Notes under the pieces: generated by a model
What the model saw: only the letters and a program-made list of their open reading frames with translations
Database searches by the model: none
What the model was told of the DNA's origin: nothing
Program-made: the position numbers and the translations under genes
Assembly: GCF_044324875.1 (NCBI RefSeq)
Contig: NZ_CP172185.1
Source: Escherichia coli
GTDB taxonomy: Bacteria > Pseudomonadota > Gammaproteobacteria > Enterobacterales > Enterobacteriaceae
Length of the DNA stretch: 64,000 bases
Direction: 5' to 3' (one strand)
Shown: positions 1 to 64,000 of the stretch, one piece after another
Layout: every line of letters starts with the position of its first letter
Position numbering within the stretch: the first letter of the stretch is position 1

Positions 1-176
1 GCACGTTCCATGAAAATCCTTTGCAAAGCGTAATGTTTCAAATGCACAAAACTTTTATACTCTAAGAAATCAGGATTGCACCAGTACAAGCAGCCTGATG
101 TTTGACGAGTATTTAACTTGTTATGAATAACATAGAATAGCAGCCATTCACTTTTTCTACGAATCAGGAACCCTCC

Positions 177-1457
177 ATGAGTAAGTCTGAAAATCTTTAC
201 AGCGCAGCGCGCGAGCTGATCCCTGGCGGTGTGAACTCCCCTGTTCGCGCCTTTACTGGCGTGGGCGGCACTCCACTGTTTATCGAAAAAGCGGACGGCG
301 CTTATCTGTACGATGTTGATGGCAAAGCCTATATCGATTATGTCGGTTCCTGGGGGCCGATGGTGCTGGGCCATAACCATCCGGCGATCCGCAATGCCGT
401 GATTGAAGCCGCCGAGCGTGGTTTAAGCTTTGGTGCACCAACCGAAATGGAAGTGAAAATGGCGCAACTGGTGACCGAACTGGTCCCGACCATGGATATG
501 GTGCGCATGGTGAACTCCGGCACTGAAGCGACAATGAGCGCCATCCGCCTGGCCCGTGGTTTTACCGGTCGCGACAAAATTATTAAATTTGAAGGTTGTT
601 ACCACGGTCACGCTGACTGCCTGCTGGTGAAAGCCGGTTCTGGCGCACTCACGTTAGGCCAGCCAAATTCGCCGGGCGTTCCGGCAGATTTCGCCAAACA
701 TACCTTAACCTGTACTTATAACGATCTGGCCTCTGTACGCGCCGCGTTTGAGCAATACCCGCAAGAGATTGCCTGTATTATCGTCGAGCCGGTGGCAGGC
801 AATATGAACTGCGTTCCACCGCTGCCAGAGTTCCTGCCAGGTCTGCGCGCGCTGTGCGACGAATTTGGCGCGTTGCTGATCATCGATGAAGTGATGACCG
901 GTTTCCGCGTAGCGCTAGCTGGCGCGCAGGATTATTACGGTGTGGAACCGGATCTCACCTGCCTGGGTAAAATCATCGGCGGCGGAATGCCGGTAGGCGC
1001 ATTCGGTGGTCGTCGTGATGTGATGGATGCGCTGGCCCCAACTGGTCCGGTGTACCAGGCGGGTACGCTTTCCGGTAACCCGATTGCGATGGCAGCCGGT
1101 TTCGCCTGTCTGAATGAAGTCGCACAGCCGGGCGTTCACGAAACGCTGGATGAGCTGACAACACGTCTGGCAGAAGGTCTGCGGGAAGCGGCAGAAGAAG
1201 CCGGAATTCCGCTGGTCGTTAACCACGTTGGCGGCATGTTCGGTATTTTCTTTACCGACGCCGGGTCCGTGACGTGCTATCAGGATGTGATGGCCTGTGA
1301 CGTGGAACGCTTTAAGCGTTTCTTCCATATGATGCTGGATGAAGGTGTTTACCTGGCACCGTCAGCGTTTGAAGCGGGCTTTATGTCCGTGGCGCACAGC
1401 ATGGAAGATATCAATAACACCATCGATGCTGCACGTCGGGTGTTTGCGAAGTTGTGA
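177..1457 (+). CDS. hemL: glutamate-1-semialdehyde 2,1-aminomutase
   Basis: 426-aa ORF; N-terminus [26 protein letters not shown] and overall sequence match my recollection of E. coli HemL (class III PLP aminotransferase). Confidence 0.95.
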
Positions 1458-1464
1458 TGATTTT

Positions 1465-1485
1465 GCCTCGCCCACCGGGCGAGGC
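1465..1485. terminator. GC-rich hairpin between convergent hemL and fhuB
   Basis: gcctcgcc / ggcgaggc inverted repeat with 5-nt loop, 8 nt after the hemL stop; no clean U-run. Confidence 0.45.
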
Positions 1486-1491
1486 ATTCAA

Positions 1492-3474
1492 TTAACGGCT
1501 CTGCTTTCTCAACAAATAGATAAAATATGGCGCGCCGATAAAGGTCGACAGCAGCCCCGCTGGGATCTGGAATGGAAACAGCACCATCCGCCCACACCAG
1601 TCAGCGAACACCAGCAGTAATCCTCCCACCAGCGCCGAAATTACGATGTGTGGCATCGTCCGTCGAAAGCCCATCATCCGCGCAATATGCGGTGCCATTA
1701 AACCAACAAAACTCAACGGTCCAATGGTCATTGTCGCAGTCGCTGTCAGGCAAGCCGCTAACAGCAGCAGCGCAATTCGCGTCGGCGTCAGCGCCATCCC
1801 CACGGCTCGTGCGGTATCACCACCCAGCGGTAAAATGGTCAGCCAGCGGCGGCACAGCGGGGTAATCGCCAGCAAAATCACCATCACAATTCCGGTACGC
1901 CAGACCTGCGCATCGGTCGCGTTGTAGGTCGAACCGGAAATCCAGGTCAGAACTTGCGCCATTCGCGGGTCACCACTTGCCTGCAACATCATCAAAAGCA
2001 TGGTGAACGCGGTACTTAACGCCATCCCCGCCAGTAACATGCGGTGTGGGGAAAATCCACCGCGTCCGGCGGCGATCATAATGATCAACAGCGTCACCGC
2101 CGCGCCGAGACTGCCTGCAGGTAACAGCCAGCCAAAGGCATTACCCGGCACCAGAAACAGCATCAACACCACGCCAAACGCCGCGCCGGAGCTAATCCCC
2201 AGCACTTCCGGGCTTGCCATCGGGTTTCCGGTCAGCCGCTGAATAATACAGCCCGCCACCGCCAACATGACGCCCGCAAACAGCGCCGCCATAATTCGCG
2301 GCCAGCGCCAGGGCATTAAATCCTCGAGCAACGCCCCGCTCGCCCACGTCCAGCCGTGCGCATCACGACCAAACGACAGCGCCACTACCACAGCCATCAA
2401 CAGCAGCACGCCGCCCGCGAGGGCAAACGCCAGCACATGTTGGCGTTCAGCCGCGACACGATCGTTGACCTTCATATCCGGCGCGCTAATGCTGCGTAAA
2501 CGCGGCAGCAGCCACAGTAGCAGCGGCGCACCGATCAACGCAGTGACCGAACCGGTGGAAACTTCCATCCACACGCGAGTCAGCCAGAGGATGATTTGAT
2601 CAGAAAGCCACAGAATTAACGCACCAATCAGCGACGCCAGCATCAACCGTGGCAACAAACGCCGCGCCCCCAGCATTTTTGCCAGCAGTGGCGCGAACAA
2701 CCCGATAAAGCCGATAATCCCCACTGCGTTCACCAGCAGCGCACTGATGACTATCGCCAGCGACAGCGCCGCCAGACGCGCGAGCGACAAGGCCAGCCCG
2801 AGGTTGCGCGCCACGCCATCATCAAGCCCCATCAGGGTTAACGGACGAAGTAGCAGTAACGTCAGCATCACGCCGCCCAGCAGCTGCGGCCATAAACGCT
2901 CAACGCCGCCCCAGTCGGTTTGCGTCAGCGTTCCGGTGCTCCAGAGGAACATGCTTTGTAGCTGGTCGTGATGGAAGATAACCAGTAACTGATTGATTGC
3001 CCCGCAATAAAGGCTCACCACCAGCCCCGCGAGGATCAGCGTTACCGGCGAAAGCCGTTTCCCCCACGCGACGCCAAAGACGATTAAGCCAACCACACAA
3101 GCCCCTGCCAGCGCAGCAAACTGGCTCGCCATAGCACCTGGGATCGCCCAGAGCGTGGTGACGGTAATCCCCAGTTGCGCGCCTGTAGCAACGCCCAGCG
3201 TCGTCGGTTCCGCCAGCGGGTTACGCAGCACTTGCTGAAACAGCACGCCCACCAGCCCCAGGCCCGCGCCCACCAGCAGCGAAATCGCCAGACGCGGCAA
3301 CAAGCTGTAGTGAAAAATCATCTGCTCGATGACGTCAATATCCGGCGACCAGGCGGCCTGCGCCCACTGGCTGCGCGGCAGCGCTTGCGAAAAGTTCATC
3401 CAGGTGAGCGCCGCTGCGACAATCACCAGCAGCGCCAGCAATAACGCCGGGAAAAGCGCAATTCGTTTACTCAC
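1492..3474 (-). CDS. fhuB: ferric hydroxamate ABC transporter permease
   Basis: 660-aa polytopic membrane ORF with duplicated permease halves; 4-bp overlap with fhuD; synteny fhuACDB. Confidence 0.95.
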   Translation of the reverse strand: MSKRIALFPALLLALLVIVAAALTWMNFSQALPRSQWAQAAWSPDIDVIEQMIFHYSLLPRLAISLLVGAGLGLVGVLFQQVLRNPLAEPTTLGVATGAQLGITVTTLWAIPGAMASQFAALAGACVVGLIVFGVAWGKRLSPVTLILAGLVVSLYCGAINQLLVIFHHDQLQSMFLWSTGTLTQTDWGGVERLWPQLLGGVMLTLLLLRPLTLMGLDDGVARNLGLALSLARLAALSLAIVISALLVNAVGIIGFIGLFAPLLAKMLGARRLLPRLMLASLIGALILWLSDQIILWLTRVWMEVSTGSVTALIGAPLLLWLLPRLRSISAPDMKVNDRVAAERQHVLAFALAGGVLLLMAVVVALSFGRDAHGWTWASGALLEDLMPWRWPRIMAALFAGVMLAVAGCIIQRLTGNPMASPEVLGISSGAAFGVVLMLFLVPGNAFGWLLPAGSLGAAVTLLIIMIAAGRGGFSPHRMLLAGMALSTAFTMLLMMLQASGDPRMAQVLTWISGSTYNATDAQVWRTGIVMVILLAITPLCRRWLTILPLGGDTARAVGMALTPTRIALLLLAACLTATATMTIGPLSFVGLMAPHIARMMGFRRTMPHIVISALVGGLLLVFADWCGRMVLFPFQIPAGLLSTFIGAPYFIYLLRKQSR

Positions 3475-4364
3475 GCTTTACCTCCGATGGCGTTATCCAG
3501 AATACGCACAAAGTGCATTGCCGAAAGCGTCGCACCATAAAACCAGACTGCGGATACGCGCTGAAAGCGTCCGGCGCGGACAAACGGCATAGCCTGCCAC
3601 AGCGGCGTCGCCATTAGGGTGTCCATGTCTTTGCTGTTGTCGTGATCAAAACAGAGCACATCAACGTCTTTATACGCTGCCAGACGATCGATACTGACGG
3701 CGGTACTGCCCCAGAAGTTGGTTTCCCCTTGCCAGGCATTTGGGATGCCGTACTCATCAAGAATTTCCTGGAACAAGCTGTTTGGACCGAAGACCAGCAT
3801 ATGGCGCGGATCGATAAGTGTCGTCAGTAATAACGGACGCGCACCACGCTTCACAAAGCGGGGTTTCATGCTGCGGATAAAGTCTTCATAGTGCGCTAAA
3901 TGCGTTTCTGCTGCGCTTTGCAGGTTAAGTAAATCTGCCATTTCCGTCAGTGATTTACGCGCCATCGCCAGCGGCTGTTTGCCGTCGCTGAAGTTAAATC
4001 CGCGCCCCGGCGCAATACGTGCCAGCATTTCTGGTGAAGGGCCATATCCTGCCGACCAGACCATAAACGACGGTTTCATTTCGGTCAGCAGTTCAAGGTT
4101 AGGTTCTGTACGCAAACCAACGTCAATCACTGAGTCCGGCAATGGTGGTTCGCTGACCCACAGGCGATAGTTGATGGTGTCCGCCACGCCGTAAGGCACG
4201 ATGCCGAGCGCCAGCAGTAATTCCACCGGCAACCACTCCAGCGCCACAATACGATTGGGATCAATAGCCGCCGCGTGGGCGGTATTCATCTGCCATAACA
4301 ACGGAGAAAGCGCCATCGCCGTTAACAGTCGGCGGCGCGAAATAAGAGGTAAGCCGCTCATCAA
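3471..4364 (-). CDS. fhuD: ferric hydroxamate periplasmic binding protein
   Basis: 297-aa ORF with Tat-like signal (SRRRLLTAMALSPLLW); overlaps fhuC and fhuB by 4 bp. Confidence 0.93.
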   Translation of the reverse strand: MMSGLPLISRRRLLTAMALSPLLWQMNTAHAAAIDPNRIVALEWLPVELLLALGIVPYGVADTINYRLWVSEPPLPDSVIDVGLRTEPNLELLTEMKPSFMVWSAGYGPSPEMLARIAPGRGFNFSDGKQPLAMARKSLTEMADLLNLQSAAETHLAHYEDFIRSMKPRFVKRGARPLLLTTLIDPRHMLVFGPNSLFQEILDEYGIPNAWQGETNFWGSTAVSIDRLAAYKDVDVLCFDHDNSKDMDTLMATPLWQAMPFVRAGRFQRVSAVWFYGATLSAMHFVRILDNAIGGKA

Positions 4365-5158
4365 TAAACAAAACTCACAGGTGCAGCACCCGCCGGATGC
4401 GGCAGAATACCCATCGGGATGCCATAAATCATTTCGAGGGTTTCGCCGCGCATAATTTCCGCAGGCGTTCCCTGAGCAATCATTTCACCACCGCGCAGGG
4501 CGACCAGATAATCACAGTAGCGCGCCGCCATATTGATATCGTGCAACACGGCAATGACCGTCAGGCCACGCTCCTGACTTAAACGGTGCACCAGCGCCAG
4601 CACATCAACCTGGTGGGCGATATCCAGCGCCGAGGTCGGTTCGTCGAGCAACAGACAACGGCTATCCTGCGCCACCAGCATGGCGATCCACGCCCGCTGA
4701 CGTTCGCCGCCAGAGAGACTATCAACCAGCCGATGCGCCAGCGGTTTTAAGCCAACCAGCGAGATAGCTTCCTCGACTTTTTCGCGATCTGCCGCCCCAA
4801 AGCGCCCCAGCGCGCCATGCCACGGGTAACGACCAATCGCCACCAGTTCACGCACGGTCATCCCTTCTGCCGGAGGAAGCTGCTGCGGTAAATAAGCCAC
4901 TTTGCGGGCAAACGCTTTGCTGCTCCAGCTTTCCAGCGGCTGGGCATCAAGAAGAATTTCGCCTTCCGACGGTGGCTGATGACGGCCAAGCATTTTGAGC
5001 AGAGTGGATTTACCAGAACCGTTGTGACCAATCAGACCAGTCACTTTCCCGGCAGGAAAGGTTAACGACAGCGGATGCAAAAGCGTGCGCCCTGGCACAC
5101 GAAAGGAGATATTACGCAGTGCAAAAGTGGTATCGGAATGATTCGTGTATTCCTGCAT
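4361..5158 (-). CDS. fhuC: ferric hydroxamate ABC transporter ATPase
   Basis: Walker A GHNGSGKST and signature LSGGERQR; start placed at internal MQEYTNHSD (265 aa), not the ORF-track 5281 extension. Confidence 0.93.
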   Translation of the reverse strand: MQEYTNHSDTTFALRNISFRVPGRTLLHPLSLTFPAGKVTGLIGHNGSGKSTLLKMLGRHQPPSEGEILLDAQPLESWSSKAFARKVAYLPQQLPPAEGMTVRELVAIGRYPWHGALGRFGAADREKVEEAISLVGLKPLAHRLVDSLSGGERQRAWIAMLVAQDSRCLLLDEPTSALDIAHQVDVLALVHRLSQERGLTVIAVLHDINMAARYCDYLVALRGGEMIAQGTPAEIMRGETLEMIYGIPMGILPHPAGAAPVSFVY

Positions 5159-5208
5159 AACAGCCAACTTGTGAAGCGGGCACGGAAATCCGTGCCCCAA
5201 AAGAGAAA

Positions 5209-7398
5209 TTAGAAGCGGAAGGTTGCGGTTGCAACGACCTGACGTTCTGCGCCCCAGAAGCAGCCATAGGTCTGGAAGCAACTGGCAACATACTCACGAT
5301 CGAGCAAATTGTTGACGTTCACAGCAAGGCTGGATCCCGCCATACCAAAGCGTGCCAGATCATATTTTACAACAGCATCCATTACAGCTGCGCTACCCAC
5401 TTTAAAAGTGTTTGCCGGATCACCATAGCTGGAACCAATAAAACGACCACCTGTTCCCAATGTTAAACCAGAAAGCGGCCCTTCATTGAAGGTATAATCC
5501 CCCCAGAGAGATGCCATATGCTCCGGTACTTGTTCTGGAGTTTTACCTTTGAGATTGGTGTCTTTGGTGTATTCCGCATCGGTGTAGGTATAAGAAGCCG
5601 TCAAGTTAATATTGGCATTTAACGCCGCTTTAGCTTCAAGTTCCACACCACGAGCGCGAATCTCACCTGCCGGGACTTGCGCTAATGGGTTTGTTGGGTC
5701 TGCTGTCAGGTTATTTGTTTTCGTCAATTGATAGACTGCGCCCGTAACAACGACCGGCATATCATTCGGAACATATTTTACGCCAGCTTCATACTGTTCA
5801 CCTTTCGATGGCTTATAGGAAACGCGCGGGTTGCTCCACAGATCGAAAGCACTCGGTTCAAAGGACTGGCTATAGCTAAAGTAAGGTGAAATACCATTAT
5901 CGAATAAGTAATTTACACCACCGCGCCAGGTGAACTGATGATCATTGCGCTCAATATAACCTTCAGTCGGCGTATAAGAGTTTTCACGAACAGTGGTCGC
6001 TTGCTTAGACCAATCGTAGCGTCCTCCCAGAGTGAATACCCATTTATTCCATTCCGCCTGATCCTGAACATAAATACCTGTTTGTTTGCTTTCATTCATC
6101 TGGTATGGCTCTGCGCTACCAAATGCAAAGTATTCAGGATGGTATTTGTTATAAAGATCGATGGATGGTGCAGATCCAAAGCTGGCATTGATATCATTGC
6201 GCATCCGCATGAAGTCTACCCCTGTCAGCAAAGTATGCCCGACGTCACCTGTAGCAAACTTACTTTCAAGTTGGGTATCAACGCTAAAGTTTTGTAGACG
6301 CTCATTATCCACCACTGTCCCGCGGTTTAGGGTATGACCATCGCTGGCAATCCCTGTGCCATAAACACTTTTCTGTGAGGTTTTCATTTCACTGAAACGC
6401 AGATTCTGACGCACGGTGAAGGTGTCATTAAAACCATGTTCAAAACTATATCCCACCATTTTCTGGTTACGGGAGTATGTATTATTCGATGCACCTTCAT
6501 TGAAATCAGTCGGTAGACGCTTACCATTAGGCAATGGCTCAACGGTCCCCTCTTTCGGCAACCAACCGTAATAACCCGTTTCTGGTTCGTTCTGAAAATA
6601 GGACAGGAAAGTAAAATTGGTTTTGTCGTCTGGACGCCATGAGAATGATGGAGCAATGGTATAACGCTGAGATTCAGAGTTTTTCTGCTGTTCGTTTGTT
6701 GAGCGTGCGAGGCCAGTCAAACGGTAGGAGAACTCACCGTTATCATCCAGCGCATCACTGAAATCGAATCCGGTCTGAAACAGATTATCCGTCCCCATTT
6801 TAAACTGAATTTCTTTCAGGGGTTCAGTTGTCGGACGCTTACTCACCATAGAAATAATCCCACCAGGATTACTTTTCCCATAGAGAACAGACGTCGGCCC
6901 GCGCATCAGTTCAACCCTCTCGAGCATGTAAGGATCAATCACAGCATCGTTATAAAAGTTGCCCTGAAGTTTTAGTCCATCAAGGTAATTATTTTGATTC
7001 AGACCAACAGATGAGAAACCACGAATAATAACAAAATCATATGTATTAGAAGCACCACGACTGCTAACCGTAACGCCAGGTGTATAACCTAATGCTTCTT
7101 TTACAGACTGAAATTGATGCATCTGCATCTCTTCATTTGTCACAACCGAAATAGACTGCGGCGTTTTTTCAATTGGTGTATCCGTTTTAGTCGCAGTAGC
7201 AGAGTGCTTCGCCGCAATAGTTGCAGCTGGCCCCCATGCGCTTTCTTGCGGCGCAGGTGCAGCGGTAACGGTGATAGTGTCTTCTTTCGGTTCAACCGCT
7301 GCCTGTGCATAAACAGACATGCCGCTAACCGCTGTGGCTACTACAACTGCGATTTTACGCAGTGAGTGTTTTGGCTGAGCAGTTTTGGAACGCGCCAT
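5209..7398 (-). CDS. fhuA: TonB-dependent ferrichrome outer-membrane receptor / phage receptor
   Basis: 729-aa ORF; signal peptide MARSKTAQPKHSLRKIAVVVATAVSGMSVYAQA, TonB box DTITV, C-terminal ATATFRF; Fur box upstream. Confidence 0.92.
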   Translation of the reverse strand: MARSKTAQPKHSLRKIAVVVATAVSGMSVYAQAAVEPKEDTITVTAAPAPQESAWGPAATIAAKHSATATKTDTPIEKTPQSISVVTNEEMQMHQFQSVKEALGYTPGVTVSSRGASNTYDFVIIRGFSSVGLNQNNYLDGLKLQGNFYNDAVIDPYMLERVELMRGPTSVLYGKSNPGGIISMVSKRPTTEPLKEIQFKMGTDNLFQTGFDFSDALDDNGEFSYRLTGLARSTNEQQKNSESQRYTIAPSFSWRPDDKTNFTFLSYFQNEPETGYYGWLPKEGTVEPLPNGKRLPTDFNEGASNNTYSRNQKMVGYSFEHGFNDTFTVRQNLRFSEMKTSQKSVYGTGIASDGHTLNRGTVVDNERLQNFSVDTQLESKFATGDVGHTLLTGVDFMRMRNDINASFGSAPSIDLYNKYHPEYFAFGSAEPYQMNESKQTGIYVQDQAEWNKWVFTLGGRYDWSKQATTVRENSYTPTEGYIERNDHQFTWRGGVNYLFDNGISPYFSYSQSFEPSAFDLWSNPRVSYKPSKGEQYEAGVKYVPNDMPVVVTGAVYQLTKTNNLTADPTNPLAQVPAGEIRARGVELEAKAALNANINLTASYTYTDAEYTKDTNLKGKTPEQVPEHMASLWGDYTFNEGPLSGLTLGTGGRFIGSSYGDPANTFKVGSAAVMDAVVKYDLARFGMAGSSLAVNVNNLLDREYVASCFQTYGCFWGAERQVVATATFRF

Positions 7399-7419
7399 TG
7401 GTATATCTCTGATGTAAAG

Positions 7420-7452
7420 TGAATGATAACGTAAACGAGAATGATTATTATA
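7420..7452 (-). promoter_or_regulatory. Fur box in fhuA promoter
   Basis: gtgaatgataacgtaaacgagaatgattatta resembles the Fur consensus GATAATGATAATCATTATC, 20-50 bp upstream of the fhuA start. Confidence 0.6.
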
Positions 7453-7617
7453 AAGATAAGATAATATTCGAAACGCTGGCGGGTTCGCAAGCGGTACGCA
7501 ATCTGAGCGTTCCTGAAGGGTTAATAAACAACCAGATGAAAAGAAAGGGTTAATACTTTGGGTGGGATGTTATTTTACCGGATGGCTACTCGCCATCCGG
7601 TATGTCACGCTTAGACG

Positions 7618-10149
7618 TTAATTACTACCAAACATATCCTTGATCCAACCGGCTACACCGTCGCTGTCTTTCTGCTCTTGCTGAGCAGGTTGCTGTTGCG
7701 GCTGTTGCTGCGGCTGAGAAGACTGATCAAACGGATTGCCTGACGGTTGCTGCTGCATCTCACTCTGCTGGCACAGCGATTGCGGATCGCTGGTCCAGAC
7801 CGGCAAGACACGCATACCACCGCTGCAAACAAAGTTACCGTCGTAGTCCACGCCCATATCTGCAATATCTTCTGGCGGAACAAGATTCAGCGGCGTTGGC
7901 GTCTGGTTAGCCAGATAACGCTGATAAATCGACATTGCCCCACTGGCACCATACAGTTTGGTCGGTTGGTTGTTATCACGGCCTACCCAGGTGATGGTCA
8001 CCGTGCTGCCGTCAATGCCCGCAAACCAGGTATCTACGTTATTGTTGGTAGTCCCTGTTTTCCCTGCCAGATGCAGGTTCGGGTATTTCGCCCCAAGCTG
8101 ACGACCCGTACCACGTTGTACCACCTGCTGCATGGTCCATAGTGTCAGATATGCCGCCTGCGCCGGAACCGCGCGTTCTGCCTGCGGGAAGCTCTGATAC
8201 AGCACCTTGCCATCTTCTGCGATGACTGAACGCAGCGCAGAAAGCGGTGCACGGTTACCACCGCTGGCGATGGTCTGGAATGCCTGCGCCACTTCGATTG
8301 GCGTTAAGTTCAACGCCCCCAGCAGCATTGCCGGAACCGGATGCAGCTGATCTTTCGGTACGCCCAGTTTAATCCAGGTCTCCGTAACCGCAGGCAGCCC
8401 CAGCGCCATCCCCAGATTCACCGTCGGCACGTTCATCGAACGGGTCAACGCATCCACCAGCATCACTCTGCCGCTTTCGCTATAACGACGGTCATCGTTC
8501 TGCGGTGACCAGACCTGGCCATTCGGCTGACGTAGCGCGATTGGCGCATCCGCAATCCACGTGTTCAGGCGATAGATTTTCGGCTGGCTTAAGGCCGTCA
8601 GATAAGTCGCTGGTTTTGCAAGAGAACCAATCGAACGACGCGCCTGCATCGCACGGTTGTAGCCCGCAAACTGCGGCTCAGAACCACCGACCATCGCACG
8701 AACTTCACCACTAAAGCGGTCGACGACCACAATCGCAGTTTCAAGATCGCTCAACTTACGCTGTTTCTTCAGTGCCGGAATGCCTTCCACGGCGGCTTTT
8801 TCTGCCGCGTCCTGGGCCACCGAGTCAAAGGTAGTGAAGATCTTCACGCCGGAGAGATCTTTTACCTTATCGCCCAGTTTTGCCTGCAGCTCCTGACGCA
8901 CCAGTTGCATAAAGGCTGGCTGAGGAGAGATCACCCCACCGCGCGGCTGAACACCCAGCGGACGTGCACTCAACATGTCATAGAGTTCTTGATCAATAAT
9001 CTGTTGCTGTTGCAGCAAACGTAGCACCAGGTTACGTCGCTCCAGCGCCAGTTTCGGGTTACGCCACGGGTTGTAGATGGACGCCCCTTTCACCATACCC
9101 ACCAACAGCGCCTGCTGATCGAGGCTCAATTCTTCTACCGGACGACCAAAGTAATACAAGCTCGCCAGCGGGAAGCCGCGGATTTCGTTGTCGCCGCTCT
9201 GACCGAGATACACCTCGTTCATATACAGCTCAAGAATACGGTCTTTACTGTAACGCGCGTCCATGATCAGCGCCATGTAAGCTTCGTTCGCTTTACGCCA
9301 GTAAGAGCGCTCGCTGGAGAGGAACAGGTTTTTCACCAGCTGTTGCGTCAGCGTACTCGCACCCTGCACCGTGCGTCCGGCTGTCAGGTTTGCCAGCACC
9401 GCACGCCCAATTGAGTAGAGGCTGATCCCATCATGCTCGTAGAAATGACGGTCTTCTGTCGCCAGCAAAGTATCCACCAACAAATCAGGGAAACCACTGC
9501 GCGGCACAAACAGACGCTGCTCACCGTTTGGTGAGGAGATCATAGTGATCAGGCGCGGATCAAGACGGAAGAAACCAAACTGACGGTTGTTCTCCATATT
9601 GACGATCGTCGCCAGATGATCGCCATCAAAGGTCAGACGCGCACGCACCTGCCCTTCTTTACTGTCCGGGAAATCAAACGGACGGCGGATCATCTCAATG
9701 CTGTTGGCCTGCACGGTAAATTCGCCAGGACGGGTCATTTTCGACACCTGACGATACTGGGTCGCCTCCAGCAGCTTCACCATCTCGTTCTTGCTGATGG
9801 TCATGTCTGGCTCAAGGTTGACCATCCGGCCATAAACTGCCGCGGGCAGTTGCCAGACCTTACCATCAATACGGCTGCGAATTTTTTGATCGAGATAAAC
9901 GCCGTAAATGGCGATCAGCACGGCAAAAACGATAGCCAGTTTTAGCAGCAGCCATAGCCAGCCGCGTTTGCCACGAGGCTTACGCCCTTTGCCTTTGCCC
10001 TTTCCTTTGCGCGGCATCGGTTCTTCATCCTCATAGTCATCATAATCGTCGTAATCGTCATCTTCGTAACGACGACGGCTTACCTTTTGTTTGACCGGAC
10101 GCGTCGGTTTCCCTTTGCGTCCAATTGGCTCGCGGTCATTCCCGGCCAT
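7618..10149 (-). CDS. mrcB: penicillin-binding protein 1B (bifunctional transglycosylase/transpeptidase)
   Basis: Start at [10 protein letters not shown] inside the 848-aa ORF; acidic [13 protein letters not shown] tract, TM anchor, SxxK STLTQQ and KTG motifs. Confidence 0.95.
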
Positions 10150-10242
10150 GCTTTTTCTCCGCAATATTCAGGCGCAAAAGCCCGATTTTCTGTTCTTCTG
10201 TTGCAAGACAGAAGAAGATATCTCTCAAATTTGCTTTGGTCT

Positions 10243-12672
10243 TCACGAATACTTTTTCGTCCGTCGCGTCGGTGCCGTGTTTGCCGGGTCGTCCGGCCAG
10301 ACGTGTTTGGGATAACGCCCTTTCATCTCCTTTTGCACCTCACGATACGCCCCTTTCCAGAAGGCCCCCAAATCACGCGTGATTTGCAGCGGCCTTTGGG
10401 CAGGGGAAAGCAACTCCAGCACCAGCGGCACGCGCCCCTGGGCGATCGTCGGATTGGTGGCCTCACCAAACATCTCCTGCATTCTCACCGCCAGCGCGGG
10501 CGGGTTATCTTCATGATAACGAATGGCGATCCGGCTTCCCGTCGGCACAGTGTAATGCGCAGGCAATTCACTATCCAGACGTTGCTGCATTCCCCAATCA
10601 AGTAATCCGCGTAGTGCCTGATAAATGTCGAGTGATTTCAGGCCGCGTAGTGAATGCACGCCGCTCATATGCGGCAGTAGCCACGTTTCCAGCGTCGCCA
10701 ACAAACTCTCATCATCAACCGCTGGCCAGTCATATTCCGGCAACCACTTTGCGGCGCATAACAAACGCAAGCGTAGCTGTTCCGCTTCCGCCGTCCAGTT
10801 GAGCACGCTTAAACCTTTATCACGAATGCCGTTAAGCATCGCCTGATGCAACTCGTCTTCCGAGGGTTTCGCCAGTGGCTGCACTTTCACCGTCAACTGA
10901 CCGATTTGCAGCCGACGCCAGGCTTTCAGCGTACCTTGCGCGTCATCCCACTCCACAGTGTCAGACTGCTGTACCAGCTGCGGGCAGCGTTGTACTAACT
11001 CATCAATATCGACCGGCAGCGCCAGTAAAATCCGCGCATCCGGCGAGGCGCTGCCCTGCAATAATAACGGTGCGATCAACCATTCGTGGCGGCTTAGCGC
11101 ATCGTCGGCATCGAGCATCGCCCCCATGCCGTTTGCCAGTTGATAGCGTCCATCTTGCCCACGGCGGCGAGCAATGCGATCGGCAAACGCCCCGGCAAGT
11201 AGCGGCGCGATAAGCGAACTGTCTGCCTCACCGCCGCGTACGTTTAAGCGTTTTAACAGTTGCTGACTACGTTGCTGCCAGGCTGGTTGATTGCGCGAAA
11301 ACGCCACGCCCAGGTCACTATTGCCCATCCGTGGCGGCTCTTCGAGAATGGCGGCAATTTTTGCCGCGGTAGCAGCTTCGTCGTCGCTCTTTGCGCTAAC
11401 CAGCATTGCCGCTAAACGCGGATCGTTACCCAGCGCTGCCATTTTTTGCCCCTGCGCACTAAGCCGTTCACCGTCCAGCGCCCCCAGCATCCGTAACAGG
11501 CGTTTCGCGGCCAGTAGATTCACCGTTGGCGGTTGATCCAGCCAGCTCATCTGCGCCGTATCGCTGCATCCCCATTGCAGTAATTCCATCAGCAAACCGG
11601 AAAGATCGCTTTGTAATATTTCCGGTTCACTTTGCGCCGCGGCGCGTTCGGCTTGTTCTTTGGCGATTAAATGCAGGCAGATACCCGGCTCCAGACGCCC
11701 GGCGCGCCCGGCACGCTGCGTCATGGATGCCTGGCTAACGCGTTGAGTAATCAGTCGCGTAAGCCCCGTGCGCGGATCAAAACGCGCCACACGCTCCTGG
11801 GCACAATCCACCACCAGACGAATACCTTCAATGGTTAAACTGGTTTCAGCAATATTGGTCGCCAGCACCACTTTGCGCATCCCTTGCGGTGCCGGGAGGA
11901 TCGCTTTTCGCTGATCGTTCAGCGACAACGCGCCATACAGCGGGCAGAGCAACACATCACTGCCGATGCGCGAAGCCAGTTGTTCCTGCACACGCTGAAT
12001 TTCTCCGACGCCAGGTAAAAATAACAGTAATGATCCGCTTTCCTGACGCAGTATTTCGGCGGTGGCTACCGCAACGGCTTCGTCAAAACGCTGATGCGCG
12101 GGCAGCGGTAAATAACGGCGTTCAACCGGAAACGAGCGCCCTTCTGAGATGACGACGGGCGCTCCTGGCAGCATTTGCTGCAAGCGGTCGTTGTCCAGCG
12201 TAGCCGACATAATCAGCAGTTTAAGGTCATCACGCAGACCTTGTTGCACATCGAGTAACAGCGCCAACGCCAAATCCGCCTGCAAGCTGCGCTCATGAAA
12301 CTCATCGAGGATCACCAATCCAACACCGCTCAGTTCAGGGTCACGCTGGATCATGCGCGTCAGCACGCCTTCGGTAACCACTTCCAGGCGGGTATTCGGC
12401 CCGACGCAGTTTTGCGCACGCATCCGGTAGCCAACGGTATCGCCTGGCTTTTCGTTAAGCAGCTCCGCCAGCCGTTGCGCAACGTTACGCGCCGCCAGAC
12501 GACGCGGCTCCAGGAGGATAATTTTCCCGTTAATGCCGGGATGCGCCAGCAGTTGCAGCGGCAGCCAGGTTGATTTCCCGGCCCCGGTCGGCGCACTTAA
12601 TAACACCTGCGGTGCACCATCGAGGGCAGCAAGTAACTCAGGTAAGACGGCAGCAACGGGCAACGACGACAC
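10243..12672 (-). CDS. hrpB: ATP-dependent RNA helicase HrpB (DEAH box)
   Basis: Walker A APTGAGKST, DEFH box; probable GTG start at VSSLPVAAV giving 809 aa; the ORF-track ATG lies further upstream. Confidence 0.92.
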   Translation of the reverse strand: MSSLPVAAVLPELLAALDGAPQVLLSAPTGAGKSTWLPLQLLAHPGINGKIILLEPRRLAARNVAQRLAELLNEKPGDTVGYRMRAQNCVGPNTRLEVVTEGVLTRMIQRDPELSGVGLVILDEFHERSLQADLALALLLDVQQGLRDDLKLLIMSATLDNDRLQQMLPGAPVVISEGRSFPVERRYLPLPAHQRFDEAVAVATAEILRQESGSLLLFLPGVGEIQRVQEQLASRIGSDVLLCPLYGALSLNDQRKAILPAPQGMRKVVLATNIAETSLTIEGIRLVVDCAQERVARFDPRTGLTRLITQRVSQASMTQRAGRAGRLEPGICLHLIAKEQAERAAAQSEPEILQSDLSGLLMELLQWGCSDTAQMSWLDQPPTVNLLAAKRLLRMLGALDGERLSAQGQKMAALGNDPRLAAMLVSAKSDDEAATAAKIAAILEEPPRMGNSDLGVAFSRNQPAWQQRSQQLLKRLNVRGGEADSSLIAPLLAGAFADRIARRRGQDGRYQLANGMGAMLDADDALSRHEWLIAPLLLQGSASPDARILLALPVDIDELVQRCPQLVQQSDTVEWDDAQGTLKAWRRLQIGQLTVKVQPLAKPSEDELHQAMLNGIRDKGLSVLNWTAEAEQLRLRLLCAAKWLPEYDWPAVDDESLLATLETWLLPHMSGVHSLRGLKSLDIYQALRGLLDWGMQQRLDSELPAHYTVPTGSRIAIRYHEDNPPALAVRMQEMFGEATNPTIAQGRVPLVLELLSPAQRPLQITRDLGAFWKGAYREVQKEMKGRYPKHVWPDDPANTAPTRRTKKYS

Positions 12673-12745
12673 AAAACGCTCCAGAGGGTTAACATTCTTC
12701 GCGCCACATTGTAGCATCGCGGTAATTCATAACCGAGTGCCTCAC

Positions 12746-13995
<1,250 letters not shown>

Positions 13996-14172
13996 TAGAG
14001 TAAGTAACTGGTTAATTTACATTCTGGTCGCGTGCGTAAATACGCTTTTCCTCACACAGTTGTCAAGTGTTACGTTTAGATAATTGCTATCCGGAAAAGC
14101 ATCTGCTATTTATAGCGGCCTCATTTTTCCCCCGAACATGGGGATCGATAGTGCGTGTTAAGGAGAAGCAAC

Positions 14173-14628
14173 ATGCAAGAAGGGCAAAACCGTAAAACAT
14201 CGTCCCTGAGTATTCTCGCCATCGCTGGGGTGGAACCATATCAGGAGAAGCCGGGCGAAGAGTATATGAATGAAGCCCAGCTGGCGCACTTCCGTCGTAT
14301 TCTGGAAGCATGGCGTAATCAACTCAGGGATGAAGTCGATCGCACCGTTACACATATGCAGGATGAAGCAGCCAACTTCCCGGACCCGGTAGACCGTGCA
14401 GCCCAGGAAGAAGAGTTCAGCCTCGAACTGCGTAACCGCGATCGCGAGCGTAAGCTGATCAAAAAGATCGAGAAAACGCTGAAAAAAGTGGAAGACGAAG
14501 ATTTCGGCTACTGCGAATCCTGCGGTGTTGAAATTGGTATTCGCCGTCTGGAAGCGCGCCCGACAGCCGATCTGTGCATCGACTGCAAAACGCTGGCTGA
14601 AATTCGCGAAAAACAGATGGCTGGCTAA
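14173..14628 (+). CDS. dksA: RNA polymerase-binding transcription factor DksA
   Basis: Start at [10 protein letters not shown] (151 aa); C4 zinc finger CESCGVEI...CIDCK; acidic coiled-coil tip. Confidence 0.96.
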
Positions 14629-14655
14629 TTACAGCCGTTCCATCACGTTTACCAC

Positions 14656-14684
14656 AGGCGGGAAATGCTCCCGCCTTATTTTTT
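14656..14684 (+). terminator. dksA intrinsic terminator
   Basis: aggcggga-aatgc-tcccgcct hairpin followed by tatttttt; sits over the first in-frame ATG of the gluQ ORF. Confidence 0.8.
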
Positions 14685-14694
14685 GTTCAAAGAG

Positions 14695-15591
14695 ATGACA
14701 GACACACACTATATTGGCCGCTTTGCCCCCTCTCCTTCCGGCGAGCTTCATTTTGGCTCTCTGATTGCCGCGCTTGGCAGCTATTTACAGGCTCGCGCTA
14801 GGCAAGGTCGCTGGCTAGTACGCATTGAAGATATCGACCCGCCTCGTGAAGTTCCCGGTGCCGCAGAGACTATCCTGCGCCAGCTGGAACATTACGGTCT
14901 GCACTGGGACGGCGACGTTCTCTGGCAATCGCAACGTCACGACGCCTATCGCGAAGCACTCGCCTGGTTACATGAGCAAGGACTAAGTTATTACTGCACC
15001 TGCACGCGCGCGCGTATTCAAAGCATTGGCGGTATTTACGACGGCCATTGCCGGGAATTGCATCATGGACCAGACAACGCCGCAGTACGTATCCGCCAGC
15101 AGCATCCGGTCACCCAGTTTACTGACCTGCTGCGAGGCATTATTCACGCCGACGAAAAACTGGCACGGGAAGATTTTATTATTCATCGCCGTGATGGTTT
15201 GTTTGCCTATAACCTGGCGGTGGTGGTGGATGATCACTTCCAGGGCGTGAGCGAAATTGTCCGCGGGGCAGATTTGATCGAACCGACAGTGCGGCAAATC
15301 TCGCTGTACCAGCTTTTTGGCTGGCAAGTGCCAGATTACATTCATCTTCCGCTGGCGCTTAATCCACAAGGCGCTAAACTTTCCAAGCAGAATCATGCGC
15401 CTGCGTTGCCAAAAGGCGATCCACGCCCGGTACTAATCGCGGCACTTCAATTTCTGGGGCAGCAGGCAGAAGCACACTGGCAGGATTTCAGCGTCGAGCA
15501 AATCCTTCAGTTAGCCATCAAAAACTGGCGGCTTACCGCCGTGCCTGAGTCGGCAATTGTAAATTCAACATTCTCAAATGCGTCATGCTGA
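14695..15591 (+). CDS. gluQ: glutamyl-Q tRNA(Asp) synthetase
   Basis: GluRS-like catalytic domain (class I HIGH-type motif in [13 protein letters not shown]); start chosen at [10 protein letters not shown] because the upstream ATG at 14665 lies in the terminator loop. Confidence 0.85.
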
Positions 15592-15650
15592 GCTATGATT
15601 AGCCGCTATTTTTTTGTCCTGAATGATGTTTGACACTACCGAGGTGTACT

Positions 15651-17048
15651 ATTTTTACCCGAGTCGCTAATTTTTGCCGCAAGGTGCTAAGCCGCGAGGA
15701 AAGCGAGGCTGAACAGGCAGTCGCCCGTCCACAGGTGACGGTGATCCCGCGTGAGCAGCATGCTATTTCCCGCAAAGATATCAGTGAAAATGCCCTGAAG
15801 GTAATGTACAGGCTCAATAAAGCGGGATACGAAGCCTGGCTGGTTGGCGGCGGCGTGCGCGACCTGTTACTTGGCAAAAAGCCGAAAGATTTTGACGTAA
15901 CCACTAACGCCACGCCTGAGCAGGTGCGCAAACTGTTCCGTAACTGCCGCCTGGTGGGTCGCCGTTTCCGTCTGGCTCATGTGATGTTTGGCCCGGAGAT
16001 TATCGAAGTTGCGACCTTCCGTGGACACCACGAAGGTAACATCAGCGACCGCACGACCTCCCAACGCGGGCAAAACGGCATGTTGCTGCGCGACAACATT
16101 TTCGGCTCCATCGAAGAAGACGCCCAGCGCCGCGATTTCACTATCAACAGCCTGTATTACAGCGTGGCAGATTTTACCGTCCGTGATTACGTTGGCGGCA
16201 TGAAGGATCTGAAAGACGGCGTTATCCGTCTGATTGGTAACCCGGAAACGCGCTACCGTGAAGATCCGGTACGGATGCTGCGCGCGGTACGTTTTGCCGC
16301 CAAATTGGGTATGCGTATCAGTCCTGAAACCGCAGAACCGATCCCTCGCCTGGCTACCCTGCTGAACGATATTCCACCGGCACGTCTGTTTGAAGAATCT
16401 TTGAAACTGCTACAAGCGGGCTACGGTTACGAAACCTATAAGCTGCTGTGTGAATATCATCTGTTCCAGCCGCTGTTCCCGACCATTACCCGCTACTTCA
16501 CGGAAAATGGCGACAGCCCGATGGAGCGGATCATTGAACAGGTGCTGAAGAATACCGATACGCGTATCCATAACGATATGCGCGTGAACCCGGCGTTCCT
16601 GTTTGCCGCCATGTTCTGGTACCCACTGCTGGAGACGGCACAGAAGATCGCCCAGGAAAGCGGCCTGACCTATCACGACGCTTTCGCGCTGGCGATGAAC
16701 GACGTGCTGGACGAAGCCTGCCGTTCTCTGGCGATCCCGAAACGTCTGACGACGTTAACCCGCGATATCTGGCAGTTGCAGTTGCGTATGTCCCGACGTC
16801 AGGGTAAACGCGCCTGGAAACTGCTGGAGCATCCTAAGTTCCGTGCGGCTTATGACCTGTTGGCCTTGCGAGCTGAAGTTGAACGTAACGCTGAACTGCA
16901 GCGTCTTGTGAAATGGTGGGGGGAGTTCCAGGTTTCCGCGCCACCAGATCAAAAAGGGATGCTCAACGAGCTGGATGAAGAGCCGTCACCGCGTCGCCGT
17001 TCTCGTCGTCCACGCAAACGCGCACCGCGTCGTGAGGGTACCGCATGA
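15651..17048 (+). CDS. pcnB: poly(A) polymerase I
   Basis: Nucleotidyltransferase GGGVRD...DFD motifs; known non-canonical AUU start at IFTRVANF (465 aa); 4-bp overlap with folK. Confidence 0.9.
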
Positions 17049-17524
17049 CAGTGGCGTATATTGCCATAGGCAGCAATCTGGCCTCTCCGCTGGAGCAGGT
17101 CAATGCTGCCCTGAAAGCATTAGGCGATATCCCTGAAAGCCACATTCTTGCCGTTTCTTCGTTTTACCGCACCCCACCGCTGGGGCCGCAAGATCAACCC
17201 GATTACTTAAACGCAGCCGTGGCGCTGGAAACCTCTCTTGCACCTGAAGAGTTACTCAACCACACACAACGTATTGAGTTACAACAAGGTCGCGTCCGTA
17301 AAGCGGAACGCTGGGGGCCGCGCACACTGGATCTCGACATCATGCTATTTGGTAATGAAGTAATAAATACCGAACGCCTGACCGTTCCGCACTACGATAT
17401 GAAGAATCGTGGATTTATGCTGTGGCCGCTGTTTGAAATTGCGCCGGAGCTGGTGTTTCCTGATGGAACAGCATTAGGAAATTTATTAAAAATAAATAAA
17501 TTTCATGAATTAAACAAATGGTGA
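17045..17524 (+). CDS. folK: 2-amino-4-hydroxy-6-hydroxymethyldihydropteridine pyrophosphokinase
   Basis: 159-aa [15 protein letters not shown] matching recalled HPPK. Confidence 0.95.
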
Positions 17525-17872
17525 TTTAATGATTTCATGAATATAAATAAATTCCGAAAAATAGCCTTACCCCATTGCAATTAATATATTCCCTAAGCTA
17601 CAACCATAATTAATATTATATACCCCGTTAACACCTTCCGCCTCACATACAATATTTTTCCCGCTTTGTACATTAAGTTTTACTTAAAGATGAATTAAGT
17701 GGATATATAAATTTAAATATGCACAATATCCCACTTGGTGATGAACAGATGTTACATTCAGTAAATCTTCACATTCATCATTAACAAACCAATCTATTTT
17801 TCTCTATCGGGGTTCTTTGTCTGAAAGCACCCGATTGTAGTTAAACTCATGGAATATAATTCAAGGATTATT
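17525..17872 (+). promoter_or_regulatory. AT-rich leader upstream of the yad fimbrial operon
   Basis: About 350 bp of strongly AT-rich non-coding sequence before the first fimbrial gene; typical of silenced chaperone-usher promoters. Confidence 0.4.
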
Positions 17873-18445
17873 ATGTCTAAAAAATTAGGTTTTGCCCTGT
17901 CTGGTCTTATGCTGGCAATGGTTGCAGGTACTGCTTCTGCTGATATGGACGGTGGTCAGATTAACATCAGTGGCTTGGTTAGCGATAACACCTGTGAAAC
18001 AAAAGTTGATGGCGGCAAGCAAGATGGCCTGGTTCTTCTGCAAACTGCAACGGTTGCTGAAATTACCGCTGGTGTATCTGAAACTGCTGTCGGTGCCAAA
18101 GCGAAACCGTTTAGCATTACTGTAGACTGCAGCAAAGCGACTCCGGGAGGCCAACCGACTCTGACATTCGGTTCAGTTTTCTTTGGTAACAGTCGTGGCA
18201 CTTTGAATAACGATATGTCCATCACCACCCCGTCATCTGGTGTGAATATCGCCCTGCACAACATTGACGGCACCACTGTTAAACAAGTCAAAATTAATAA
18301 TGCATCTGATGCTTACACTAAAGCATTAACCAATAATGTTGCAGTCTTTGACTTCAAAGCCTCCTATGTTCGTGAAGACGACTCAACACCAGCAACGGCT
18401 GGTTATGTAAGAACCAACACAGCTTACACCATCACCTACAATTAA
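17873..18445 (+). CDS. yadN: fimbrial major subunit-like protein
   Basis: Signal peptide [23 protein letters not shown], about 190 aa, conserved C-terminal beta-strand (YTITYN); AAGGA Shine-Dalgarno 7 nt upstream. Confidence 0.8.
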
Positions 18446-18537
18446 GTTATTCGTTGGTGATTTAAATTACTACAAGGGTGCGACACCTATTGTCGCCCCC
18501 TTGTCTTGAAAACAATTCATGTCATGGATGGTATATT

Positions 18538-19269
18538 TTGTTAAATAAAAAGAATATTGTCGCATTATGTGTTGCCAGTAGTATGGCATTTAGTATGCCT
18601 GTTATGGCTGATATTGTTATTTCCGGTACACGCGTCATTTATAAAAGTGATCAAAAAAGCGTTAGCGTACGCCTGGAGAATAAAGGCAATAGCCATCTGT
18701 TAGTACAAAGCTGGCTGGATACCGGTGACGATAACGCTGAGCCGGGAAGCATTAATGTACCATTTACGGCAACACCTCCCGTTTCACGTATTGATGCTAA
18801 ACGCGGTCAAACCATCAAATTGATGTATACCGGCAGCACCGTACTCCCCAGCGACAAAGAAAGCGTATTCTGGTTTAACGTGCTGGAAGTGCCCCCAAAA
18901 CCAGATGCTTCAAAAGTAGAGAATCAGAGCCTGTTACAACTGGCTTTCCGTACCCGTATCAAGCTGTTCTATCGTCCGGCAGGATTAAACGGTAACCCGT
19001 CTGAAGCACCATTAGCCCTGAAATGGAAATGGGCTGAAGGGAAGTCTGGCCTGAGTGTATATAACCCAACACCTTATTACGTCTCTTTCAACAGTGCAGA
19101 GTTAATCGCTGGCGGTAAGTCGAACCCGCTCAATGTAAAAATGGTTGCACCGAAAAGCGAAGAGATTTTCACCATAAGCGGTTCAGGCGGGAAAGCAACG
19201 TCAGGAAAGGTACATTTCTCCGCGATTAATGATTTTGGCGGCGCAATTGAAGGCGATGTCAATTTGTAA
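18538..19269 (+). CDS. ecpD: periplasmic fimbrial chaperone (PapD-like)
   Basis: PapD-family sequence (DIVISGTRVIYKSDQKSVSVRLENKG...); start uncertain, placed at TTG before the signal peptide LNKKNIVALCVASSMAFSMPVMA. Confidence 0.8.
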   Translation: MLNKKNIVALCVASSMAFSMPVMADIVISGTRVIYKSDQKSVSVRLENKGNSHLLVQSWLDTGDDNAEPGSINVPFTATPPVSRIDAKRGQTIKLMYTGSTVLPSDKESVFWFNVLEVPPKPDASKVENQSLLQLAFRTRIKLFYRPAGLNGNPSEAPLALKWKWAEGKSGLSVYNPTPYYVSFNSAELIAGGKSNPLNVKMVAPKSEEIFTISGSGGKATSGKVHFSAINDFGGAIEGDVNL

Positions 19270-19303
19270 GACCAGGGACCTTATGCAGCAGGAAGCCAAT
19301 GTA

Positions 19304-21904
19304 ATGAAAACAAAGACATCGACTAAACGCCATAATCTTACGCGTATCGCAATGTATTGCTCAATCATGTATAGCGGCGCTACCATCGGAGCCGAAAGTG
19401 TTGAGTATGACCCTACCTTTTTAATGGGTGGCAACGCTTCCAGTATTGATGTTAGCCGCTATAGCGATGGCAACCCGACTTTGCCTGGTGTTTACGATGT
19501 TAGCATCTATGTTAACGAGCAACCTGTTGCTAACCTGGAGATCCCCTTTATCGCGATCCCCGATAAAAAGAATGCTCAAGCCTGTATTACCCTGAAAAAT
19601 CTACTACAACTGCATATCAAGACACCCCCGGCAGACGAGGAAAATACTATCCTTCTTCCACGGGATGAAACGCTTGGCAACTGTCTTGACCTGTCGTTAG
19701 CCATACCTAAATCCTCAGTGAACTATGACCCCTCTGAACAACGTCTGGATATCAATGTTCCCCAGGCATGGGTGATGAAGAATTATCAAAACTATGTGGA
19801 CCCATCACTTTGGGAAAATGGCATTAACGCGGCTACGCTGTCTTATAACATCAACGCTTATCGCAGTGAAAATTCAAATTATACAAATGATAGCGTTTAT
19901 ACATCGTTCAATGGTGGCGTCAATTTAGGGGCCTGGCGTCTGCGTAGCAGCGGTAACTATAGCTGGAGAAACGACGCGGGAAGCAATGTTGAGTTTATGA
20001 ATCGCTACGTCCAGCGCGACATTACCGCTATCCGCTCGCAGCTCATTATGGGGGAATCCTACACCACAGGTGAAACGTTCGACTCCGTTAGTATCCGCGG
20101 CATTCGCTTATACAGCGACAGCCGAATGCTGCCGCCTGTATTGGCAAACTTCGCCCCGACAATTCGTGGTGTAGCAAATACTAACGCCAAAGTCAGCATC
20201 ACCCAGAGTGGATACAAAATTTATGAAACCACTGTTCCACCGGGACCTTTTGTCATTGATGATCTCAGCCCGTCAGGGTATGGCAGCGATCTTATCGTAA
20301 CCATTGAAGAAGCTGATGGCAGCAAGCGTACATTTTCTCAGCCATTTTCTTCAGTAATTCAAATGCTGCGCCCGGGTGTTTCTCGCTGGGATATCAGCGG
20401 CGGGCAAATTAATAAAGACGACTTGCATCATGAACCAAACTTACTACAAGCGACCTATTACCGTGGTTTAAGTAACCTGTTCACTGGCTATACTGGTTTT
20501 CAGGTCACAGATAATCATTATGCTGCAGGTTTACTTGGCATTGGGATGAATACTTCAGTCGGCGCAATTTCCTTCGATGTCACCCACTCCAGTGTCGATA
20601 TACCGGATGATAAAAGGTACCAGGGGCAAAGCTATCGCATCTCCTGGAACAAATTTTTTGACCTGACAGATACATCATTAAACATCGCGGCTTACCGCTA
20701 CTCCACGCAGGACTATCTGGGCCTGAATGATGCATTAACACTTATTGATGAAGTTGAACATCCCACTCAGGATCTTGATCCCAAAACTATGCGCAACTAC
20801 GGGCGCATGAAAAACCAGTTCACCGTAAGCATTAACCAACCGCTACGCTTTGGGAAGGATGATTATGGCTCGTTCTATACCTCTGGAAGCTGGTCTGATT
20901 ACTGGGGGGGCAGTAAGAGCCGTAGCAACTATTCGGTCGGCTACAGTAACAGCGCTTCATGGGGAAGCTACAGTATCAGCGCTCAACGATCCTGGGATGA
21001 GTACAGCCAAACAGAAAACAGTATTTACCTCAGCTTTTCGATACCTATCGAAAAGCTGATGGGTACGGAGCACCGTGATTCCGGTTTCCAAAGTATTGAT
21101 ACACAACTTAGTACCAATATGGATGGTAATAATCAGTTCAACATGAGCAGTAGCGGTTATAGCAACGATAACCGCGTGAGCTATAGCGTGAACGCGGGTT
21201 ATGGGATGAATAAAACCGGCAAAGATCTCAGCAACATCGGGGGTTATGCCAGCTATGAATCGCCATGGGGAACGCTAGCTGGGTCAGTCTCTGCTACCAG
21301 CGATAATAACCGCCAGTACTCCGTTAATACAGATGGTGGATTTGTGTTGCACAGCGGAGGACTGACGTTCAGCAACGACAGTTTCAGTGATAATGACACC
21401 ATTGCTTTGGTTAAAGCACCGGGTGCAAAAGGGGCGCGTATTAACTACGGCAACAATACCGTTGACCGTTGGGGATATGGCGTAACCAGTGCTCTTTCAC
21501 CATACCAGGAAAACAAAATTGCTCTGGACACTGAAAACCTGGAAAACGACATCGAAATGAAGAGCACCAGTACGGTTGCCGTACCACGCCAGGGCTCGGT
21601 TATCTTTGCTGGTTTTGAAACCAATCAGGGACAATCTGCGATTATGAATATCAAACGCAGTGACGGAAAAGGTATCCCCTTCGCCGCCGATATTCATGAT
21701 GAAACAAATGCAATCATTGGCAACGTTGGGCAGGGCGGGCAGGCATTTGTTCGCGGTATTCAGCAGCAGGGCACGATAAAAATCACCTGGCTGGAAGCCA
21801 GCATGCCCAAAACCTGTATTGCGCAGTACCAGCAACCCAATGTGACATCGGAGAAAATCCAGCAAACGATTATTCTCAATAATATTCTTTGCCAGCTCCA
21901 ATAA
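19304..21904 (+). CDS. htrE: fimbrial outer-membrane usher
   Basis: 866 aa from MKTKTSTKRHNLTRIAMY with AGGAAG Shine-Dalgarno; usher family size and sequence. Confidence 0.88.
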   Translation: MKTKTSTKRHNLTRIAMYCSIMYSGATIGAESVEYDPTFLMGGNASSIDVSRYSDGNPTLPGVYDVSIYVNEQPVANLEIPFIAIPDKKNAQACITLKNLLQLHIKTPPADEENTILLPRDETLGNCLDLSLAIPKSSVNYDPSEQRLDINVPQAWVMKNYQNYVDPSLWENGINAATLSYNINAYRSENSNYTNDSVYTSFNGGVNLGAWRLRSSGNYSWRNDAGSNVEFMNRYVQRDITAIRSQLIMGESYTTGETFDSVSIRGIRLYSDSRMLPPVLANFAPTIRGVANTNAKVSITQSGYKIYETTVPPGPFVIDDLSPSGYGSDLIVTIEEADGSKRTFSQPFSSVIQMLRPGVSRWDISGGQINKDDLHHEPNLLQATYYRGLSNLFTGYTGFQVTDNHYAAGLLGIGMNTSVGAISFDVTHSSVDIPDDKRYQGQSYRISWNKFFDLTDTSLNIAAYRYSTQDYLGLNDALTLIDEVEHPTQDLDPKTMRNYGRMKNQFTVSINQPLRFGKDDYGSFYTSGSWSDYWGGSKSRSNYSVGYSNSASWGSYSISAQRSWDEYSQTENSIYLSFSIPIEKLMGTEHRDSGFQSIDTQLSTNMDGNNQFNMSSSGYSNDNRVSYSVNAGYGMNKTGKDLSNIGGYASYESPWGTLAGSVSATSDNNRQYSVNTDGGFVLHSGGLTFSNDSFSDNDTIALVKAPGAKGARINYGNNTVDRWGYGVTSALSPYQENKIALDTENLENDIEMKSTSTVAVPRQGSVIFAGFETNQGQSAIMNIKRSDGKGIPFAADIHDETNAIIGNVGQGGQAFVRGIQQQGTIKITWLEASMPKTCIAQYQQPNVTSEKIQQTIILNNILCQLQ

Positions 21905-21916
21905 TACGAAAGAGAG

Positions 21917-22483
21917 ATGACAATGATAAAAAACACACGGTATAAAATAGTACTCCTGGCAGGCATTTTTTTACTGCCCGGCGCACTGGCACAAGATATT
22001 AATGTTGATTTTGTTGCCACAATCAAAGGCACGACATGTAATATCACTCTGGAAGGGACACGCGTCACCGCTGATGGCAATAATCAGTACACGCTACGGA
22101 TATTAAATGTTGCTCTGGATAAAATCATAAACAAGATGCCAGAAGCACAAGCCGACTTTAAACTGGTCGCTAATTGTGATGGTAACATAGGCAAGATTAC
22201 GACATCGCTGGCAGGGAATCCTTCAGTAGAGTTACCCTATTTAATTTCTCCATTAACTTCAGATAATTCATCCACCACAGAATATATTGCTATGGGGATT
22301 AAACTTCGAAATGCCTCTGACACTGAATTTATTCCCCCAGATGGTTCTAAAAATATTTCCTGGGGAGAGGGATTAACAAAACCGGAACTTGAGATGACGG
22401 TAGCACTTCGCGAAACCCGACCAGGTTCAGGAAGAGCAGGTAGTTTTAAAGCACTTGCGACATTCAATTTCACCTACGAATAA
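21917..22483 (+). CDS. yadM: fimbrial minor subunit-like protein
   Basis: 188 aa with signal peptide, directly downstream of the usher. Confidence 0.65.
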   Translation: MTMIKNTRYKIVLLAGIFLLPGALAQDINVDFVATIKGTTCNITLEGTRVTADGNNQYTLRILNVALDKIINKMPEAQADFKLVANCDGNIGKITTSLAGNPSVELPYLISPLTSDNSSTTEYIAMGIKLRNASDTEFIPPDGSKNISWGEGLTKPELEMTVALRETRPGSGRAGSFKALATFNFTYE

Positions 22484-22496
22484 AAGGATAATAATA

Positions 22497-23096
22497 ATGC
22501 AGATGAAATCATTACATTATGGGATATTTGCAAGCATTACTCTGAGCTTATTATTATTCAGCACGTTTTCTATAGCCATCACGGATAACATTGGCCTAAA
22601 CGTTATGACCACTGTTGAAAACAGAACTTGTCAAAGCGAAATCAGCAACCAGGGGTTGGTTAATCTTGGCACTGTTGGAGTGGGATATTTTGCCAGTAAT
22701 GTTAGTGCGGAAGATAATTATCCAGGCGGAAAGACCTTTACTGTGACAGTAAAAGATTGCCCCTCCGCTGGCACAACATCAAGCCAGTTGCATATAGAAT
22801 TTAAACCTGTCAGTGGTGTAATGGCCACTGGTAGCCAACAGATATTCGCCAATAACCATGTCGGCGGTGCACAAAATGTAGGAATCGTGATTTTTAGCCA
22901 AAATAATCAGTCATCGGACACAGTGAATGTGCTGTCACCAACAGGGCAGTTTCGCACAGTCTGGCCAGTTGCCTCTGCAAACATGAATAATTCATCGTGG
23001 CAATTTTATACACGAATGCAAAAAATTGATCCGTTACTTCCCGTTGGGGCAGGATTTGTCACCAGCAATGTATTAGTTGATATTTATTATCAATAA
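22497..23096 (+). CDS. fimbrial minor subunit-like protein (yadL/yadK-like)
   Basis: About 199 aa from MQMKSLHYGIFASITLSLLLFSTFSIA; AGGA Shine-Dalgarno; cannot tell which K-12 paralog it corresponds to. Confidence 0.6.
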   Translation: MQMKSLHYGIFASITLSLLLFSTFSIAITDNIGLNVMTTVENRTCQSEISNQGLVNLGTVGVGYFASNVSAEDNYPGGKTFTVTVKDCPSAGTTSSQLHIEFKPVSGVMATGSQQIFANNHVGGAQNVGIVIFSQNNQSSDTVNVLSPTGQFRTVWPVASANMNNSSWQFYTRMQKIDPLLPVGAGFVTSNVLVDIYYQ

Positions 23097-23147
23097 ATGC
23101 TAGACATAACGAATCTACAAATATTATTTTTTCAAAGGAGTGATAAG

Positions 23148-24398
23148 ATGAAGTCAGCGTTCCGATACTTTCTTTTTTTATGGATTATCACAGCCAGCAT
23201 TAATAATGTAAATGCTGGAAATCTTACTTTTATGGTCGGTGACGATGCTGGCGTAGGAAACCTTAATGGCCCATCAGGCGATAAACTAATATCATTTGCC
23301 TATCCGGTTGGTGGAGTAAACAATATTGTATTTTATAATCCAACATCCGCCACACCGACCAATGCACAAATAAAATTATATTGGAGTGAACTGGACACAT
23401 CAAGTAGCCGTGGGTTTGTATATTGTACTTCAAAAAGTGGTTCCAGCGGTATGCCAATTACTGTCCGGCATAACATGGTGGACTCAGGAAAAATGGCAGA
23501 TGGGCACAGATTATATGAAACTAATGTAACCGGTCTATATTATACGTTAATGCTCAATAGATTCTGGTCGTATGAACTTCGCTCAAGCTCTCCAGATATA
23601 TACGTTGGAGACGATGGCTGGCACACTGTACAATTTTCTATTACGGGTGATTATATACGAGGTCAATGTAATACTGCCAGGTATCAAGCAGTCGGAGGTC
23701 TTTTGCACGATGCCACGGTGGAATTCTATACCGACAGCAGTTTTAACCCTGCTCCAAATACTAACGTGCAATTAAAACATACTGGTGATTATTTGTATTC
23801 ATTCGCAAATGAAGGGCCAGGGATTCCAAATGTAAGTGCATCTAAGATGCTAAAAATCAATTTTAATTTAACAGACATCAATATCCAACTGCCAACATGC
23901 TTTACGTCTATCCTTTTGGGTGAGAGCGTAACGCGATCAACCGTAAATCTCGGGGAATATACTGTTGGACAGATCACCTCAGATTCTGCAACACCTGTTA
24001 ATTTTCAGATCTCGCTACAAAATTGTGTTCGTATAAGCAGTATTAAAACAAAACTAAAATCTAATGTAGTAGGAGTGAATAATCCTCTGTTGCTTGGTAA
24101 TACTTTGACAGGAACCGATGATGCAAAAGGTGCCGGAGTACTTATTGAAGGGTTACCCAACAGCAAAAATTCACAAAATTTCACGCTTAAGCCAAATGAT
24201 GAGACATCAAGCTATAACGATGCTGAAGATGATCCTGGAGAAAACAATGGAATTTATAACCCAGATTATCCTAATGCCAACGGTCGTACTACAACCCAGG
24301 ACCTGAAATTTCAGGCAACATTAAAACGCGATGGTAATGCAACTGTGAAACCCGGCGGATTTAAGGCTACCAGTACATTCCAGGTCACCTACGAGTAA
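23148..24398 (+). CDS. yadC: fimbrial tip adhesin-like protein
   Basis: 416 aa from MKSAFRYFLFLW with AGGAG Shine-Dalgarno; signal peptide; last gene of the operon. Confidence 0.7.
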   Translation: MKSAFRYFLFLWIITASINNVNAGNLTFMVGDDAGVGNLNGPSGDKLISFAYPVGGVNNIVFYNPTSATPTNAQIKLYWSELDTSSSRGFVYCTSKSGSSGMPITVRHNMVDSGKMADGHRLYETNVTGLYYTLMLNRFWSYELRSSSPDIYVGDDGWHTVQFSITGDYIRGQCNTARYQAVGGLLHDATVEFYTDSSFNPAPNTNVQLKHTGDYLYSFANEGPGIPNVSASKMLKINFNLTDINIQLPTCFTSILLGESVTRSTVNLGEYTVGQITSDSATPVNFQISLQNCVRISSIKTKLKSNVVGVNNPLLLGNTLTGTDDAKGAGVLIEGLPNSKNSQNFTLKPNDETSSYNDAEDDPGENNGIYNPDYPNANGRTTTQDLKFQATLKRDGNATVKPGGFKATSTFQVTYE

Positions 24399-24409
24399 CA
24401 GGTTTAACC

Positions 24410-24432
24410 GCACCGCCATCATCTGGCGGTGC
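24410..24432 (+). terminator. hairpin after the yad operon
   Basis: gcaccgcc-atcatct-ggcggtgc, 12 nt after the yadC stop. Confidence 0.45.
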
Positions 24433-24511
24433 TGTAATTGATAAATCATTGCCCCCACCAATGTGACTGATAAAATGCCAGACAGCACGACATTACTTAT
24501 CAGGATACGTT

Positions 24512-25306
24512 ATGAAACCAACCACTATTGCTTCATTGCAAAAATGCAAACAAGAAAAAAAACGTTTCGCGACCATCACCGCTTACGACTATAGCTTCGC
24601 AAAACTGTTTGCCGATGAAGGGCTTAACGTCATGCTGGTTGGCGATTCACTGGGCATGACGGTTCAGGGGCATGACTCCACTCTGCCAGTTACCGTTGCC
24701 GATATCGCCTACCACACTGCTGCTGTACGTCGCGGTGCGCCAAACTGTCTGCTGCTGGCTGATCTGCCGTTTATGGCGTATGCCACACCAGAACAAGCCT
24801 TTGAAAACGCCGCGACTGTCATGCGTGCCGGTGCCAACATGGTCAAAATTGAGGGCGGTGAGTGGCTGGTAGAAACCGTACAAATGCTGACCGAACGTGC
24901 CGTTCCGGTTTGTGGTCATTTAGGCCTAACCCCACAGTCAGTAAATATTTTCGGTGGCTACAAAGTCCAGGGGCGCGGCGATGAAGCGGCCGATCGACTG
25001 CTCAGCGATGCATTAGCTTTAGAAGCTGCTGGGGCACAACTGCTGGTACTGGAGTGCGTGCCGGTTGAACTGGCAAAACGTATTACCGAAGCACTGGCGA
25101 TCCCGGTTATTGGCATTGGCGCAGGCAACGTCACTGACGGGCAAATTCTCGTGATGCACGACGCATTCGGCATTACCGGCGGTCATATTCCTAAATTCGC
25201 CAAAAATTTCCTCGCCGAAACGGGCGACATCCGCGCGGCTGTGCGGCAGTATATGGCTGAAGTGGAGTCCGGCGTTTATCCGGGCGAAGAACACAGTTTC
25301 CATTAA
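24512..25306 (+). CDS. panB: 3-methyl-2-oxobutanoate hydroxymethyltransferase
   Basis: 264-aa ORF matching recalled PanB. Confidence 0.95.
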
Positions 25307-25317
25307 GGAGTGACGTT

Positions 25318-26169
25318 GTGTTAATTATCGAAACCCTGCCGCTGCTGCGTCAGCAAATCCGCCGCCTGCGTATGGAAGGTAAGCGCGTGGCGCTGGTGCC
25401 CACCATGGGTAACCTGCACGACGGCCATATGAAGCTGGTCGACGAAGCCAAAGCCCGCGCCGATGTGGTCGTCGTCAGTATTTTCGTTAACCCGATGCAG
25501 TTCGACCGCCCGGAAGATCTGGCACGTTATCCACGGACCTTGCAAGAGGACTGCGAAAAGCTGAACAAGCGCAAAGTGGATTTAGTTTTCGCCCCTTCGG
25601 TAAAAGAGATCTACCCGAACGGTACAGAAACCCACACCTATGTTGATGTTCCCGGTCTTTCTACCATGCTGGAAGGTGCCAGCCGTCCGGGACATTTTCG
25701 CGGCGTTTCGACTATCGTCAGCAAGCTGTTCAATCTGGTCCAGCCGGACATCGCCTGCTTCGGTGAAAAAGATTTTCAGCAACTGGCGCTGATCCGCAAA
25801 ATGGTTGCTGATATGGGCTTTGATATTGAGATTGTCGGTGTGCCAATTATGCGCGCCAAAGACGGTCTGGCGCTGAGTTCCCGTAACGGTTATCTGACGG
25901 CGGAACAACGCAAAATTGCGCCTGGTCTGTACAAGGTTTTAAGTTCGATTGCCGACAAATTGCAGGCTGGCGAACGGGATCTCGATGAAATTATTACTAT
26001 TGCCGGGCAAGAACTGAATGAAAAAGGCTTCCGCGCCGATGATATTCAGATTCGTGATGCCGACACCTTGCTGGAGGTCTCTGAAAACAGCAAACGTGCA
26101 GTGATTCTGGTAGCCGCCTGGCTTGGCGATGCCCGCCTGATCGACAACAAAATAGTCGAGCTGGTGTAA
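25318..26169 (+). CDS. panC: pantothenate synthetase
   Basis: 283 aa, GTG start, [37 protein letters not shown] (HIGH-type motif). Confidence 0.95.
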
Positions 26170-26250
26170 TATTTAACTGGCGCTACGGCTGATGGCGCCA
26201 GTTATTCATTGCCACGTCATCTGTAAGAAATTATTCATATCGTAGACAAC

Positions 26251-26466
26251 TTAGTTAGAGTTAATTAGCTTATCAACCTCTGTAAGAGATAAAGTTGCCA
26301 TCTCTGCAACGTCTTCCCGAGACATTCCTTTACTCAGAAGACGCTGGGCCAGCCTTACCTTCCGGAGTCCCTCTTTATATCCCTTCTGAAATCCCTTCTG
26401 AAATCCCTTCTCTTCAAACCACTGCGCCAACGTCTGCCTGGTTTCTCTCCGTGTCTTTATTTCCAT
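26251..26466 (-). CDS. stand-alone Rpn C-terminal-tail paralog (RpnS-like small protein)
   Basis: 71-aa ORF; LAQWFEE...QRLLSKGMSREDVAEMA...EVDKLI closely parallels the last 70 aa of the adjacent rpnC product; created by an 85-bp tandem duplication. Confidence 0.5.
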   Translation of the reverse strand: MEIKTRRETRQTLAQWFEEKGFQKGFQKGYKEGLRKVRLAQRLLSKGMSREDVAEMATLSLTEVDKLINSN

Positions 26467-26636
26467 ATATTCCCTTAATTATCTGGTCAGTTAACAATAA
26501 CAATTATCTGGCTATAACTGATAATGCAGATAACTTAGCTAATCAGCTTATCAACCTCAGCAAGGGGTAAATTTGCCATCTCTGCAACGTCTTCCCGAGA
26601 CATTCCTTTACTCAGAAGACGCTGGGCGAATTCCTG
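26265..26636. repeat. tandem duplication of the rpnC 3' end (two ~85-bp near-identical copies, period ~280 bp)
   Basis: Copies at about 26265-26349 and 26544-26636 share the run ttgccatctctgcaacgtcttcccgagacattcctttactcagaagacgctgggc. Confidence 0.85.
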
Positions 26637-27479
26637 ACTTACTTCCTGTGTTACTTCCTGTATTACCTCTTGTCTTACCTCTTGTCTTACCTCTTGTCTT
26701 ACCTCCTGTCTTCCTTCCTGTCTTCCCCTCTCTTCAAACCACTGCGCCAGCGTCATCATAGACTTCCCTCCCGTTTCCCTGTCTCTCAGCACACCATAAA
26801 ACAAATCCGCTTGTTCAGTATGACCGCGTTGCAGCATATAGTTTTGCATGGCAACTAACTGACTTCCGCTAGTGTACCCTTCGTCAATCAGCGTGACCAG
26901 TTGCTCCAGCAATAACATTAAGTCGCGCTGGCGAATATGTTTTTGCAGTAGTTCGAGAATCGCAATCCGCCGATGTTGCATGATTTCGTCATCCGGTGTG
27001 ATGGTGATATCCACCAGCGGGAAAGGGTTGTTGTAAACGCGTCGCGCCAGCTCCGGCGAGTAAAACATATCAAACCAACACATTGAGAGCGGATAAGGTG
27101 TGGCCTCGCCCTGATAAAACAGAATCGGCACCACCAGCGGCAGCTTATCGTGATCCGCCTCCAGATGCCGGTGCATGGCAGCAATAGAATAACGCATCAT
27201 GCGAAAGGCCATTTTCTTATCCGGCTTACTTTGGTGTTCAATCACCACATGCAAATAACCGGGATTACCCTGCATTTGTACGGAATAGAGTACGTCCGTG
27301 CTGTGCCCTTTCAGGCTTTCCTCAATAAAACTCCCCGACTCAAGATGCAGCGTGTCGAGGTCACACAGTTCGCGTAGCTCCGCTGGCAAATGGATATCCA
27401 GAAAGTCACGAGCCGTTTCCGCATGCATTAAAAATTGTTTAAATACCGCGTCATGCGGTGTGGTACTCGGTGCATCCAT
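26535..27479 (-). CDS. rpnC: recombination-promoting nuclease Rpn family (YhgA-like PD-(D/E)xK)
   Basis: 314-aa ORF at the K-12 yadD position between panC and panD; Rpn-family sequence with C-terminal repeat-containing tail. Confidence 0.8.
   Translation of the reverse strand: MDAPSTTPHDAVFKQFLMHAETARDFLDIHLPAELRELCDLDTLHLESGSFIEESLKGHSTDVLYSVQMQGNPGYLHVVIEHQSKPDKKMAFRMMRYSIAAMHRHLEADHDKLPLVVPILFYQGEATPYPLSMCWFDMFYSPELARRVYNNPFPLVDITITPDDEIMQHRRIAILELLQKHIRQRDLMLLLEQLVTLIDEGYTSGSQLVAMQNYMLQRGHTEQADLFYGVLRDRETGGKSMMTLAQWFEERGRQEGRQEVRQEVRQEVRQEVIQEVTQEVSQEFAQRLLSKGMSREDVAEMANLPLAEVDKLIS
26637..26726 (-). repeat. in-frame 12-bp tandem repeat tract within rpnC (RQEV units)
   Basis: About 7 units of tacctcttgtct and variants, encoding RQEVRQEVRQEV...; a second shorter tract (atcccttctgaa, KGFQ units) lies at 26379-26412 in the small ORF. 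Confidence 0.85.
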
Positions 27480-27752
27480 CTTCCCTGCCTTCCGTGTTGT
27501 CTTGCGTGAAGGCAGTATCCAGTCAAGGCGCGCCGTCGTCAGCCGCCTCTTTATTGTTTACCGAGCAGCGTTCAGAGAAATTTCAATTGGTTACAGGCGT
27601 TACATGGCACGCTTCGGCACGGTACGCAAACTGCTGATGCAAATGCCGTCAGATGAGTAGACACTAAACAAAAATCGGGCAATACTGCGTGAGAATTTCC
27701 TCAAAGCAGGCATCGCCTGCTTCGTTAACGACAGGGTAGAAAGGTAGAAGTT

Positions 27753-28133
27753 ATGATTCGCACGATGCTGCAGGGCAAACTCCACCGCGTGAAAGTGACT
27801 CATGCGGACCTGCACTATGAAGGTTCTTGCGCCATTGACCAGGATTTTCTTGACGCAGCTGGTATTCTCGAAAACGAAGCTATTGATATCTGGAATGTGA
27901 CCAACGGCAAGCGTTTCTCCACCTATGCCATCGCGGCAGAACGCGGTTCGAGAATTATTTCCGTTAACGGTGCGGCGGCCCACTGCGCCAGCGTCGGCGA
28001 TATTGTCATCATCGCCAGCTTCGTTACCATGCCAGATGAAGAAGCTCGCACCTGGCGGCCCAACGTCGCCTATTTTGAAGGCGACAACGAAATGAAACGT
28101 ACCGCGAAAGCGATTCCGGTACAGGTTGCCTGA
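27753..28133 (+). CDS. panD: aspartate 1-decarboxylase
   Basis: 126 aa [29 protein letters not shown] (pyruvoyl-forming G-S site). Confidence 0.96.
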
Positions 28134-28136
28134 TAA

Positions 28137-29366
28137 TCACCCCTGCGGCTGGTTACTCACCAGCCGCGACATTGTCTCCAGCGAATCCGTTCTTAAGATA
28201 TAAAGTCGTTTTAGTAACAACGGATTATCCCCCGGTTTTACTTTGCCTTTCATGGTTGTCACCGCCAAGTGAAATCCGGCTTCTTTTGCTGCCTTCACGG
28301 CTTTGTCATTAAATCCGCCAAACGGATACGAAAGATACCAGACATGCGGATTAAATTGCGCCAGAGCGCGGCGTGAACGTGCAAAATCAAACAGAATATT
28401 GTGCTCACTACGGCTCAGTAATATGGGTCGGCGATAACCATCCACCCGATGCAAAAAATGGGTATGTGACTGGAAATCAAATACATCGCGAATTTCGTTA
28501 AGTTCAGAAACGCTCATAAATTGCAGCGATTTTGGGTCCCACTTCTGCGGGTGACGTTTGATGCGCGAGGTAACAATAAACGCCGTCGCCTTCATGCCAT
28601 ATTGTTTCAACACAGGATACGCATAGCGGCTCACCGACTTGAGGCCATCATCAAAGGTAATCACCACCGCTCGCGCAGGGAGATTGATCTTATTCTTCAC
28701 GTAACCTTCCAGTTGCGCCATGCTCAGTGTCACGTATCCCCTGTCGCGCAGCCAGGCCATCTGGTTATTGAAAGCGCGTACCGAGGTGGTCGTCGAAGTA
28801 TGGCGAAAACGGGTGTTTTCTTCGTCGCGCAGAATATGGTGATAGGTTAGTACCGGCAGGCCATTATCGGGTTGGGCATCCAGCGCGCTGATATAGGCCA
28901 GTCGATCGCCAATACGGATCTGATACCAGGTTTGATTTAACCTGTCTTTCAGTTTATGCAAAATTGGGTAGCGCAAATTGTCCGCCAGTACCCCAAACGG
29001 CGCACTGCCCGCACTCGGCGCGTTATAGACCGGCGTATCTTTCCAGGTAACTAAGTTCTGATTACTCAGCGGCTTGTTGAGGTCACCCAAACCGTCTTCA
29101 ACTTTTTGTCGCCCCTGAACCGGCTCGAGATGACCTTTATCGATAAACCCTTTACCAAAGCCAAAATTAAATGCGTAATAACTTGCGGCAGTGGGCTCCA
29201 CGGCAATGATTTGTCCGGCCCGAATATTCCCCACCGTCACCATCTTGTCGCCAATTTGCGCCCAGACCGCAGCATTTTCGATGGTTTGCATATAACGGGC
29301 AGGTAACGCGGCACTGACGCTTGCGGTAAACAGCATCAGCAGGAGAATAACAGCTTGTTTGTACAT
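28137..29366 (-). CDS. yadE: polysaccharide deacetylase-like exported protein
   Basis: 409-aa ORF with signal peptide; synteny. Confidence 0.85.
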
Positions 29367-29429
29367 GAAAAAATAACCGAGGGTGAAACAACGCTTTTAT
29401 TGTAGCAAAAGCGTCATCAGAATCGCGGG

Positions 29430-29870
29430 TTAATACTCATACAAATTATGTTTGAGGACGAAAGGCGGATTTTTTTGTTGCTGGTGCCAAAGACTACTCA
29501 CCTCCGGCGCACCCAGTTCGACAATACGCTCGCGAAACTCTGCGCTGGATAACGTTTCACGGTAGACCAGCATCTGTTCAATTAACGGTAACGTGACACC
29601 AGAAATCACTTCGCAACGGGAGTGTTTGTGGCTTAATAATGAAGCCACGCGATACGGTGGCGCTCCGGCTATATCGGTTAAGAAGATGACACCCTCACCA
29701 GAGTCCGCTTCATGCAGGGCATCGCACATCATGCGGCTGAGCATATTAGAGCTTAACCCACGCCAGAAATTCACGGCCCGGCACTGAAGAAGTGCCCCAT
29801 GTTTTTTCTCCAGCGCATCCAGTATCTCTTGCGCCCGGTCATCGTGACAGGTAATTACCCAACCTAACAT
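29430..29870 (-). CDS. yadI: PTS EIIA-like protein
   Basis: 146-aa ORF; synteny. Confidence 0.85.
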   Translation of the reverse strand: MLGWVITCHDDRAQEILDALEKKHGALLQCRAVNFWRGLSSNMLSRMMCDALHEADSGEGVIFLTDIAGAPPYRVASLLSHKHSRCEVISGVTLPLIEQMLVYRETLSSAEFRERIVELGAPEVSSLWHQQQKNPPFVLKHNLYEY

Positions 29871-29974
29871 CGCCTTCCTCCTTAGCCGAAAATCAGTCTA
29901 CCCTGACCATTGTTGATAAAGGGTGATAGCCGTCAAAACTCCTCTCCCCCACATCCAGAGGAGAGGAAATAGCC

Positions 29975-30745
29975 TTAGCTACGCAAACCACGTCCACGTT
30001 GGATCAGCGACCAACAGATCAAATAAAACGCCACAATAAAGACCACCAGTACACCGAAGGTAGTGACCAGCGGAACATCATTGATACCGAGGAAGCCGTA
30101 GCGGAAACCACTGATCATATAAACGATTGGGTTCAGGTGCGACAGCCCTTGCCAGAACGGCGGCAGCAAAGTCAGGGAGTAAAACACCCCGCCCAAATAC
30201 GTAAGTGGCGTTAACACAAAGGTTGGCACCAGGCTGATGTCATCGAACGTTTTGGCAAACACGCCGTTCAGCAAACCCGCAAGGGAGAACAACACCGCCG
30301 TGAGCACCAGCGTTAAAGCGACAAATACCCACGAATGCACCTGAAACGGCACAAAAAACAGTGAAATTGCCGTCACCAGAATGCCAACAAACAGACCACG
30401 CGCCACGCCACCGCCGACATATCCGGCAATAATGACGTGAGTCGGAACCGGCGCTACCAGCAGCTCTTCAATATTACGCTGAAACTTGGCACCAAAAAAT
30501 GATGACGCGACGTTAGCGTAGGCGTTGGTGATCACCGACATCATGATCAGCCCCGGTACGATGAACTGCATGTAGCTGAAGCCATGCATATCGCCAATAC
30601 GCGAACCAATCAGGTTACCGAAGATAATAAAGTAAAGGGTCATGGTGATGACCGGTGGCACCAGCGTCTGCACCCAGATACGCATAAAGCGATGGATCTC
30701 TTTCGCCCAGATGCTTTTTAGTGCCACCCAGTAAAGATGCATCAT
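29975..30745 (-). CDS. yadH: ABC-2 type transporter permease
   Basis: 256-aa polytopic ORF overlapping yadG by 4 bp. Confidence 0.88.
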   Translation of the reverse strand: MMHLYWVALKSIWAKEIHRFMRIWVQTLVPPVITMTLYFIIFGNLIGSRIGDMHGFSYMQFIVPGLIMMSVITNAYANVASSFFGAKFQRNIEELLVAPVPTHVIIAGYVGGGVARGLFVGILVTAISLFFVPFQVHSWVFVALTLVLTAVLFSLAGLLNGVFAKTFDDISLVPTFVLTPLTYLGGVFYSLTLLPPFWQGLSHLNPIVYMISGFRYGFLGINDVPLVTTFGVLVVFIVAFYLICWSLIQRGRGLRS

Positions 30746-31668
30746 GCGCGATCTCCTTGTTTTTCATTAACCAGTGAAACAAACAGCTCTTCCAGACGGT
30801 TAGCTTTGTTACGCATACTTAATACCTGAATGCCCTGCTCACTTAACTGCGTAAATACGCTGTTGATCCCCTGCTCACGCAGCACTTCAACTTCCAGCGT
30901 CGCGGTATCGACCAGTCGATACTGATAGCCTTCGAGCTTCGGTAACGGACTTTTCGGTGCGAGATCGAGAATAAAGGTTTCCGATTTCAGCTTCGCCAGC
31001 AGCGCCTTCATCGAGGTATTTTCCACCAGCTCACCGTGCTGAATAATGCCGATATTGCGGCACAGCATTTCTGCTTCTTCCAGGTAGTGTGTGGTGAGAA
31101 TGATGGTGGTGCCTTTGTCGTTTAAATCCTTCAAAAAGCCCCACATTGAGCGGCGAAGTTCAATATCCACGCCTGCGGTAGGCTCGTCGAGAATCAGTAG
31201 TTTAGGTTCATGCATTAACGCACGGGCAATCATTAAACGGCGCTTCATCCCGCCAGATAACATACGCGCACGTTCGTTGCGTTTTCCCCATAGATCGAGC
31301 TGTTTAAGATACTTTTCGCTGCGGATATACGCTTCTTTGCGCTCCACACCGTAGTACCCTGCCTGATTCACCACAATTTGCTGCACGGTTTCAAACGGGT
31401 TGAAGTTAAATTCCTGCGGCACCAGTCCCAACTGACGTTTAGCGTTCACGACATCCTTCTCGAGATCGTAACCAAATACGCTGACCCGCCCGGAGGTTTT
31501 ATTTACCAGAGAGCTGATAATACCGATAGTGGTCGATTTCCCGGCCCCGTTCGGCCCGAGAAGCGCATAAAAATCACCCGCTTCGACCTGCAAATCTATT
31601 CCACGAAGCGCCTGAACGCCGCCTGGATAGGTTTTTTTAAGCTGTTGAAGTTCCAGTGCAATGGTCAT
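30742..31668 (-). CDS. yadG: ABC transporter ATP-binding protein
   Basis: Walker A GPNGAGKST, signature LSGGMKRR, Walker B LLILDEPT. Confidence 0.9.
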   Translation of the reverse strand: MTIALELQQLKKTYPGGVQALRGIDLQVEAGDFYALLGPNGAGKSTTIGIISSLVNKTSGRVSVFGYDLEKDVVNAKRQLGLVPQEFNFNPFETVQQIVVNQAGYYGVERKEAYIRSEKYLKQLDLWGKRNERARMLSGGMKRRLMIARALMHEPKLLILDEPTAGVDIELRRSMWGFLKDLNDKGTTIILTTHYLEEAEMLCRNIGIIQHGELVENTSMKALLAKLKSETFILDLAPKSPLPKLEGYQYRLVDTATLEVEVLREQGINSVFTQLSEQGIQVLSMRNKANRLEELFVSLVNEKQGDRA

Positions 31669-31776
31669 AAATTTTTACTTACCTTACGTTCTTACACTTT
31701 ATCTGTGGTTTAAATCGTCCCGGAGTTGCCCTATATTAGCCAAACGTAATTATTTGGTTACAGGTCGTTAACCTCC

Positions 31777-32439
31777 ATGAAAGACATAGATACACTCATC
31801 AGCAACAATGCACTATGGTCAAAAATGCTGGTGGAAGAGGATCCCGGGTTTTTTGAGAAACTGGCACAAGCGCAAAAACCGCGCTTTCTATGGATTGGAT
31901 GTTCCGACAGTCGCGTTCCTGCAGAACGTTTAACCGGTCTTGAGCCGGGCGAACTCTTTGTTCACCGTAATGTTGCTAACCTGGTCATTCACACCGACCT
32001 GAACTGCCTTTCCGTGGTTCAGTATGCAGTGGATGTACTCGAAGTTGAACACATTATTATCTGTGGTCACTACGGTTGCGGCGGCGTACAAGCCGCAGTT
32101 GAAAACCCGGAACTGGGGCTTATCAACAACTGGCTGCTGCATATCCGCGATATCTGGTTCAAACATAGCTCATTGCTCGGCGAAATGCCGCAAGAGCGCC
32201 GTCTGGATACCTTGTGTGAACTGAACGTCATGGAACAGGTGTATAACCTGGGCCACTCCACCATTATGCAATCAGCGTGGAAACGCGGGCAGAAAGTCAC
32301 CATTCACGGCTGGGCCTACGGCATTCACGACGGCTTGCTGCGTGATCTGGATGTCACAGCGACCAACCGCGAAACTCTTGAGCAACGTTACCGTCACGGG
32401 ATTTCCAATCTCAAGCTGAAACACGCCAACCACAAATAA
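31777..32439 (+). CDS. can: beta-class carbonic anhydrase 2
   Basis: 220 aa; CSDSR and HYGCGG zinc-ligand motifs. Confidence 0.95.
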
Positions 32440-32448
32440 AAATGCCAT

Positions 32449-32469
32449 GCCGGATGCAACACATCCGGC
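32449..32469 (-). terminator. hairpin between convergent can and hpt
   Basis: gccggatg-caaca-catccggc; U-rich tail on the minus-strand transcript. Confidence 0.5.
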
Positions 32470-32479
32470 AACTTCACAC

Positions 32480-33016
32480 TTACTCGTCCAGCAGAATCAC
32501 TTTGCCGATATACGGCAGATGACGGTAACGCTGTGCGTAATCAATGCCGTAACCCACCACAAACTCATCCGGGATCGAGAAACCGATGAATTCTACCGGG
32601 ACGTTCACTTCACGACGGGACGGTTTATCCAGCAGCGTACAAATCGCCAACGACTTCGGTTCGCGCAGGCTTAAGATCTCACGCACTTTCGACAGTGTAT
32701 TACCCGAGTCGATGATATCTTCAACAATCAGCACGTCCTTGCCACGGATATCTTCATCCAGATCTTTGAGGATTTTCACATCACGGGTGGTGGACATGCC
32801 GCTACCGTAGCTGGAGGCGGTCATAAAATCGACTTCATGAGATACCTGAACTTCACGACACAGGTCCGCCATAAACATAAATGAGCCACGCAGCAGACCC
32901 ACCAGCACCATATCGCTGCCGCTGTCTTTGTAACGCTCAGTAATCTGACGACCCAGTTCGGCGATACGCGCTTTAATCTCCGCTTCGGGGATCATTACTT
33001 CTACAGTATGTTTCAT
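32480..33016 (-). CDS. hpt: hypoxanthine phosphoribosyltransferase
   Basis: PRPP-binding motif [14 protein letters not shown]; start placed at [14 protein letters not shown] (178 aa), not the longer ORF-track start. Confidence 0.92.
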
Positions 33017-33221
33017 ATCTCTAACCATATGATTTAAAAACAAATCACTTCGCACGGGCAGGTTTTGGCACCGTAACAAAGCGCAAGACACGCAGTATAC
33101 CAGTAAAACTATTCATTCGCGGAATCTGTTAATAAAGCTCGAATTGTGATGACGATCACACATGTTAAAACCTATAATTAATTGCTACTAAAATATTAAT
33201 GAATTGAAATGGTGTCTCTTT

Positions 33222-35612
33222 ATGGCAATTAACAATACAGGCTCGCGACGATTACTCGTCACGCTAACAGCCCTTTTTGCAGCGCTTTGCGGGCTGTATC
33301 TACTCATTGGCGGAGGCTGGCTGGTCGCGATTGGCGGCTCCTGGTACTACCCTATCGCTGGTCTTGTGATGCTCGGCGTCGCCTGGATGCTGTGGCGCAG
33401 TAAACGTGCTGCGCTTTGGCTGTACGCCGCCCTGCTGCTCGGCACCATGATTTGGGGCGTCTGGGAAGTTGGTTTCGACTTCTGGGCGCTGACTCCGCGC
33501 AGCGACATTCTGGTCTTCTTCGGCATCTGGCTGATCCTGCCGTTTGTCTGGCGTCGCCTGGTCATTCCTGCCAGCGGCGCAGTTGCCGCACTGGTGGTGG
33601 CACTGTTGATTAGCGGTGGTATCCTGACCTGGGCCGGATTTAACGATCCGCAGGAAATCAACGGCACCTTAAGCGCCGATGCCACACCTGCCGAAGCCAT
33701 CTCCCCCGTTGCCGATCAGGACTGGCCTGCCTATGGTCGCAATCAGGAAGGTCAACGCTTTTCACCTCTGAAACAAATTAACGCTGATAACGTCCACAAC
33801 CTTAAAGAAGCCTGGGTGTTCCGGACTGGCGATGTGAAGCAGCCGAACGATCCAGGTGAAATCACCAATGAAGTGACGCCAATTAAAGTGGGCGACACCC
33901 TTTACCTGTGTACCGCGCACCAGCGCCTGTTTGCGCTCGATGCCGCCAGCGGCAAAGAGAAATGGCATTACGATCCTGAGCTGAAGACCAACGAGTCTTT
34001 CCAGCACGTAACCTGTCGTGGCGTCTCTTATCATGAAGCCAAAGCAGAAACCGCTTCGCCGGAAGTGATGGCGGATTGCCCGCGTCGTATCATTCTTCCG
34101 GTCAATGATGGTCGCCTGATTGCGATTAACGCTGAAAACGGCAAGCTGTGCGAAACCTTCGCTAATAAAGGCGTGCTCAATCTGCAAAGCAATATGCCGG
34201 ACACCAAGCCGGGTCTGTATGAGCCGACTTCGCCGCCGATTATCACCGATAAAACCATCGTGATGGCCGGTTCAGTCACCGATAACTTCTCAACCCGCGA
34301 AACGTCTGGCGTGATCCGTGGTTTTGATGTCAACACCGGGGAGCTGCTGTGGGCTTTTGATCCGGGCGCGAAAGATCCGAACGCAATCCCGTCTGACGAA
34401 CACACCTTTACCTTTAACTCACCAAACTCGTGGGCACCAGCGGCCTATGACGCGAAGCTGGATCTGGTCTATCTGCCGATGGGCGTGACCACGCCGGATA
34501 TCTGGGGCGGTAACCGCACACCGGAACAGGAACGTTATGCCAGCTCGATTCTGGCGCTGAATGCCACTACCGGGAAACTGGCGTGGAGCTACCAGACCGT
34601 TCATCACGACCTGTGGGATATGGATCTTCCGGCACAGCCGACGCTGGCGGACATCACCGTTAACGGTCAAAAGGTTCCGGTCATTTATGCTCCAGCGAAA
34701 ACCGGTAACATTTTTGTGCTCGATCGTCGTAACGGCGAACTGGTGGTTCCGGCACCGGAAAAACCGGTTCCCCAAGGTGCTGCCAAAGGCGATTACGTAA
34801 CCCCAACTCAACCGTTTTCTGAACTGAGCTTCCGTCCGACGAAAGATTTGAGCGGTGCGGATATGTGGGGAGCCACCATGTTTGACCAGCTGGTGTGCCG
34901 CGTGATGTTCCACCAGATGCGCTATGAAGGCATTTTCACCCCGCCATCTGAACAGGGTACGCTGGTCTTCCCGGGCAACCTGGGGATGTTCGAATGGGGC
35001 GGGATTTCCGTTGATCCGAATCGTGAAGTGGCAATTGCCAACCCAATGGCACTGCCGTTTGTTTCGAAACTGATCCCACGCGGTCCTGGTAACCCGATGG
35101 AGCAGCCGAAAGATGCCAAAGGCACGGGTACGGAATCCGGCATTCAGCCGCAGTACGGTGTACCGTATGGCGTCACGCTCAATCCGTTCCTCTCACCGTT
35201 TGGTCTGCCATGTAAACAGCCAGCATGGGGTTATATTTCGGCGCTGGATCTGAAAACCAATGAAGTGGTGTGGAAGAAACGTATTGGTACGCCGCAGGAC
35301 AGTATGCCGTTCCCGATGCCGGTTCCGGTGCCGTTCAATATGGGGATGCCGATGCTGGGCGGGCCAATCTCCACAGCGGGTAACGTACTGTTTATCGCCG
35401 CTACGGCAGATAACTACCTGCGCGCTTACAACATGAGCAACGGTGAAAAACTGTGGCAGGGTCGTTTACCAGCGGGTGGTCAGGCTACGCCAATGACCTA
35501 TGAAGTGAATGGTAAGCAGTATGTGGTGATCTCCGCAGGCGGTCACGGTTCATTTGGTACGAAGATGGGCGACTATATTGTGGCTTATGCGCTGCCGGAT
35601 GATGTGAAGTAA
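33222..35612 (+). CDS. gcd: PQQ-dependent membrane glucose dehydrogenase
   Basis: Start at MAINNTGSRRLL (796 aa); N-terminal TM helices plus PQQ beta-propeller. Confidence 0.95.
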   Translation: MAINNTGSRRLLVTLTALFAALCGLYLLIGGGWLVAIGGSWYYPIAGLVMLGVAWMLWRSKRAALWLYAALLLGTMIWGVWEVGFDFWALTPRSDILVFFGIWLILPFVWRRLVIPASGAVAALVVALLISGGILTWAGFNDPQEINGTLSADATPAEAISPVADQDWPAYGRNQEGQRFSPLKQINADNVHNLKEAWVFRTGDVKQPNDPGEITNEVTPIKVGDTLYLCTAHQRLFALDAASGKEKWHYDPELKTNESFQHVTCRGVSYHEAKAETASPEVMADCPRRIILPVNDGRLIAINAENGKLCETFANKGVLNLQSNMPDTKPGLYEPTSPPIITDKTIVMAGSVTDNFSTRETSGVIRGFDVNTGELLWAFDPGAKDPNAIPSDEHTFTFNSPNSWAPAAYDAKLDLVYLPMGVTTPDIWGGNRTPEQERYASSILALNATTGKLAWSYQTVHHDLWDMDLPAQPTLADITVNGQKVPVIYAPAKTGNIFVLDRRNGELVVPAPEKPVPQGAAKGDYVTPTQPFSELSFRPTKDLSGADMWGATMFDQLVCRVMFHQMRYEGIFTPPSEQGTLVFPGNLGMFEWGGISVDPNREVAIANPMALPFVSKLIPRGPGNPMEQPKDAKGTGTESGIQPQYGVPYGVTLNPFLSPFGLPCKQPAWGYISALDLKTNEVVWKKRIGTPQDSMPFPMPVPVPFNMGMPMLGGPISTAGNVLFIAATADNYLRAYNMSNGEKLWQGRLPAGGQATPMTYEVNGKQYVVISAGGHGSFGTKMGDYIVAYALPDDVK

Positions 35613-35658
35613 CCATAATGCCCGGAGAGATCCGGGCATATTTCCGAATACGGTCTTT

Positions 35659-37209
35659 TTATACCGTAAACCCTAACATCATCCCCGTATCTTCATGCTC
35701 CAGCAGATGGCAGTGCGCCATATAAGCATGTTCTTTCGGTGCATCGTGATTAAACTTCACCAGCACTTCGCTGACATTACCTTCTACCTTAACGGTATCT
35801 TTCCAGCCCGCGCGATGAGCGGCTGGCGGTTTGCCATTTTCTGACAAGATACGGAACTGCGTGCCGTGAATATGGAACGGATGCAGCATCATGTCGCCCA
35901 CGCCAGAGATAACCCAACGTTCGTACTGCCCTTTCGCCGCCGCAAACATCGGCTTATTCATATCAAACGCCTGACCGTTGATTTTATTGGCATGGTGGAA
36001 ATCGAACTTCCCGCCGTGGTTCATATGATTCATATTGCCGTGCCCCATATGGCCCATCATCTGGCTGTGATCCATCCCGGCCATCGCCTGATCGCCATAT
36101 TTCTCCATCAGCATCTGCATCCCCATCATATCGAGCATCGGGTCCATAGAGAGTTGCAGCTTACGTACCGTCAGCCCTTCCAGCGAAGGTAATGCTGGCA
36201 GGCTACTTAATGTGTCTGGCAAAGCACCAGAGGCACTAATGGCAATCGGCTGAATCCGCATTACCGGATGCGGCTTATCAAAAGGCGCAATCGCCATTCC
36301 CATCTGGCTGACCGGCAGCGTCACCAGGTCAAAGGGGTTGTTGTCGTTAACCTCCACCAGCACTTCAAAACGCTCGCCCATCAGCACGGGAAGCTCGCTC
36401 ACCTTCACCGGTTCAGGTAGCAGACCACCGTCGCTGGCAATCACATACAGCGGGCGATTGTCGCTGGTGGCGAAATTGAGCGAGCGGGCGTTACAGCCAT
36501 TGAGCAAACGCAGGCGCAGCCAACCACGCGGGGCAGCGTGTTGTGGGTAGATTGCACCGTTGGTCAGCAACGTATCGCCAAACCAGCCCACGGCGGCGGT
36601 CATCACATCCAGTTGATAATCAATCTGCCCGTCAGCGCTAAATTTCTTATCCTGAACGATCACCGGAACATCATCGATACCCCACTGTTTTGGCAACATT
36701 AATTTCAGGATCTCGTCATCTTCAATCACCACCAGACCAGCCAGCCCCATCGCCACCTGTCGCCCGGTCTTGCCATGTTGATGTGGATGGAACCAGCAGG
36801 TAGCGGCAGGTTGATCAACGTTCAACGTCACCGAGCGCTTGCCACCTGGCGGAATGATTCCCTGCGGGCCGCCGTCGACTTCACCCGGTACTTCCAGCCC
36901 GTGCCAGTGCAACGTCGTCTCTTCCGTCAGTTGGTTATAGATATCAACCGTTACCGCTTTGCCGCGCTGTAATTTCACCGCCGGCCCCAGCAGATTGCCG
37001 TTATAGCCCCAGGTAGTTGCAGTTTTCTCGCCAAAGGTGGACTGACCTGCGCCAATAGTTAACTGAATGCGATTACGGGCATCGGTCGTGAGCAAATCAG
37101 GGATCGGTAACGTTGGGCGTTCCGCCGCAAATACTGCGCGGCTCCACAGCGGTAAGGCTGAAGCCACGCCCAGCGCGACGGAATATTTTAAGAAATCACG
37201 ACGTTGCAT
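35659..37209 (-). CDS. cueO: multicopper oxidase CueO
   Basis: Tat signal [22 protein letters not shown]; copper-site HxH motifs; Met-rich insert ([18 protein letters not shown]). Confidence 0.95.
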
Positions 37210-37374
37210 AGTTATTTCCTTATTCTTAAGCAGGCGAAACAAAATCAAACGTTGAGCATAGTCCTTCCCCTTACGGGAAGGTCAAGCCGCAGACACAATT
37301 TAATCGACAATAATGGTCGTCGCCTCGCTCGCAGTGTGCTAACGTTTATCTTCTTTAAGCCCCTGGTAGAAGCA

Positions 37375-37722
37375 ATGAAGACGTTTTTCAGAACAGTGTT
37401 ATTCGGCAGCCTGATGGCCGTCTGCGCAAACAGTTACGCGCTCAGCGAGTCTGAAGCCGAAGATATGGCCGATTTAACGGCAGTTTTTGTCTTTCTGAAG
37501 AACGATTGTGGTTACCAGAACTTACCTAACGGGCAAATTCGTCGCGCACTGGTCTTTTTCGCCCAGCAAAACCAGTGGGATCTCAGTAATTACGACACCT
37601 TCGACATGAAAACCCTCGGTGAAGACAGCTACCGCGATCTCAGCGGCATTGGCATTCCCGTCGCTAAAAAGTGCAAAGCCCTGGCTCGCGATTCCTTAAG
37701 CCTGCTTGCCTACGTCAAATAA
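37375..37722 (+). CDS. yacC: exported protein YacC
   Basis: 115 aa from MKTFFRTVLFGSLMAVCANSYA; ORF-track start extends upstream into cueO. Confidence 0.85.
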   Translation: MKTFFRTVLFGSLMAVCANSYALSESEAEDMADLTAVFVFLKNDCGYQNLPNGQIRRALVFFAQQNQWDLSNYDTFDMKTLGEDSYRDLSGIGIPVAKKCKALARDSLSLLAYVK

Positions 37723-37827
37723 TCCCTGATACCTTTTTGTAGAAATATTGACCGTGCATCCGCGGTCAATGTTAGCTATTATGTTGCGCCCTTTTTTTAC
37801 GGGTGTTAACAAAGGAGGTATCAACCC

Positions 37828-38694
37828 ATGGCCGAAAAAAAACAGTGGCATGAAACGCTACACGACCAGTTTGGGCAGTACTTTGCGGTAGATAACGTTC
37901 TGTATCATGAAAAGACCGATCACCAGGATCTGATCATTTTTGAGAACGCTGCATTTGGCCGCGTAATGGCGCTGGATGGCGTAGTACAAACCACCGAGCG
38001 CGACGAGTTTATCTATCATGAGATGATGACCCATGTTCCGCTACTGGCCCACGGTCACGCGAAACATGTGCTGATTATCGGCGGCGGCGACGGTGCCATG
38101 CTGCGTGAAGTGACCCGACATAAAAACGTTGAGTCAATCACGATGGTGGAAATCGATGCGAGTGTCGTGTCGTTCTGCCGTCAGTATCTACCCAACCATA
38201 ACGCTGGTAGCTACGACGATCCGCGCTTTAAACTGGTGATCGACGATGGCGTCAATTTCGTTAATCAAACCAACCAGACTTTTGATGTCATTATCTCCGA
38301 CTGCACCGATCCTATCGGTCCCGGCGAAAGTCTGTTCACCTCAGCATTTTATGAAGGTTGTAAACGCTGCCTGAATCCTGGCGGTATCTTCGTCGCACAA
38401 AACGGCGTCTGCTTTTTACAGCAGGAAGAGGCTATCGACAGTCATCGCAAACTCAGCCATTACTTCAGCGACGTTGGCTTTTATCAGGCGGCGATCCCGA
38501 CCTATTACGGCGGCATCATGACCTTTGCATGGGCGACAGATAACGATGCCTTACGCCATCTCTCAACCGAAATTATTCAGGCGCGTTTTCTCGCTTCTGG
38601 CCTGAAATGCCGTTATTACAATCCGGCAATCCATACGGCAGCTTTTGCCTTACCTCAGTATCTGCAAGACGCACTGGCTTCACAGCCGTCCTAA
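37828..38694 (+). CDS. speE: spermidine synthase
   Basis: 288 aa [19 protein letters not shown]; GGGDG motif. Confidence 0.96.
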
Positions 38695-38709
38695 GGAGAA
38701 GATAAGAAA

Positions 38710-39504
38710 TTGAAAAAACTGAAACTGCATGGCTTTAATAATCTGACCAAAAGTCTGAGTTTTTGTATTTACGATATCTGCTACGCCAAAACTGCCGAAG
38801 AACGCGACGGTTATATTGCTTATATCGATGAACTCTATAATGCCAACCGTCTGACCGAAATCTTGTCAGAAACCTGTTCCATTATCGGGGCCAATATTCT
38901 TAACATCGCCCGCCAGGATTACGAACCACAGGGTGCCAGCGTCACTATTCTGGTGAGTGAAGAACCGGTTGACCCGAAACTCATCGACAAAACAGAACAC
39001 CCCGGCCCACTGCCAGAAACGGTCGTTGCCCATCTCGATAAAAGTCATATTTGCGTACATACCTACCCGGAAAGTCATCCTGAAGGCGGTTTATGTACCT
39101 TCCGCGCCGATATTGAAGTCTCTACCTGCGGCGTGATTTCTCCGCTGAAGGCGCTGAATTACCTGATCCACCAGCTTGAGTCCGATATCGTAACCATTGA
39201 TTATCGCGTGCGCGGTTTTACTCGCGACATTAACGGTATGAAGCACTTTATCGACCATGAGATTAATTCGATTCAGAACTTTATGTCTGACGATATGAAG
39301 GCGCTGTATGACATGGTGGATGTAAACGTCTATCAGGAAAATATCTTCCATACCAAGATGTTGCTTAAAGAGTTCGACCTTAAGCACTATATGTTCCACA
39401 CCAAACCGGAAGATTTAACCGACAGCGAGCGCCAGGAAATTACCGCTGCGCTGTGGAAAGAAATGCGCGAGATTTATTACGGGCGCAATATGCCCGCTGT
39501 TTAA
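38710..39504 (+). CDS. speD: S-adenosylmethionine decarboxylase proenzyme
   Basis: 264 aa, TTG start after AAGGAG; [18 protein letters not shown]. Confidence 0.95.
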
Positions 39505-39509
39505 CGGCT

Positions 39510-39541
39510 CTGGCGGAGCTCGCGGGCTCCGCCAGATTTAT
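39510..39541 (+). terminator. speD intrinsic terminator
   Basis: ctggcggagc-tcgcgg-gctccgccag followed by atttattt. Confidence 0.65.
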
Positions 39542-39904
39542 TTACTTTTGCTGCACGAAATTACGATAAGCAGCCACCACCTGCAGAAAATCCTCAACGC
39601 CGCATAGCGACAGGCTTTCTTCGTCGTAGTAGTTCATCCCCTCTTCCATTTCATCGCCAGCGAATTCCAGTTGATTGGCGCGAACCATCACTTCTTCGCC
39701 GTCCATCCATAGCGTGTACTCATGCCCTGCCCGCTGCCAGGAACGTTCGCTACCTTTGAGCGTGCGCGCGGCGTCTTCTACTTCATCAAGCAAGGCCAGG
39801 TTTTCTTTCACCTCTTCGTTAAACCAGTGCCCGACCACTTCATGCCCCATGGACATACGCACCTTTACCACTCCGGTAATATCACGCAGAAATTCGTAAT
39901 CCAT
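39542..39904 (-). CDS. yacL: UPF0231 family protein YacL
   Basis: 120 aa from [15 protein letters not shown]; acidic. Confidence 0.85.
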
Positions 39905-40013
39905 AGTGTGTTCCTCTGCTCCCGGCAATGCGCCATTACTGCATTGCACCTTAGGTTTAATTATCACAGCACTATGCAAGATTAAAAGGTGGAAAAGAAT
40001 AAGGAATAAAAAT

Positions 40014-40045
40014 AAACCCCCTTTCCTTGAGCAGAAAGGGGGTTT
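40014..40045 (-). terminator. acnB intrinsic terminator
   Basis: Perfect 12-bp stem aaaccccctttc / gaaagggggttt; U-rich tail on the minus transcript. Confidence 0.75.
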
Positions 40046-40100
40046 AAAGAAGTGTTACTTGTCAGGTATTCAGGAGAACACCTGAGCTATTTTCAGGCTG

Positions 40101-42698
40101 TTACACCGCAGTCTGGAAAATCACCCCGTCCGCTTTTTCGGTGTACTGAGAAAGCTGGTTGAAGTTCAGGTAACGGTAAGTATCAACGGCAGTTTTATCC
40201 ACCTGTGCCACGTAGGTCTGGTACTCTTCCGGCGTCGGTAGTTTGCCAATCAGCGCCGCAACAGCAGCCAGTTCCGCAGAAGCCAGGAAGACATTCGCGC
40301 CAGTACCCAGACGGTTCGGGAAGTTACGGGTAGAGGTGGAAACCACCGTCGCACCGTCTGCTACACGCGCCTGGTTACCCATACACAGGGAACAGCCAGG
40401 GATCTCGATACGCGCACCGCTCTTACCGAAGACGCTGTAGTAGCCTTCTTCGGTCAACTGCGCGGCGTCCATACGGGTTGGCGGTGCCACCCACAGGCGG
40501 GTCGGCAACTGGCCTTTATGCGCATCCAGCAGTTTACCCGCAGCACGGAAGTGACCGATGTTGGTCATGCAGGAACCGATAAACACTTCGTCGATCTTCT
40601 CACCCTGTACCGCAGACAGCGGACGTGCGTCATCCGGATCGTTCGGAGCACACAGGATTGGCTCTTTAATATCCGCCAGATCGATGTCGATCACTGCCGC
40701 GTATTCCGCATCTGCATCGGCTTCCAGCAGCTCAGGATTCGCCAGCCATTTTTCCATGCCCTGAATACGACGTTCCAGGGTACGACGATCGCCGTAACCT
40801 TCCGCGATCATCCACTTCAGCAGGACGATGTTGGAGTTCAGGTATTCGATGATCGGTTCTTTGTTCAGCTTGATAGTACAACCAGCGGCAGAACGCTCGG
40901 CGGACGCATCGGTCAGCTCAAAGGCCTGCTCAACTTTCAGATCCGGCAGACCTTCAATTTCCAGAATGCGACCAGAGAAGATGTTTTTCTTGCCTTTCTT
41001 CTCAACGGTCAGCAGACCTTGTTTGATCGCATACAGCGGAATAGCGTGTACCAGATCGCGCAGGGTGATGCCCGGCTGCATTTTGCCTTTGAAGCGCACC
41101 AGAACGGATTCCGGCATATCCAGCGGCATTACGCCTGTTGCGGCTGCAAATGCCACCAGACCAGAACCCGCCGGGAAAGAAATGCCGATCGGGAAACGGG
41201 TATGGGAGTCACCACCGGTACCGACGGTATCCGGCAGCAGCATACGGTTCAGCCAGGAGTGGATTACGCCGTCACCCGGACGCAGCGACACACCACCACG
41301 GTTCATAATGAAGTCCGGCAGCGTGTGGTGCGTGTTCACGTCAACTGGCTTCGGATACGCCGCGGTGTGGCAGAAAGACTGCATCACCAGGTCAGCCGAG
41401 AAGCCCAGGCACGCCAGGTCTTTCAGTTCATCACGGGTCATCGGGCCGGTGGTGTCCTGGGAACCTACAGAAGTCATTTTCGGTTCGCAGTACGCGCCCG
41501 GACGAATGCCTTTCACGCCGCAGGCACGACCTACCATTTTCTGCGCCAGCGAGAAGCCGCGGTCGCTCTCAGCGACATCTTTCGCCTGACGGAACACATC
41601 GCTGTGCGGCAGACCAAGTGCTTCACGCGCTTTGGTGGTCAGGCCACGCCCGATAATCAGCGGAATACGACCACCGGCACGCACTTCATCAATCAGCACG
41701 TCGGTTTTCAGTTCGAAGGTCGCCAGCAGTTCGCCGGTTTCGTGGTTACGCACTTCACCTTTGTACGGGTAAACGTCAATTACGTCACCCATGTTCAGGT
41801 TAGAGACGTCCACTTCAATTGGCAGTGCACCCGCATCTTCCATCGTGTTAAAGAAGATGGGTGCAATTTTACCGCCGAGGCACAAACCACCGCCGCGTTT
41901 GTTCGGCACATGTGGAATATCATCGCCCATAAACCACAGAACGGAGTTCGTGGCGGATTTACGCGATGAACCCGTACCCACAACGTCACCGACGTACGCC
42001 AGCGGGAAACCTTTCTGTTGCAGAGCTTCAATCTGTTTGATCGGACCAACAACACCAGGCTGATCTGGCTCAATACCTTCACGGGCGTTTTTCAGCATCG
42101 CCAGCGCGTGCAGTGGGATATCCGGGCGTGACCACGCATCCGGTGCCGGAGAAAGGTCATCGGTGTTGGTTTCGCCTGTGACTTTGAAGACGGTAACGGT
42201 CAGTTTTTCAGCCAGTGCCGGGCGATTCAGGAACCATTCGGCATCCGCCCAGGACTGCATTACCTGCTTCGCATATTCGTTGCCTGCTTTGGCTTTCTCT
42301 TCTACGTCATAGAAGTTATCGAACATCAGCAGCGTGTGAGAAAGTGCTTTGGCAGCGATCGGTGCCAGTTTGGCATCATCCAGCGCGTCGATCAGCGGAT
42401 GAATGTTGTAACCACCCTGCATAGTGCCCAGCAGTTCGATGGCTTTTTCCGGAGTCAGCAGAGGGGATTTGGCTTCGCCTTTAGCAATAGCAGCCAGGAA
42501 GCCTGCTTTTACATAGGCGGCTTCATCGACGCCTGGGGGAACACGGTTGGTTAACAGATCTAACAGGAATTCTTCTTCGCCCGCGGGCGGGTTTTTCAGC
42601 AGCTCTACAAGCGCGGCCATTTGGTTTGCATCCAGGGGTTTGGGCGCAATCCCCTCAGCGGCACGCTCAGCTACGTGCTTACGGTATTCTTCTAGCAC
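40101..42698 (-). CDS. acnB: aconitate hydratase B
   Basis: 865 aa from a GTG start at (M)[16 protein letters not shown] with GGAGAA Shine-Dalgarno; ORF-track start is an upstream extension. Confidence 0.95.
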
Positions 42699-43052
42699 GA
42701 CGGTTCTCCTCGCTCTCATTGTCATAGTGCGGCAGGCGATTCTCTTCACGCTCCTGTGAGACAGCAGTTTGTAGGGTAAATGCCCAGTACCGCAACGGGC
42801 AGAATAGCAGGATTTTGATGATGTGTTAATCCGTTTACAAAAAAGCAACATAAAAAAGTGGCTGAATCGTTAAGGATGGTCTAGAGATTGTTTCCCTCCG
42901 TAAAAACTTCGTTAATTCGCATGGTTATAATCACCTTTCTCAACAAATCCCAAGATTAGTCAAAATTTAAACTACCGCCTCTTTATACTCGGATTCACAG
43001 CACCTGCGGGTGGCAGTTCGCCGACCATTGCGATTTCCTTGAGATCCGAATT

Positions 43053-44906
43053 ATGAAAATGACTTTGCCGTTTAAACCCCATGTGCTGGCGCTCATTTGC
43101 AGTGCCGGGCTTTGTGCCGCCTCTGCCGGGCTATATATAAAAAGTCGCACAGTGGAAGCGCCTGTGGAAGCGCAATCGACACAACAGACTGCGCCTGACA
43201 TCACCGCGGTTACGCTTCCTGCAACGGTTTCCGCGCCTCCCGTAACACCCGCCGTCGTCAAATCCGCATTCAACACTGCACAAATAGATCAATGGGTTGC
43301 GCCTGTCGCGCTGTACCCCGACGCTCTGCTTTCACAAGTGTTAATGGCATCAACCTATCCGGCAAACGTTGCGCAAGCAGTACAATGGTCGCACGATAAC
43401 CCACTTAAACAAGGCGATACTGCTATTCAGGCGGTATCTGACCAGCCGTGGGACGCCAGCGTTAAATCACTGGTGGCCTTTCCACAATTGATGGCATTGA
43501 TGGGCGAGAACCCGCAATGGGTGCAAAACCTGGGCGATGCTTTTCTGGCGCAGCCGCAGGACGTGATGGACTCGGTACAGCGATTGCGGCAACTGGCGCA
43601 ACAAACCGGCTCGCTGAAGTCATCAACTGAACAAAAGATCATCACGACAACGAAAAAAGTCGTACCGGTAAATCAGCCCGCCAACGCCCCTGCCACACAA
43701 TCAAATACCGTTTCTACGTCCAGCCCCGTCGTCGCAGAACCTGCACCGACCGTAATAACCATTGAGCCCGCCAATCCTGATGTGGTCTATATTCCCAACT
43801 ACAACCCAACCGTGGTTTACGGGAACTGGGCCAATACTGCGTATCCGCCGGTTTATCTGCCACCACCAGCCGGAGAACCGTTTGTTGACAGCTTTGTGCG
43901 CGGATTCGGCTATAGCATGGGCGTTGCTACCACGTACGCGCTATTCAGCAGCATCGACTGGGATGACGACGATCATGACCATCATCATCATGACGATGAT
44001 GATTATCATCACCACGATGGCGGTCATCGTGACGGTAATGACTGGCAACACAACGGCGACAACATCAATATCGACGTCAATAATTTCAACCGTATCACCG
44101 GTGAGCATCTTACTGATAAGAATATGGCATGGCGGCACAATCCAAACTACCGTGATGGTGTGCCCTATCATGATCAGGATATGGCAAAGCGGTTTCATCA
44201 AACCGATGTCAACGGCGGCATGAGCGCCACGCAGTTACCTGCTCCAACACGCGACAGCCAGCGTCAGGCGGCAGCAAGTCAGTTTCAGCAACGAACACAC
44301 GCCGCCCCCGTCATTACGCGAGATACCCAACGTCAGGCAGCGGCACAGCGGTTTAATGAAGCTGAACACTATGGGAGCTATGACGACTTCCGCGACTTCA
44401 GCCGTCGCCAGCCACTGACCCAGCAACAAAAGGACGCCGCTCGTCAGCGTTATCAGTCGGCCTCTCCTGAGCAGCGCCAGGCAGTCCGCGAGAAAATGCA
44501 GACTAACCCGCAGATCCAGCAGCGAAGAGAGGCAGCGCGTGAGCGTATTCAGTCCGCCTCGCCTGAGCAGCGCCAGGCGGTTCGCGAGAAAATGCAGACT
44601 AACCCGCAGAACCAGCAGCGAAAAGAGGCAGCTCGTGAGCGTATTCAGTCCGCATCACCAGAGCAGCGCCAGGTGTTTAAGGAAAAAGTACAGCAGCGCC
44701 CACTGAACCAACAGCAACGTGATAACGCCCGCCAGCGTATACAATCGGCATCACCTGAACAACGTCAGGTTTTTCGGGAGAAAGTTCAGGAGAGCCGCCC
44801 ACAACGTCTAAACGACAGTAACCATACTGTCAGGCTGAATAACGAGCAACGGTCAGCAGTACGCGAACGTCTCTCTGAGCGCGGAGCAAGGCGACTGGAA
44901 AGGTAA
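43053..44906 (+). CDS. yacH: DUF3300-type exported protein YacH
   Basis: 617 aa, signal peptide, His/Asp-rich tract and four 32-aa tandem repeats. Confidence 0.85.
   Translation: MKMTLPFKPHVLALICSAGLCAASAGLYIKSRTVEAPVEAQSTQQTAPDITAVTLPATVSAPPVTPAVVKSAFNTAQIDQWVAPVALYPDALLSQVLMASTYPANVAQAVQWSHDNPLKQGDTAIQAVSDQPWDASVKSLVAFPQLMALMGENPQWVQNLGDAFLAQPQDVMDSVQRLRQLAQQTGSLKSSTEQKIITTTKKVVPVNQPANAPATQSNTVSTSSPVVAEPAPTVITIEPANPDVVYIPNYNPTVVYGNWANTAYPPVYLPPPAGEPFVDSFVRGFGYSMGVATTYALFSSIDWDDDDHDHHHHDDDDYHHHDGGHRDGNDWQHNGDNINIDVNNFNRITGEHLTDKNMAWRHNPNYRDGVPYHDQDMAKRFHQTDVNGGMSATQLPAPTRDSQRQAAASQFQQRTHAAPVITRDTQRQAAAQRFNEAEHYGSYDDFRDFSRRQPLTQQQKDAARQRYQSASPEQRQAVREKMQTNPQIQQRREAARERIQSASPEQRQAVREKMQTNPQNQQRKEAARERIQSASPEQRQVFKEKVQQRPLNQQQRDNARQRIQSASPEQRQVFREKVQESRPQRLNDSNHTVRLNNEQRSAVRERLSERGARRLER
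44420..44810 (+). repeat. four ~96-bp in-frame tandem repeats in yacH
   Basis: Protein repeats QSASPEQRQAVREKMQTNPQ x4 with matching nucleotide periodicity; preceded by a His/Asp-rich tract near 43966-44040. Confidence 0.8.
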
Positions 44907-44916
44907 ATTACAGACG

Positions 44917-44948
44917 TAAAAAAAGCGGCGTGGTTAGCCGCTTTTTTA
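44917..44948. terminator. bidirectional terminator between yacH and lpd
   Basis: A-run, agcggc-gtggtta-gccgct hairpin, T-run. Confidence 0.7.
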
Positions 44949-44976
44949 ATTGCCAGATGTCCCGGCAAACGAAGAA

Positions 44977-58468: not shown

Positions 58469-59571
58469 TGGTAATGGCTAACTTAGATAAAGACCTAGGT
58501 TTGAAGCAAGACGCTATAAGGTTTTGCTTGATAAATGGTTACTTGCCATTTTTAGAAGTTAACGTTGAAAACTATAGGGAACTTTCTGATACATCTACAA
58601 TTATAACAGATGTAGATGTTTTAGGGGTTGCTTTTGATATAACTGGAAAAACCAGAAAGATAATTTTCGATTGTAAAACCATTAAAAATACCAGCCCTAT
58701 TAATAGAGCGTTTTGGGCTTCCGGTGTTATGAATTTTTTAGGCTATGATGAAGCATTCATCATATTAAGAAAGAAAGCAAGTGAGGCCCATAGACTTTCC
58801 GCAAAAACAATTAATGTCCACCTTTTTGATGAAGATCAAATGAAAGGATATGCTCAATCATTTTCAATGAATTTCAATATTGATTTAAGCTACTCTACGG
58901 ACATTAATAATTGGATAAGTATACAGGAAGTATATAAAACAGATAAAACCATCCAAAAATATGGCGAATTTTTAGCAAGTTCGGTTCCTACAGAAAATGA
59001 TCCAGCGAAGAATTTGAGAAGATTTATTGCTGCTTTACAAAAAGTGAAGAATGAACTAGACCCTCAAAAAAATAAACACAGAGCAATTTACTTGCATAGT
59101 CTAATGACATTCTCATATATTATGGCATGCTTAGTGCAGCAACTAAGAGGGTTAATTGATTTTGATTATAATCAGAATGAATTCACAAGACTTCTCAAAT
59201 ATTATATCTGGGGAGGGAAGGATAGCTTTATATTAAGACATAAGATGAGAGAACTAATCTCATCTAATGACAGTTCGATTCAAAATATAGAGCCAGAGTT
59301 AAGGAATTGGGATGACTTTATTGAACTCACAAGGAGTCTACTTGACTCTCCTAATGATATAATTAAATGTTGCCATGTGTTACGTGAATTTAGTTTTTTA
59401 GAACTATCCATGCATGACATTAAAAAGGATGAGCAACTATCCACTCTAATTTCAGATAATTCAAGAATTCGTCAATTTATAATGATAATGGCTAGATACT
59501 TAACCAACTCGATGAAAATGCCAAAAGATTTCATTAACGATCTAGTATCAATATTTGATAGATTGAGATAA
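58468..59571 (+). CDS. hypothetical protein, island operon gene B; N-terminal PD-(D/E)xK-like motif
   Basis: 367-aa ORF; TAATG overlap with gene A (alternative ATG at 58474 has GGAG 8 nt upstream); residues 48-70 TDVDVLGVAF...KIIFDCKT fit hD...(D/E)xK. Confidence 0.75.
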   Translation: MVMANLDKDLGLKQDAIRFCLINGYLPFLEVNVENYRELSDTSTIITDVDVLGVAFDITGKTRKIIFDCKTIKNTSPINRAFWASGVMNFLGYDEAFIILRKKASEAHRLSAKTINVHLFDEDQMKGYAQSFSMNFNIDLSYSTDINNWISIQEVYKTDKTIQKYGEFLASSVPTENDPAKNLRRFIAALQKVKNELDPQKNKHRAIYLHSLMTFSYIMACLVQQLRGLIDFDYNQNEFTRLLKYYIWGGKDSFILRHKMRELISSNDSSIQNIEPELRNWDDFIELTRSLLDSPNDIIKCCHVLREFSFLELSMHDIKKDEQLSTLISDNSRIRQFIMIMARYLTNSMKMPKDFINDLVSIFDRLR

Positions 59572-59577
59572 AAAGAA

Positions 59578-59609
59578 GAGCAGGCTCGAATTAAATTTCG
59601 TGCCTGCTC
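59578..59609. terminator. hairpin between convergent gene B and the recombinase gene
   Basis: 13-bp stem gagcaggctcgaa / ttcgtgcctgctc (one mismatch), loop ttaaat; U-rich tail on the minus-strand transcript. Confidence 0.5.
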
Positions 59610-59708
59610 ACCATATAAACAAATGATAATAACTCATTCAACTAGATTATCTTTAATTCAGAGCAGTAATGATTTTCTTAATAACAATTCCCCTTTCTGA
59701 ATCCCATC

Positions 59709-60266
59709 TCAGGAGGCATTCATTTCTTTTTTCACGCGAAACACTGTAGCCCTGCCACAATCGCACAACTTTGCAATCTCATCCGGTGTGTTCTTCCCAG
59801 CTTGAAGCATCTCAATGATTTTACTGTGTAATTCTTTGTTCTTTTGCTTTCCTTTATACTTCTTAGCCTCTTTAGCAAGGGCAATTCCTTCGTTGCGACG
59901 TGATGCGATCATTCCCCGCTCAAATTCTGCAACGGCTCCCATCATGGTTAAGATTAAACGAGATTGTGGGGAGTTATCGAAACTCATTGAGTTAGCAAGG
60001 AACTGAACAGTGATCCCGCGAGCAACGAGGCTATCAATCATTTCCAGCAAATCGCGGGTATTACGTGCAAGGCGATCAATCGAGTGAGTCATGAGCGTAT
60101 CACCTTCGCGGAGGTGTGAAAGCAGGTTCAACAATTCAGGTCTCTCGCTGGTGGACTTACCTGATTCTTTCTCGGTGACGATTTTGTCACAAACAGGTTC
60201 CAGTACTGCCAACTGACGCTCAAGATTCTGATCCTTTGTTGAGACTCTCGCGTAACCAAAAATCAT
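59709..60266 (-). CDS. small serine recombinase (resolvase/invertase family)
   Basis: N-terminal catalytic motif FGYARVSTKDQ with serine nucleophile, C-terminal helix-turn-helix GRATVFRVKKE; start placed at MIFGYARV (ORF-track ATG at 60296 lies inside the dyad sites). Confidence 0.88.
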   Translation of the reverse strand: MIFGYARVSTKDQNLERQLAVLEPVCDKIVTEKESGKSTSERPELLNLLSHLREGDTLMTHSIDRLARNTRDLLEMIDSLVARGITVQFLANSMSFDNSPQSRLILTMMGAVAEFERGMIASRRNEGIALAKEAKKYKGKQKNKELHSKIIEMLQAGKNTPDEIAKLCDCGRATVFRVKKEMNAS

Positions 60267-60288
60267 TTCCCTGCCCTCACCGCTGATA

Positions 60289-60353
60289 AGTATCATTTAA
60301 ATTAACTGAATGATACAGTATCATTTAAATTCTTTCAATGTCTAAATGATACT
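60289..60353. promoter_or_regulatory. tandem dyad-symmetric sites upstream of the recombinase (res/hix-like)
   Basis: Two copies of agtatcatttaaatt (60289-60303, 60317-60331), each paired 11 bp downstream with an inverted half-site (aatgatac 60309-60316; taaatgatact 60343-60353). Confidence 0.6.
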
Positions 60354-60770
60354 AAACGAGACAAGAAAAACGGGTATCGTTAGGGAGTACCCAAAAGAGA
60401 TTTTTGATCGTGCGTTTTTTAGTCAATGTAGGGTTAGTGAAAAGTTCAGTACCGAGATCTGAGTTCACGGCATTTTGTCGACGGGGTTGAACCTGATTAG
60501 GCGAACGAGATTTTAAATCAGGCGGAATAAAACAAGTTGTACTTTTATCTGAGTAAACGATCCCTTTAACTTTTTAGTCAGAAATCGTGATACTAGGGGT
60601 TTGGTTATTTTGTGTCCTTAAGGCCAGTACTTTTAGCGAGGACGAAAAAACGGCCTACATGAGAACGCTTACAGTAACTTAAGTATATTATCCAAAAAGT
60701 CACTTAACTTAAATCAATTTGGATGCAAAATCGCCACACTTTGCAAGTGAACACATACCGGGCAACAAGC

Positions 60771-60796
60771 AAATAAAAAAGGCCACTTTCGCGACC
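60771..60796 (-). terminator. minus-strand intrinsic terminator after the 119-aa gene
   Basis: On the minus transcript GGUCGC-GAAA-GUGGCC (stem with two G-U wobbles) followed by UUUUUUUAUUU; the stem does not form on the plus transcript. Confidence 0.5.
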
Positions 60797-60814
60797 TTGT
60801 ACCAGTACAAACAC

Positions 60815-61174
60815 TCATTCAGAACGATCAAGTACCATATATGCTGGCTGACACATGCTGCCCCGCTCCTGTAGCCAGTAGTAATCAAGATCGGCAACAC
60901 GCACGTCCAATCCAGAATCTACACGGTTGATCTGTAACCGTAGCCCTACAGTATCCTTGTACGATAAACCAGATTTAACATTGTATTTGTACTTAACACC
61001 GTTTTCCTGTTCAAACTGTTTAAGGAAAGGCGTCATTTGTTTCTGAATTTCTTTCAAACAAATAACCTCATTATCAATAGCAAAGGGGGGTTCTGTTTTT
61101 CCATCAGGTACAGCAGCCTGTAAATGAAAGGAAGTACTCAACAATAACAGCATTGCAACAGAAGTCTTTTTCAT
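60815..61174 (-). CDS. hypothetical small secreted protein
   Basis: 119 aa; signal peptide MKKTSVAMLLLLSTSFHLQA then AVP; AAGGAA Shine-Dalgarno; 43 nt downstream of the membrane-protein gene. Confidence 0.7.
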   Translation of the reverse strand: MKKTSVAMLLLLSTSFHLQAAVPDGKTEPPFAIDNEVICLKEIQKQMTPFLKQFEQENGVKYKYNVKSGLSYKDTVGLRLQINRVDSGLDVRVADLDYYWLQERGSMCQPAYMVLDRSE

Positions 61175-61217
61175 TTTAATTCCTTATTAAAGAACAGTAC
61201 ATTATATTTCAATGGAC

Positions 61218-62258
61218 TTAATAACAATATTTTATATTTCCTTCGGGTTTTCTCATGCATTTAATTCCTTCAGGAATATAATCAGTTACGGGAGCAGGTC
61301 TGGCATCAGGTCTTGAAAGACGATTGGATATAGAAGACAACAGACTGAAAACACACTCATTAAATGATTTTTGATATTTATTTTTTTCATAAAAGTACTG
61401 CATGGTGATTTTATCTCTTTCGTATTGCAATTCTTTGCCAAGCTGAATCCTATCCATATCAATTCCATTTCTCATAGCATTAAATCTTTCGTTCAATAAA
61501 TTAAATTGAGATTTATTCCATTCATTTAAAGGAAATAAAGAATTGTTAAGCCTTTGCCTACAATTAGATTGCTCGATAGCTGACATGTATTCTTTCATAC
61601 TAACGCCAATATCTAAGTATGTGAGTTGTCCAGCAGTTCTATCAACTGAGTTATTAGGGTAAGATTTAATTTCAGTAAGTATTGACTCTGTTAATACTGC
61701 ATTTTCTTCTAAATCTTTGCTAATAGTTATTTGAGCTTGTTCTCTTTTATCCTTATCAAATATTGAAATGTATTTCTTTACTATATCCTGATTAGCTTTC
61801 TCGGCTGCTACTAACGCATCTTGAACCTTCTTTTCCGCCGCTTTAACTCGTTGTTCTTCTACAAATTTCGCGTAGTCATCAGTATTTGTAATGTGATTTT
61901 CACGAGCGATAGAAAACTCTTTACTATCTTTAAAACCAAGTTTTTGTGCTCTGGCTCCATCGCTTGAAGATCGGGCAGAACTTGCCACGAAAGCGAGCAC
62001 AATGATCAGTACAGGAACCGTATAATTATTAACGAGTTTATAGGGTAAGAACTTCGCTTTAAGCGTACCATAACCCAAAACAGCCCAGCCTATCGCGGCA
62101 GTACTTGCCAGTAGCTGGCACAATCCAGCGACGGAAAGCATGATTACCGACCAGAAGCCTGTACCGACTGCGAAAAGATCACCAAATTTCTCCATTGACG
62201 CAAGGAATAAAAACACTCCCCAAATGCCATAAAATCCTATTTTCAAATATTTACTCAC
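61218..62258 (-). CDS. hypothetical membrane protein with coiled-coil-like soluble domain
   Basis: 346 aa, probable GTG start after AGGA; three hydrophobic segments in the first ~95 residues, then a charged Lys/Glu-rich region. Confidence 0.7.
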   Translation of the reverse strand: MSKYLKIGFYGIWGVFLFLASMEKFGDLFAVGTGFWSVIMLSVAGLCQLLASTAAIGWAVLGYGTLKAKFLPYKLVNNYTVPVLIIVLAFVASSARSSSDGARAQKLGFKDSKEFSIARENHITNTDDYAKFVEEQRVKAAEKKVQDALVAAEKANQDIVKKYISIFDKDKREQAQITISKDLEENAVLTESILTEIKSYPNNSVDRTAGQLTYLDIGVSMKEYMSAIEQSNCRQRLNNSLFPLNEWNKSQFNLLNERFNAMRNGIDMDRIQLGKELQYERDKITMQYFYEKNKYQKSFNECVFSLLSSISNRLSRPDARPAPVTDYIPEGIKCMRKPEGNIKYCY

Positions 62259-62479
62259 CGCAATTATCCTTTAATAATTTTCCAAATCGATGGTTCGTTC
62301 TATTTGTATTATCGACAATAATTCGTTTGCCTTTAGGTAGATCCCTTAAAAAGGAATCCCCCCAAAATTTATAGATTAGCAGTTGTACCACTCTCACTGT
62401 TTTGTCACTCCCATTATCTTCTCTCAGGTCAAAAGTACGGACTTAAAGCCGTCCGTGTTCAGGTGCTCAAGAGTAGCAC

Positions 62480-62590
62480 GCATATCAATAAATGATCGAT
62501 AAAAACGATCAATTAATGGATTATTGATTGCTATAATCGATCAATTACTATTAATTCAATACAAATCAATAGGTAAAATCGATCAAGAGG
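62480..62590. repeat. iteron-like direct repeats, GATC-rich
   Basis: Three copies of a-atcgatcaa at 62503-62513, 62535-62545, 62577-62587 and two longer atcaata...atcgat units; several GATC sites. Confidence 0.6.
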
Positions 62591-62754
62591 ATTCGTCATC
62601 CATGAAAGGGGTTATGTATCTGATTTCAATACAGGGAGTATTAGCGATACCATCACGCAAACGCTCTTAAAGCGTAGCTACGGCGTTTTGTAGGGTTTTG
62701 GTCATTCATGTGTGTCAGTAATGAACATCGCATTCAGGGGCTTCCTGTGCGTTT

Positions 62755-63241
62755 TGTCCGAAACACCATCATGAAGGGGGACAGATCGGATCGGGGTCGC
62801 TTCGCTCTGGTCAGTACTGGATAGTTCTTTTCCAGTAACTGAAACCGCAGATCCCCCACTAAGTACACAAAGGAATCAGTAGTATAATAAGTAATTAAAT
62901 AGCAATCAGTTATGTACTGAATGACAGAACAGAAAAACGCGATTGGTTCGCTCTGCCAGTGACTGAAAGGAACGAAGCAGTAGAACCTAATCCAGCGAAC
63001 AGTACACGCAAAGCGGGTACTGTTTAATTGTTTTATCTATGTAAACAATGGGATAGCTATCAAGTACTCACTGCGTGAGCACTCTCACTAACTACCCGAA
63101 ACAGTTCGCTTGCTTCGCCGCTCCTACTTTCAGGTAGTTAATTCGCTTTCGCTCGTTGTGATGTCCGAAATTTATTACCTATAGTATTATAAGGTATTAT
63201 TTTCCGGACATTTATGTATTTTTATGATGGTGTTCTGGACA
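62755..63241. repeat. 18-bp imperfect inverted repeat pair flanking ~450 bp of motif-rich non-coding DNA
   Basis: tgtccgaaacaccatcat (62755-62772) against the reverse complement of atgatggtgttctggaca (63224-63241), 16 of 18 matching; interior holds CAGT-N-ACTG palindromes and ttcgctctg repeats. Confidence 0.6.
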
Positions 63242-64000
63242 TCATTTTTTGCTTTTTTGTACTTCCTTTTCGTATTTGTTCCACATAGCCTTTTGCTCTT
63301 CGGGACTGAGTGCTGTATTACCACTGGCAAGAAACACCTTGAACGCTTCTAACTCAAGCCCTGGGTTGTGGCTTTTCCAGCGGCGAAAACGCTTAGCGTG
63401 ATTATCATCAAGAGTGAAACGCTTTTGCTTATTCTTTGAACCTTGCGGCCTGCCTCTCGACCTCTGCTCATCATCAATACCGATATCTATATACTCAATA
63501 TTATCTGTAAGAGATCTGGCTTGCCATTCATCAAAAACATAAACAGTCTGTGTTTCAGTACTGTCAAAATCCCTTGAAATTCCTCGTAGTACGAACTGGT
63601 GTAAACTTTCGTACTCCCTCGCAACATGTATCGCCTCGCCGTCAATCTCAAAGAACAATTCGCACTGTTTAGCCTCTGTTTCAGAGGGACGCATACAAGC
63701 GAGCCAGACGCACGTGAGCAAGTGTTGGTACTGGTTAAATCCTCTGGCATCCGGGCTTATCTCTGTGCCGTTCCTTAGGCTCTGAGAATCGCTTTTGTTC
63801 TTCGTCCAGTAGAAATCCTGCCCCTCAAGTTTCTCATCAATAAATGAGTATATTTTTTGTACTTTATCAGGGTTGTTAGTCTTCCATGTCTTTGATAGTT
63901 TGTTGTTTTTTGAGAAGTAATAAACTTTTAATCTGTTTTTGAGTTCAGTTTTTCGTGTCAGTAATCCTTCAAGTTCAGTACTTTCAAAGAGTTCTTTATT
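63242..64000 (-). CDS. hypothetical protein, 5'-truncated by the window end
   Basis: My translation finds the frame of the 159-aa track ORF open for all 93 upstream codons to position 64000 (at least 252 aa); C-terminus has AT-hook-like RGRPQGSKNK. Confidence 0.6.
   Translation of the reverse strand, partial: NKELFESTELEGLLTRKTELKNRLKVYYFSKNNKLSKTWKTNNPDKVQKIYSFIDEKLEGQDFYWTKNKSDSQSLRNGTEISPDARGFNQYQHLLTCVWLACMRPSETEAKQCELFFEIDGEAIHVAREYESLHQFVLRGISRDFDSTETQTVYVFDEWQARSLTDNIEYIDIGIDDEQRSRGRPQGSKNKQKRFTLDDNHAKRFRRWKSHNPGLELEAFKVFLASGNTALSPEEQKAMWNKYEKEVQKSKK

Follow-up and report, generated by a model that had tools for sequence, protein, structure and literature searches.

The window, the whole stretch of 64,000 nucleotides of Escherichia coli DNA that was analysed (RefSeq assembly GCF_044324875.1, contig NZ_CP172185.1), carries at positions 5209-7398 an intact open reading frame for a protein of 729 aa. 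It lies on the minus strand, which the sequence-only reading of this DNA had not given. The gene order mrcB-fhuA-fhuC-fhuD-fhuB-hemL is the same as in K-12, with fhuA downstream of mrcB as the first gene of the fhuACDB operon. The gene is a deeply divergent fhuA allele at the normal mrcB-fhuA-fhuCDB locus. The following features were recognized in the gene and in front of it; E3 is one of the FhuA clusters described by Wang et al. 2018 and is treated further below.

7399..7500, minus strand: fhuA promoter and 5' untranslated region, K-type, with the AT-rich stretch TATTATCTTATCTTTATAATAATCATTCTC
5209..7398, minus strand: fhuA coding sequence of 729 codons and a stop codon, for a ferrichrome porin and phage receptor of E3 type (open reading frame call, NCBIfam, Pfam and structure matches)
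7210..7398, minus strand: fhuA 5' end, K-12 sequence save one private SNP at 7228
7300-7398, minus strand: signal peptide, same as K-12
7267-7281, minus strand: TonB box DTITV, same as K-12
about 5269..7209, minus strand: divergent block ('cassette') that takes in the greater part of the cork and nearly the whole barrel, 70.8% nucleotide identity to K-12 and 79.9% to Salmonella
5209..5268, minus strand: fhuA 3' end, K-12-like with one private SNP at 5215, C-terminal strand ...AERQVVATATFRF

On the NCBIfam equivalog NF007465 (ferrichrome porin FhuA), for which the cut-off is 803, the window protein reaches 1409.2 bits and the K-12 protein 1473 bits. Pfam places Plug at residues 76-181 and TonB_dep_Rec_b-barrel at residues 254-698, and the FhuA structures 1BY3, 2FCP and 8A60 are matched at E = 0. 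The C-terminus (...TATFRF) ends with an aromatic residue, and the features of a TonB-dependent transporter are all present (signal peptide, TonB box, Plug, barrel). A paralogue or another siderophore receptor is ruled out by the FhuA score together with the equivalogs of FoxA (592 bits, below the cut-off of 1300) and FhuE (92 bits, below the cut-off of 666). A pseudogene is ruled out by the intact reading frame and the low dN/dS, and an assembly artefact by the presence of the same block in 561 complete genomes. In the promoter the AT-rich stretch presumably resembles a Fur box, and a sigma-70-like site lies at 7490-7461. The upstream region has 7 mismatches to K-12 over 302 nt, and the 50 nt before the ATG equal the MG1655 fhuA knock-out primer without differences (PMC10373560 supplement).

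In a BLASTP alignment with the K-12-type FhuA (747 aa, WP_000124438.1, locus L001) 559 of 754 positions are identical (74%), with 32 gap columns, and the window protein is 18 residues shorter. The neighbouring proteins are 99.9% (MrcB), 99.6% (FhuC), 98.6% (FhuD) and 99.7% (FhuB) identical to those of K-12. The sequence-only reading had described a divergent allele of the phage receptor, shorter than in K-12 and standing beside near-identical neighbours; alignment, equivalog score and syntenic locus bear this out, and with 74% identity and unequal length, rather than more than 98% identity and equal length, the divergence stands. Its quotation of one loop, K-12 GYGVCSDPANAYSKQCAALAPADKGHYLARKYVVDDEKLQNF appearing in the window as GTGIASDGHTLNRGTVVDNERLQNF, is exact in the BLASTP alignment. 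Synonymous divergence from K-12 (dS) is 1.94 for fhuA and 0.06-0.13 for the flanking genes, and dN/dS of fhuA is 0.086. The contrast in K-12 identity between fhuA and its neighbours is far beyond chance.

The divergence has sharp limits. A two-breakpoint maximum chi-square scan delimits the divergent block at 7213..5267 (chi2 = 1427), with 557 differences from K-12 in 1915 positions inside (29.1%) versus 228 in 7848 outside (2.9%). The first and last allele-specific sites, 7209 and 5269/5272, are common to four E3 carriers. The 5' end of the gene (7210..7398) is about 100% K-12 but 87% identical to Salmonella, which makes the junction a real recombination junction.

Loop boundaries for L4 (mature residues 318-339), L5 (394-419) and L8 (552-558) were taken from PMC10373560 Table S1; for L6 and L7 the assignment is that of Wang et al. 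2018, with Indel 5 as L6 and Indel 6 as L7. The changes from K-12 are concentrated in L4, L5, L6, L7 and L8.

6481..6573, minus strand: loop L3, conserved, 30 of 31 residues as in K-12, holds the ferrichrome-binding Tyr244 and Trp246
6334..6348, minus strand: loop L4, down to ASDGH (5 residues) versus CSDPANAYSKQCAALAPADKGH in K-12, 17 residues gone
6115..6171, minus strand: loop L5, 7 residues fewer, 32% identical to K-12 (APSIDLYNKYHPEYFAFGS)
5959..5988, minus strand: loop L6 region, 5 additional residues (RENSYTPTEG)
5809..5856, minus strand: loop L7, 2 residues more, 21% identical to K-12 (PSAFDLWSNPRVSYKP)
5680..5700, minus strand: loop L8, DPTNPLA versus DPEGSFF in K-12, Glu554, Phe557 and Phe558 replaced, 2 of 7 residues identical

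In L4, Cys329 and Tyr325 are missing and Cys318 is replaced by Ala, so that the Cys318-Cys329 disulfide pair is lost. L10 and L11 are kept as in K-12. An AlphaFold2 model of the window FhuA (32-sequence alignment) has a mean pLDDT of 52 and a pTM of 0.52; loop geometry in so poor a model is unreliable and a fold search is not warranted, and it served solely as a coarse check on where strands and loops lie within residues 307-612. Sequence identity to the solved FhuA structures is decisive in any case.

Nine of 11 pocket residues checked are kept (R81, G99, F115, Y116, Y244, W246, Y313, F391, F693) and two are changed relative to K-12 (Q100L, Y315T), in a provisional list that goes back in part to the 1998 FhuA crystal structures. 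The C692-C698 pair is conserved. Y244 and W246 are ferrichrome-binding sites (PMC10373560), and pocket roles of F115/Y116 and Y244/W246 are supported in PMC9586334 and PMC10373560. As the protein is 95% identical to that of Salmonella, at a dN/dS of 0.007, transport of ferrichrome and albomycin is probably retained.

In E. coli the FhuA of S. typhimurium gives ferrichrome and albomycin transport and sensitivity to ES18, and is not known to give sensitivity to T1, T5, phi80 or colicin M. The MccJ25 resistance of S. Typhimurium is attributed to its own FhuA. In the cryo-EM structure of T5 pb5 with FhuA, 27 hydrogen bonds link the two proteins, and 23 of them come from EL4 (8), EL5 (8) and EL8 (7) (PMC9586334). 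SO1-like phages no longer infect when L8 is deleted, and the same study treats what L8, F557 and Y325 do in infection (PMC10373560). These phage-contact loops, EL4, EL5 and EL8, are among the remodelled loops of the window FhuA, which makes the idea of a changed susceptibility well motivated. The K-12-type L4/L5/L8 contact surface for T5/T1/phi80, colicin M and MccJ25 is absent from the window protein. The remodelled loops suggest a different susceptibility to phages and bacteriocins, and recognition of T5, T1, phi80, colicin M and MccJ25 may well be lost. Deletion of L4 or L5 singly from K-12 FhuA affects T5 just modestly (PMC9586334; Degroux preprint), so that no single loop change guarantees the loss of T5 binding, and the phenotypes of the FhuA clusters 'need to be verified experimentally' (Wang et al. 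2018, bioRxiv 10.1101/320069). The S. Typhimurium strain of the Degroux preprint neither plates nor adsorbs T5. That result is confounded by O-antigen and other factors, and the FhuA identity of 96-100% stated there is unlike the S2 protein.

Its indel pattern makes the window allele a member of cluster E3, the partner of Salmonella S2, and as such it is already described (Wang et al. 2018, Infect Immun 86:e00573-18; bioRxiv 10.1101/320069). In E3 the insertions that E1/S1/E2 have in L4 (Indel 3) and L5 (Indel 4) are missing, those in L6 (Indel 5) and L7 (Indel 6) are present, and Sub1 in turn T4 sets the cluster apart from S2. The window FhuA has this pattern, with 17 residues fewer in L4, 7 fewer in L5, 5 more in L6 and 2 more in L7. 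Residues 384-388 (Sub1, periplasmic turn T4) read GDVGH in the window versus GDIDH in Salmonella. Among 5,426 complete genomes of E. coli, 561 (about 10%) have the block at 98% identity or more; identity to the block is bimodal among E. coli genomes, with nothing between 80% and 95%. The exact window protein occurs on at least 1000 public contigs. Beyond the text of Wang et al. (bioRxiv version), we add the breakpoints, the frequency in 5,426 complete genomes, the low GC3 and the saturated synonymous divergence from S2, which argue against a recent exchange between Escherichia and Salmonella.

The window fhuA has a GC content of 46% and a GC3 of 41.7%, the flanking genes a GC3 of 57-71%. Elsewhere fhuA has a GC3 of 53.5% (K-12) and 56.2% (Salmonella); the value in the window is the lowest among the sampled fhuA genes and is equalled only by another E3 copy (L003). 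Together with the high dS against K-12, this base composition marks the sequence as foreign. The dN/dS values of 0.086 (against K-12) and 0.007 (against Salmonella) indicate purifying selection and no decay. A donor of the E3 block was not found in one genome per GTDB species or in a collection of 5.8 billion proteins. The best relatives outside Escherichia are, by amino acid identity, Salmonella (95%), Citrobacter sp. (93%), Superficieibacter (92%), Lelliottia (91%) and MAG protein P0002 (91%); they share just 75-85% DNA identity and have a higher GC3. FhuA clades split each of the genera Citrobacter, Lelliottia, Trabulsiella, Kosakonia and Buttiauxella, as allele families that cross genera.

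We consider it very likely that the window carries a functional fhuA of the E3 class, in which a block from an old lineage was recombined into the E. coli locus, with transport kept and the outer surface changed. About 1.94 kb of the middle of the gene (precursor residues 64-709, comprising most of the cork, nearly all of the barrel and all surface loops) would stem from a very old fhuA lineage. Homologous recombination in the two conserved ends of the gene, the 5' one with signal peptide and TonB box and the 3' one, would have linked it to sequence of E. coli type, and the ordinary E. coli promoter would drive the allele. What transport needs would be kept (TonB box, cork, L3, L10, L11 and most pocket residues), and the outside would be changed, as L4 is minimal and lacks its disulfide, L5 is shortened, L6 and L7 are lengthened and L8 is rewritten. 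Uptake of hydroxamate iron is expected to be unchanged, and the docking of phages, colicin and microcin to be changed. This fits a picture in which at least two receptor 'types' are kept side by side in E. coli and moved among its lineages by recombination.

That this E. coli lineage acquired its fhuA recently from Salmonella enterica by horizontal transfer is suggested by the collinear, gap-free and 95% identical protein there, a Typhimurium-labelled sequence included, by the identical L8, and by Wang et al. 2018, who place E3 and S2 in one group and propose an inter-genus exchange (bioRxiv 10.1101/320069). At the DNA level, however, the block shares only 79.9% identity with Salmonella, like its flanks (79.8-81.5%), and synonymous sites are saturated, with a pS of 0.749 in fhuA above 0.55-0.62 in mrcB/fhuC/fhuD/fhuB. 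The GC3 of 41.7% versus 56.2% in Salmonella fhuA also speaks against it, as do the E3 copies within E. coli, which differ by 1.1-1.9%, close to the 1.8-3.6% of their flanks, so that the allele is old in E. coli. Nucleotide identity of about 80%, saturation and GC3 refute a recent import from the sampled Salmonella, and we regard a Salmonella import as very improbable. Still less credit is given to the idea that the allele evolved at this locus through accelerated point mutation, with phages exerting positive selection. This is how fhuA was read earlier (Chen 2006 and Petersen 2007, as reported in papers citing them), and it draws on the inclusion of fhuA in lists of E. coli genes under positive selection and on the concentration of differences in surface loops. 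Against it stand a block dS about 15-30 times that of the flanks at a dN/dS of 0.086, the abrupt block boundaries, the shift in base composition, the same allele type in other genera, and the bimodal identities without intermediates in E. coli; the synonymous-site and composition data refute it.

The 729-aa type might also be the ancestral, vertically inherited fhuA of Escherichia and Salmonella, with the K-12 type as intruder, in a trans-species polymorphism of both. Identity of the block to Salmonella equal to that of the flanks, the occurrence of both types in both genera (E1/S1 and E3/S2; Wang et al. 2018) and the flank-like diversity of E3 within E. coli agree with this. It is nevertheless unlikely, as pS against S2 lies clearly above that of mrcB/fhuC/fhuD/fhuB, and the GC3, far below that of the E. 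coli neighbours, fits poorly with a long residence in E. coli. Moreover, E. whittamii and Escherichia sp. E1V33 have the K-12 type, and the divergence of E. whittamii fhuA equals that of its flanks.

Within the preferred reading of an old block recombined into the E. coli locus, phages may be the selective force that maintains the FhuA types. More tentatively, and with less than even expectation, the E3 block could be an unameliorated import from a lower-GC, unsequenced enterobacterial lineage, an ancient 'receptor serotype' with a surface frozen by purifying selection and held at about 10% by frequency-dependent selection through phages and bacteriocins. If so, fhuA types would act like balanced antigenic types and not like an arms-race gene that continually diversifies. 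For T5-like, T1-like and SO1-like phages, for colicin M and microcin J25 and for sideromycin antibiotics, the FhuA type is one determinant of host range. A share of about one E. coli genome in ten with the Salmonella-like E3 surface is worth knowing when phage-therapy cocktails are designed and host range is predicted from receptors, and the E3 frequency is also relevant to FhuA-targeted 'Trojan horse' drugs or vaccines. Mosaic evolution of this outer-membrane protein gene is an established case, already known, and opens no new question.

Compared with E3/S2 of Wang et al. 2018, the window allele has the same locus, indel pattern and grouping with Salmonella FhuA, and no substantive difference was seen. 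With K-12 FhuA (P06971; 1BY3, 2FCP, 8A60) it shares the locus, promoter, signal peptide, TonB box and family of cork and 22-strand barrel, but differs in its 74% identity, the absent L4 disulfide C318-C329, and L5, L7 and L8 at 21-32% identity. WP_000124383.1, the 729-aa FhuA of strain WCHEC035148 and the 'alternative allele' of ST410, is 4 residues from the window protein, and its block differs in 1.85% of bases. The two ST410 fhuA alleles share less than 74% nucleotide identity, and allelic replacement occurred via recombination (Feng et al. 2019, Commun Biol, PMC6715731). The ST410 alternative allele is another sub-variant, ancestral in ST410 and replaced in the B4/H24RxC clone (PMC6715731). 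A further known system (2022; PMC12175518) is alike in its conserved scaffold, its few discrete surface-loop types and its intragenic recombination at a syntenic locus; it is a patchwork of short hypervariable regions, whereas the fhuA barrel is essentially one block with two junctions.

The fhuA gene of the window is intact and encodes 729 aa, compared with 747 aa for the K-12-type FhuA of the reference locus L001 (a K-12-like chromosome, fhuA at 167484-169727). BLASTP between the two proteins gave 559/754 identities (74%) with 32 gap columns, whereas identity to K-12 is 99.9% for the neighbouring MrcB, 99.6% for FhuC, 98.6% for FhuD and 99.7% for FhuB. The sequence-only reading of fhuA as a divergent, shorter allele of the phage receptor among neighbours nearly identical to those of K-12 is supported; the loop sequence that it quoted agrees exactly with the alignment to K-12 FhuA, which gave neither equal length nor an identity above 98%. 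Against the NCBIfam equivalog 'ferrichrome porin FhuA' the window protein reaches 1409 bits (cut-off 803; K-12 1473), and none of the other NCBIfam siderophore-receptor equivalogs attains its own cut-off. Both domains, Plug and barrel, are detected by Pfam, and the protein hits solved FhuA structures at E = 0. About 120 nt of the K-12 fhuB-hemL spacer (~1414-1490) and about 100 nt of the hrpB-mrcB spacer (~10203-10300) are missing from the window; the missing stretches are possibly REP-type elements.

Features of window fhuA and its product relative to K-12 FhuA (mature-protein numbering; loop limits after Endriss & Braun, taken from a table in PMC10373560)
5209-7398, minus strand: fhuA, intact open reading frame, 729 aa
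Cork: 79% identity
L3: 30 of 31 residues the same
L4 (318-339): CSDPANAYSKQCAALAPADKGH in K-12, ASDGH in the window; 17 residues fewer, including Cys329 and Tyr325; Cys318 replaced by Ala
L5 (394-419): 7 residues fewer; 32% identity
Segment 420-501 (L6): 5 residues more
L7: 2 residues more; 21% identity
L8: DPEGSFF in K-12, DPTNPLA in the window
L10: 14 of 15 residues the same
L11: 12 of 13 residues the same

The length changes sum to -18 residues, consistent with 747 versus 729 aa. Pocket residues R81, G99, F115, Y116, Y244, W246, Y313, F391 and F693 and the Cys692-Cys698 pair are conserved, and Q100L and Y315T differ from K-12. An AlphaFold2 model from 32 sequences is poor (mean pLDDT 52) and serves as a rough check only; L4 is modelled as a short hairpin.

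The divergence is confined to the interior of fhuA. In a sliding-window comparison with K-12, nucleotide identity is 94-100% on either flank versus 58-85% in the block, and a two-breakpoint maximum chi-square scan placed the limits at 7213..5267 (chi2 = 1427), with 557/1915 differences within and 228/7848 outside. At base level, allele-specific differences are dense from 7209 through 5269. Over its first 189 nt, which encode signal peptide, TonB box (DTITV) and initial cork residues, fhuA is K-12 sequence apart from a private SNP at 7228, and the final 60 nt are K-12-like again; this SNP and another at 5215 are absent from K-12 and from other carriers of the allele. Because identity of the 5' segment is 100% to K-12 and only 87% to Salmonella, the edge is a real recombination junction and does not simply reflect conservation. 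The 302 nt upstream of fhuA hold 7 mismatches to K-12, and the 50 nt preceding the ATG equal an MG1655 knock-out primer in the supplement of PMC10373560, so that regulation should be that of an ordinary fhuA.

The nearest protein outside E. coli is FhuA of Salmonella enterica (729 aa, 95% identity, gap-free, the same L8), with one match labelled serovar Typhimurium, followed by Citrobacter sp. (93%), Superficieibacter (92%), Lelliottia nimipressuralis (91%) and Kluyvera intermedia (89%). A recent import from the Salmonella sampled was nevertheless rejected: DNA identity in the block is 79.9%, as in the flanks (79.8-81.5%), and synonymous sites are saturated by Nei-Gojobori counting, with pS 0.749 for fhuA versus 0.55-0.62 for mrcB, fhuC, fhuD and fhuB (fhuA dN 0.032, dN/dS 0.007). 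Saturation recurs against Superficieibacter, Lelliottia and Kluyvera, whereas the synonymous divergence of K-12-type fhuA from E. whittamii or Citrobacter is at the level of the flanks. A 726-aa relative (P0002) is not closer either. Window fhuA has a GC content of 46.1% and a GC3 of 41.7%, compared with a GC3 of 57-71% in its neighbours, 53.5% in K-12 fhuA and 56.2% in Salmonella fhuA; together with the copy of SCPM-O-B-8794 it is the lowest among 80 loci sampled. Most simply read, the allele belongs to an old lineage, which would have entered Escherichia from a lower-GC relative outside the collections searched.

Neighbour joining of 82 FhuA proteins yields three or more large clades. The genera Citrobacter, Lelliottia, Trabulsiella, Kosakonia and Buttiauxella each have members in more than one of them, and FhuA of K-12 falls with that of E. 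whittamii and of Escherichia sp. E1V33 in a clade other than that of window FhuA. Gene neighbours of fhuA are the same at most relatives' loci whose flanks were checked. In each genus examined (L001-L088), GC3 of fhuA is below that of mrcB, fhuC, fhuD and fhuB (Lelliottia 50 versus 70-78, Kluyvera 50 versus 62-74), suggesting that horizontal exchange of fhuA inside a stable locus is general.

Of 5,426 complete E. coli genomes, 561 (10.3%) carry the block with an identity of at least 98%; by megablast the others match below 80% or not at all, and with no intermediate identities among these genomes the distribution is bimodal. The sources of carriers are humans, dogs, chickens, pigs, gulls and river water. 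A protein identical to that of the window occurs on at least 1000 public contigs, under the annotation FhuA of E. coli (UniRef A0A0V9H9S6_ECOLX). Its 90%-identity cluster (window FhuA, P0001) also includes 265-aa FhuC proteins, clearly a product of the clustering, perhaps due to gene calls that were fused or misjoined, so that the count of 7392 members overstates the number of FhuA sequences. The window's own lineage is not closely represented among the complete genomes: the top match is 99.3% over the 24 kb of 8000-32000 and 99.6% in the fhuA region. The lineage may belong to Shigella or be sequenced in draft form only.

Carriers 2020N21-246, WCHEC035148 and SCPM-O-B-8794 have the block limits of the window (7209; 5269 or 5272), with 1.1-2.2% divergence from it inside the block. 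Among the window, 2020N21-246 and WCHEC035148, pairwise block divergence is 1.1-1.9%, slightly under the 1.8-3.6% of the flanks, so that the allele is about as old as E. coli diversity and is also transferred between lineages. SCPM-O-B-8794 (L003:1-3000, contig NZ_JAATUR010000035.1), labelled 'E. coli', is a GTDB species representative and an Escherichia lineage. Its dS to the window is 0.09 in fhuA and 0.20-0.32 in fhuC, fhuD and fhuB; by the latter genes it is as distant as E. whittamii, yet its fhuA is of the window type. Immediately upstream of its fhuA, where mrcB is expected, lie a fimbrial usher and an ORF resembling an adhesin; mrcB is absent from the 3 kb upstream in this locus, in L004 (Citrobacter sp.) and in L027.

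T1, T5, UC-1 and phi80 have FhuA as their receptor, as do colicin M, albomycin, some rifamycins and microcin J25 (PMC6795089). All loops but EL1-EL3 contact T5 pb5, and 23 of 27 hydrogen bonds come from EL4 (8), EL5 (8) and EL8 (7) (PMC9586334), the loops remodelled in window FhuA. Deletion of L8 (D552-F558) abolishes infection by SO1-like phage, and T5 binding moves F557 and Y325 (PMC10373560); the window protein has Leu for F557 and lacks Y325. On this basis ferrichrome uptake would be retained, recognition by K-12-specific phages and bacteriocins would be reduced or lost, and sensitivity to phages adapted to a Salmonella-type surface may be present. Deleting L4 or L5 singly from K-12 FhuA affects T5 only modestly (PMC9586334; Degroux preprint), so no one of these changes ensures that T5 binding is lost. 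Insertion of IS1, insertion of IS3 or a frameshift with internal deletion has inactivated several copies of the allele in complete E. coli genomes (hits H1, H36 and H4; NZ_CP070157.1, NZ_CP103673.1, NZ_CP182371.1; L087:3001-4517), the frameshifted copy being annotated as a pseudogene; receptor loss thus happens on this allele as well.

Wang et al. 2018 (bioRxiv 10.1101/320069) described FhuA clusters E1-E4 in E. coli and S1 and S2 in Salmonella, grouped E3 with S2 (without L4/L5 insertions, with L6/L7 insertions), and proposed recombination and phage-driven selection, with phenotypes said to await experimental verification; in later papers the group extends this to outer-membrane protein genes under the term 'mosaic evolution'. 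Judged by its sequence, the window allele is E3, a common, annotated and published variant. New here are the exact junctions of the E3 block, its presence in 10% of complete genomes, its anomalous composition, and the demonstration, from sequence divergence, that E3 and S2 have not been exchanged recently. The 'alternative allele of FhuA' reported in ST410 by Feng et al. 2019 (PMC6715731), WP_000124383.1, is the 729-aa protein of WCHEC035148 and differs from the window protein at 4 residues.

Follow-up and report, generated by a model that had tools for sequence, protein, structure and literature searches.

The hairpin and U-run that follow dksA in the analysed stretch of Escherichia coli DNA (64 kb, hereafter the window) are very probably the intrinsic terminator of dksA, and gluQ is very probably served by mRNA that reads through this terminator and is translated from the ATG at 14695. 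The element is already known: it is the published dksA-gluQ-rs terminator, described in Shigella flexneri 2457T by Caballero 2012 (PMC3542578) and found here in another E. coli lineage, and the preliminary description was right in matching the locus to published work on dksA-gluQ. Little novelty is claimed, as the work of 2012 already described the biology and genome-wide data obtained since then are consistent with it. The element of Shigella likewise holds an AUG in its loop and a second AUG 30 nt downstream, and only the strain differs, GluQ of the window beginning with MTDTH and not with MTDTQ. The features on which the argument rests were as follows.

14173 to 14628, plus strand: dksA coding sequence, 151 aa, as annotated by PGAP in a record of 99.9% identity, with the stop codon TAA at 14626-14628.
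14629 to 14655, plus strand: spacer of 27 nt from the dksA stop codon to the hairpin, variable between genera.
14656 to 14676, plus strand: terminator hairpin, from sequence, folding and conservation, and from stem mutagenesis in Shigella.
14656 to 14662, plus strand: Shine-Dalgarno (SD)-like AGGCGGG on the 5' side of the loop ATG, locked in the 5' stem arm.
14665 to 14667, plus strand: loop ATG, the first in-frame ATG of the long open reading frame, used in the K-12 annotation and not the working start.
14677 to 14686, plus strand: U-tract TATTTTTTGT, directly 3' of the stem; the RNA 3' end in vivo equals 14680.
14686 to 14715, plus strand: promoter-like TTCAAA-18-TATATT, matching at 9 of 12 positions and judged to be a chance occurrence.
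14695 to 15591, plus strand: gluQ (GluQRS, 298 aa) from the true ATG to the stop codon, from PGAP, Edman sequencing, N-terminomics and conservation.

Of 5426 complete E. coli genomes, 5424 contained the 1.6-kb segment from 14100 to 15700, only 6 of them with an identity of at least 99%, and the window represents an uncommon E. coli lineage. The gene order at the locus, according to the PGAP annotation of the closest genome, was thpR, sfsA, dksA, gluQ, pcnB and folK; pcnB, the next gene after gluQ, has an AUU start. The dksA product matched the NCBIfam DksA equivalog model NF008045 over its full length with 346.4 bits (cutoff 289), and the dksA start is preceded by a strong SD with an anti-SD duplex of -9.2 kcal/mol. 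The gluQ product scored 616.8 bits against the GluQRS equivalog NF004312 (cutoff 453) and 379 bits against TIGR03838 (cutoff 277), and the HXGS adenylate-binding signature of the enterobacterial subgroup of GluQRS (tRNA glutamyl-Q34 synthetase, YadB) was found in its translation. For the comparison with relatives, 80 Enterobacteriaceae loci from species-representative genomes, ranging from Escherichia to Cedecea and Buttiauxella, were used as the best 80 of 299 relatives; Klebsiella, Yersinia, Vibrio and Pseudomonas lie outside this set. All wet-lab evidence cited below was obtained with S. flexneri 2457T and E. coli K-12, both of which are identical to the window over 14630-14690.

The hairpin starts 28 nt past the dksA stop codon and consists of the 5' arm AGGCGGGA (14656-14663), the loop AATGC (14664-14668) and the 3' arm TCCCGCCT (14669-14676), giving a stem of 8 pairs, 6 of them G-C, closed by a 5-nt loop. 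The preliminary description had placed a canonical hairpin plus U-run after dksA, and its coordinates proved exact. The hairpin alone folded with -14.5 kcal/mol (the published value is -14.7 kcal/mol, PMC3542578), and the probability of its stem bases being unpaired was about 0 in a context of 181 nt. For the 72-nt hairpin region, a z-score of -2.73 was obtained and an equally stable fold was found in 1 of 200 shuffles. T occupied 7 of the first 9 bases of the tract directly behind the stem, which accordingly ranks as a U-tract. A loose terminator scan of 4 kb returned 7 candidates against 5.2 expected and was uninformative alone. When the stem had to have 7 bp or more with 5 or more G-C pairs, and T had to make up 6 or more of 8 bases, 5 matches were left on both strands of the 64-kb window, against a mean of 0.55 under a first-order Markov model.

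Two further terminator readings of this region were rejected. The element does not qualify as bidirectional, because no T-run follows the hairpin when the sequence is read on the minus strand. On that strand, a terminator-like match from 14636 to 14619 has a weak stem of 5 pairs and lacks a convergent gene.

The hairpin is conserved among the relatives. The stem core GGCGGG/CCCGCC was present in 75 of the 81 sequences (the best 80 of 299 relatives), and the loops, the flanks and the outer pairs varied around it. In the hairpin alignment, 86.4% of the cells were paired, compared with 52-57% in the slid controls; six pairs were invariant, and the inner pair was A-U in 45 cases, G-C in 4 and broken in none, as in compensatory change. 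Covariation is limited because the stem core never varies. The T-tract drifts as well, Enterobacter having TTGTTACTGTTGATATG, and the spacer 14629-14655 differed in both sequence and length across 79 related loci, with no conservation between genera. The distance from the hairpin to the gluQ ATG ranged from 12 to 26 nt across the relatives compared. The hairpin is thus a structure that has been maintained in evolution, as was looked for in an intrinsic terminator.

The segment between the hairpin and the gluQ ATG contains 48% U and showed no excess of structure, the median MFE across 75 loci being -0.7 against -1.1 for shuffles. A weak second helix at 14677-14697, in which the U-tract would pair with AAGAGAUG and cover the true AUG, was considered (-2.1 kcal/mol when 14677-14697 was folded by itself and -3.9 with a longer spacer segment) and was rejected as a conserved feature, only Escherichia and a few others having it.

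Termination at this site in cells is documented by published data. According to the table entry in supplementary file 3 of the Term-seq study of Adams 2021 (PMC7815308), an RNA 3' end of K-12 lies at 160097(-), which corresponds to 14680 of the window; the 61-nt sequence printed in that entry is identical to window 14630-14690. The average read count given there, 3,097,035, exceeds by far that of most other entries consulted in the table. In the bicyclomycin data of the same entry, the Rho score is 1.16 and the field for a significant Rho termination region reads 'No'; as an intrinsic terminator, the site scores 7.47 against a threshold of 3.0. The mapping of transcript ends, which the preliminary description had proposed as a check, is hence available in the entry of this table for an identical sequence; both the RNA 3' end and the independence from Rho are K-12 data. 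In Shigella, stem mutations raised the activity of a lacZ fusion more than 2-fold, and a fusion without the intergenic region holding the terminator showed an increase of about 10-fold (PMC3542578).

The 3' end at 14680 might instead have arisen by processing, or by exonuclease stalling, on a longer dksA-gluQ(-pcnB) transcript, and not by termination. At just 4 nt from the stem, the mapped end is nearer than typical termination points, which suggests exonuclease trimming, and the 3' end alone does not separate termination from processing. Terminated RNAs are, however, commonly trimmed back to the hairpin. The full U-tract and the intrinsic-terminator score in the Term-seq table entry argue against processing, as does the rise in transcription of a downstream reporter when the hairpin is lost or weakened, which decay stalling would not produce. 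Such an origin of the 3' end is considered extremely unlikely, and intrinsic termination remains the preferred reading.

The dependence of gluQ on read-through of the dksA terminator, which the preliminary description had given as probable, was borne out by the published data. By RT-PCR in S. flexneri, a joint dksA-gluQ transcript was detected (PMC3542578); a lacZ fusion extending from dksA +58 to the gluQ start, without the dksA promoters, stayed at the baseline (PMC3542578); and in the K-12 table entry the RNA coverage falls from 250 before the terminator to 62 behind it (PMC7815308). The read-through fraction is thereby roughly known, at 10% from lacZ and 25% from coverage. Since gluQ lacks a promoter of its own, the read-through RNA is the only source of gluQ mRNA.

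A separate gluQ promoter, located inside dksA or at 14686-14715 and acting independently of read-through, was weighed against this and is very unlikely. It might appeal to the promoter-like TTCAAA-18-TATATT, and to a report, from end-point RT-PCR, of similar and stable levels of the dksA and gluQ mRNAs but a varying junction amplicon (PMC3542578). The number of promoter-like matches in the region (4) was, however, close to the 3.0 expected from shuffles, and the site at 14686-14715 would start transcription at about 14722, past the true ATG; because the ATG at 14695 precedes its -10 hexamer, no full-length GluQ could be obtained from it. The baseline activity of the Shigella fusion without the dksA promoters likewise speaks against a promoter within the segment that the fusion covers. 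Read-through from dksA is therefore kept as the source of gluQ mRNA.

The gluQ start was resolved by several independent lines of evidence. The ATG at 14665-14667 lies wholly inside the 5-nt loop (14664-14668), just where the preliminary description had seen it, and opens a reading frame of 308 codons (14665-15591); this frame has its next ATG at 14695-14697, which the same description had favoured. Edman sequencing of C-terminally tagged GluQ, produced from a T7-driven plasmid construct and not by native expression, gave TDTQYIGRFAP (PMC3542578), which points to the second Met as the start and to a protein of 298 aa. In the TRAINSPOTTER 2026 N-terminomics data (PMC13245402, Table S1), gluQ occurs once, with an alternative start and the peptide MTDTQYIGR, and is classed as 'N-terminal truncation (10aa)' of UniProt P27305; the modification columns of this row are blank. 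N-terminal sequencing, also proposed beforehand as a check, had thus been done already, and both data sets place the start at Met11. PGAP starts gluQ at 14695 in the closest genome, and crystallised YadB is the 298-aa form: PDB 1NZJ aligned with residues 11-308 of the long gluQ frame (E = 7.9e-203), and 4A91 aligned with 11-308 too. An ATG equivalent to 14695, followed by conserved N-terminal residues, was found in all usable loci among the best 80 of 299 relatives, and in 6 loci an in-frame stop codon within 15 nt upstream of this conserved ATG rules out an upstream extension.

Translation of GluQ from the loop ATG, as a protein of 308 aa, or the use of both starts, is already largely refuted by these data and is scarcely credible. 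In its favour, 14665 is the first ATG of the reading frame, the K-12 gene b0144 (NC_000913.3) is annotated from it, and the NCBIfam profile NF004312 has 8 extra N-terminal positions, which were left unmatched. The SD-like AGGCGGG, 3-9 nt upstream of 14665, forms an anti-SD duplex of -6.3 kcal/mol, and a possible SD before the loop ATG was noted by the authors of PMC3542578 as well. These bases are nevertheless fully paired in the stem, with a probability of being unpaired of about 0, and only the Met11 start was found by Edman sequencing and N-terminomics.

The distribution of the loop ATG also stands against its use. Among the loci compared, those of the window, K-12, Escherichia sp. E1V33 and E. 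albertii were the only ones to carry it in frame. In Escherichia sp. MOD1-EC7003 it is out of frame because the T-run is one base shorter; it is absent in E. whittamii (loop AATAC) and in isolate AF16, filed as E. coli (AATTAC), and, according to PMC3542578, in E. fergusonii. In no genus other than Escherichia among those compared was the loop ATG both present and in frame. An ATG between the stem cores was carried by 2 of the 49 distinct hairpin variants in related genomes, a frequency no higher than chance, since an ATG would be expected in roughly 5-8% of random loops of 5-7 nt by our estimate. From its distribution in these sequences, the loop ATG appears to be a chance feature of the Escherichia lineage, and 14695 is retained as the start of gluQ.

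The start at 14695 has no Shine-Dalgarno, the anti-SD duplex being +0.3 kcal/mol, and no obvious SD at this start was reported in PMC3542578 either. The same applies to the homologous gluQ starts, none of 79 being at or below -6 kcal/mol; their median was +1.2, compared with -2.0 for random window positions.

The element is proposed to work as follows. The hairpin and U-run (14656-14686) act as an intrinsic, Rho-independent terminator of dksA, so that most transcripts from the dksA promoters end in the U-run, with the mapped 3' end corresponding to 14680, and a minority, roughly 10-25%, reads through into gluQ. On the read-through RNA the hairpin would re-form, burying AGGCGGG in the stem and holding the AUG at 14665 in the 5-nt loop; we infer that ribosomes do not start at 14665 because of this burial and confinement. 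Ribosomes start instead 18 nt beyond the stem, at the AUG of 14695, and produce the 298-aa GluQRS. Initiation at this SD-less start, behind an unstructured U-rich spacer, is probably weak and SD-independent, at an open A/U-rich site. By the combination of partial termination and poor initiation, GluQRS would be kept far below DksA, yet tied to dksA transcription.

The hairpin might have a role beyond that of a leaky terminator, as the site of regulated antitermination, as a target for binding of a protein or an RNA, or as a positioner of ribosomes for the SD-less gluQ start; if the hairpin were regulated, read-through or translation would change with growth phase or stress. This is doubtful. 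Across many genera the six core pairs stay the same whereas flanks, loops and even the T-tract drift, the core persisting also where the U-tract has decayed, and the SD-less start always follows the hairpin at the short distance given above. An invariant G-C core beside a U-tract is, however, also usual in plain terminators, in which such cores are commonly conserved. In Shigella, the intergenic (junction) amplicon rose 20-fold in stationary phase by end-point RT-PCR, and the authors, whose search for a riboswitch was negative, left a riboswitch-like or protein-binding role open (PMC3542578). This rise is not explained by a purely passive terminator, and a sequence-specific regulatory site would fit it. 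The figure comes from end-point RT-PCR and was not replicated in the literature searched, in which no relevant follow-up on GluQ-RS regulation after 2012 was found; in a Term-seq paper on synthetic 3'-UTRs (PMC9023263), dksA is named only in a reference. That the hairpin is a sequence-specific site at which a bound protein or RNA tunes gluQ read-through or translation with growth phase or stress is improbable.

The Rfam search of 13900-15800, with E values up to 1, gave nothing relevant, neither a riboswitch nor an sRNA family, its sole match being a meaningless snoRNA inside dksA. The 27-nt spacer upstream of the hairpin varies between genera, so that no conserved alternative pairing partner is apparent. 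The leaders of preQ1 and other riboswitch-attenuators resemble dksA-gluQ in that a terminator hairpin stands immediately 5' of a queuosine-pathway gene. Unlike leaders of the preQ1 type, dksA-gluQ showed no aptamer, no Rfam match and no conserved alternative structure upstream of the hairpin, and was not classed as a riboswitch or attenuator. The plain, leaky dksA terminator thus remains the preferred reading of the hairpin.

Parallels to the leaky terminators before dnaG (in rpsU-dnaG-rpoD) and in recA-recX are cited in PMC3542578, according to which dnaG has an unusual SD and read-through into recX is about 10%. In both cases, as at gluQ, a leaky terminator between co-transcribed genes gives a low ratio of the distal gene; the genes are different and the sequences unrelated, and the likeness rests on the statement of PMC3542578. 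With respect to its start, gluQ belongs to the truncation-type alternative starts of TRAINSPOTTER (PMC13245402), the false start lying here inside a terminator loop.

The false start has had consequences for annotation. In K-12, b0144 (NC_000913.3) is still given as 927 nt (308 aa) from the loop ATG, and UniProt P27305 likewise. Because of this annotation, the dksA terminator was entered in the Term-seq study as an internal 3' end of gluQ, at a distance of 15 nt from the annotated start codon (PMC7815308). The outdated start also inflates NCBIfam NF004312 by its 8 N-terminal positions. The practical value of the finding lies therefore in annotation, the false start adding 10 codons on paper and having misled the records of K-12 and UniProt. 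For the biology of gluQ, the locus offers a clean example of how a downstream gene is kept at low expression, by a leaky terminator followed by an SD-less start at which initiation is probably weak.

The start of gluQ was placed at the ATG in the loop of the dksA terminator hairpin (giving 308 aa) in both the K-12 reference gene and the UniProt entry P27305, and the additional N-terminal segment was located as follows.

Window 14665-14694: loop-ATG extension of gluQ (K-12 counterpart gene, NC_000913.3 159186-160112).

The gluQ product annotated by PGAP was 298 aa in length, and 8 N-terminal positions of the NCBIfam profile NF004312 (306 positions) were without a match. Because the K-12 annotation starts at the loop ATG, the 3' end of the dksA terminator is listed as 'internal' to gluQ by Adams 2021 (PMC7815308).

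On the read-through RNA, pairing of the terminator U-tract with AAGAGAUG is possible at window 14677-14697, by which the true gluQ start codon would be covered. The helix was weak (-2.1 kcal/mol for 14677-14697 alone and -3.9 kcal/mol for a longer spacer segment), with an unpaired probability of 0.13-0.27 for the true AUG, and was found in Escherichia and a few others, with no conservation across the family.

Two groups of loci were distinctive in the 75 nt upstream of gluQ. An extra strong hairpin was present upstream of the conserved one in Kosakonia (L049, L050, L053 and L074), as exemplified by GGCGCACCG...TGGTGCGCC at -20 kcal/mol. The Phytobacter-type loci (Phytobacter and relatives: L027, L031, L034 and L065) were without the GGCGGG core, with CGGGGAAAATTTCCCG in its place and a poor T-tract.

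The window is a member of a rarely sampled E. coli lineage: at least 99% identity over 14100-15700 was obtained for only 6 of the 5424 complete genomes, the best-matching isolates came from a pig (O169:H41) and from sediment, and the N-terminus of its GluQ is MTDTH, not MTDTQ. Isolate AF16 (NZ_OZ547176.1 589-672) is filed as E. coli and showed only 91.9% identity at the locus, with a hairpin loop of AATTAC without ATG and with differences also in the dksA 3' end and the spacer; it may represent another Escherichia lineage.

In the sfsA-dksA spacer, a terminator-like hairpin (CTGCTATTTATAGCGG, then CCTCATTTTT) was observed at window 14103-14128, which may serve either to terminate sfsA or as an attenuator within the dksA leader. 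The K-12 Term-seq 3' end at 160652(-), corresponding to window 14125, was reported as 'orphan' in one condition (Adams 2021, PMC7815308). Over the dksA stop codon, a weak terminator-like match of 5 pairs was seen on the minus strand at 14619-14636 (GGCTGTAATTAGCCAGCC, then ATCTGTTTTT), and it probably arose by chance, since no convergent gene ends there.

Just upstream of pcnB, a promoter-like TTCTCA-17-TATGAT lies across the gluQ stop codon (within window 15571-15620), and a run of 7 T was found at 15610-15616, with no convincing stem ahead of it. The pcnB start was TTG 15630 in the mechanical ORF list, versus ATT 15651 by PGAP, and the initiation features were as follows.

Window 15642-15645: GAGG, likely pcnB Shine-Dalgarno sequence.
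Window 15651-15653: ATT, pcnB start (PGAP annotation).

An AUU start of E. coli pcnB was reportedly described by Binns and Masters in 2002. Taken together with the PGAP start, this indicates that gluQ and pcnB, which are consecutive, both have translation-limiting starts.

Follow-up and report, generated by a model that had tools for sequence, protein, structure and literature searches.

The locus considered here raises the question of the codon from which pcnB, the gene for poly(A) polymerase I (PAP I), is translated. It lies in a stretch of 64,000 nucleotides of Escherichia coli DNA from contig NZ_CP172185.1, which was analysed as a whole and is referred to below as the window, and in which sfsA, dksA, gluQ, pcnB and folK are all found on the + strand within 13.3–17.5 kb. 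The longest open reading frame for pcnB, at 15630..17048 on this strand, has a length of 472 aa and opens with a TTG at 15630. This TTG is preceded by the bases tgatgt and followed by the codons ACA CTA CCG AGG TGT ACT, after which come an ATT at 15651–15653, in frame as codon 8 and corresponding to the I of the translated string IFTRVANF, and then the codons TTT ACC CGA GTC GCT AAT TTT. The original prediction had placed the start of PcnB at this AUU, and the curated K-12 start, the RefSeq starts, the Shine-Dalgarno (SD) element and the conservation across 80 species all agree with that placement. We conclude that the gene in the window is almost certainly an ordinary E. coli pcnB, with AUU 15651–15653 as its main translation start. 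The features at the centre of this reading are:

15651..17048, + strand: coding sequence of pcnB, poly(A) polymerase I, 465 codons plus stop, assigned by its NF008634 score and by synteny
15651..15653, + strand: AUU initiation codon of pcnB, assigned by the curated K-12 start, the RefSeq starts and invariance in 80/80 species
15641..15646, + strand: Shine-Dalgarno element GAGGTG, 4 nt upstream of the ATT, assigned by pairing energy and invariance in 80/80 species

The identity of the gene is well anchored. Its product scores 996.4 bits against the NCBIfam equivalog model NF008634 (cut-off 702), with residues 1–464 aligned to profile positions 1–468 of 469, and its scores with models of CCA-adding enzymes fall under the respective cut-offs. 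The order gluQ-pcnB-folK is shared by the window, K-12 and a RefSeq-annotated E. coli genome, and recurs in distant relatives. A 501-base query around the pcnB start found matches of at least 95% identity in 5424 of 5426 complete E. coli genomes, the best being NZ_CP062824.1 at 99.8%. In K-12 MG1655 (NC_000913.3) the curated gene, b0143 (NP_414685.4), occupies 157729..159126 and encodes 465 aa plus stop; base 159126 is the A of the ATT start, and its flanks are identical to those in the window from about -70 to +50. Thus, the comparison with the curated K-12 annotation by which the original prediction was to be checked returned the same ATT within identical surrounding sequence, and the two genes also share the SD element, the 465-aa length and the gluQ-pcnB-folK context, without any substantive difference in the start region; the window itself derives from an E. 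coli strain other than K-12. RefSeq likewise begins the 1398-nt coding sequence at this ATT in all five other E. coli genomes that we sampled (O169:H41, O157:H7, DSM 103246, ST38 and 2017-02-2CC), likely because NF008634 aligns its first profile position to residue 1. The AUU start of pcnB is already known and is correctly annotated in reference genomes. In the neighboring gluQ, by way of a side observation, the curated K-12 gene of 927 nt starts at an ATG equivalent to window position 14665, whereas the RefSeq automatic annotation of the same five genomes gives 897 nt, with a start 30 nt downstream (window 14695) and the N-terminus MTDTHY.

To compare candidate starts, we computed the pairing energy of the 20 bases preceding each of them with the 3' end of 16S rRNA. 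For the ATT at 15651 this energy is -7.2 kcal/mol, with GAGGU forming the paired bases at a 4-nt spacing, and values of -7 kcal/mol or lower were obtained at 2.6% of the window positions sampled. An isoleucine codon is by itself unremarkable at this place, and it is the SD context that goes beyond chance. Although the literature terms the ribosome-binding site of pcnB 'poor', its computed SD is moderately strong.

The comparative evidence comes from a scan with one genome per species, which covered 80 Enterobacteriaceae loci with 86–99% protein identity. Both the ATT and the GAGGTG, at identical spacing, are invariant in 80 of these 80 species. Alignment columns upstream of -12 are variable, with entropies of 0.8–2.0 bits, and conservation at the amino-acid level sets in at the ATT. 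In 43 of the 80 species the stretch of frame from the closest preceding stop to the ATT contains no ATG, GTG or TTG. Furthermore, five species (loci L038, L049, L060, L063 and L077) have an in-frame stop 4–6 codons upstream of the ATT, and the intervening codons are of the CCG, AGG, TGY or AAC type, none of them plausible as a start.

Beyond this set the arrangement persists with minor variations. It takes the form GAGGTG-tcct-ATT in Ca. Erwinia haradaeae (61% identity), GAGGTG-tacc-ATT in record CP043324.1 and GAGGTG-tatt-ATT in Thorsellia kenyensis. In Grimontia, a member of the Vibrionaceae (locus L090, 395–403), the aligned codon is ATC, the GAGGTG-N4 spacing is kept and an in-frame TGA stands two codons upstream. 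This TGA leaves just GTT or ATC as codons ahead of FNRVTSFCRKV, which follows directly, and in the NCBI annotation the gene begins at this ATC (MFNRVTSFCRKV). Photobacterium (locus L091, 401–415) also has ATC at the aligned codon and keeps the GAGGTG, in addition to an ATG that overlaps the SD. A metagenomic homolog resembling Alteromonadales (locus L089, 529–531) has ATC with no canonical start upstream, and two relatives at 47–49% identity start with GTG. Codons 2–11 are conserved at the protein level from E. coli to the Vibrionaceae (as FNRVTSFCRKV), the changes between them being synonymous or conservative, and must therefore be translated. Taken with the upstream stops, this delimits the start on either side to the AUU/AUC codon. 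It may be noted separately that in CP043324.1 (locus L084, 1201–2698) pcnB is called as two genes, one of 316 aa with PolyA_pol followed by one of 150 aa with PolyA_pol_arg_C, a pattern that points to a frameshift, to a pseudogene or to faulty sequencing.

Among the alternatives, the one that survives best adds a second product to the AUU start and does not replace it. Here AUU would give the main 465-aa protein, and a shorter isoform would in certain conditions be made from a start inside the gene, for instance on sigma-S-dependent pS1 transcripts, at the following codon:

15804..15806, + strand: first in-frame ATG, codon M52, preceded by a weak SD-like AAGG

The pairing energy at this ATG is -3.9 kcal/mol, and it is probably the start that was first proposed by Liu and Parkinson in 1989. 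PMC2939334 describes a sigma-S promoter that lies inside the gene, past the AUU, and is active without ppGpp, as well as two bands detected with anti-PAP I on published Western blots; its authors suggest a short isoform as a possibility and term it unproven. A start at M52 would also remove residues 28–51, which include a conserved segment and lie within the crystallised enzyme, the constructs of PDB 3AQK–3AQN spanning residues 28–442. We regard such a supplementary product as improbable. The position of this ATG also bears on the notion that the first ATG or TTG of the frame would add residues before IFTRVANF: the first in-frame ATG lies downstream and would take residues away, and the notion holds for the TTG, which would prepend seven residues, MTLPRCT.

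That TTG provides the next alternative, in which the protein would be the 472-aa form beginning with MTLPRCT and the ATT would merely encode an internal isoleucine:

15630..15632, + strand: upstream TTG, rejected alternative start (472-aa form), without SD and absent in most species

It is the start of the longest open reading frame, databases contain 472-aa forms (11 of the 120 most similar protein clusters, as well as the Salmonella cluster P0013), and PMC3561954 in its introduction gives UUG as the pcnB start codon. A canonical codon is present at -7 in 28 of the 80 species (TTG in 26 and ATG in two Salmonella), where minor upstream initiation is possible, the TTG being kept in Escherichia, Citrobacter and a handful of further genera. 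Against this, the region preceding the TTG does not pair with 16S rRNA (+0.4 kcal/mol), and the GAGGTG lies downstream of the TTG and therefore cannot serve it. The remaining 52 species lack a canonical codon at -7, the five species with upstream stops have them between this position and the ATT, and the residues encoded upstream of the ATT are unconserved. The missing SD, the absence in 52 of 80 species and the stops in five largely refute the TTG as a conserved pcnB start. Curated K-12 and RefSeq annotations also reject it, the literature after 2002 assigns AUU, and PMC3561954 itself gives AUU in its discussion, the UUG of its introduction being a leftover of the older assignment. In view of this we consider initiation at the TTG highly improbable.

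Two observations on Salmonella belong here. Salmonella enterica subsp. diarizonae and arizonae (loci L022 and L023, about 1480–1482) have an ATG at codon -7 and retain GAGGTG-N4-ATT. In the main Salmonella cluster, P0013 (2921 members), the annotated 472-aa protein begins at the ATG at -7, which has no SD.

The start that remains is one that automatic annotation often selects:

15684..15686, + strand: downstream GTG, codon 12, commonest choice of ab initio callers (454-aa form), without SD

Under this alternative a 454-aa protein (MLSREES) would follow a conserved but untranslated leader. The points for it are that the GTG is the nearest canonical start, that ab initio callers pick it and that it does not vary among the 80 Enterobacteriaceae species. 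The reading can be dismissed as barely credible, since no usable SD precedes the GTG (+0.5 kcal/mol, without pairing, an AAGG directly abutting it), the codon is replaced by GTA in the Vibrionaceae Grimontia and Photobacterium, and both the codons 2–11 that bear the signature of translation and part of the residues 1–464 covered by NF008634 would be left outside the protein. Of the ATT, TTG 15630 and GTG 15684, it is the ATT that has a properly spaced SD. As an observation on its own, codon 12 is GTG in all 80 Enterobacteriaceae though valine has four codons and the neighboring codons vary at the third position.

The preferred AUU start is treated very differently by different annotation procedures, as can be seen from a tally of start positions in the 120 protein clusters most similar to the query. 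The ATT is the start in 51 of them (MFTRVANF), including P0002 with 6191 members, and those that we checked carry NCBI names. The codon-12 GTG (MLSREE, 454 aa) is the start in 33, and a further 22 begin still farther downstream, which brings the downstream starts to 55; these truncated forms are largely automatic calls from ENA, Logan and JGI. Upstream extension is rarer than truncation, with 14 clusters. The original prediction had stated that gene finders usually misplace this start. This is true of ab initio callers and does not apply to the NCBI pipeline, which places it correctly; moreover, the usual error is truncation and not the extension that had been envisaged. To our knowledge, pcnB is one of just two AUU-initiated E. 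coli genes with experimental confirmation.

The conservation around the AUU extends beyond the SD and the start codon, to a block that includes synonymous sites:

15640..15677 (-11 to +27), + strand: nearly invariant 38-nt block comprising the SD, the ATT and codons 2–9, including synonymous sites, in 78–80 Enterobacteriaceae species

Over codons 1–9 the mean third-position entropy is 0.041 bits, as against 0.95 bits gene-wide, and is the lowest of 422 windows along the gene. The 5' ends of folK and gluQ in the same species show no such dip (1.21 and 1.15 bits, respectively, versus a gene mean of 1.24), and the pcnB block is therefore not a generic 5' effect; the same two genes rule out the idea that genes of these species generally vary little at synonymous sites near their 5' ends. 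Within E. coli, 15625–15690 is identical in 5416 of 5424 genomes, and the one variant that we inspected has a C to T change at 15649. A weak local hairpin (-4.7 kcal/mol) can be drawn in which GGUG of the SD pairs with UACC of codons 2–3 and the AUU lies in the loop; it is retained in Ca. Erwinia haradaeae and absent in Thorsellia, Grimontia and Photobacterium. The 105 nt at 15606–15710 fold no better than shuffled sequences (z +1.12), and an Rfam search with the leader and initiation region gave no match at E<=1, both of which speak against a structured RNA across this region. The invariance could stem from the dependence of a weak start on its context, from the SD-pairing hairpin, from a promoter element or from a site bound by a trans-acting factor. 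It is most simply read as a sign that, where the start codon is weak, each base around it counts. That the block is a dedicated cis-regulatory element, such as an SD-pairing hairpin or a trans-factor binding site, tuning AUU initiation beyond the effect of the weak codon, appears rather unlikely to us.

As regards promoter elements, a single sigma-70-like match was detected between 15300 and 15900:

15571..15599, + strand: promoter-like TTCTCA-17-TATGAT, overlapping the end of gluQ

This is probably the promoter pB, which PMC2939334 describes as the major pcnB promoter, upstream of the ATT; the same paper places a further promoter, pS2, at about -263 to -265 relative to the ATT. The TTG at 15630 also opens a perfect TTGACA hexamer at 15630–15635, whose conservation does not reach beyond Escherichia, Citrobacter and a small number of further genera. 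The promoter scan detected no -10 partner for it at 16–18 nt, and the hexamer was accordingly set aside as a -35 box.

The original prediction had also described the AUU as a documented non-canonical start that limits PcnB synthesis. In six papers (PMC2939334, PMC3561954, PMC9764084, PMC4447247, PMC5499595 and bioRxiv 10.1101/063800) both the translation of pcnB from AUU and the limitation of PAP I by it are credited to Binns and Masters 2002 (Mol Microbiol 44:1287), which upholds the description. According to citing papers, including PMC2939334, PMC3561954, PMC4447247 and PMC9764084, that study comprised a determination of the N-terminus and a gain in expression on changing AUU to AUG. We searched the literature for ribosome profiling of start sites and for sequencing of the PcnB N-terminus, and found no study that maps the pcnB start. 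In reporters, AUA, AUC, AUU and CUG starts reach 1–2% of the level of AUG (bioRxiv 10.1101/063800), and cells contain 30–50 molecules of PAP I and are killed by an excess of it (PMC3561954). PMC5499595 states that IF3 discriminates against AUU mRNAs in general and that context matters for rare start codons.

These observations, together with the literature, fit the following mechanism. The GAGGUG element, four bases upstream, positions the 30S subunit at the AUU, which the initiator tRNA decodes inefficiently on account of the third-position mismatch. Initiation at AUU keeps PAP I scarce, as the literature on its limitation holds, and so spares the cell the toxicity of the enzyme. Discrimination by IF3 may be the limiting step, as the case of infC and the way in which AUU mRNAs generally behave would suggest.

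E. coli infC, which encodes IF3, shares with pcnB an AUU start that limits expression. Across bacteria infC uses AUU or AUC (PMC5499595), and judging from the aligned genes pcnB seems to alternate likewise, with AUU in Enterobacterales and AUC in Vibrionaceae. The two differ in that the AUU of infC acts as a feedback sensor, its product IF3 discriminating against AUU, whereas PAP I is not known to feed back on pcnB. A further parallel is ebpA of Enterococcus faecalis (PMC4447247), whose rare ATT start also lowers expression and whose start had been wrongly annotated at a canonical codon farther downstream. Unlike pcnB, ebpA encodes a pilus tip protein, its host is Gram-positive, and the two genes are not homologous.

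The significance of these results lies mainly in annotation hygiene, in that callers restricted to ATG, GTG and TTG misstate the N-terminus of PcnB, usually making it at least 11 residues too short. The comparative data lend some independent support to the AUU start and leave the understanding of pcnB unchanged. Beyond this, they hold a hint that an AUU/AUC start with a fixed SD spacing is ancient in Enterobacterales and Vibrionaceae.

Follow-up and report, generated by a model that had tools for sequence, protein, structure and literature searches.

The closest described relatives of the operon reported here are the Yad fimbriae of Escherichia coli and the Sta fimbriae of Salmonella, core-associated chaperone-usher systems of the gamma-4 class that lie between folK and panB. 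Their correspondence was stated in a classification that used usher phylogeny together with locus position (Wurpel 2013, PMC3559732). In K-12 and UPEC the operon has seven genes, yadN-yadV(ecpD)-htrE-yadM-yadL-yadK-yadC. The Yad operon of O157:H7 Sakai (ECs0139-ECs0145) was expressed and its product imaged by Schulte et al. (PMC7098969). In at least one account the K-12 yad genes are described as cryptic under laboratory conditions, and xylose-related binding has been reported for K-12 YadC. The yad genes have also been called highly variable and of differing lengths, and a published supplementary figure shows the operon architecture of strain 042. A 2026 survey, which queried genomes with EC958 HtrE at an 80% usher-identity cutoff, concluded that phylogroup D, and likewise E, lacks Yad (PMC13245861); the published figure for class I Yad in phylogroup D is 5%.

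Here we describe the folK-panB region in a 64,000-nucleotide stretch of E. coli DNA (contig NZ_CP172185.1; hereafter the window). The region encodes a variant of a fimbria of known type; in other respects it is an unremarkable representative of a familiar class of surface organelle, already generically annotated in hundreds of genomes. It very probably represents a phylogroup D-type Yad/Sta gamma-4 allele, descended from an M-L-K ancestor, in which a single in-frame deletion across yadL and yadK created a hybrid adaptor pilin.

Results

A six-gene operon with two minor pilin genes

The operon occupies positions 17873-24398 on the + strand, between folK (17045-17524) and panB (24512-25306) (Table 1; gene starts follow the RefSeq annotation of the near-identical strains CH4796 and 042). 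Its six reading frames are intact and all products carry complete chaperone-usher domains: both PapD-like domains in the chaperone (PF00345, E=3.7e-43, and PF02753, E=2.7e-19, on 18538-19266), the N-terminal, pore and C-terminal domains in the usher (PF13954; PF00577, E=2.7e-158; PF13953), and PF00419 in the major pilin, in each of the two minor pilins and at the C-terminus of the adhesin. Of the features of a chaperone-usher system, the operon thus shows a two-domain chaperone, a three-domain usher and PF00419 pilins whose incomplete Ig fold is preceded by an N-terminal extension. The accession of the major pilin is identical in 042 and CH4796, and the ATG of the adhesin gene is preceded by a good AAGGAG Shine-Dalgarno sequence.

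Table 1. Features of the folK-panB region in the window.
Feature	Position	Strand	Remarks
folK-to-major-pilin intergenic region	17525-17872	+	presumed regulatory; ~55-70% identity to K-12
Major pilin, YadN-like, 190 aa	17873-18445	+	PF00419; 78% identity to K-12 YadN
RNA hairpin, predicted stable	18472-18504	+	between major pilin and chaperone genes
Periplasmic chaperone, YadV/EcpD-like	18535-19269	+	PapD_N + PapD_C; 79% identity to YadV; start ATT 18535 or TTG 18538
Outer-membrane usher, HtrE-like, 866 aa	19304-21904	+	PapC_N, Usher, PapC_C
Minor pilin 1, YadM orthologue, 186 aa	21923-22483	+	PF00419; M clade in tree
Minor pilin 2, yadL'-'yadK hybrid, 199 aa	22497-23096	+	PF00419
Hybrid 5' part, yadL-derived, codons 1-41, signal peptide + N-terminal donor strand	22497-22619	+	
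Hybrid 3' part, yadK-derived, codons 42-199, Ig-like pilin body	22620-23096	+	
Tip adhesin, two-domain, YadC-like, 416 aa	23148-24398	+	PF00419 on residues 264-416 only
panB-panC flank	24512-26169	+	hitch-hiking divergence of allele class

The sequence-only reading had counted two small pilin genes between usher and adhesin and had given three (yadM, yadL, yadK) for K-12. Both counts hold: at the same locus K-12 has yadN-yadV-htrE-yadM-yadL-yadK-yadC, with three minor pilins, and the difference is real. The lengths that this reading gave, 188 and about 199 aa, stand for the second gene; 188 aa for the first is obtained from an ATG at 21917, and the RefSeq-type start at 21923 gives 186 aa. Its 416 aa for the adhesin is likewise correct, and YadC of K-12 is also annotated at 416 aa. 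Aligned to K-12, as had been proposed, the window shows a single 623-nt gap, at about 22600-22700, exactly the distance that separates yadL codon 43 from yadK codon 39 in K-12. No remnant of a third minor gene is present in the 13-bp and 51-bp spacers around the second minor gene.

A deeply diverged allele of the Yad/Sta operon

The whole folK-panB block is an allele of the Yad/Sta chaperone-usher operon that has diverged deeply. Nucleotide identity to K-12 is ~70% over the first three genes and ~55% over the last three; at the protein level it is 75-79% for major pilin, chaperone and usher, ~55% for the minor pilins (56% over the full length between minor pilin 1 and K-12 YadM) and 48% for the adhesin. 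The usher is 75% identical to HtrE of K-12 and EC958, 58-60% to that of Sakai and 60-61% to that of Salmonella, and a tree rooted on Salmonella (an outgroup taken from a protein search and contig look-up) has the topology (Sakai,(window,(K-12 group))). In a protein search the usher forms its own cluster (P0043), followed by E. coli HtrE at 73-77% and Salmonella at ~61%; the search returned no relative between 77% and 100%. A scan of species-representative genomes with the usher, using overly specific peptide patterns, retrieved only one locus, again from E. coli (L010, usher 76%).

By phylogeny and locus the usher is orthologous to HtrE/StaC, and the operon sits at the folK-panB location of Yad/Sta. 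It falls outside the stricter definition of at least 80% usher identity (PMC13245861), because its usher is only 75% identical. The Yad/Sta seven-gene plan with M, L and K is replaced by one with an M orthologue and an L'-'K hybrid. The two-domain tip adhesin is homologous to YadC (48% over the full length with the K-12 protein, E=1e-115), with 42-43% identity in the N-terminal (lectin) part and 58-61% in the pilin part; a PDB sequence search for a solved relative of the adhesin gave nothing meaningful. Between the window and GF43, the most divergent member of the allele class, 41 of the 42 amino-acid differences in the adhesin fall within residues 25-250.

Divergence extends into the flanks. 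Identity to K-12 falls to 77% at the folK 3' end (17400-17524), and the panB-panC flank is 92.4-96.2% identical to six non-D reference genomes (K-12, 94.5%) and 99.7% to 042; nearby core genes are above this, at ~97-98% to the six non-D references.

The allele is lineage-wide

At least 80% of 17000-25500 is carried by 458 of 5,426 complete E. coli genomes (blastn), and 21905-24400 is covered to at least 80% in 444 of them, at 95.5-99.8% identity and with the same annotation pattern. The finished reference EAEC 042, a phylogroup D strain, has the six-gene architecture, as do ~8% of complete E. coli genomes. Compared with 042, the window is 98.6% identical in the core flanks and 99.7% in the yad block; compared with A, B2, E and F references, these values are ~97% and ~70%. 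The allele class is lineage-wide and of a phylogroup D type ('class II'), an assignment based on 042, flank identity, strain names (ST38, 405) and the published 5% for class I in phylogroup D, and made for the 458 carriers as a class.

A deletion private to one strain, or an assembly error in one genome, is refuted by this distribution and retains practically no probability: the same structure is present in 444-458 independent complete genomes, finished 042 among them, and is therefore not an assembly artefact. The fusion is present in GF43 too. The sequence-only reading was right to propose a variant of a surface structure; its suggestion that the variant is strain-specific does not hold, the architecture being shared by EAEC 042 and by strains labelled ST38 and 405. 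That reading had also overlooked the divergence of the operon as a whole and the surviving 5' end of yadL. Its overall interpretation is thus partly supported.

The second minor pilin gene has a mosaic ancestry

The second minor gene is an in-frame yadL'-'yadK hybrid, in which the yadL 5' end survives fused to the yadK body; the operon has two minor genes, not three, because yadL and yadK are joined in frame as one. Several comparisons show this: (i), residues 1-41 are identical to YadL at 22 of 41 positions and to YadK at 6 of 39, whereas residues 42-199 match YadK at 94 of 157 and YadL at 31 of 152; (ii), against class I alleles codons 1-41 are 48-52% identical to YadL and 14-19% to YadK, and codons 42-199 are 56-60% identical to YadK and 19-21% to YadL, the pattern repeating with the EC958 and CFT073 alleles; (iii), the ratio of L-type to K-type informative sites is 19:3 in residues 1-41 and 12:77 in residues 42-199 (Fisher p=1.2e-10); (iv), in segment trees the body groups with class I YadK (100% bootstrap) and residues 1-41 fall in the L clade, with a moderate 78% because this segment has only 41 residues. 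In the DNA, the switch from yadL-type to yadK-type lies within GTTGAAA|ACAG, and the spacer upstream of the gene, AAGGATAATAATA, resembles the K-12 yadM-yadL spacer. All other YadK homologues inspected have a K-type N-terminus.

The junction coincides with a structural boundary in the predicted model: residues 1-42 are disordered, with the N-terminal segment at pLDDT <50 and outside the folded body, and the beta body has a fold that matches FimI/FimA/FimF/FimG. Signal-peptide cleavage of the hybrid is predicted at A27|I28. A PDB sequence search with the hybrid returned only MrkA (E=0.001). Protein searches with the hybrid gave no relatives between 58% and 99% identity, and no pre-fusion relative of class II was found by blastn in the 5,426 genomes or by protein searches with hybrid and usher, so the deletion end-points are deduced from homologues that are 50-60% identical.

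Two minor pilins are the derived state

The Sakai allele and the syntenic operon of Salmonella have separate L and K orthologues: K-12 L and Sakai L are 42% identical, Salmonella L and Sakai L 44%, Salmonella K and Sakai K 41%, and cross-pairs 13-23%. As both retain M-L-K, two minor pilins are the derived state, and, L and K forming distinct groups in both, the duplication is older than all E. coli allele classes. Had two minors been ancestral, the K-12 type would have gained yadL by duplicating a yadK-like gene. Some duplication did occur, YadL and YadK being paralogues (~20% identity, same fold family), but the L/K orthologue pairs of Sakai and Salmonella, with L and K of each lineage not mutual closest relatives, make this origin of the two-minor state very improbable; nor would a pre-duplication gene be part L-like and part K-like.

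We propose instead that the operon occupies its ancestral folK-panB site, inherited or swapped as a whole block through homologous recombination in the flanks, and that it descends from an operon with three minor pilin genes arranged M-L-K. One in-frame deletion of ~620 bp, with its ends at matching points in the tandem paralogues yadL and yadK, would then have produced the hybrid. This would be a Lepore-type event, resembling an unequal crossover, at GTNNAAA, a short sequence common to both genes that lies three codons upstream of the first conserved cysteine and exactly where the N-terminal extension is predicted to meet the pilin body. The product would combine the YadL signal peptide and donor strand with the Ig-like body of YadK and its acceptor groove. 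Two separate steps could in principle yield the same gene, if gene conversion placed the yadL 5' end on yadK and yadL was then precisely deleted. N-terminal swapping does occur elsewhere, since the Salmonella K pilin has an M-type N-terminus with M and L both kept. We nevertheless regard two steps as quite improbable: they demand two events with exactly matching end-points, whereas the yadM-yadL-type spacer and the loss of one L-to-K register shift (623 nt) are as a single unequal exchange predicts, and neither the 5,426 genomes nor the protein collections yielded an intermediate.

Selection and expression signals

Within class II the hybrid is under strong purifying selection: between the window and GF43 it differs by 19 synonymous and 3 nonsynonymous changes (dN/dS 0.04), and major pilin, chaperone and usher have dN/dS of 0.07-0.08. 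These values bear on a rival reading, in which the operon has lost its function and is decaying, and the fusion is tolerated damage. Decay would agree with the crypticity of K-12 Yad under laboratory conditions, with class II copies that are IS-disrupted or frameshifted (H113, H141; P0008), and with a chaperone ATG start lost class-wide: where K-12, EC958, Sakai and Salmonella have the ATG, the aligned codon of the window, 042, CH4796 and GF43 reads ATT, and a GGATGG Shine-Dalgarno-like motif is conserved. This loss (ATT/TTG) could limit or abolish assembly. A relic is nevertheless unlikely given six intact frames with full-length domains in ~444 genomes, the low dN/dS of four genes across the deepest split of the class, and a deletion that keeps the frame and coincides with a module boundary. 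We infer that the fimbria is functional.

Between major pilin and chaperone, the RNA of 18446-18537 folds at -27.8 kcal/mol (z=-3.6; 0 of 200 shuffles as stable), and the hairpin within it may, by analogy with hairpins in other chaperone-usher operons, act in differential expression. Two weak promoter-like sites lie at 17581-17610 and 17628-17656; such sites were no more frequent in the region than in shuffled sequence, an operon-wide scan for promoters and terminators likewise did not exceed shuffled expectation, and we therefore make no promoter or regulatory claim.

Discussion

The gene-count difference from K-12 thus has a mechanistic explanation, an in-frame fusion at the donor-strand/body boundary and not plain loss, and the fused gene is kept by selection. 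The encoded fimbria would be built from a major pilin, a YadM-like pilin, a single hybrid adaptor and a two-domain adhesin that is strongly diverged, served by its chaperone and usher; donor-strand exchange would presumably insert the hybrid where the fibre formerly had the two original subunits. In the open-access literature searched we found no description of a yadL-yadK fusion; an earlier description may exist.

The fusion may, and we suggest this tentatively, amount to a natural domain-swap experiment on fibre assembly, since the YadL donor strand and YadK groove were kept and the YadL groove and YadK donor strand discarded. If the discarded parts are mutual partners, the hybrid keeps both outer interfaces, the tip becomes one subunit shorter, and the ordinary Yad order would be adhesin-YadL-YadK-YadM, opposite to an operon-mirrored order. 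In type 1 and P pili, subunit order mirrors the operon. With the alternative subunit order the donor strand of the hybrid would match the hybrid's own groove, and the protein would polymerise with itself to form a new tip fibrillum. In both cases Yad tip architecture would gain a direct genetic handle, the hybrid being a ready means of testing donor-strand specificity and the order of subunits. Taken with the Salmonella K pilin and its M-type N-terminus, the fusion suggests that fimbrial tips are recurrently rewired by the shuffling of donor strands among tandem pilin genes.

Phylogroups D and E are not devoid of Yad: they have diverged alleles at the same locus, with ushers 75% (window) and ~60% (the Sakai allele, phylogroup E) identical to EC958 HtrE. 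This bears on prevalence figures, on adhesin typing tools and on anti-adhesin strategies aimed at YadC.

Comparison with known systems

The window operon shares site, gene order and domains with the Yad operon of K-12 and UPEC, and the corresponding yad gene is the best homologue each time; it differs in having six genes instead of seven, one hybrid in place of yadL and yadK, and a chaperone start at ATT or TTG. Sakai Yad has locus and family in common and is another deeply diverged allele, but with seven genes, separate L and K and an usher 58-60% identical to that of the window; its adhesin (369 aa) has no similarity to the window adhesin detectable by BLASTP. Salmonella Sta shares the folK-panB position and, with the Yad family, the seven-gene plan and M, L and K orthologues; it differs from the window in its usher (~60%), in keeping three minor pilins and in its K pilin with an M-type N-terminus, which is a different swap. 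The proposed event itself is not without parallel: Lepore-type hybrids (delta-beta globin) arise by unequal exchange between tandem paralogues. As in those hybrids, the upstream paralogue supplies the 5' part and the downstream paralogue the 3' part, with the interval lost, the frame kept and one gene fewer. In contrast, the setting here is a bacterial operon, the join lies at the boundary of two functional modules, donor strand and body, and the product is under purifying selection, not pathological.

A diverged Yad operon with two minor pilin genes

The yad operon of the window comprises six co-directional genes between folK and panB (coordinates in the table, taken from the RefSeq annotation of strain CH4796, which is 99.8% identical), and chaperone-usher Pfam domains are complete in all six products. 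At the same site, a K-12 derivative carries yadN-yadV-htrE-yadM-yadL-yadK-yadC. The sequence-only reading had counted two minor-subunit genes here against three for K-12 (yadM, yadL, yadK); annotation bears out both counts as well as the adhesin length, which the annotated K-12 YadC shares. Alignment to K-12 leaves a single long gap (623 nt) in the window, at ~22600-22700. What had been proposed as a strain-specific variant is better described as a diverged allele shared across a lineage, in which yadL and yadK are fused in frame, a description that is well supported and a modest surprise.

Genes of the yad operon and its flanks: position, protein identity to K-12 and substitutions between the window and GF43 (product sizes from RefSeq, CH4796)
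Feature	Coordinates	Strand	Product	K-12 counterpart (protein identity)	Synonymous	Nonsynonymous	dN/dS
folK	17045-17524
Major pilin	17873-18445	+	190 aa	YadN (78%)	4	1	0.08
Chaperone	end 19269	+	228-244 aa according to start choice	YadV (79%)	10	3	0.08
Usher	19304-21904	+	866 aa	HtrE (75%)	22	6	0.07
Minor pilin 1	21923-22483	+	186 aa, 'fimbrial protein'	YadM (56%)	2	5	0.80
Minor pilin 2 (hybrid)	22497-23096	+	199 aa, 'fimbrial-like protein'	YadK (55%)	19	3	0.04
Adhesin	23148-24398	+	416 aa, 'fimbrial-like adhesin'	YadC (48%)	23	57	0.71
panB	24512-25306

The difference from K-12 is one of an allele of the whole operon, not a local deletion. Core genes of the window are ~97% identical to K-12; identity collapses from the final ~125 bp of folK up to the start of panB, to ~70% at the nucleotide level over the major pilin, chaperone and usher and ~55% over the minor pilins and adhesin (protein identity of the latter being 42-43% in its N-terminal part and 58-61% in its pilin part). 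G+C is 43% in the block vs 53-54% in the flanks. The allele haplotype reaches into the housekeeping flanks: against a background of 97-98%, the folK 3' end (17400-17524) is 77% and panB/panC 88-96% identical to K-12, but these flanks are 99.7% identical to 042; against six non-D reference genomes, identity of the panB-panC flank (24512-26169) is 92.4-96.2% (K-12, 94.5%). Hitch-hiking of this kind is to be expected next to an allele that was maintained for long or imported. Elsewhere in the window, the fhuA-fhuB region (1490-10232, hemL-proximal side) forms another divergent allele block, 90-92% identical to K-12 vs a ~97% background. In 26240-27479, which covers rpnC (- strand) and the sequence upstream of it, ~290 bp absent from K-12 lie between panC and rpnC and include a small ORF of the RpnC/YadD family. 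QEVR repeats in rpnC are encoded by a tandemly repeated 12-nt unit (7.8 copies, 26632-26724); another 12-nt repeat is found at 26379-26411.

At least 80% of window 17000-25500 is present in 458 of 5,426 complete E. coli genomes, and at least 80% of the minor-pilin/adhesin part in 444, at 95.5-99.8% identity and with two small pilin genes annotated in all. In strain 042, the enteroaggregative prototype (phylogroup D), the architecture is identical, and the major pilin, the usher and the two minor pilins share their protein accessions with the window. Core flanks of the window are 98.6% identical to 042 vs ~97% to phylogroup A, B2, E and F references, which all have a seven-gene operon; 'ST38' and '405' occur among the carrier strain names. 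From 042, flank identity and strain names, we infer that the window operon is the phylogroup D-type allele. Among operons of this window/042 type (hereafter class II), some are interrupted by IS3 or IS1 (H113, H141), and one hybrid copy is frameshifted and annotated as a hypothetical protein (P0008). A YadK of the K-12 type (P0013, 222 aa) has an internal tandem duplication of 24 residues.

A yadL'-'yadK fusion in second minor pilin position

Sequence comparison shows yadL and yadK to be fused in the second minor gene (yadL'-'yadK). Its first 41 or 44 residues resemble K-12 YadL (22/41 identical vs 6/39 for YadK) and the remainder YadK (94/157 vs 31/152 for YadL). The same holds against the EC958 and CFT073 alleles, at 48-52% (L) vs 14-19% (K) for the N-terminal part and 19-21% vs 56-60% for the remainder. 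Informative sites divide 19:3 (L-type:K-type) in the N-terminal part and 12:77 in the remainder (Fisher p=1.2e-10), and neighbour-joining places the former in the L clade (78% bootstrap) and the latter with class I YadK (100%); no such contrast between the two parts is seen when true orthologues of different classes are compared. At the DNA level, the switch falls inside GTTGAAA|ACAG (~22618-22620), between codons 41 and 42 and three codons ahead of the first conserved cysteine; the 13-bp spacer 5' of the hybrid (AAGGATAATAATA) is like the K-12 yadM-yadL spacer, unlike the yadL-yadK spacer; and K-12 yadL codon 43 to yadK codon 39 spans 480+26+117 = 623 nt, exactly the alignment gap. A single in-frame exchange between equivalent positions of the tandem paralogues accounts for all of these observations. 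A search of open-access literature found no description of the fusion.

The Salmonella enterica K-type minor pilin (L011:10838-11422) has a K-type body and an N-terminus (…LLADTNVDFTATVQKDTC) of M-pilin type (NVDFTATV), which groups with M N-termini in a segment tree. Here, tandem pilin genes have independently swapped an N-terminus/donor strand without gene loss.

Selection and signs for or against function

GF43, whose class II operon is the most divergent found (95.5% identity over 21905-24400), also carries the fusion. Together with the dN/dS values (table), this shows that the fusion is older than class II diversification and that purifying selection has maintained it, while in the adhesin the receptor-binding part is still changing. 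Of the 42 amino-acid differences between the window and GF43 adhesins (L013:6746-7996), 41 lie within residues 25-250, the pilin domain being unchanged, and nucleotide identity is 89-94% over 22800-24000 vs 98-99% elsewhere; the GF43 adhesin is a lectin-domain sub-allele, probably brought in by recombination.

All class II operons examined (window, 042, CH4796 and GF43; L008, L001, L013) have ATT at the chaperone start (window 18535-18540), against ATG in K-12, EC958, Sakai and Salmonella. TTG follows directly as the next codon, and a GGATGG Shine-Dalgarno-like motif is retained upstream. RefSeq starts disagree, giving 228 aa (ATG 18583) in CH4796 and GF43 and 244 aa (ATT) in 042; the 228-aa version would be without a signal peptide. 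The lost ATG, the conflicting start annotation and the IS- or frameshift-hit class II copies are counted against function. A stable hairpin (CAAGGGUGCGACA...UGUCGCCCCCUUG) at 18472-18504, between the major pilin and chaperone genes (18446-18537 folds with z=-3.6 vs shuffles), might act as an attenuator within the operon or stabilise the mRNA.

Predicted wiring of the hybrid pilin

Following the -3/-1 rule for signal peptide cleavage, the hybrid is predicted to be cut after S-I-A27, leaving an N-terminal extension, I28-T44 (ITDNIGLNVMTTVENRT), whose alternating I, L, V, T, V are identical to K-12 YadL. In an AlphaFold2 model (mean pLDDT 69), residues 1-42 have pLDDT <50, the first strand is 46-49, and the body matches FimI, FimA, FimF and FimG structures. 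The hybrid therefore joins the YadL export signal and donor strand to the YadK Ig-like body and acceptor groove; the L groove and K strand are lost.

The operon probably makes an ordinary chaperone-usher fimbria with a tip one adaptor shorter. As established in type 1 and P pili, donor-strand exchange places the N-terminal extension of a subunit in the groove of the previously assembled one. Were the seven-gene Yad order adhesin-L-K-M, the two lost parts would be partners and both outer contacts of the hybrid would be preserved. Subunit order mirrors the operon in Fim and Pap. Under the operon-mirrored order adhesin-K-L-M, the hybrid strand would fit its own groove, leading to self-polymerisation, and two non-cognate contacts would be needed to join adhesin and YadM. 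That the hybrid is under strong purifying selection and the adhesin retained mildly favours adhesin-L-K-M as the putative order. The hybrid is a useful natural experiment on pilus subunit wiring.

Allele classes and the ancestral operon

Usher identities define three deep classes: class I (K-12, EC958, CFT073; 87-97% identical among themselves), class II (window, 042; 75% to class I) and class III (O157 Sakai; 58-60% to classes I and II). IAI39, where the usher is a pseudogene, was put in class I by its pilins and chaperone. The Sakai-type usher (yad operon at L004:14329-21293) is closer to that of Salmonella (64% identity) than to other E. coli alleles (58-59%), and the 369-aa Sakai adhesin has no BLASTP match to the window adhesin; the allele, carried by ~417 genomes including a subclass at 80-90% identity, is either as old as the genus split or imported.

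Yad has been described as a core-associated type at a fixed locus, equivalent to Salmonella Sta (Wurpel 2013, PMC3559732), and the 042 genome paper noted fimbrial subunit divergence and drew operon architectures in a supplementary figure. A 2026 study (PMC13245861) required at least 80% usher identity to EC958 HtrE for a genome to count as Yad-positive, and reported phylogroup D as lacking Yad. Identity to this HtrE is 75% for the class II usher and ~60% for that of class III; phylogroups with these alleles are therefore missed by the threshold, not empty of Yad, and the class II allele is useful for correcting estimates of prevalence.

At the same folK-panB site, the Salmonella operon has seven genes with three minor pilins, in contrast to six and two in the window. 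The second and third of these minor pilins are orthologous to YadL and YadK (44% identity between the Salmonella and Sakai L pilins and 41% between the K pilins, cross-pairs being far lower), and the usher tree rooted on Salmonella reads (Sakai,(window,(class I))). The M-L-K trio therefore predates the Escherichia-Salmonella split, and two minor pilins are the derived state.

Follow-up and report, generated by a model that had tools for sequence, protein, structure and literature searches.

The window analysed here, a stretch of 64,000 nt of the Escherichia coli contig NZ_CP172185.1, carries a partial second copy of the 3' end of rpnC, a gene encoding a full-length Rpn family nuclease (RpnC-L). 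The copy constitutes a small separate gene, rpnCSs, which is placed between rpnC and the convergently oriented panC, on the same strand as rpnC and 68 nt past its stop codon (Table 1). The larger gene is annotated under the same name at syntenic E. coli loci, and the same rpnC-rpnCSs layout is present in 17 other loci of this species. The distance between rpnC and panC amounts to 365 bp (26170..26534), compared with 73 bp in the K-12 derivative RP437 (rpnC end at 147870, panC at 147944). The initial annotation had given very similar values (about 365 bp here and about 74 bp for K-12) and had proposed an alignment with K-12 as a check. In this alignment the RP437 locus, which was used for the comparison, contains no second tail copy, and the sequence flanking the end of rpnCSs corresponds to that found directly 3' of rpnC in K-12. 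The convergent gap that remains after panC and rpnCSs contains a G+C-rich hairpin, which is likely to be a shared terminator of both genes.

Table 1. Genes and sequence features of the panC-rpnC locus (positions refer to the whole window).
Feature	Position	Strand	Characteristics
panC	25318..26169	+	Convergent neighbour bounding the locus; ORF list and K-12 synteny
G+C-rich hairpin	26174..26204	.	Convergent gap between panC and rpnCSs; fold z = -2.1
rpnCSs, stand-alone RpnC tail copy	26251..26466	-	71 aa, MEIKTRRETRQTLAQWFEEKGFQKGFQKGYKEGLRKVRLAQRLLSKGMSREDVAEMATLSLTEVDKLINSN
Repeat copy 2, rpnCSs 3' coding end	26259..26349	-	Repeat finder, family D1
rpnCSs repeat region	26353..26409	-	KGFQKGFQKGYKEGLRKVR, 19 aa
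Spacer, rpnC stop to rpnCSs start	26467..26534	-	68 nt
rpnC (RpnC-L)	26535..27479	-	314 aa, full-length Rpn family PD-(D/E)xK nuclease
Repeat copy 1, rpnC 3' coding end	26537..26627	-	Repeat finder, family D1
rpnC hypervariable repeat region	26631..26729	-	12-nt (4-aa) repeats, RGRQEGRQEVRQEVRQEVRQEVIQEVTQEVSQE, 33 aa; repeat family D3
Putative internal RpnC-S frame	26535..26759	-	MMTLAQWFEE..., 74 aa; preceded by Shine-Dalgarno GGGAGGG; inferred start

The small gene is already known. It is almost certainly rpnCSs, the extra copy of the small, antitoxin-type C-terminal protein of RpnC, which was described and named in 2023 by Zhong et al. (PNAS 120:e2307382120; PMC10400941, Fig. 2I and SI Fig. 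S3C) and is annotated in RefSeq: the 71-aa protein is identical to WP_000404121.1 ("RpnC/YadD family protein"). These authors demonstrated that RpnS tails neutralise the toxic PD-(D/E)xK RpnL nucleases, placed rpnCSs in one cluster with RpnC-S (and not with the analogous RpnESs, encoded by ypaA), and described the loss of rpnCSs by deletion or fusion (PMC10400941). The same study bears out two proposals made in the initial annotation, namely that a stand-alone Rpn-tail gene has arisen by duplication of the 3' part of rpnC, and that Rpn proteins are toxic PD-(D/E)xK nucleases whose small RpnS tails act as antitoxins. A literature search covering 2023 onward revealed no later work on rpnCSs; the L/Ss repeat-length comparison presented below adds to the main text of PMC10400941. 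The names assigned to rpnCSs by PGAP are inconsistent ('hypothetical protein', 'RpnC/YadD family protein', 'transposase', and pseudogene 'missing N-terminus'), and the "pseudogene" annotations reflect merely the "missing N-terminus" in relation to a full-length Rpn.

The two copies of the rpnC end form a direct repeat of 91 nt, which is ungapped and 92% identical, with a start-to-start distance of 278 nt. A repeat of this length and identity within 3 kb is far beyond chance. The 3' end of rpnC therefore occurs twice, about 280 bp apart, as had been noticed from the sequence, and it is only the reported length of the repeat (85 bp) that has to be corrected. A weaker continuation of the repeat (72% identity) links positions 26354-26434 and 26674-26754. 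When the differing repeat lengths were allowed for in an alignment of the rpnC tail, rpnCSs and the K-12 tail (all in sense orientation), homology of the two copies was found to begin at the TLAQWFEE codons and to end about 19 nt beyond the stop codon (TAAGTTATCTGCATTATCA versus TAAGTTGTCTACGATATGA). Within the last 30 codons the DNA of rpnCSs is about 89-91% identical to that of the resident rpnC tail, and the TLAQWFEE and KGMSREDVAE blocks are common to both proteins. The repeat units, by contrast, are unlike in the two tail copies, being of the KGFQ type in one and of the RQEV type in the other.

The separate 71-aa ORF with its own start, predicted to reproduce the rpnC tail, was found intact on the minus strand. 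The term tandem duplication, used in the initial annotation, holds for it insofar as rpnCSs copies part of the 3' end of rpnC, but the duplication is not cleanly tandem. The ATGATG of the putative internal RpnC-S frame (MMTLAQ, 26759) is missing from rpnCSs, which starts at a new ATG (26466) situated 12 codons 5' of TLAQWFEE (MEIKTRRETRQ), and the copy is further distinguished by an AT-rich spacer and by other repeat units. The opposite strand of this region contains two ORFs, at 26295-26570 (+) and 26573-26761 (+), coding for 91 and 62 aa, respectively, and both starting with MPSLQRLPETFLYSEDAG. They were rejected as genes, being mirror images of the duplicated tail and by-products of the repeats.

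Homology to the flank that follows the second copy covers the first 16 or so nucleotides of the spacer (about 19 with the stop codon). The other part of the spacer (about 50 nt, AT-rich) could not be matched convincingly to rpnC or to any other part of the window; aligned with rpnC, the junction gave a score of 14, compared with a mean of 10.4 (sd 1.4, maximum 16) for shuffled sequences. The ATG of rpnCSs is preceded, at a distance of 4 nt, by a Shine-Dalgarno-like sequence, AAGGGA (26471-26476), which is conserved across the loci. A terminator scan detected no terminator between the rpnC stop codon and the rpnCSs ATG, and the predicted RNA fold of the spacer is no more stable than the folds of shuffled sequences. 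The sole terminator-like match on the minus strand is located inside the rpnCSs ORF, has 5 stem pairs and is within chance expectation. A promoter scan found no minus-strand sigma-70 consensus upstream of rpnCSs. Since no terminator or stable structure separates the two genes and the smaller one has no sigma-70 consensus of its own, read-through transcription is the simplest expectation, and rpnCSs is probably transcribed from the rpnC promoter and from internal rpnCS promoters. In the case of the K-12 rpn genes, internal starts have been shown experimentally (PMC10400941). The K-12 rpnC-panC pair is listed among the convergent excludons, whose transcripts overlap (PMC12288877); in the window rpnCSs fills the convergent gap, and its mRNA may overlap the 3' end of panC.

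The family assignment of the two proteins reflects their relationship. RpnC matches the NCBIfam model TIGR01784 over the whole protein (3e-83, 279.8 bits), and RpnCSs matches positions 213-273 of 273, i.e. the last 61, with an E value of 2.7e-10. The score of the latter (40.5 bits) is below the whole-protein cutoff of the model (52.1) because RpnCSs consists of the tail alone, short of a full-length nuclease domain. A Pfam scan of the 71-aa protein gave nothing significant (best E values of 0.02-0.2, for Yae1_N and HTH_3), and DUF4351 (PF14261), the model for separate RpnS genes in some species, does not match rpnCSs. No family of PADLOC-DB 2.0 matches rpnC or rpnCSs; Rpn is not represented in that release.

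An AlphaFold (AF2) model of RpnCSs, for which an alignment of 18 tail variants (A1) was the input, shows three helices, a long first one (residues 6-45) and two short ones (residues 50-56 and 61-70), with a mean pLDDT of 71. At this moderate level of confidence, the predicted fold would be in line with the published description of the RpnA-S crystal structure, which comprises three helices, the long first one being the dimer interface. A Foldseek comparison of the model with the PDB gave no significant match, only weak HTH-like ones (best E value 0.28), and did not return RpnA-S. A search of the PDB by sequence produced a designed 'CAP repeat' protein alone, which resembles the HTH-like last two helices and is uninformative. 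The repeats of RpnCSs begin at residue 20, at a distance of 19 residues from the Met, which is within the published range of 8-20 residues.

A query spanning the rpnC-rpnCSs junction (26425-26545) was matched in 1555 of 5426 complete E. coli genomes (approximately 29%), in all cases on the chromosome, with identity of at least 95% in 1552 genomes; a wider query was matched in 1547 genomes at coverage of at least 80%. The carriers include UPEC 536 and ATCC 25922, and the gene is missing from about 71% of the complete genomes, K-12 included. rpnCSs is, in short, a published, named and common polymorphism. The 1555 genomes contain 1558 places matched by the junction query, up to 3 per genome, so that a few strains have more than one rpnC-rpnCSs junction; these are possibly arrays of tail copies.

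More detailed comparisons were made for 18 two-copy loci (the window and 17 others, which are phylogenetically non-independent) and four single-copy loci. Across the spacer and the first 60 nt of the ORF, 17 of the 18 two-copy loci are nearly identical, the variation being limited to one synonymous change and to positions -3 and -2; within the 12 new N-terminal codons there is one variant site among the loci, and it is synonymous. This near-invariance of the junction and of the start of the ORF fits a single origin of the duplication. Most likely, the 3' end of rpnC was partially duplicated a single time within E. coli, and the copy then diverged: its internal start was lost, the new ATG with its AAGGGA sequence would be used instead, and the helix composed of 4-aa repeats evolved separately. 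The exact 27-nt pattern of the N-terminal part, used to scan one genome per species (GTDB representatives), was found in a mis-binned E. coli contig alone, a result that concerns exact matches and says nothing on diverged copies in other Escherichia. The contig in question (CALXDF010000219.1; L022, positions 1-4337) comes from a MAG named 'uncultured Oscillospiraceae bacterium' and is ordinary E. coli panB-panC-rpnCSs-rpnC DNA. Its rpnCSs allele is the same as in strains 2547 and SK1144, and it is evidently a mis-binned contaminant.

None of the 18 two-copy loci has a disrupted rpnCSs ORF, and the ORF is likewise intact in the contig mentioned above (L022). The 18 loci encode 12 distinct proteins of 56-73 aa, and neither stop codons nor frameshifts were found in them despite the changes in repeat length. 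The repeat region of rpnC comprises 9-37 aa and its length is always 4n+1, whereas that of rpnCSs comprises 9-21 aa and is in some cases 4n+3 owing to a 2-aa deletion. In each of the 18 loci the two repeat regions carried by the same genome are unequal in length (L/Ss pairs of 33/19, 37/19, 29/15, 29/17, 33/13, 25/19, 25/15, 21/13, 37/13, 9/21, 9/17, 29/19 and 25/9), although, given the large number of length classes, chance alone would produce some unequal pairs. In the window, the repeat region of rpnCSs falls short of that of the resident rpnC by 14 aa and has left the 4n+1 series by a 2-aa deletion (KVR-LAQR versus KVRQEFAQR). The rpnC tails themselves fall into two repeat families, KGIE (K-12, ATCC 25922) and RQEV (the window, UPEC 536).

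The significance of these differences follows from a published experiment, in which neutralisation was abolished when either RpnC-S or RpnC-LS received one more KGIE repeat, unless both carried it; this rule rests on one added repeat in the K-12 RpnC, i.e. on another allele pair. A cognate RpnS would have the same number of repeats as its toxin, and RpnCSs has a repeat region of 19 aa compared with 33 aa in the resident protein. Because of this mismatch and of the one-repeat rule, RpnCSs is expected to be a poor inhibitor of the resident nuclease, and it is probably not a cognate extra antitoxin for RpnC. The unequal repeats lower the claim that RpnCSs is a cognate antitoxin; its status as an RpnS homologue is unaffected. 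The initial suggestion that an extra tail gene could change the balance between toxin and antitoxin is weakened accordingly, as the repeat region is 14 aa shorter and a mismatch of a single repeat suffices to abolish neutralisation.

The single-copy loci provide a record of exchange between the two tails. In two of them (L011 and L013) rpnC ends in the Ss-type ATLSLTEVDKLINSN, and in a third, that of APEC O1 (L012), the rpnC tail block is base-for-base the same as the Ss block of two two-copy loci (L009 and L021). The 3' flank of rpnC in K-12, equal to the one behind the Ss copy, belongs to the same set of observations. It follows from these fused rpnC tails that the two copies recombine. A crossover of this kind would delete rpnCSs and move its end, or the whole tail, onto rpnC. 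Homogenisation of the two copies within a genome was not seen: the identity of L and Ss is 0.879 in the same genome and 0.882 in comparisons across genomes.

Judging from the sequence data, it is fairly probable that RpnCSs is an expressed but non-cognate tail paralogue, which serves mainly as a recombination partner reshuffling the tail of rpnC. RpnCSs would be translated into a small three-helix protein, dimerising through its long first helix. Compared with the helix of the resident RpnC-L and RpnC-S, this one would lack 14 residues, and it would be 2 residues off the 4n+1 series of the sampled L tails; given this difference in length, RpnCSs most likely binds and neutralises the resident nuclease poorly. 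Crossing over between the tail copies would remove the small gene and provide rpnC with a new tail, and rpnCSs would in this way behave as a stored alternative specificity module.

Another explanation, which we consider improbable, is that RpnCSs provides an extra dose of cognate antitoxin: it would bind RpnC-L, add to RpnC-S and retune RpnC activity, with the level of antitoxin uncoupled from expression of the toxin and the activity of RpnC damped. The tail is clearly homologous to that of RpnC, as judged from the DNA identity of the last 30 codons and from the two conserved blocks present in both tails, and RpnS proteins do neutralise RpnL. Moreover, a commentary on the original study took a view similar to that of the initial annotation: with two RpnS copies, antitoxin and toxin would be decoupled, 'enhancing the flexibility of regulation' (PMC10400984). 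However, the repeat lengths differ in 18 of 18 loci, the difference of 14 aa found here is not a multiple of 4, and a single added 4-aa repeat abolished neutralisation both ways. The practically equal L-Ss identities within and across genomes also argue against this explanation, as they reveal no tendency to keep L and Ss alike in one genome.

Somewhat less improbable, though still unlikely, is that rpnCSs is an inert remnant of a duplication or of an allele replacement, which persists because it is young and short. The pN/pS ratio of the rpnCSs tail (0.75) exceeds those of the rpnC tail (0.44) and of the nuclease domain (0.06), which is compatible with relaxed selection or with a decaying copy; over 30 codons this ratio cannot separate relaxed from diversifying selection. 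The pseudogene-fragment label given by PGAP in several genomes, the result of the sigma-70 consensus scan (no own promoter) and the absence of the gene from most of the genomes, including K-12, point in the same direction. On the other hand, all 18 ORFs are intact over 12 protein variants (mild evidence only, as the ORF is short), the start codon and the Shine-Dalgarno sequence are conserved, the gene has been kept in 1555 genomes, and the analogous YpaA is translated in K-12. There is hardly any chance that the second copy reflects fortuitous similarity or an assembly artefact duplicating the end of rpnC. Nothing but the repetitive nature of the region speaks for such an origin, which is excluded by the extent of the repeat (91 nt at 92%) and by the presence of the junction in 1555 independently assembled genomes; besides, the two copies are unlike each other in their repeat units and in their ends.

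The reading of rpnCSs as a non-cognate recombination partner can be extended, tentatively and with considerable doubt, to the proposal that RpnSs genes are kept non-cognate to the resident toxin, with the stored tail being swappable onto rpnC by homologous recombination, as in the fused loci L011, L012 and L013. This proposal draws on the unequal L and Ss repeats of all 18 rpnC loci and of the independent K-12 pair rpnE/ypaA. If this is true, the specificity of the toxin-antitoxin pair could be changed in one step, which would amount to a cassette-like diversification of an anti-phage system. Alternatively, RpnCSs could be a decoy for a phage factor that targets RpnS. A copy that is mismatched and recombining would in itself bear on how specificity changes in the Rpn anti-phage toxin-antitoxin systems.

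The element found in the window has no essential difference from the published rpnCSs: it has the same position 3' of rpnC, the same nature of an RpnC-S tail and the same variation of 4-aa repeats, and it likewise occurs in some E. coli strains only. Its closest counterpart is ypaA (rpnESs) of K-12, a stand-alone tail copy of the adjoining rpnE, placed on the same strand. The protein encoded by ypaA, which arose by a duplication independent of rpnCSs, was detected in K-12 by SPA tagging (PMC10400941). YpaA has one more 4-aa unit (KLEG) than the RpnE tail, and the repeat count of rpnCSs is also mismatched; the L/Ss mismatch was observed in the rpnE/ypaA region of RP437 as well (L023, positions 4268-5365). 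The two genes differ in their beginnings, since the beginning of ypaA coincides with the internal Shine-Dalgarno sequence and ATG and abuts the rpnE stop codon, whereas rpnCSs has lost the internal ATGATG and has acquired a new 12-codon N-terminus and a 68-nt spacer.

The intragenic antitoxins RpnA-S, RpnC-S and RpnP2-S share with rpnCSs the homologous tail and the hypervariable 4-aa repeats, as well as the arrangement of a long first helix and two short ones, which in RpnCSs is a prediction of the model. Unlike these proteins, which are produced from an internal start and are tied to their toxin, RpnCSs is encoded by a gene of its own; it is not bound to co-evolve with the toxin, and the length of its repeats is mismatched to that of the resident one. 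By analogy only, the arrangement is also reminiscent of the orphan CT/immunity cassettes of rhs and cdiA, in which the full gene is followed by a partial 3' copy of a variable module that has a conserved block of homology in common with it and recombines with it, swapping the variable end. The rhs and cdi families are unrelated to Rpn, and what is swapped there is a toxin tip together with an immunity gene, whereas in the case of rpnCSs the swapped part would be an antitoxin/oligomerisation tail.

Follow-up and report, generated by a model that had tools for sequence, protein, structure and literature searches.

Two tracts of 12-bp repeats lie close together in a 64-kb stretch of Escherichia coli DNA (the window), each of them in frame within a minus-strand ORF, and they raise the question of whether unit number differs among strains, how units are gained and lost, and what such changes would do to the encoded proteins. 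The longer of the two ORFs (26535..27479, minus strand) encodes 314 aa and corresponds, by ORF list, Pfam/NCBIfam matches and K-12 synteny, to the rpnC (yadD) CDS. It lies between panC (25318-26169, plus strand) and panD (27753-28133, plus strand), an order that a synteny comparison found to be the same in K-12, and the rpnC locus was matched in 5424 of 5426 complete E. coli genomes. A Pfam search aligned residues 7-207 of the protein with PF04754 (Transposase_31; E=3.3e-87), which comprises YhgA-like putative transposases of the PD-(D/E)XK nuclease family, and NCBIfam TIGR01784 (Rpn family) matched with 279.8 bits (cutoff 52.1). Overall the protein shares 90% identity with K-12 RpnC, with 235 of the first 240 residues the same, and a 16-residue alignment gap in the repeat tract accounts for nearly all of the difference between its 314 residues and the 300 of K-12. 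Judged from its sequence, and specifically from the shared neighbours and the high N-terminal identity, the 314-aa ORF is the ortholog of K-12 RpnC, and full-length RpnC_L is predicted to be composed of an N-terminal PD-(D/E)XK nuclease (toxin) domain and a C-terminal tail. PADLOC (PADLOC-DB v2, whose 2023 models may be older than the Rpn report) contained no family that matched RpnC or the 71-aa product of the shorter ORF.

The rpn genes have been described as toxin-antitoxin systems built as genes within genes (Zhong, Jiang, Hickman, ..., Laub, Storz, PNAS 2023; PMC10400941). Full-length RpnL is a toxic DNA endonuclease, and RpnS, a small C-terminal domain translated from an internal start, blocks it; for K-12 RpnC, both the toxicity of RpnL and its neutralisation by the cognate RpnS were demonstrated, and RpnC_S was detected by ribosome profiling and tagging (PMC10400941). 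Four-residue repeats that vary among strains begin 8-20 residues after the RpnS start, within helix 1, and set the specificity of L/S pairing; across E. coli strains they are most numerous in RpnC (PMC10400941). Some strains carry, downstream of rpnC, a second copy of rpnC_S called rpnC_Ss, which also varies by four-residue repeats and which deletion, or fusion to the N-terminal part of rpnC, can remove (PMC10400941). The locus in the window resembles the published RpnC_L/RpnC_S pair in gene, chromosomal site, nested frame and the position of the repeats in helix 1, and its second tail resembles the published rpnC_Ss in its downstream location and in having deletion and fusion alleles of the kind described. 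It differs from K-12 in the tract itself (KGIE KGIQ QGRQ EVSQ EF in K-12, versus an 8.5-unit RQEV-type tract here) and in the presence of rpnC_Ss, which K-12 lacks. We are therefore highly confident that the locus is E. coli rpnC, in the two-tail form of the published toxin-antitoxin and candidate anti-phage system, although anti-phage activity was demonstrated for plasmid-borne RpnP2 and not for RpnC (PMC10400941). A preliminary description of the window, made from its sequence alone, had read the locus as a nuclease/antitoxin pair with a variable tail, and that reading matches published RpnL/RpnS.

The nested rpnC_S frame (26535..26759, minus strand, by computed coordinates) would encode 74 aa, MMTLAQWFEE...KLIS. 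Its putative start is an in-frame ATG ATG at 26759/26756, at the same position as in K-12, and a Shine-Dalgarno-like GGGAGGG (26766..26772, minus strand), which may act as its ribosome-binding site, lies 6 nt 5' of the internal ATG. From these sequence features, together with the published ribosome profiling and tagging in K-12 (PMC10400941), we infer that translation of RpnC_S begins here. RpnC_S and RpnC_Ss are both presumed to be made in this strain; among the Ss proteins, RpnE_Ss/YpaA is the only one to have been tagged (PMC10400941). In a consensus promoter/terminator scan of the region, no promoter was detected on the minus strand from which rpnC_S or rpnC_Ss could be transcribed. Counted from the first residue of each small protein, the tract starts at residue 11 in RpnC_S and at residue 20 in RpnC_Ss, both inside the published 8-20 range.

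The models were compared with the crystal structure of RpnA_S (7TH0), in which two three-helix bundles form a dimer via a long helix 1 (PMC10400941). An AlphaFold (AF2) model of RpnC_S, built from a 34-sequence alignment (mean pLDDT 70.6), places helices at residues 4-50, 55-61 and 66-73, with the whole tract inside the first. The model thus resembles 7TH0 in having a long helix 1 followed by two short helices; helix 1 is far shorter in 7TH0 than in predicted RpnC_S, where the repeats lengthen it. Superposition on 7TH0 gave a target-normalised TM of 0.83 and an rmsd of 1.1 Angstrom over 43 columns, with a Foldseek E of 2, which is not significant because the fold is tiny and HTH-like. The rpnC_Ss model (pLDDT 72.8) has the same order of helices, and 7TH0 was absent from its top 50 Foldseek matches. 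The sequence similarity of RpnA_S to RpnC_S was below phmmer and hmmsearch detection: searches of the PDB with RpnC_S and with a tail profile did not retrieve 7TH0, and their hits were limited to designed helical repeats and weak HTH proteins. Given weak structural and absent sequence retrieval of 7TH0, we rate the RpnS three-helix fold with repeats in a long helix 1 as consistent with the models but not proven.

The shorter ORF (26251..26466, minus strand; MEIKTRRETRQTLAQWFEE...KLINSN) encodes a free-standing 71-aa tail paralog that the ORF list, PGAP and TIGR01784 all support. In near-identical genomes the paralog carries the PGAP name 'RpnC/YadD family protein', and C-terminal positions 213-273 of TIGR01784 match it with E=2.7e-10; a Pfam search found nothing beyond a sub-threshold HTH_3 match. 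Its database homologues number 166, the shortest listed at 54 aa (partial) and the longest at 113 aa, and the full-length Ss variants among them are 57-77 aa. Homologues of the protein also bear a precomputed PF27070 label. The duplication that relates the two tails is visible in the DNA: a downstream arm encoding the conserved C-terminal helices (26259..26349) and an upstream arm in the 3' end of rpnC (26537..26627), both found by repeat search, are 92% identical at an offset of 278 bp. Between the rpnC stop and the rpnC_Ss start lies a spacer (26467..26534, minus strand) that marks the two-tail architecture, with a conserved core and an AAGGGA 5' of the rpnC_Ss ATG; a 33-mer from it was identical in every one of 13 two-tail genomes and also matched exactly in 54 metagenome contigs. 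Used as a 149-bp query, the two-tail junction was found in 1555 of the 5426 complete E. coli genomes (29%). K-12 is without this second copy, and its panC-rpnC locus is shorter by about 334 bp. These comparisons indicate that the 71-aa ORF is paralogous to the tail of RpnC and corresponds to the published rpnC_Ss. A panC-rpnC spacer of about 300 bp in O157:H7 and LHM10-1 was considered as a possible decayed Ss copy and proved to be an unrelated insertion beside panC.

Tandem Repeats Finder reported two tracts of period 12 at the locus, one at 26379-26411 (2.8 copies, 100% match) and one at 26632-26724 (7.8 copies, 88% match). A lag-12 test found exact 12-periodic runs at 26379-26411 (33 bp; run length 21) and 26663-26705 (43 bp; run length 31), which are the only two lag-12 runs of at least 18 in the whole window, and none of 5000 codon shuffles of each ORF attained the observed run. 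In the long ORF, MMTLAQWFEE is followed by the tract and then by AQRLLSKGMSREDVAEM. The hypervariable segment shared by rpnC and rpnC_S, from QWFEE to AQRLL (26628..26729, minus strand), is 34 aa (102 bp) long and consists of 8.5 12-bp units, RGRQ EGRQ EVRQ EVRQ EVRQ EVIQ EVTQ EVSQ EF, or, in the RQEV register, of RQEG, four RQEV, IQEV, TQEV and SQEF. Three of these eight related units are identical 12-mers, GAGGTAAGACAA, which together with 7 nt make up the perfectly periodic core (26663..26705, minus strand). In the short ORF, MEIKTRRETRQTLAQWFEE is followed by a KGFQ-type tract and then, as in the long ORF, by AQRLLSKGMSREDVAEM; its variable segment (26350..26409, minus strand; TRF and lag-12 test) is 20 aa long and reads KGFQ KGFQ KGYK EGLR KVRL, and the perfect run at 26379-26411 consists of two copies of AAGGGATTTCAG and a partial unit. 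The preliminary description of in-frame 12-bp tracts in rpnC and its tail paralog is thus confirmed, and its count of about seven RQEV units in rpnC was a fair one. The single span it gave for both tracts, 26379-26726, does cover them, but about 220 bp between the tracts is not repetitive. It had also called the repeat of the paralog different, which is true in that this repeat encodes KGFQ and misleading if taken to mean unrelated: the two repeat 12-mers have about 7 of 12 bases in common and occupy homologous positions in the duplicated tails, and they represent diverged forms of a single repeat.

To compare copy number among strains, we sampled 76 loci, 22 of them from complete genomes and 54 from metagenome contigs, the latter retrieved via the conserved spacer 33-mer. 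The RpnC variable segment was 10, 14, 18, 22, 26, 30, 34 or 38 aa long across all 76 loci, and every one of these lengths except 22 aa occurred among the complete genomes. The Ss segment ranged from 14 to 30 aa over genome loci and metagenome contigs, with lengths of 14, 16, 18, 20 or 26 aa in the complete genomes. The length variation proceeded in 4-aa steps across the 76 loci. Both tails were present in 59 loci (S, 10-38 aa; Ss, 14-30 aa), and at the DNA level there were 32 alleles among 74 S tracts and 17 among 63 Ss tracts. When tracts were grouped into haplotypes by the order of their distinct 12-mers, the sole variable within a haplotype was the count, from one to four, of one identical 12-mer. 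The S haplotype of the window contains GAGGTAAGACAA three times in 11 loci and four times in two (NY1601 and KK19-02), and NY1601 matches the window at 99.1% identity across 1451 bp, a figure in which the 12-bp indel is counted. Other S haplotypes contain one, two or three copies of GAGGTAAGACAG, or one, two, three or four copies of AAGGGAATTGAG. Among Ss haplotypes, AAGGGATTTCAG is present once or twice (in the sister of the window's haplotype, once in 13 loci and twice in 4), and GAAGTAAGACAG is present one to four times. Copy number, for which a comparison across E. coli genomes had been proposed, therefore differs between strains, and the tract is not one of fixed length in the species.

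Collapsed repeats in short-read assemblies could in principle produce such differences, and coverage is low in many of the metagenome contigs. The tracts, however, are at most 114 bp long, which is under read length, and identical alleles recur across many independent complete genomes and metagenomes, making assembly artefact an explanation that we regard as next to negligible. A tandem repeat in the coding region of a defence-type gene also brings to mind the classical phase-variable contingency locus, in which repeat changes act as an on/off switch. Simple-sequence contingency loci are likewise coding tandem repeats that gain and lose units in conflict-driven genes, but their units are 1-5 or 7 bp long and a frame shift switches expression, whereas in rpnC any gain or loss preserves the frame because the unit is 12 bp. 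All 137 of 137 tracts were in frame, with lengths spaced by multiples of 12 bp and no frameshifting length classes, and the changes alter specificity or length rather than expression; a switch of this type is extremely improbable here.

How, then, are units gained and lost? The published work left open how the dodecamer repeats expand and contract (PMC10400941), and within the literature searched for 2024-2026 there was no further work on the Rpn repeat mechanism. The unit-run pattern is the one expected from slippage, or from unequal exchange between neighbouring identical units, two processes that it leaves undistinguished. The proposal that the tracts change length by slippage is borne out insofar as copy number varies in a pattern that slippage fits; slippage itself is inferred, unequal exchange fits equally, and the tails also recombine. 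Evidence for the latter comes from mosaic and fusion alleles. Strain 54214 has a single-tail locus in which a window-type tract is joined to an Ss C-terminus (...ATLSLTEVDKLINSN), and in E21 and 2012C-4221, as in the database proteins P0018, P0020 and P0026, the RpnC N-terminus is fused to an Ss-type tract and C-terminus; the protein database also contains the reverse mosaics P0061 and P0064, with an Ss N-terminus and a K-12-type tract. Recombination between the two tails, giving mosaics and fusions, is evident from these sequences. Length changes could therefore be ascribed mainly to recombination or gene conversion, between the tails or with incoming alleles, for which the 92%-identical arms 278 bp apart would be a ready substrate; in addition, the original authors suggested that RpnL may promote unit gain, tail duplication and tail recombination (PMC10400941). 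Within a haplotype, however, the diverged flanking units are fixed and only the count of one identical 12-mer moves, which is the pattern expected of slippage or unequal exchange within a tract and not of tail swapping. Both kinds of process probably operate, and the dispute is about which dominates; that recombination does seems to us possible but rather doubtful. A more speculative idea, due to the original authors, makes the RpnL nuclease responsible both for the gaining of units and for the duplication of the tail.

Not all lineages vary. With the 291-bp K-12 tail as query, 3466 of 5424 genomes matched with at least 95% identity, and the sampled matches in these bands were, with one exception, ungapped and full-length; one short allele length, that of K-12 (KGIE KGIQ QGRQ ...), is therefore common to about 64% of complete genomes, and hypervariability is confined to long-tract lineages. 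The expectation of a variable tail is thus upheld for lineages with long tracts and must be set against an unchanging short allele in the majority of complete genomes. Hypervariability in lineages with longer runs of identical units fits run-length-dependent instability, and it could also reflect population structure. A megablast census using the tract and its anchors yielded usable spans, taken from ungapped or two-piece matches, of 129, 141, 153, 189, 201 and 213 bp, all multiples of 12 from 201, and is unusable for allele counts, since partial and cross-tail joined matches fill its identity bands. We also considered whether Ss is kept orthogonal to the resident L by an unequal tract length. 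Only one of the 59 pairs of tails from one genome was equal in length, against 1.3 expected from random pairing (P(<=1)=0.60); this is chance level and gives no support for length avoidance.

A commonest allele that is short and of constant length, and S and Ss lengths that are unrelated within a genome, are what might be seen if the repeats were neutral low-complexity expansions in a tolerant, functionless linker. Several observations argue otherwise. The tract is predicted to form a continuous helix and not a loop, its units retain one hydrophobic residue and three charged or glycine residues, and the remainder of RpnC is almost invariant. Most directly, one extra KGIE repeat in RpnC_S or in RpnC_LS alone abolished neutralisation, and the same repeat in both restored it (PMC10400941). 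The neutral reading, already largely refuted by that repeat-swap experiment, is very unlikely.

We propose instead that repeat number acts through the geometry of helix 1. The full-length gene would produce RpnC_L, a PD-(D/E)XK DNA endonuclease, and the internal start would produce RpnC_S, its last 74 residues, which would bind and neutralise RpnC_L via the long helix 1. The 12-bp repeats encode four-residue units that would lie within this helix. In standard alpha-helix geometry, a four-residue unit adds about 6 Angstrom of length and about 40 degrees of twist. Each unit would thus shift both the length and the twist of the helix, and unit number would therefore set which S pairs with which L, a step size that may rationalise the published one-unit specificity. 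Since S is nested in L, their tracts change together. The rpnC_Ss gene is a separate copy of the tail, derived from a tandem duplication with a 278-bp offset and carrying its own diverged tract. Whole identical 12-mers would be added to the tracts or dropped from them through replication slippage or unequal exchange, with tail-tail recombination adding mosaics and fusions. Of this account, the anatomy, the frame, the homology and the variation among strains rest on the sequences analysed here. Toxicity, neutralisation and repeat-number specificity are carried over to this strain by analogy with the K-12 work (PMC10400941).

Despite lack of relationship between the proteins, this arrangement bears similarity to the TAEL repeats of HsdS in the type I restriction enzymes EcoR124I and EcoR124II, an analogy cited by the original authors (PMC10400941). 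There too the unit is 12 bp and encodes four residues in a helical spacer, and a change of one unit alters specificity with the frame intact. The HsdS repeat sets the spacing of two DNA-recognition domains, whereas the RpnC repeat sets toxin-antitoxin pairing.

The role of rpnC_Ss allows a more speculative reading. As the two tails have tracts of unequal length in 58 of the 59 loci, the product of rpnC_Ss may fail to serve as an antitoxin to the RpnC_L of its own locus, and the gene could be an alternative tail kept in reserve. One deletion by homologous recombination between the two arms, which are 92% identical, would then replace the tail of L and that of the nested S together, and the natural fusion alleles (54214, E21 and 2012C-4221) would be products of such switches. 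If this were true, the spare tail would offer a single-step route to a specificity both new and self-compatible, which might serve, for instance, to escape a phage-encoded RpnS mimic. We consider such a role unlikely, and offer it as a tentative suggestion.

In all essentials, the system and its repeat variation were already known from the 2023 publication (PMC10400941). Both the preliminary finding and its interpretation restate that paper, because it reports the repeats, the pairing specificity and rpnC_Ss; with the biology so described, the window adds only another allele. What is new here is modest: the two-tail count of 1555 in 5426 genomes, the short allele in about 64% of them, the unit-run pattern and the lack of length avoidance between tails. 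These census numbers lend modest support to an account of how the dodecamer repeats expand and contract. More broadly, rpnC is a natural example of a gene in which repeat number retunes the protein-protein lock between a toxin and its nested antitoxin without breaking the frame, and is of relevance to how defence genes diversify.

The panC gene and rpnC_Ss, a minus-strand paralog of the RpnC tail (26251-26466), are convergent, and the stretch between them holds an inverted repeat, AACTGGCGC(N11)GCGCCAGTT, at 26175-26203 that is kept in every aligned strain and is probably a bidirectional terminator common to both genes. Its loop exceeds 8 nt, which is why a terminator scan made no call at 26175-26203. 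Immediately 3' of panC, an insertion of ~140-215 bp that is missing from the window is present in O157:H7 MB9-1, in LHM10-1 and in 2017-02-2CC (compared loci L012:300-520, L021:270-490 and L017:378-520). This inserted sequence, which includes CCCCAGGAGCTTACATAAGTAAGTGACTGGGG, looks like an ERIC/IRU intergenic repeat.

The spacer that separates rpnC_Ss from rpnC (minus strand, 26535-27479) is also conserved. Within it, 5' of rpnC_Ss, a 10-nt direct repeat, AATTATCTGG, occurs at 26477-26486 and 26502-26511, and the 33-mer surrounding the repeat is matched exactly in all 13 of 13 genomes carrying both rpnC and rpnC_Ss (two-tail genomes). Exact matches also occur in 54 metagenome contigs, which were gathered with this 33-mer as the query. 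The repeat may act as part of a promoter or as a binding site for a protein. Closer to the gene, the base at 26469, 3 nt 5' of the rpnC_Ss start codon, is private to the window (A on the plus strand, T on the coding strand); the sequence ahead of the ATG is GGGAACAT or GGGAACCT in the other two-tail loci (68 of 68) and GGGAATAT in the window.

Each 12-bp unit in the variable segments of rpnC (26628-26729) and rpnC_Ss (26350-26409) contains, on the coding strand, a purine core that resembles a Shine-Dalgarno sequence (GAGGT, AAGGG or GGAAG), probably as a by-product of the E, G, K and R codons. With respect to the encoded tail itself, the precomputed Pfam label PF27070.1 is attached to many rpnC_Ss homologues (P0007, P0010, P0012 and others), and a search of the window's 71-aa protein with the Pfam copy used here did not report PF27070.1, indicating that the Rpn tail is probably now covered by a recent Pfam family.

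Apparent frame disruptions were seen in two of the compared loci. The annotation of E. coli 2012C-4221 gives rpnC as frameshifted, and the tail in this strain is in addition a fused one of the Ss type; in a single low-coverage metagenome contig (L051) the frames are broken upstream of both tails. These disruptions may reflect toxin loss under way in some lineages, or they may be sequencing errors.

Among two-tail loci, only the metagenome contig ERZ1643246.1945 (L075) has variable segments that are both 18 aa long. Its rpnC tract is of the K-12 type (KGIEKGIQQGRQEVSQEF) and is accompanied by an rpnC_Ss gene (KGFQKGYQEELQKVRQEF); therefore, a K-12-type tail and rpnC_Ss can coexist at one locus.

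Follow-up and report, generated by a model that had tools for sequence, protein, structure and literature searches.

yacH, a DUF3300 gene of Escherichia coli, carries two in-frame coding repeats of unstable length, a His/Asp-rich tract in a loop and an array of 32-residue units, within a protein that is apparently Sec-exported to the periplasm or envelope and is still under purifying selection. We hold this reading as a whole, in which the loop most likely binds metals or protons, with slightly better than even confidence. The gene occupies 43053..44906 on the plus strand of the window, the 64,000-nucleotide stretch of DNA that was analysed, and encodes 617 residues plus a stop codon (open reading frame list; Pfam PF11737).

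YacH within the DUF3300 family

The Pfam profile PF11737 spans aa 75-333 of YacH (E 4.6e-77, 259 bits against a cut-off of 25), with profile positions 2-227 of 227 aligned and the score above the gathering score, and RefSeq annotates the locus as 'yacH: DUF3300 domain-containing protein' in 5,425 of 5,426 complete E. coli genomes. Members of the family, which matched 9,486 cluster representatives at E <= 0.001, share with YacH an ordered layout of signal, helical core, V-Y-V-P-x-Y-N-P segment, DW turn, I-D-I-D strand, W-x-H-x-P-x-x-R-x-G-V-x-Y motif and Arg-rich tail. YacH differs in that its turn has grown from 4 to 34 residues and become His/Asp-rich, in that its C-terminal tail takes the form of 32-residue hairpin repeats (only in Escherichia among the loci examined), and in that it stands without the DUF2950 partner with which DUF3300 genes of Proteobacteria are usually paired.

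The N-terminal segment (43053..43127, +; aa 1-25) is signal-like, with a basic start, VLALICSAGLCAASAGLYI and a possible A-S-A cleavage motif. The sole strongly hydrophobic segment of the protein, aa 9-29, is followed by this A-S-A motif, and in all of YacH a single Kyte-Doolittle window of 19 residues exceeds 1.6 (2.04 at aa 11). Several homologues carry lipobox or lipoprotein-type N-terminal signals, and published descriptions of DUF3300 call the family secreted. From the hydrophobic segment and the signals of homologues we infer export and signal cleavage, which supports the description of YacH as an exported protein in an earlier note on this DNA. The segment at aa 275-303 (FVRGFGYSMGVATTYALFSSIDW) was considered as a membrane helix, which would place tract and repeats in the cytoplasm, and was rejected for E. 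coli, its best 19-residue Kyte-Doolittle mean being 0.78 and the AlphaFold2 model giving short strands there. The same region is more hydrophobic in some distant homologues.

Most of the nearly invariant columns of the family alignment fall within an all-helical core (43275..43604, +; aa 75-184; pLDDT 95-98, dN/dS 0.03-0.04). It is followed by a dimorphic linker region (43619..43918, +; core aa 186-232), for which the yacH allele alignment resolves two deeply diverged E. coli sequence classes, with 87% nucleotide identity to K-12 versus 97-100% for the flanking genes and a dS of ~0.8. Beyond the loop, the family strand motif [IV][DN][IV][DN][IV][DN] reads INIDVN (44064..44081, +; aa 338-343), with a strand predicted at aa 338-341 (AlphaFold2, pLDDT ~80-95), and the W-x-H-x-P-x-x-R-x-G-V-x-Y motif reads WRHNPNYRDGVPY (44130..44168, +; aa 360-372; pLDDT ~95), a consensus that recurs among the aligned representatives. 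The model as a whole is moderately confident (mean pLDDT 74).

The "unknown function" given to YacH also held, in that the literature searched assigns yacH no biochemical function and neither sequence nor fold searches returned a solved relative. A PDB sequence search gave only weak matches, to His/FLAG-type tags on recombinant receptors and, in one case, by chance; an NCBIfam search gave none; Pfam on the C-terminal part alone gave sub-threshold hits (DUF3106, RskA_N); and profile and fold comparisons gave no significant match to DUF3106 or to the periplasmic helical-hairpin chaperones Spy/CpxP/ZraP (LTXXQ).

A His/Asp-rich loop in place of a short turn

The His/Asp tract that had been reported in yacH, DDDDHDHHHHDDDDYHHHDGGH, is present exactly at aa 304-325; its position needs a small correction, as it begins at 43962, 4 nt before the reported start of 43966, and runs to 44027 (+). 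It is built of GAT/GAC/CAT/CAC codons, including (CAT)4 and (GAT)3, and 19 of its 22 residues are Asp or His, a composition for which chance predicts ~7e-14 occurrences in the six frames of the whole window. The tract is predicted to be disordered (AlphaFold2, pLDDT <50). The whole expanded loop (43962..44063, +; aa 304-337) is bounded by the 'DW' conserved in the family and by the INIDVN strand, and has a net charge of -10.

Aligning the window protein with 103 DUF3300 representatives (104 sequences) places the origin of the loop at a turn. The segment from DW to the strand has a median of 4 residues (e.g., GHND, GRGD), as against 34 in YacH; most DUF3300 proteins keep the 4-residue turn, and His/Asp-rich loops of 17-38 residues occur only in Enterobacterales, where we found them in E. 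albertii, Klebsiella, Kluyvera, Enterobacter, Raoultella, Franconibacter, Buttiauxella, Scandinavium and Rahnella. Between genera the composition of the loop is kept while its sequence is not conserved. Histidine makes up 17% of the loop in homologues, compared with 1.9% protein-wide, and at least one His stands in the turn or loop segment of 59 of the 104 aligned sequences.

The 32-residue repeat array

The four tandem repeats of the earlier note are four in-register units of 32 aa (96 bp) at 44415-44798. Calling them "near-identical" was too strong, because the units are only 66-83% identical in DNA (63-80 of 96 nt pairwise, and 20-25 of 32 residues). The string quoted for the repeat, QSASPEQRQAVREKMQTNPQ, is confined to units 1 and 2; in the protein register, units 3 and 4 read QSASPEQRQVF[K/R]EKVQ, and QSASPEQRQ is common to all four. 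By Tandem Repeats Finder, the 96-bp period extends over 44412-44715 (3.2 copies, 81% matches), and matching improves to 87% in a core of 2.6 copies (44420-44673). A 48-bp half-period suggests that each unit consists of two related half-units of ~16 aa.

Unit 1 (44415..44510, +; aa 455-486; LTQQQKDAARQRYQSASPEQRQAVREKMQTNP) is predicted to form a helix-turn-helix, with helices at 457-469 and 472-483. Unit 2 (44511..44606, +; aa 487-518; predicted helices 486-500 and 504-515) matches unit 1 at 80 of 96 nt with a 24-nt exact shared run, and is the unit that the common 3-copy alleles lack and that a 5-copy allele has in duplicate. Unit 3 (44607..44702, +; aa 519-550; predicted helices 518-533 and 536-547) matches unit 2 at 76 of 96 nt, and unit 4 (44703..44798, +; aa 551-582) is the most diverged, matching the others at 63-67 of 96 nt; units 3 and 4 are fused in the L008/L009 alleles. 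The model has each unit as a helical hairpin, with paired helices predicted at block-mean pLDDT mostly 73-90. The Gln/Arg-rich array carries a net charge of ~+13, or ~+17 together with the tail. A partial repeat-like helix, NNEQRSAVRERLSERGARRLER, follows at the C-terminus (44838..44903, +) and is conserved across genera as the end of the protein. Upstream of the array stands an older, degenerate duplication (RDSQRQAAA... / RDTQRQAAA...; 44250..44345, +; aa 400-431; two helices predicted), from which an extra 45-aa tandem duplication starts in some E. coli alleles of 662 aa.

Length polymorphism among E. coli genomes

Neither tract has a fixed length across E. coli genomes, which bears out the view of the locus as slippage-prone. 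The comparison of copy number across strains that had been proposed as a check gave 2-5 units, and the lack of variation across genomes that would have told against the earlier note was not seen. These counts come from systematic samples totalling 160 rows of a clinically biased collection, rather than from all 5,426 complete genomes, because unit junctions are not unique. Four units were found in 32/60 and three in 27/60 genomes of one sample; in another, 22/40 genomes had four units, 16/40 had three and 1/40 had two. Overall, four units occur in ~54% and three in ~43% of sampled genomes, with two and five also seen, and at least four different types of unit fusion or duplication exist.

The His/Asp tract departed from the reference length in 11 of 60 systematically sampled genomes (~18%), by -39, -6, +6 or +24 bp, with one copy disrupted, and 120 E. 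coli/Shigella proteins held 18 distinct tract variants. At the codon level, its alleles have gained or lost short stretches of GAY/CAY codons by exact tandem duplication or deletion (+6 CATGAC, +24, -39, -3/-3). Among complete E. coli genomes, length changes of both tracts are almost always in frame. One E. coli allele is frameshifted within the repeats, and yacH is disrupted in ~2 of 100 sampled E. coli genomes, one of them by an inversion and not by slippage. An 8-bp deletion in the same tract is reported to inactivate yacH in Salmonella Typhimurium lineages (PMC3391293, PMC10048834). Instability per generation may be low, because the common yacH alleles largely follow lineages. A literature search for tandem repeats in yacH returned only unrelated papers.

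Selection on yacH and overlapping reading frames

Against K-12, dN/dS is 0.18 for the whole of yacH and 0.13-0.19 for the repeats, and the flanking genes acnB and lpdA show zero non-synonymous changes; yacH is under purifying selection, repeats included. Antisense open reading frames over the tract had been dismissed as artefacts, and selection agrees: computed against other Escherichia alleles, dN/dS is 1.1-5.4 in the two overlapping frames versus 0.03-0.13 in the yacH frame. The frames at 43762..44223 (+) and 43941..44201 (-) were rejected as genes on this measure, and in other alleles stop codons interrupt the plus-strand frame.

Genomic context and regulation

A DUF2950 gene lies directly downstream of the DUF3300 gene in 11 of 11 non-Escherichia loci examined, Klebsiella among those that keep the partner, and this order is reported to be universal in rhizobia (PMC4653623). 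Between yacH and lpdA, DUF2950 is absent both in the window and in E. albertii, and blastn found no DUF2950 DNA in 5,426 E. coli genomes. The partner is lost in Escherichia. Downstream of yacH, a hairpin read directly from the sequence, AGCGGC-N7-GCCGCT between an A-run and a T-run (44924..44947), is likely a bidirectional terminator between the convergent yacH and lpdA, judging from its sequence and placement; a consensus terminator scan did not call it. Published work connects yacH with CpxR, Rob and cationic peptides (PMC9600279, PMC7537768, PMC6737244), and the searched literature held no metal-related regulation or phenotype of yacH.

How the loop and the array may have arisen and what they may do

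We propose that in Enterobacterales a 4-residue turn, often G-H-N/D-D, expanded to 17-38 residues of disordered, acidic loop encoded by GAY/CAY codons, and that the fold would tolerate changes in its length because the loop projects from a turn. Replication slippage, together with short tandem duplication and deletion, would keep altering the tract in multiples of 3, and rare out-of-frame events or rearrangements would inactivate yacH. In the array, the model suggests that helices begin at S-P-E-Q and N-P-Q-N cap motifs and that the units together make up a Gln/Arg-rich array; where units share exact runs of 13-24 nt, slipped mispairing or unequal recombination could take place, so that whole hairpins would be gained or lost in frame (2 to 5 copies) and the C-terminal helical array would become longer or shorter. 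Any effect of repeat or loop length on phenotype we infer.

For the loop, the most likely putative activity would be to bind divalent transition metals or protons at several sites with low affinity, in the manner of the disordered His-rich loop of the periplasmic protein ZnuA, to which YacH is unrelated. The ZnuA loop is disordered in crystals and required for extra zinc sites (PMC8900738), and it shares with the YacH loop a flexible, His/acidic character, residence in a periplasmic protein of Enterobacteriaceae (for YacH, by its apparent export) and variation in sequence and length between species. The ZnuA loop supplies additional zinc sites, whereas YacH is without a known primary metal site, transporter link or Zur regulation, and searches for homology to cluster A-I solute-binding proteins gave no PDB match beyond tagged constructs and no fold match. 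The "metal-binding-like" character that had been ascribed to the tract is a resemblance in composition, and binding is plausible by analogy with ZnuA.

The closest parallel for the array is tolA (Zhou, Michiels and Aertsen 2012, PMC3477136), an E. coli envelope protein gene whose repeats change in frame by recombination. Like tolA, yacH has head-to-tail, multiple-of-3 units within its coding sequence, apparently also that of an envelope protein, with copy number varying among natural E. coli strains, helical repeats, and whole units gained or lost. The tolA units are 15-mers in 2-39 copies, whereas those of yacH are 96 bp long, 66-83% identical and present in 2-5 copies; for tolA, contraction frequency has been measured and RecA dependence and copy-number phenotypes demonstrated.

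The main competitor, which we regard as possible but doubtful, is neutral low-complexity growth, in which loop and array are tolerated without being active themselves, the GAY/CAY codons are kept by slippage bias, and length is noise in a dispensable protein whose DUF2950 partner Escherichia has lost. The His/Asp composition could be maintained by slippage itself and not by selection. Composition is all that is conserved of the loop between genera. The 11 paired loci outside Escherichia and the missing partner within it fit such growth, as do the pseudogenization of yacH in several S. Typhimurium strains (PMC3391293) and in the ~2% of sampled E. coli genomes, and the viability of knock-outs, which beat wild type in some assays (PMC9600279, PMC7376861). 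It sits poorly, however, with clear purifying selection that includes the repeats, with in-frame alleles far outnumbering frameshifts, with a His/Asp-rich loop kept in ten genera of two families without drift in composition, and with the His enrichment of 4-residue turns even in distant homologues. An on/off switch by frameshift, that is, a contingency (phase-variation) locus, is highly improbable: frameshifts are known, from the Salmonella tract deletion and the one E. coli repeat allele, but all sampled tract length alleles are multiples of 3, the few disruptions include an inversion, and yacH has no homopolymer or repeat unit of non-multiple-of-3 length. With units of 3 nt and 96 nt, slippage preserves the frame, and we rejected phase variation since all units are frame-preserving.

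Charge offers another account, an unlikely one in our judgement, in which the acidic loop and the basic array and tail would interact with charged envelope components or cationic antimicrobial peptides and repeat number would tune this within the Cpx response. The segment-wise distribution of charge in YacH is in line with it. So are the reported CpxR regulation and protamine repression of yacH and the better survival of protamine by a deletion mutant (PMC9600279), induction in UPEC by a cathelicidin-derived peptide (PMC6737244), a GTAAA-N6-GTTAA element just upstream of a TATAAT box (42900-42931), and the tolA precedent of repeat number tuning stress tolerance. The yacH phenotypes are nevertheless modest, come from single studies and are not tied to the repeats, and within one paper yacH is regulated in different directions under different conditions. 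A bolder combination, which we rate as a long shot, is that Escherichia, having lost DUF2950, rebuilt the YacH C-terminus as an array of basic helical hairpins, variable in copy number, that together with the acidic loop would make a self-contained periplasmic device for sensing or buffering metals, pH or cationic peptides, with 3- versus 4-copy and loop alleles tuning envelope-stress tolerance as TolA repeats do.

Implications

The yacH repeats are ordinary intragenic repeat polymorphism in an already annotated gene, a case of routine coding-repeat instability that leaves current understanding unchanged. In practice the locus is a cheap strain marker, and short-read assemblies and variant callers may give spurious or "high-impact" indels within it. 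YacH is among the uncharacterised proteins of E. coli, and DUF3300 is a very large family without known function or solved structure; for both, a His/Asp tract seated on a 4-residue turn, hairpin arrays of three and four copies at roughly equal frequency, and the loss of DUF2950 provide entry points for experiments.

Coding status and divergence of yacH

In the window, yacH occupies 43053-44906 on the + strand (617 codons) between acnB (- strand) and the convergent lpdA (- strand), and residues 75-333 of its product match Pfam DUF3300 (E 4.6e-77), of which YacH is a member. An NCBIfam search with the product matched no model, and RefSeq places "yacH: DUF3300 domain-containing protein" at this position in 5,425 of 5,426 complete E. 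coli genomes. Against K-12, dN/dS is 0.18 for yacH, 0.04 for its helical core and 0.19 for its repeats, with zero non-synonymous changes in the flanking acnB and lpdA. Between E. coli lineages yacH is far more diverged than the genes beside it, matching K-12 at 94.5% of nucleotides where the flanks match at 97-100%. Its linker (43619-43918; 87% nucleotide identity to K-12, dS ~0.8 versus ~0.1-0.2 elsewhere in the gene) falls into two allele classes within E. coli, with divergence centred on residues ~186-232, past the helical core and ahead of the strand region. The pattern resembles that of an ancient dimorphism or of imported DNA. The yacL-acnB spacer region (39732-40318) is 84-87% identical to K-12 with 47 gap columns, the surrounding genes being 95-99% identical.

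Two further ORFs cross the His/Asp tract in other frames (43762..44223, + strand; 43941..44201, - strand), and the view of the earlier note that antisense ORFs over the tract are artefacts holds. Compared with other Escherichia alleles their dN/dS is 1.1-5.4, where the yacH frame has 0.03-0.13, and stop codons interrupt the + strand ORF in other alleles; we rejected both as genes, and their open frames follow from the scarcity of stop codons in GAY/CAY sequence.

A His/Asp tract grown from a short turn

The tract itself, which the earlier note had seen, is DDDDHDHHHHDDDDYHHHDGGH (residues 304-325; 43962-44027, + strand). It is built of GAT, GAC, CAT and CAC codons with (CAT)4 and (GAT)3 runs, and 19 of its 22 residues are Asp or His (chance expectation ~7e-14 for the whole window). 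Sampling genomes systematically, in even steps down the entire ranking of matching genomes, we found the reference tract length in 49 of 60, the others being +6 bp (6 genomes), -6 (1), +24 (1), -39 (2) and disrupted (1). At codon level the length alleles are exact tandem events: CATGAC is duplicated in the +6 allele and GATCATGACCATCATCATCATGAC in the +24 allele, one CAT and one GAT are lost in another, and a 39-bp deletion removes the second half of the tract to leave DDDDHDHHH. Among the best-scoring 120 E. coli/Shigella proteins there are 18 distinct tract strings, with a central His run of 3 to 7.

An exhaustive HMMER search for DUF3300 homologues returned 9,486 cluster representatives (E <= 0.001), 103 long ones of which were aligned with the window protein. 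Across these 104 sequences, the segment between a nearly invariant Trp (W303) and the [IV][DN][IV][DN][IV][DN] strand has a median of 4 residues (e.g., GHND, GRGD, GGGD), and in the homologues His makes up 17% of it versus 1.9% protein-wide; the same segment is 34 residues long in E. coli YacH. Long His/Asp loops occur mainly in Enterobacterales (E. albertii, Klebsiella, Kluyvera, Enterobacter, Raoultella, Franconibacter, Buttiauxella, Scandinavium, Rahnella), with loops of 17-19 residues in a few metagenomic representatives (e.g., P0130, P0174), and across genera their composition is kept while sequence and length vary. The tract is therefore a turn enlarged by codon slippage, its His/Asp character long retained.

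Repeat units and their copy-number alleles

The four 32-aa repeats lie at 44415-44798 (+ strand, protein register), each unit carrying QSASPEQRQ; Tandem Repeats Finder reports a 96-bp period at 44412-44715 (3.2 copies, 81% matches) and, more weakly, a 48-bp half-period. Units share 66-83% of their DNA and 20-25 of 32 residues, so that "near-identical", as the earlier note described them, applies, if at all, to units 1 and 2 (83% at nucleotide level), and the peptide it quoted is present in those two and missing from units 3 and 4.

Copy number is largely dimorphic: in 60 systematically sampled genomes 32 had four units, 27 three and 1 another arrangement, and in a sample of 40 there were 22 with four, 16 with three, 1 with two and 1 divergent allele (78% nucleotide identity). 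At least four routes led to these alleles, with units 1/2 fused (loci L003, L004), units 3/4 fused (L008, L009), units 1/3 fused so that two copies remain (L005), and unit 2 duplicated to give five copies (protein P0005, 648 aa). In the 662-aa E. coli proteins P0009-P0011, AAPVITRDTQRQAAAQRFNEAEHYGSYDDFHDFSRRQPLTQQQKD is duplicated in tandem (45 aa, 135 bp) shortly before the array begins, and contigs as long as 4.85 Mb carry this variant. Adjacent units have exact stretches of 24 and 20 nt in common, and units 1 and 3 one of 13 nt; stretches of this length suffice for slipped mispairing or unequal recombination. With both tract and repeats varying between genomes, the invariance that the earlier note had named as counting against its reading is not what is found.

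Among the loci examined, the 32-aa unit was seen only in Escherichia; other genera have two or three ~19-aa units of the type NPTAQQQQRRxNAKSH at the matching position, and the divergent allele L010, from Escherichia, has a nearly identical pair of units peculiar to it. This lineage pattern suggests that units have been homogenised or re-duplicated within lineages.

A lost partner gene

The order acnB-yacH-lpdA is kept across Enterobacteriaceae, and between genera AcnB is 92-99% and LpdA 96-99% identical, YacH just 47-59%. A DUF2950 gene directly follows the DUF3300 gene at every non-Escherichia locus examined (ten Enterobacteriaceae, one Bordetella-labelled MAG and two unrelated metagenome contigs; the Klebsiella gene matches Pfam DUF2950 at E 3e-80), and some of these loci have in addition a gene for a small exported protein in the yacH-lpdA interval (comparison of L018-L028). 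The E. coli yacH locus departs from this usual pairing: DUF2950 is absent there and in E. albertii, matches nothing in the window, and has no similar DNA by sensitive blastn across 5,426 E. coli genomes. YacH of Escherichia is thus an orphan, missing its usual DUF2950 partner; E. albertii retains the small gene alone in its yacH-lpdA interval.

The yacH-lpdA spacer of the window is 70 bp (44907-44976). Here a hairpin, AGCGGC-N7-GCCGCT (44924-44947), preceded by an A-run and followed by a T-run between the convergent genes, looks like a bidirectional terminator; a terminator scan did not call it. In the E. coli strains GPEC128-620 and DA61218 (L008, 3259-3499, and L009), where the 3' end of yacH also differs through its unit 3/4 fusion, the spacer is instead 242 bp long and includes REP-like palindromic DNA (GCCGGATGCGGCGTAAACGCCTTATCCGACCTACAAAA, - strand).

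Predicted structure and possible function

AlphaFold2 run on the family alignment (mean pLDDT 74) predicts a helical core (residues 75-184, pLDDT >95), short strands around the V-Y-I-P-N-Y-N-P segment, and a confident INIDVN strand and WRHNPNYRDGVPY motif, with the tract disordered (pLDDT <50 over most of residues 310-334). Paired helices are predicted for each unit (457-469/472-483, 486-500/504-515, 518-533/536-547, 553-564/568-610), with block-mean pLDDT mostly 73-90 in the first three units and lower in the fourth, so each 32-aa unit is modelled as one helical hairpin with helices starting at SPEQ and NPQN. The sole strongly hydrophobic segment (residues 9-29) has two lysines before it and A-S-A after it, several homologues have lipoprotein-type signals at the N-terminus, and signal peptides have been noted in rhizobial DUF3300 and DUF2950 proteins (PMC4653623); we infer that YacH, both repeats included, probably lies outside the cytoplasm.

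Earlier studies tie yacH to envelope stress: its expression is CpxR-dependent and repressed by protamine, which a deletion mutant survives better (PMC9600279), it is strongly down-regulated in a rob mutant (PMC7537768), and a cathelicidin-derived peptide induces it (PMC6737244). Upstream, within 42900-42931, GTAAA-N6-GTTAA resembles CpxR half-sites at a spacing of 6 rather than 5 nt, with a perfect TATAAT just downstream (42926-42931) and no good -35 hexamer; a promoter scan did not call it, and as a candidate CpxR-like element it would fit the reported CpxR dependence.

The genetics of both repeats (slippage, unequal recombination, in-frame tolerance) are well supported, and their biochemistry is read from composition. 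On our preferred reading the loop, called metal-binding-like in the earlier note, would be a flexible, many-sited binder of divalent metal ions or protons, acting in the manner of the disordered His-rich loop of ZnuA, on which additional zinc sites depend (PMC8900738); the array would be a basic helical extension lengthened or shortened by whole hairpins. YacH is not itself a member of the ZnuA, Spy/CpxP/ZraP or DUF3106 families. The main rival holds both to be low-complexity expansions, tolerated because the protein is dispensable and no longer has its partner gene. Also possible is a charge-based role in handling cationic peptides, the net charge being +13 for the array, another +4 for the tail and -10 for the tract. 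Phase variation of yacH is not supported, and disrupted alleles are rare: one has a frameshift inside the repeats (L007), and in the ETEC isolate L3_E36 (L014, NZ_LR882997.1, 3620-3790) a ~160-bp inversion, with breakpoints in GATCATGAT-like sequence, begins directly after the tract and makes yacH an annotated pseudogene. In S. Typhimurium UK-1, 14028s, SL1344 and D23580 an 8-bp deletion within the homologous tract makes yacH a pseudogene (PMC3391293), and a milk isolate has the same deletion (PMC10048834).

The variable in-frame repeats of tolA are the same kind of genetic phenomenon, with copy-number effects and RecA dependence shown for tolA itself, and ~30 MG1655 genes are said to have in-frame repeats (PMC3477136). 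The observation behind the earlier note is real and its interpretation largely right, metal binding excepted, which is a possibility. In yacH, an already annotated gene, the coding repeats show a polymorphism of an ordinary kind. What is added here is that the loop originated at a turn, that the units are modelled as hairpins, that copy number is dimorphic (three versus four) and that the partner gene was lost; though unsurprising, this is of use to YacH researchers.
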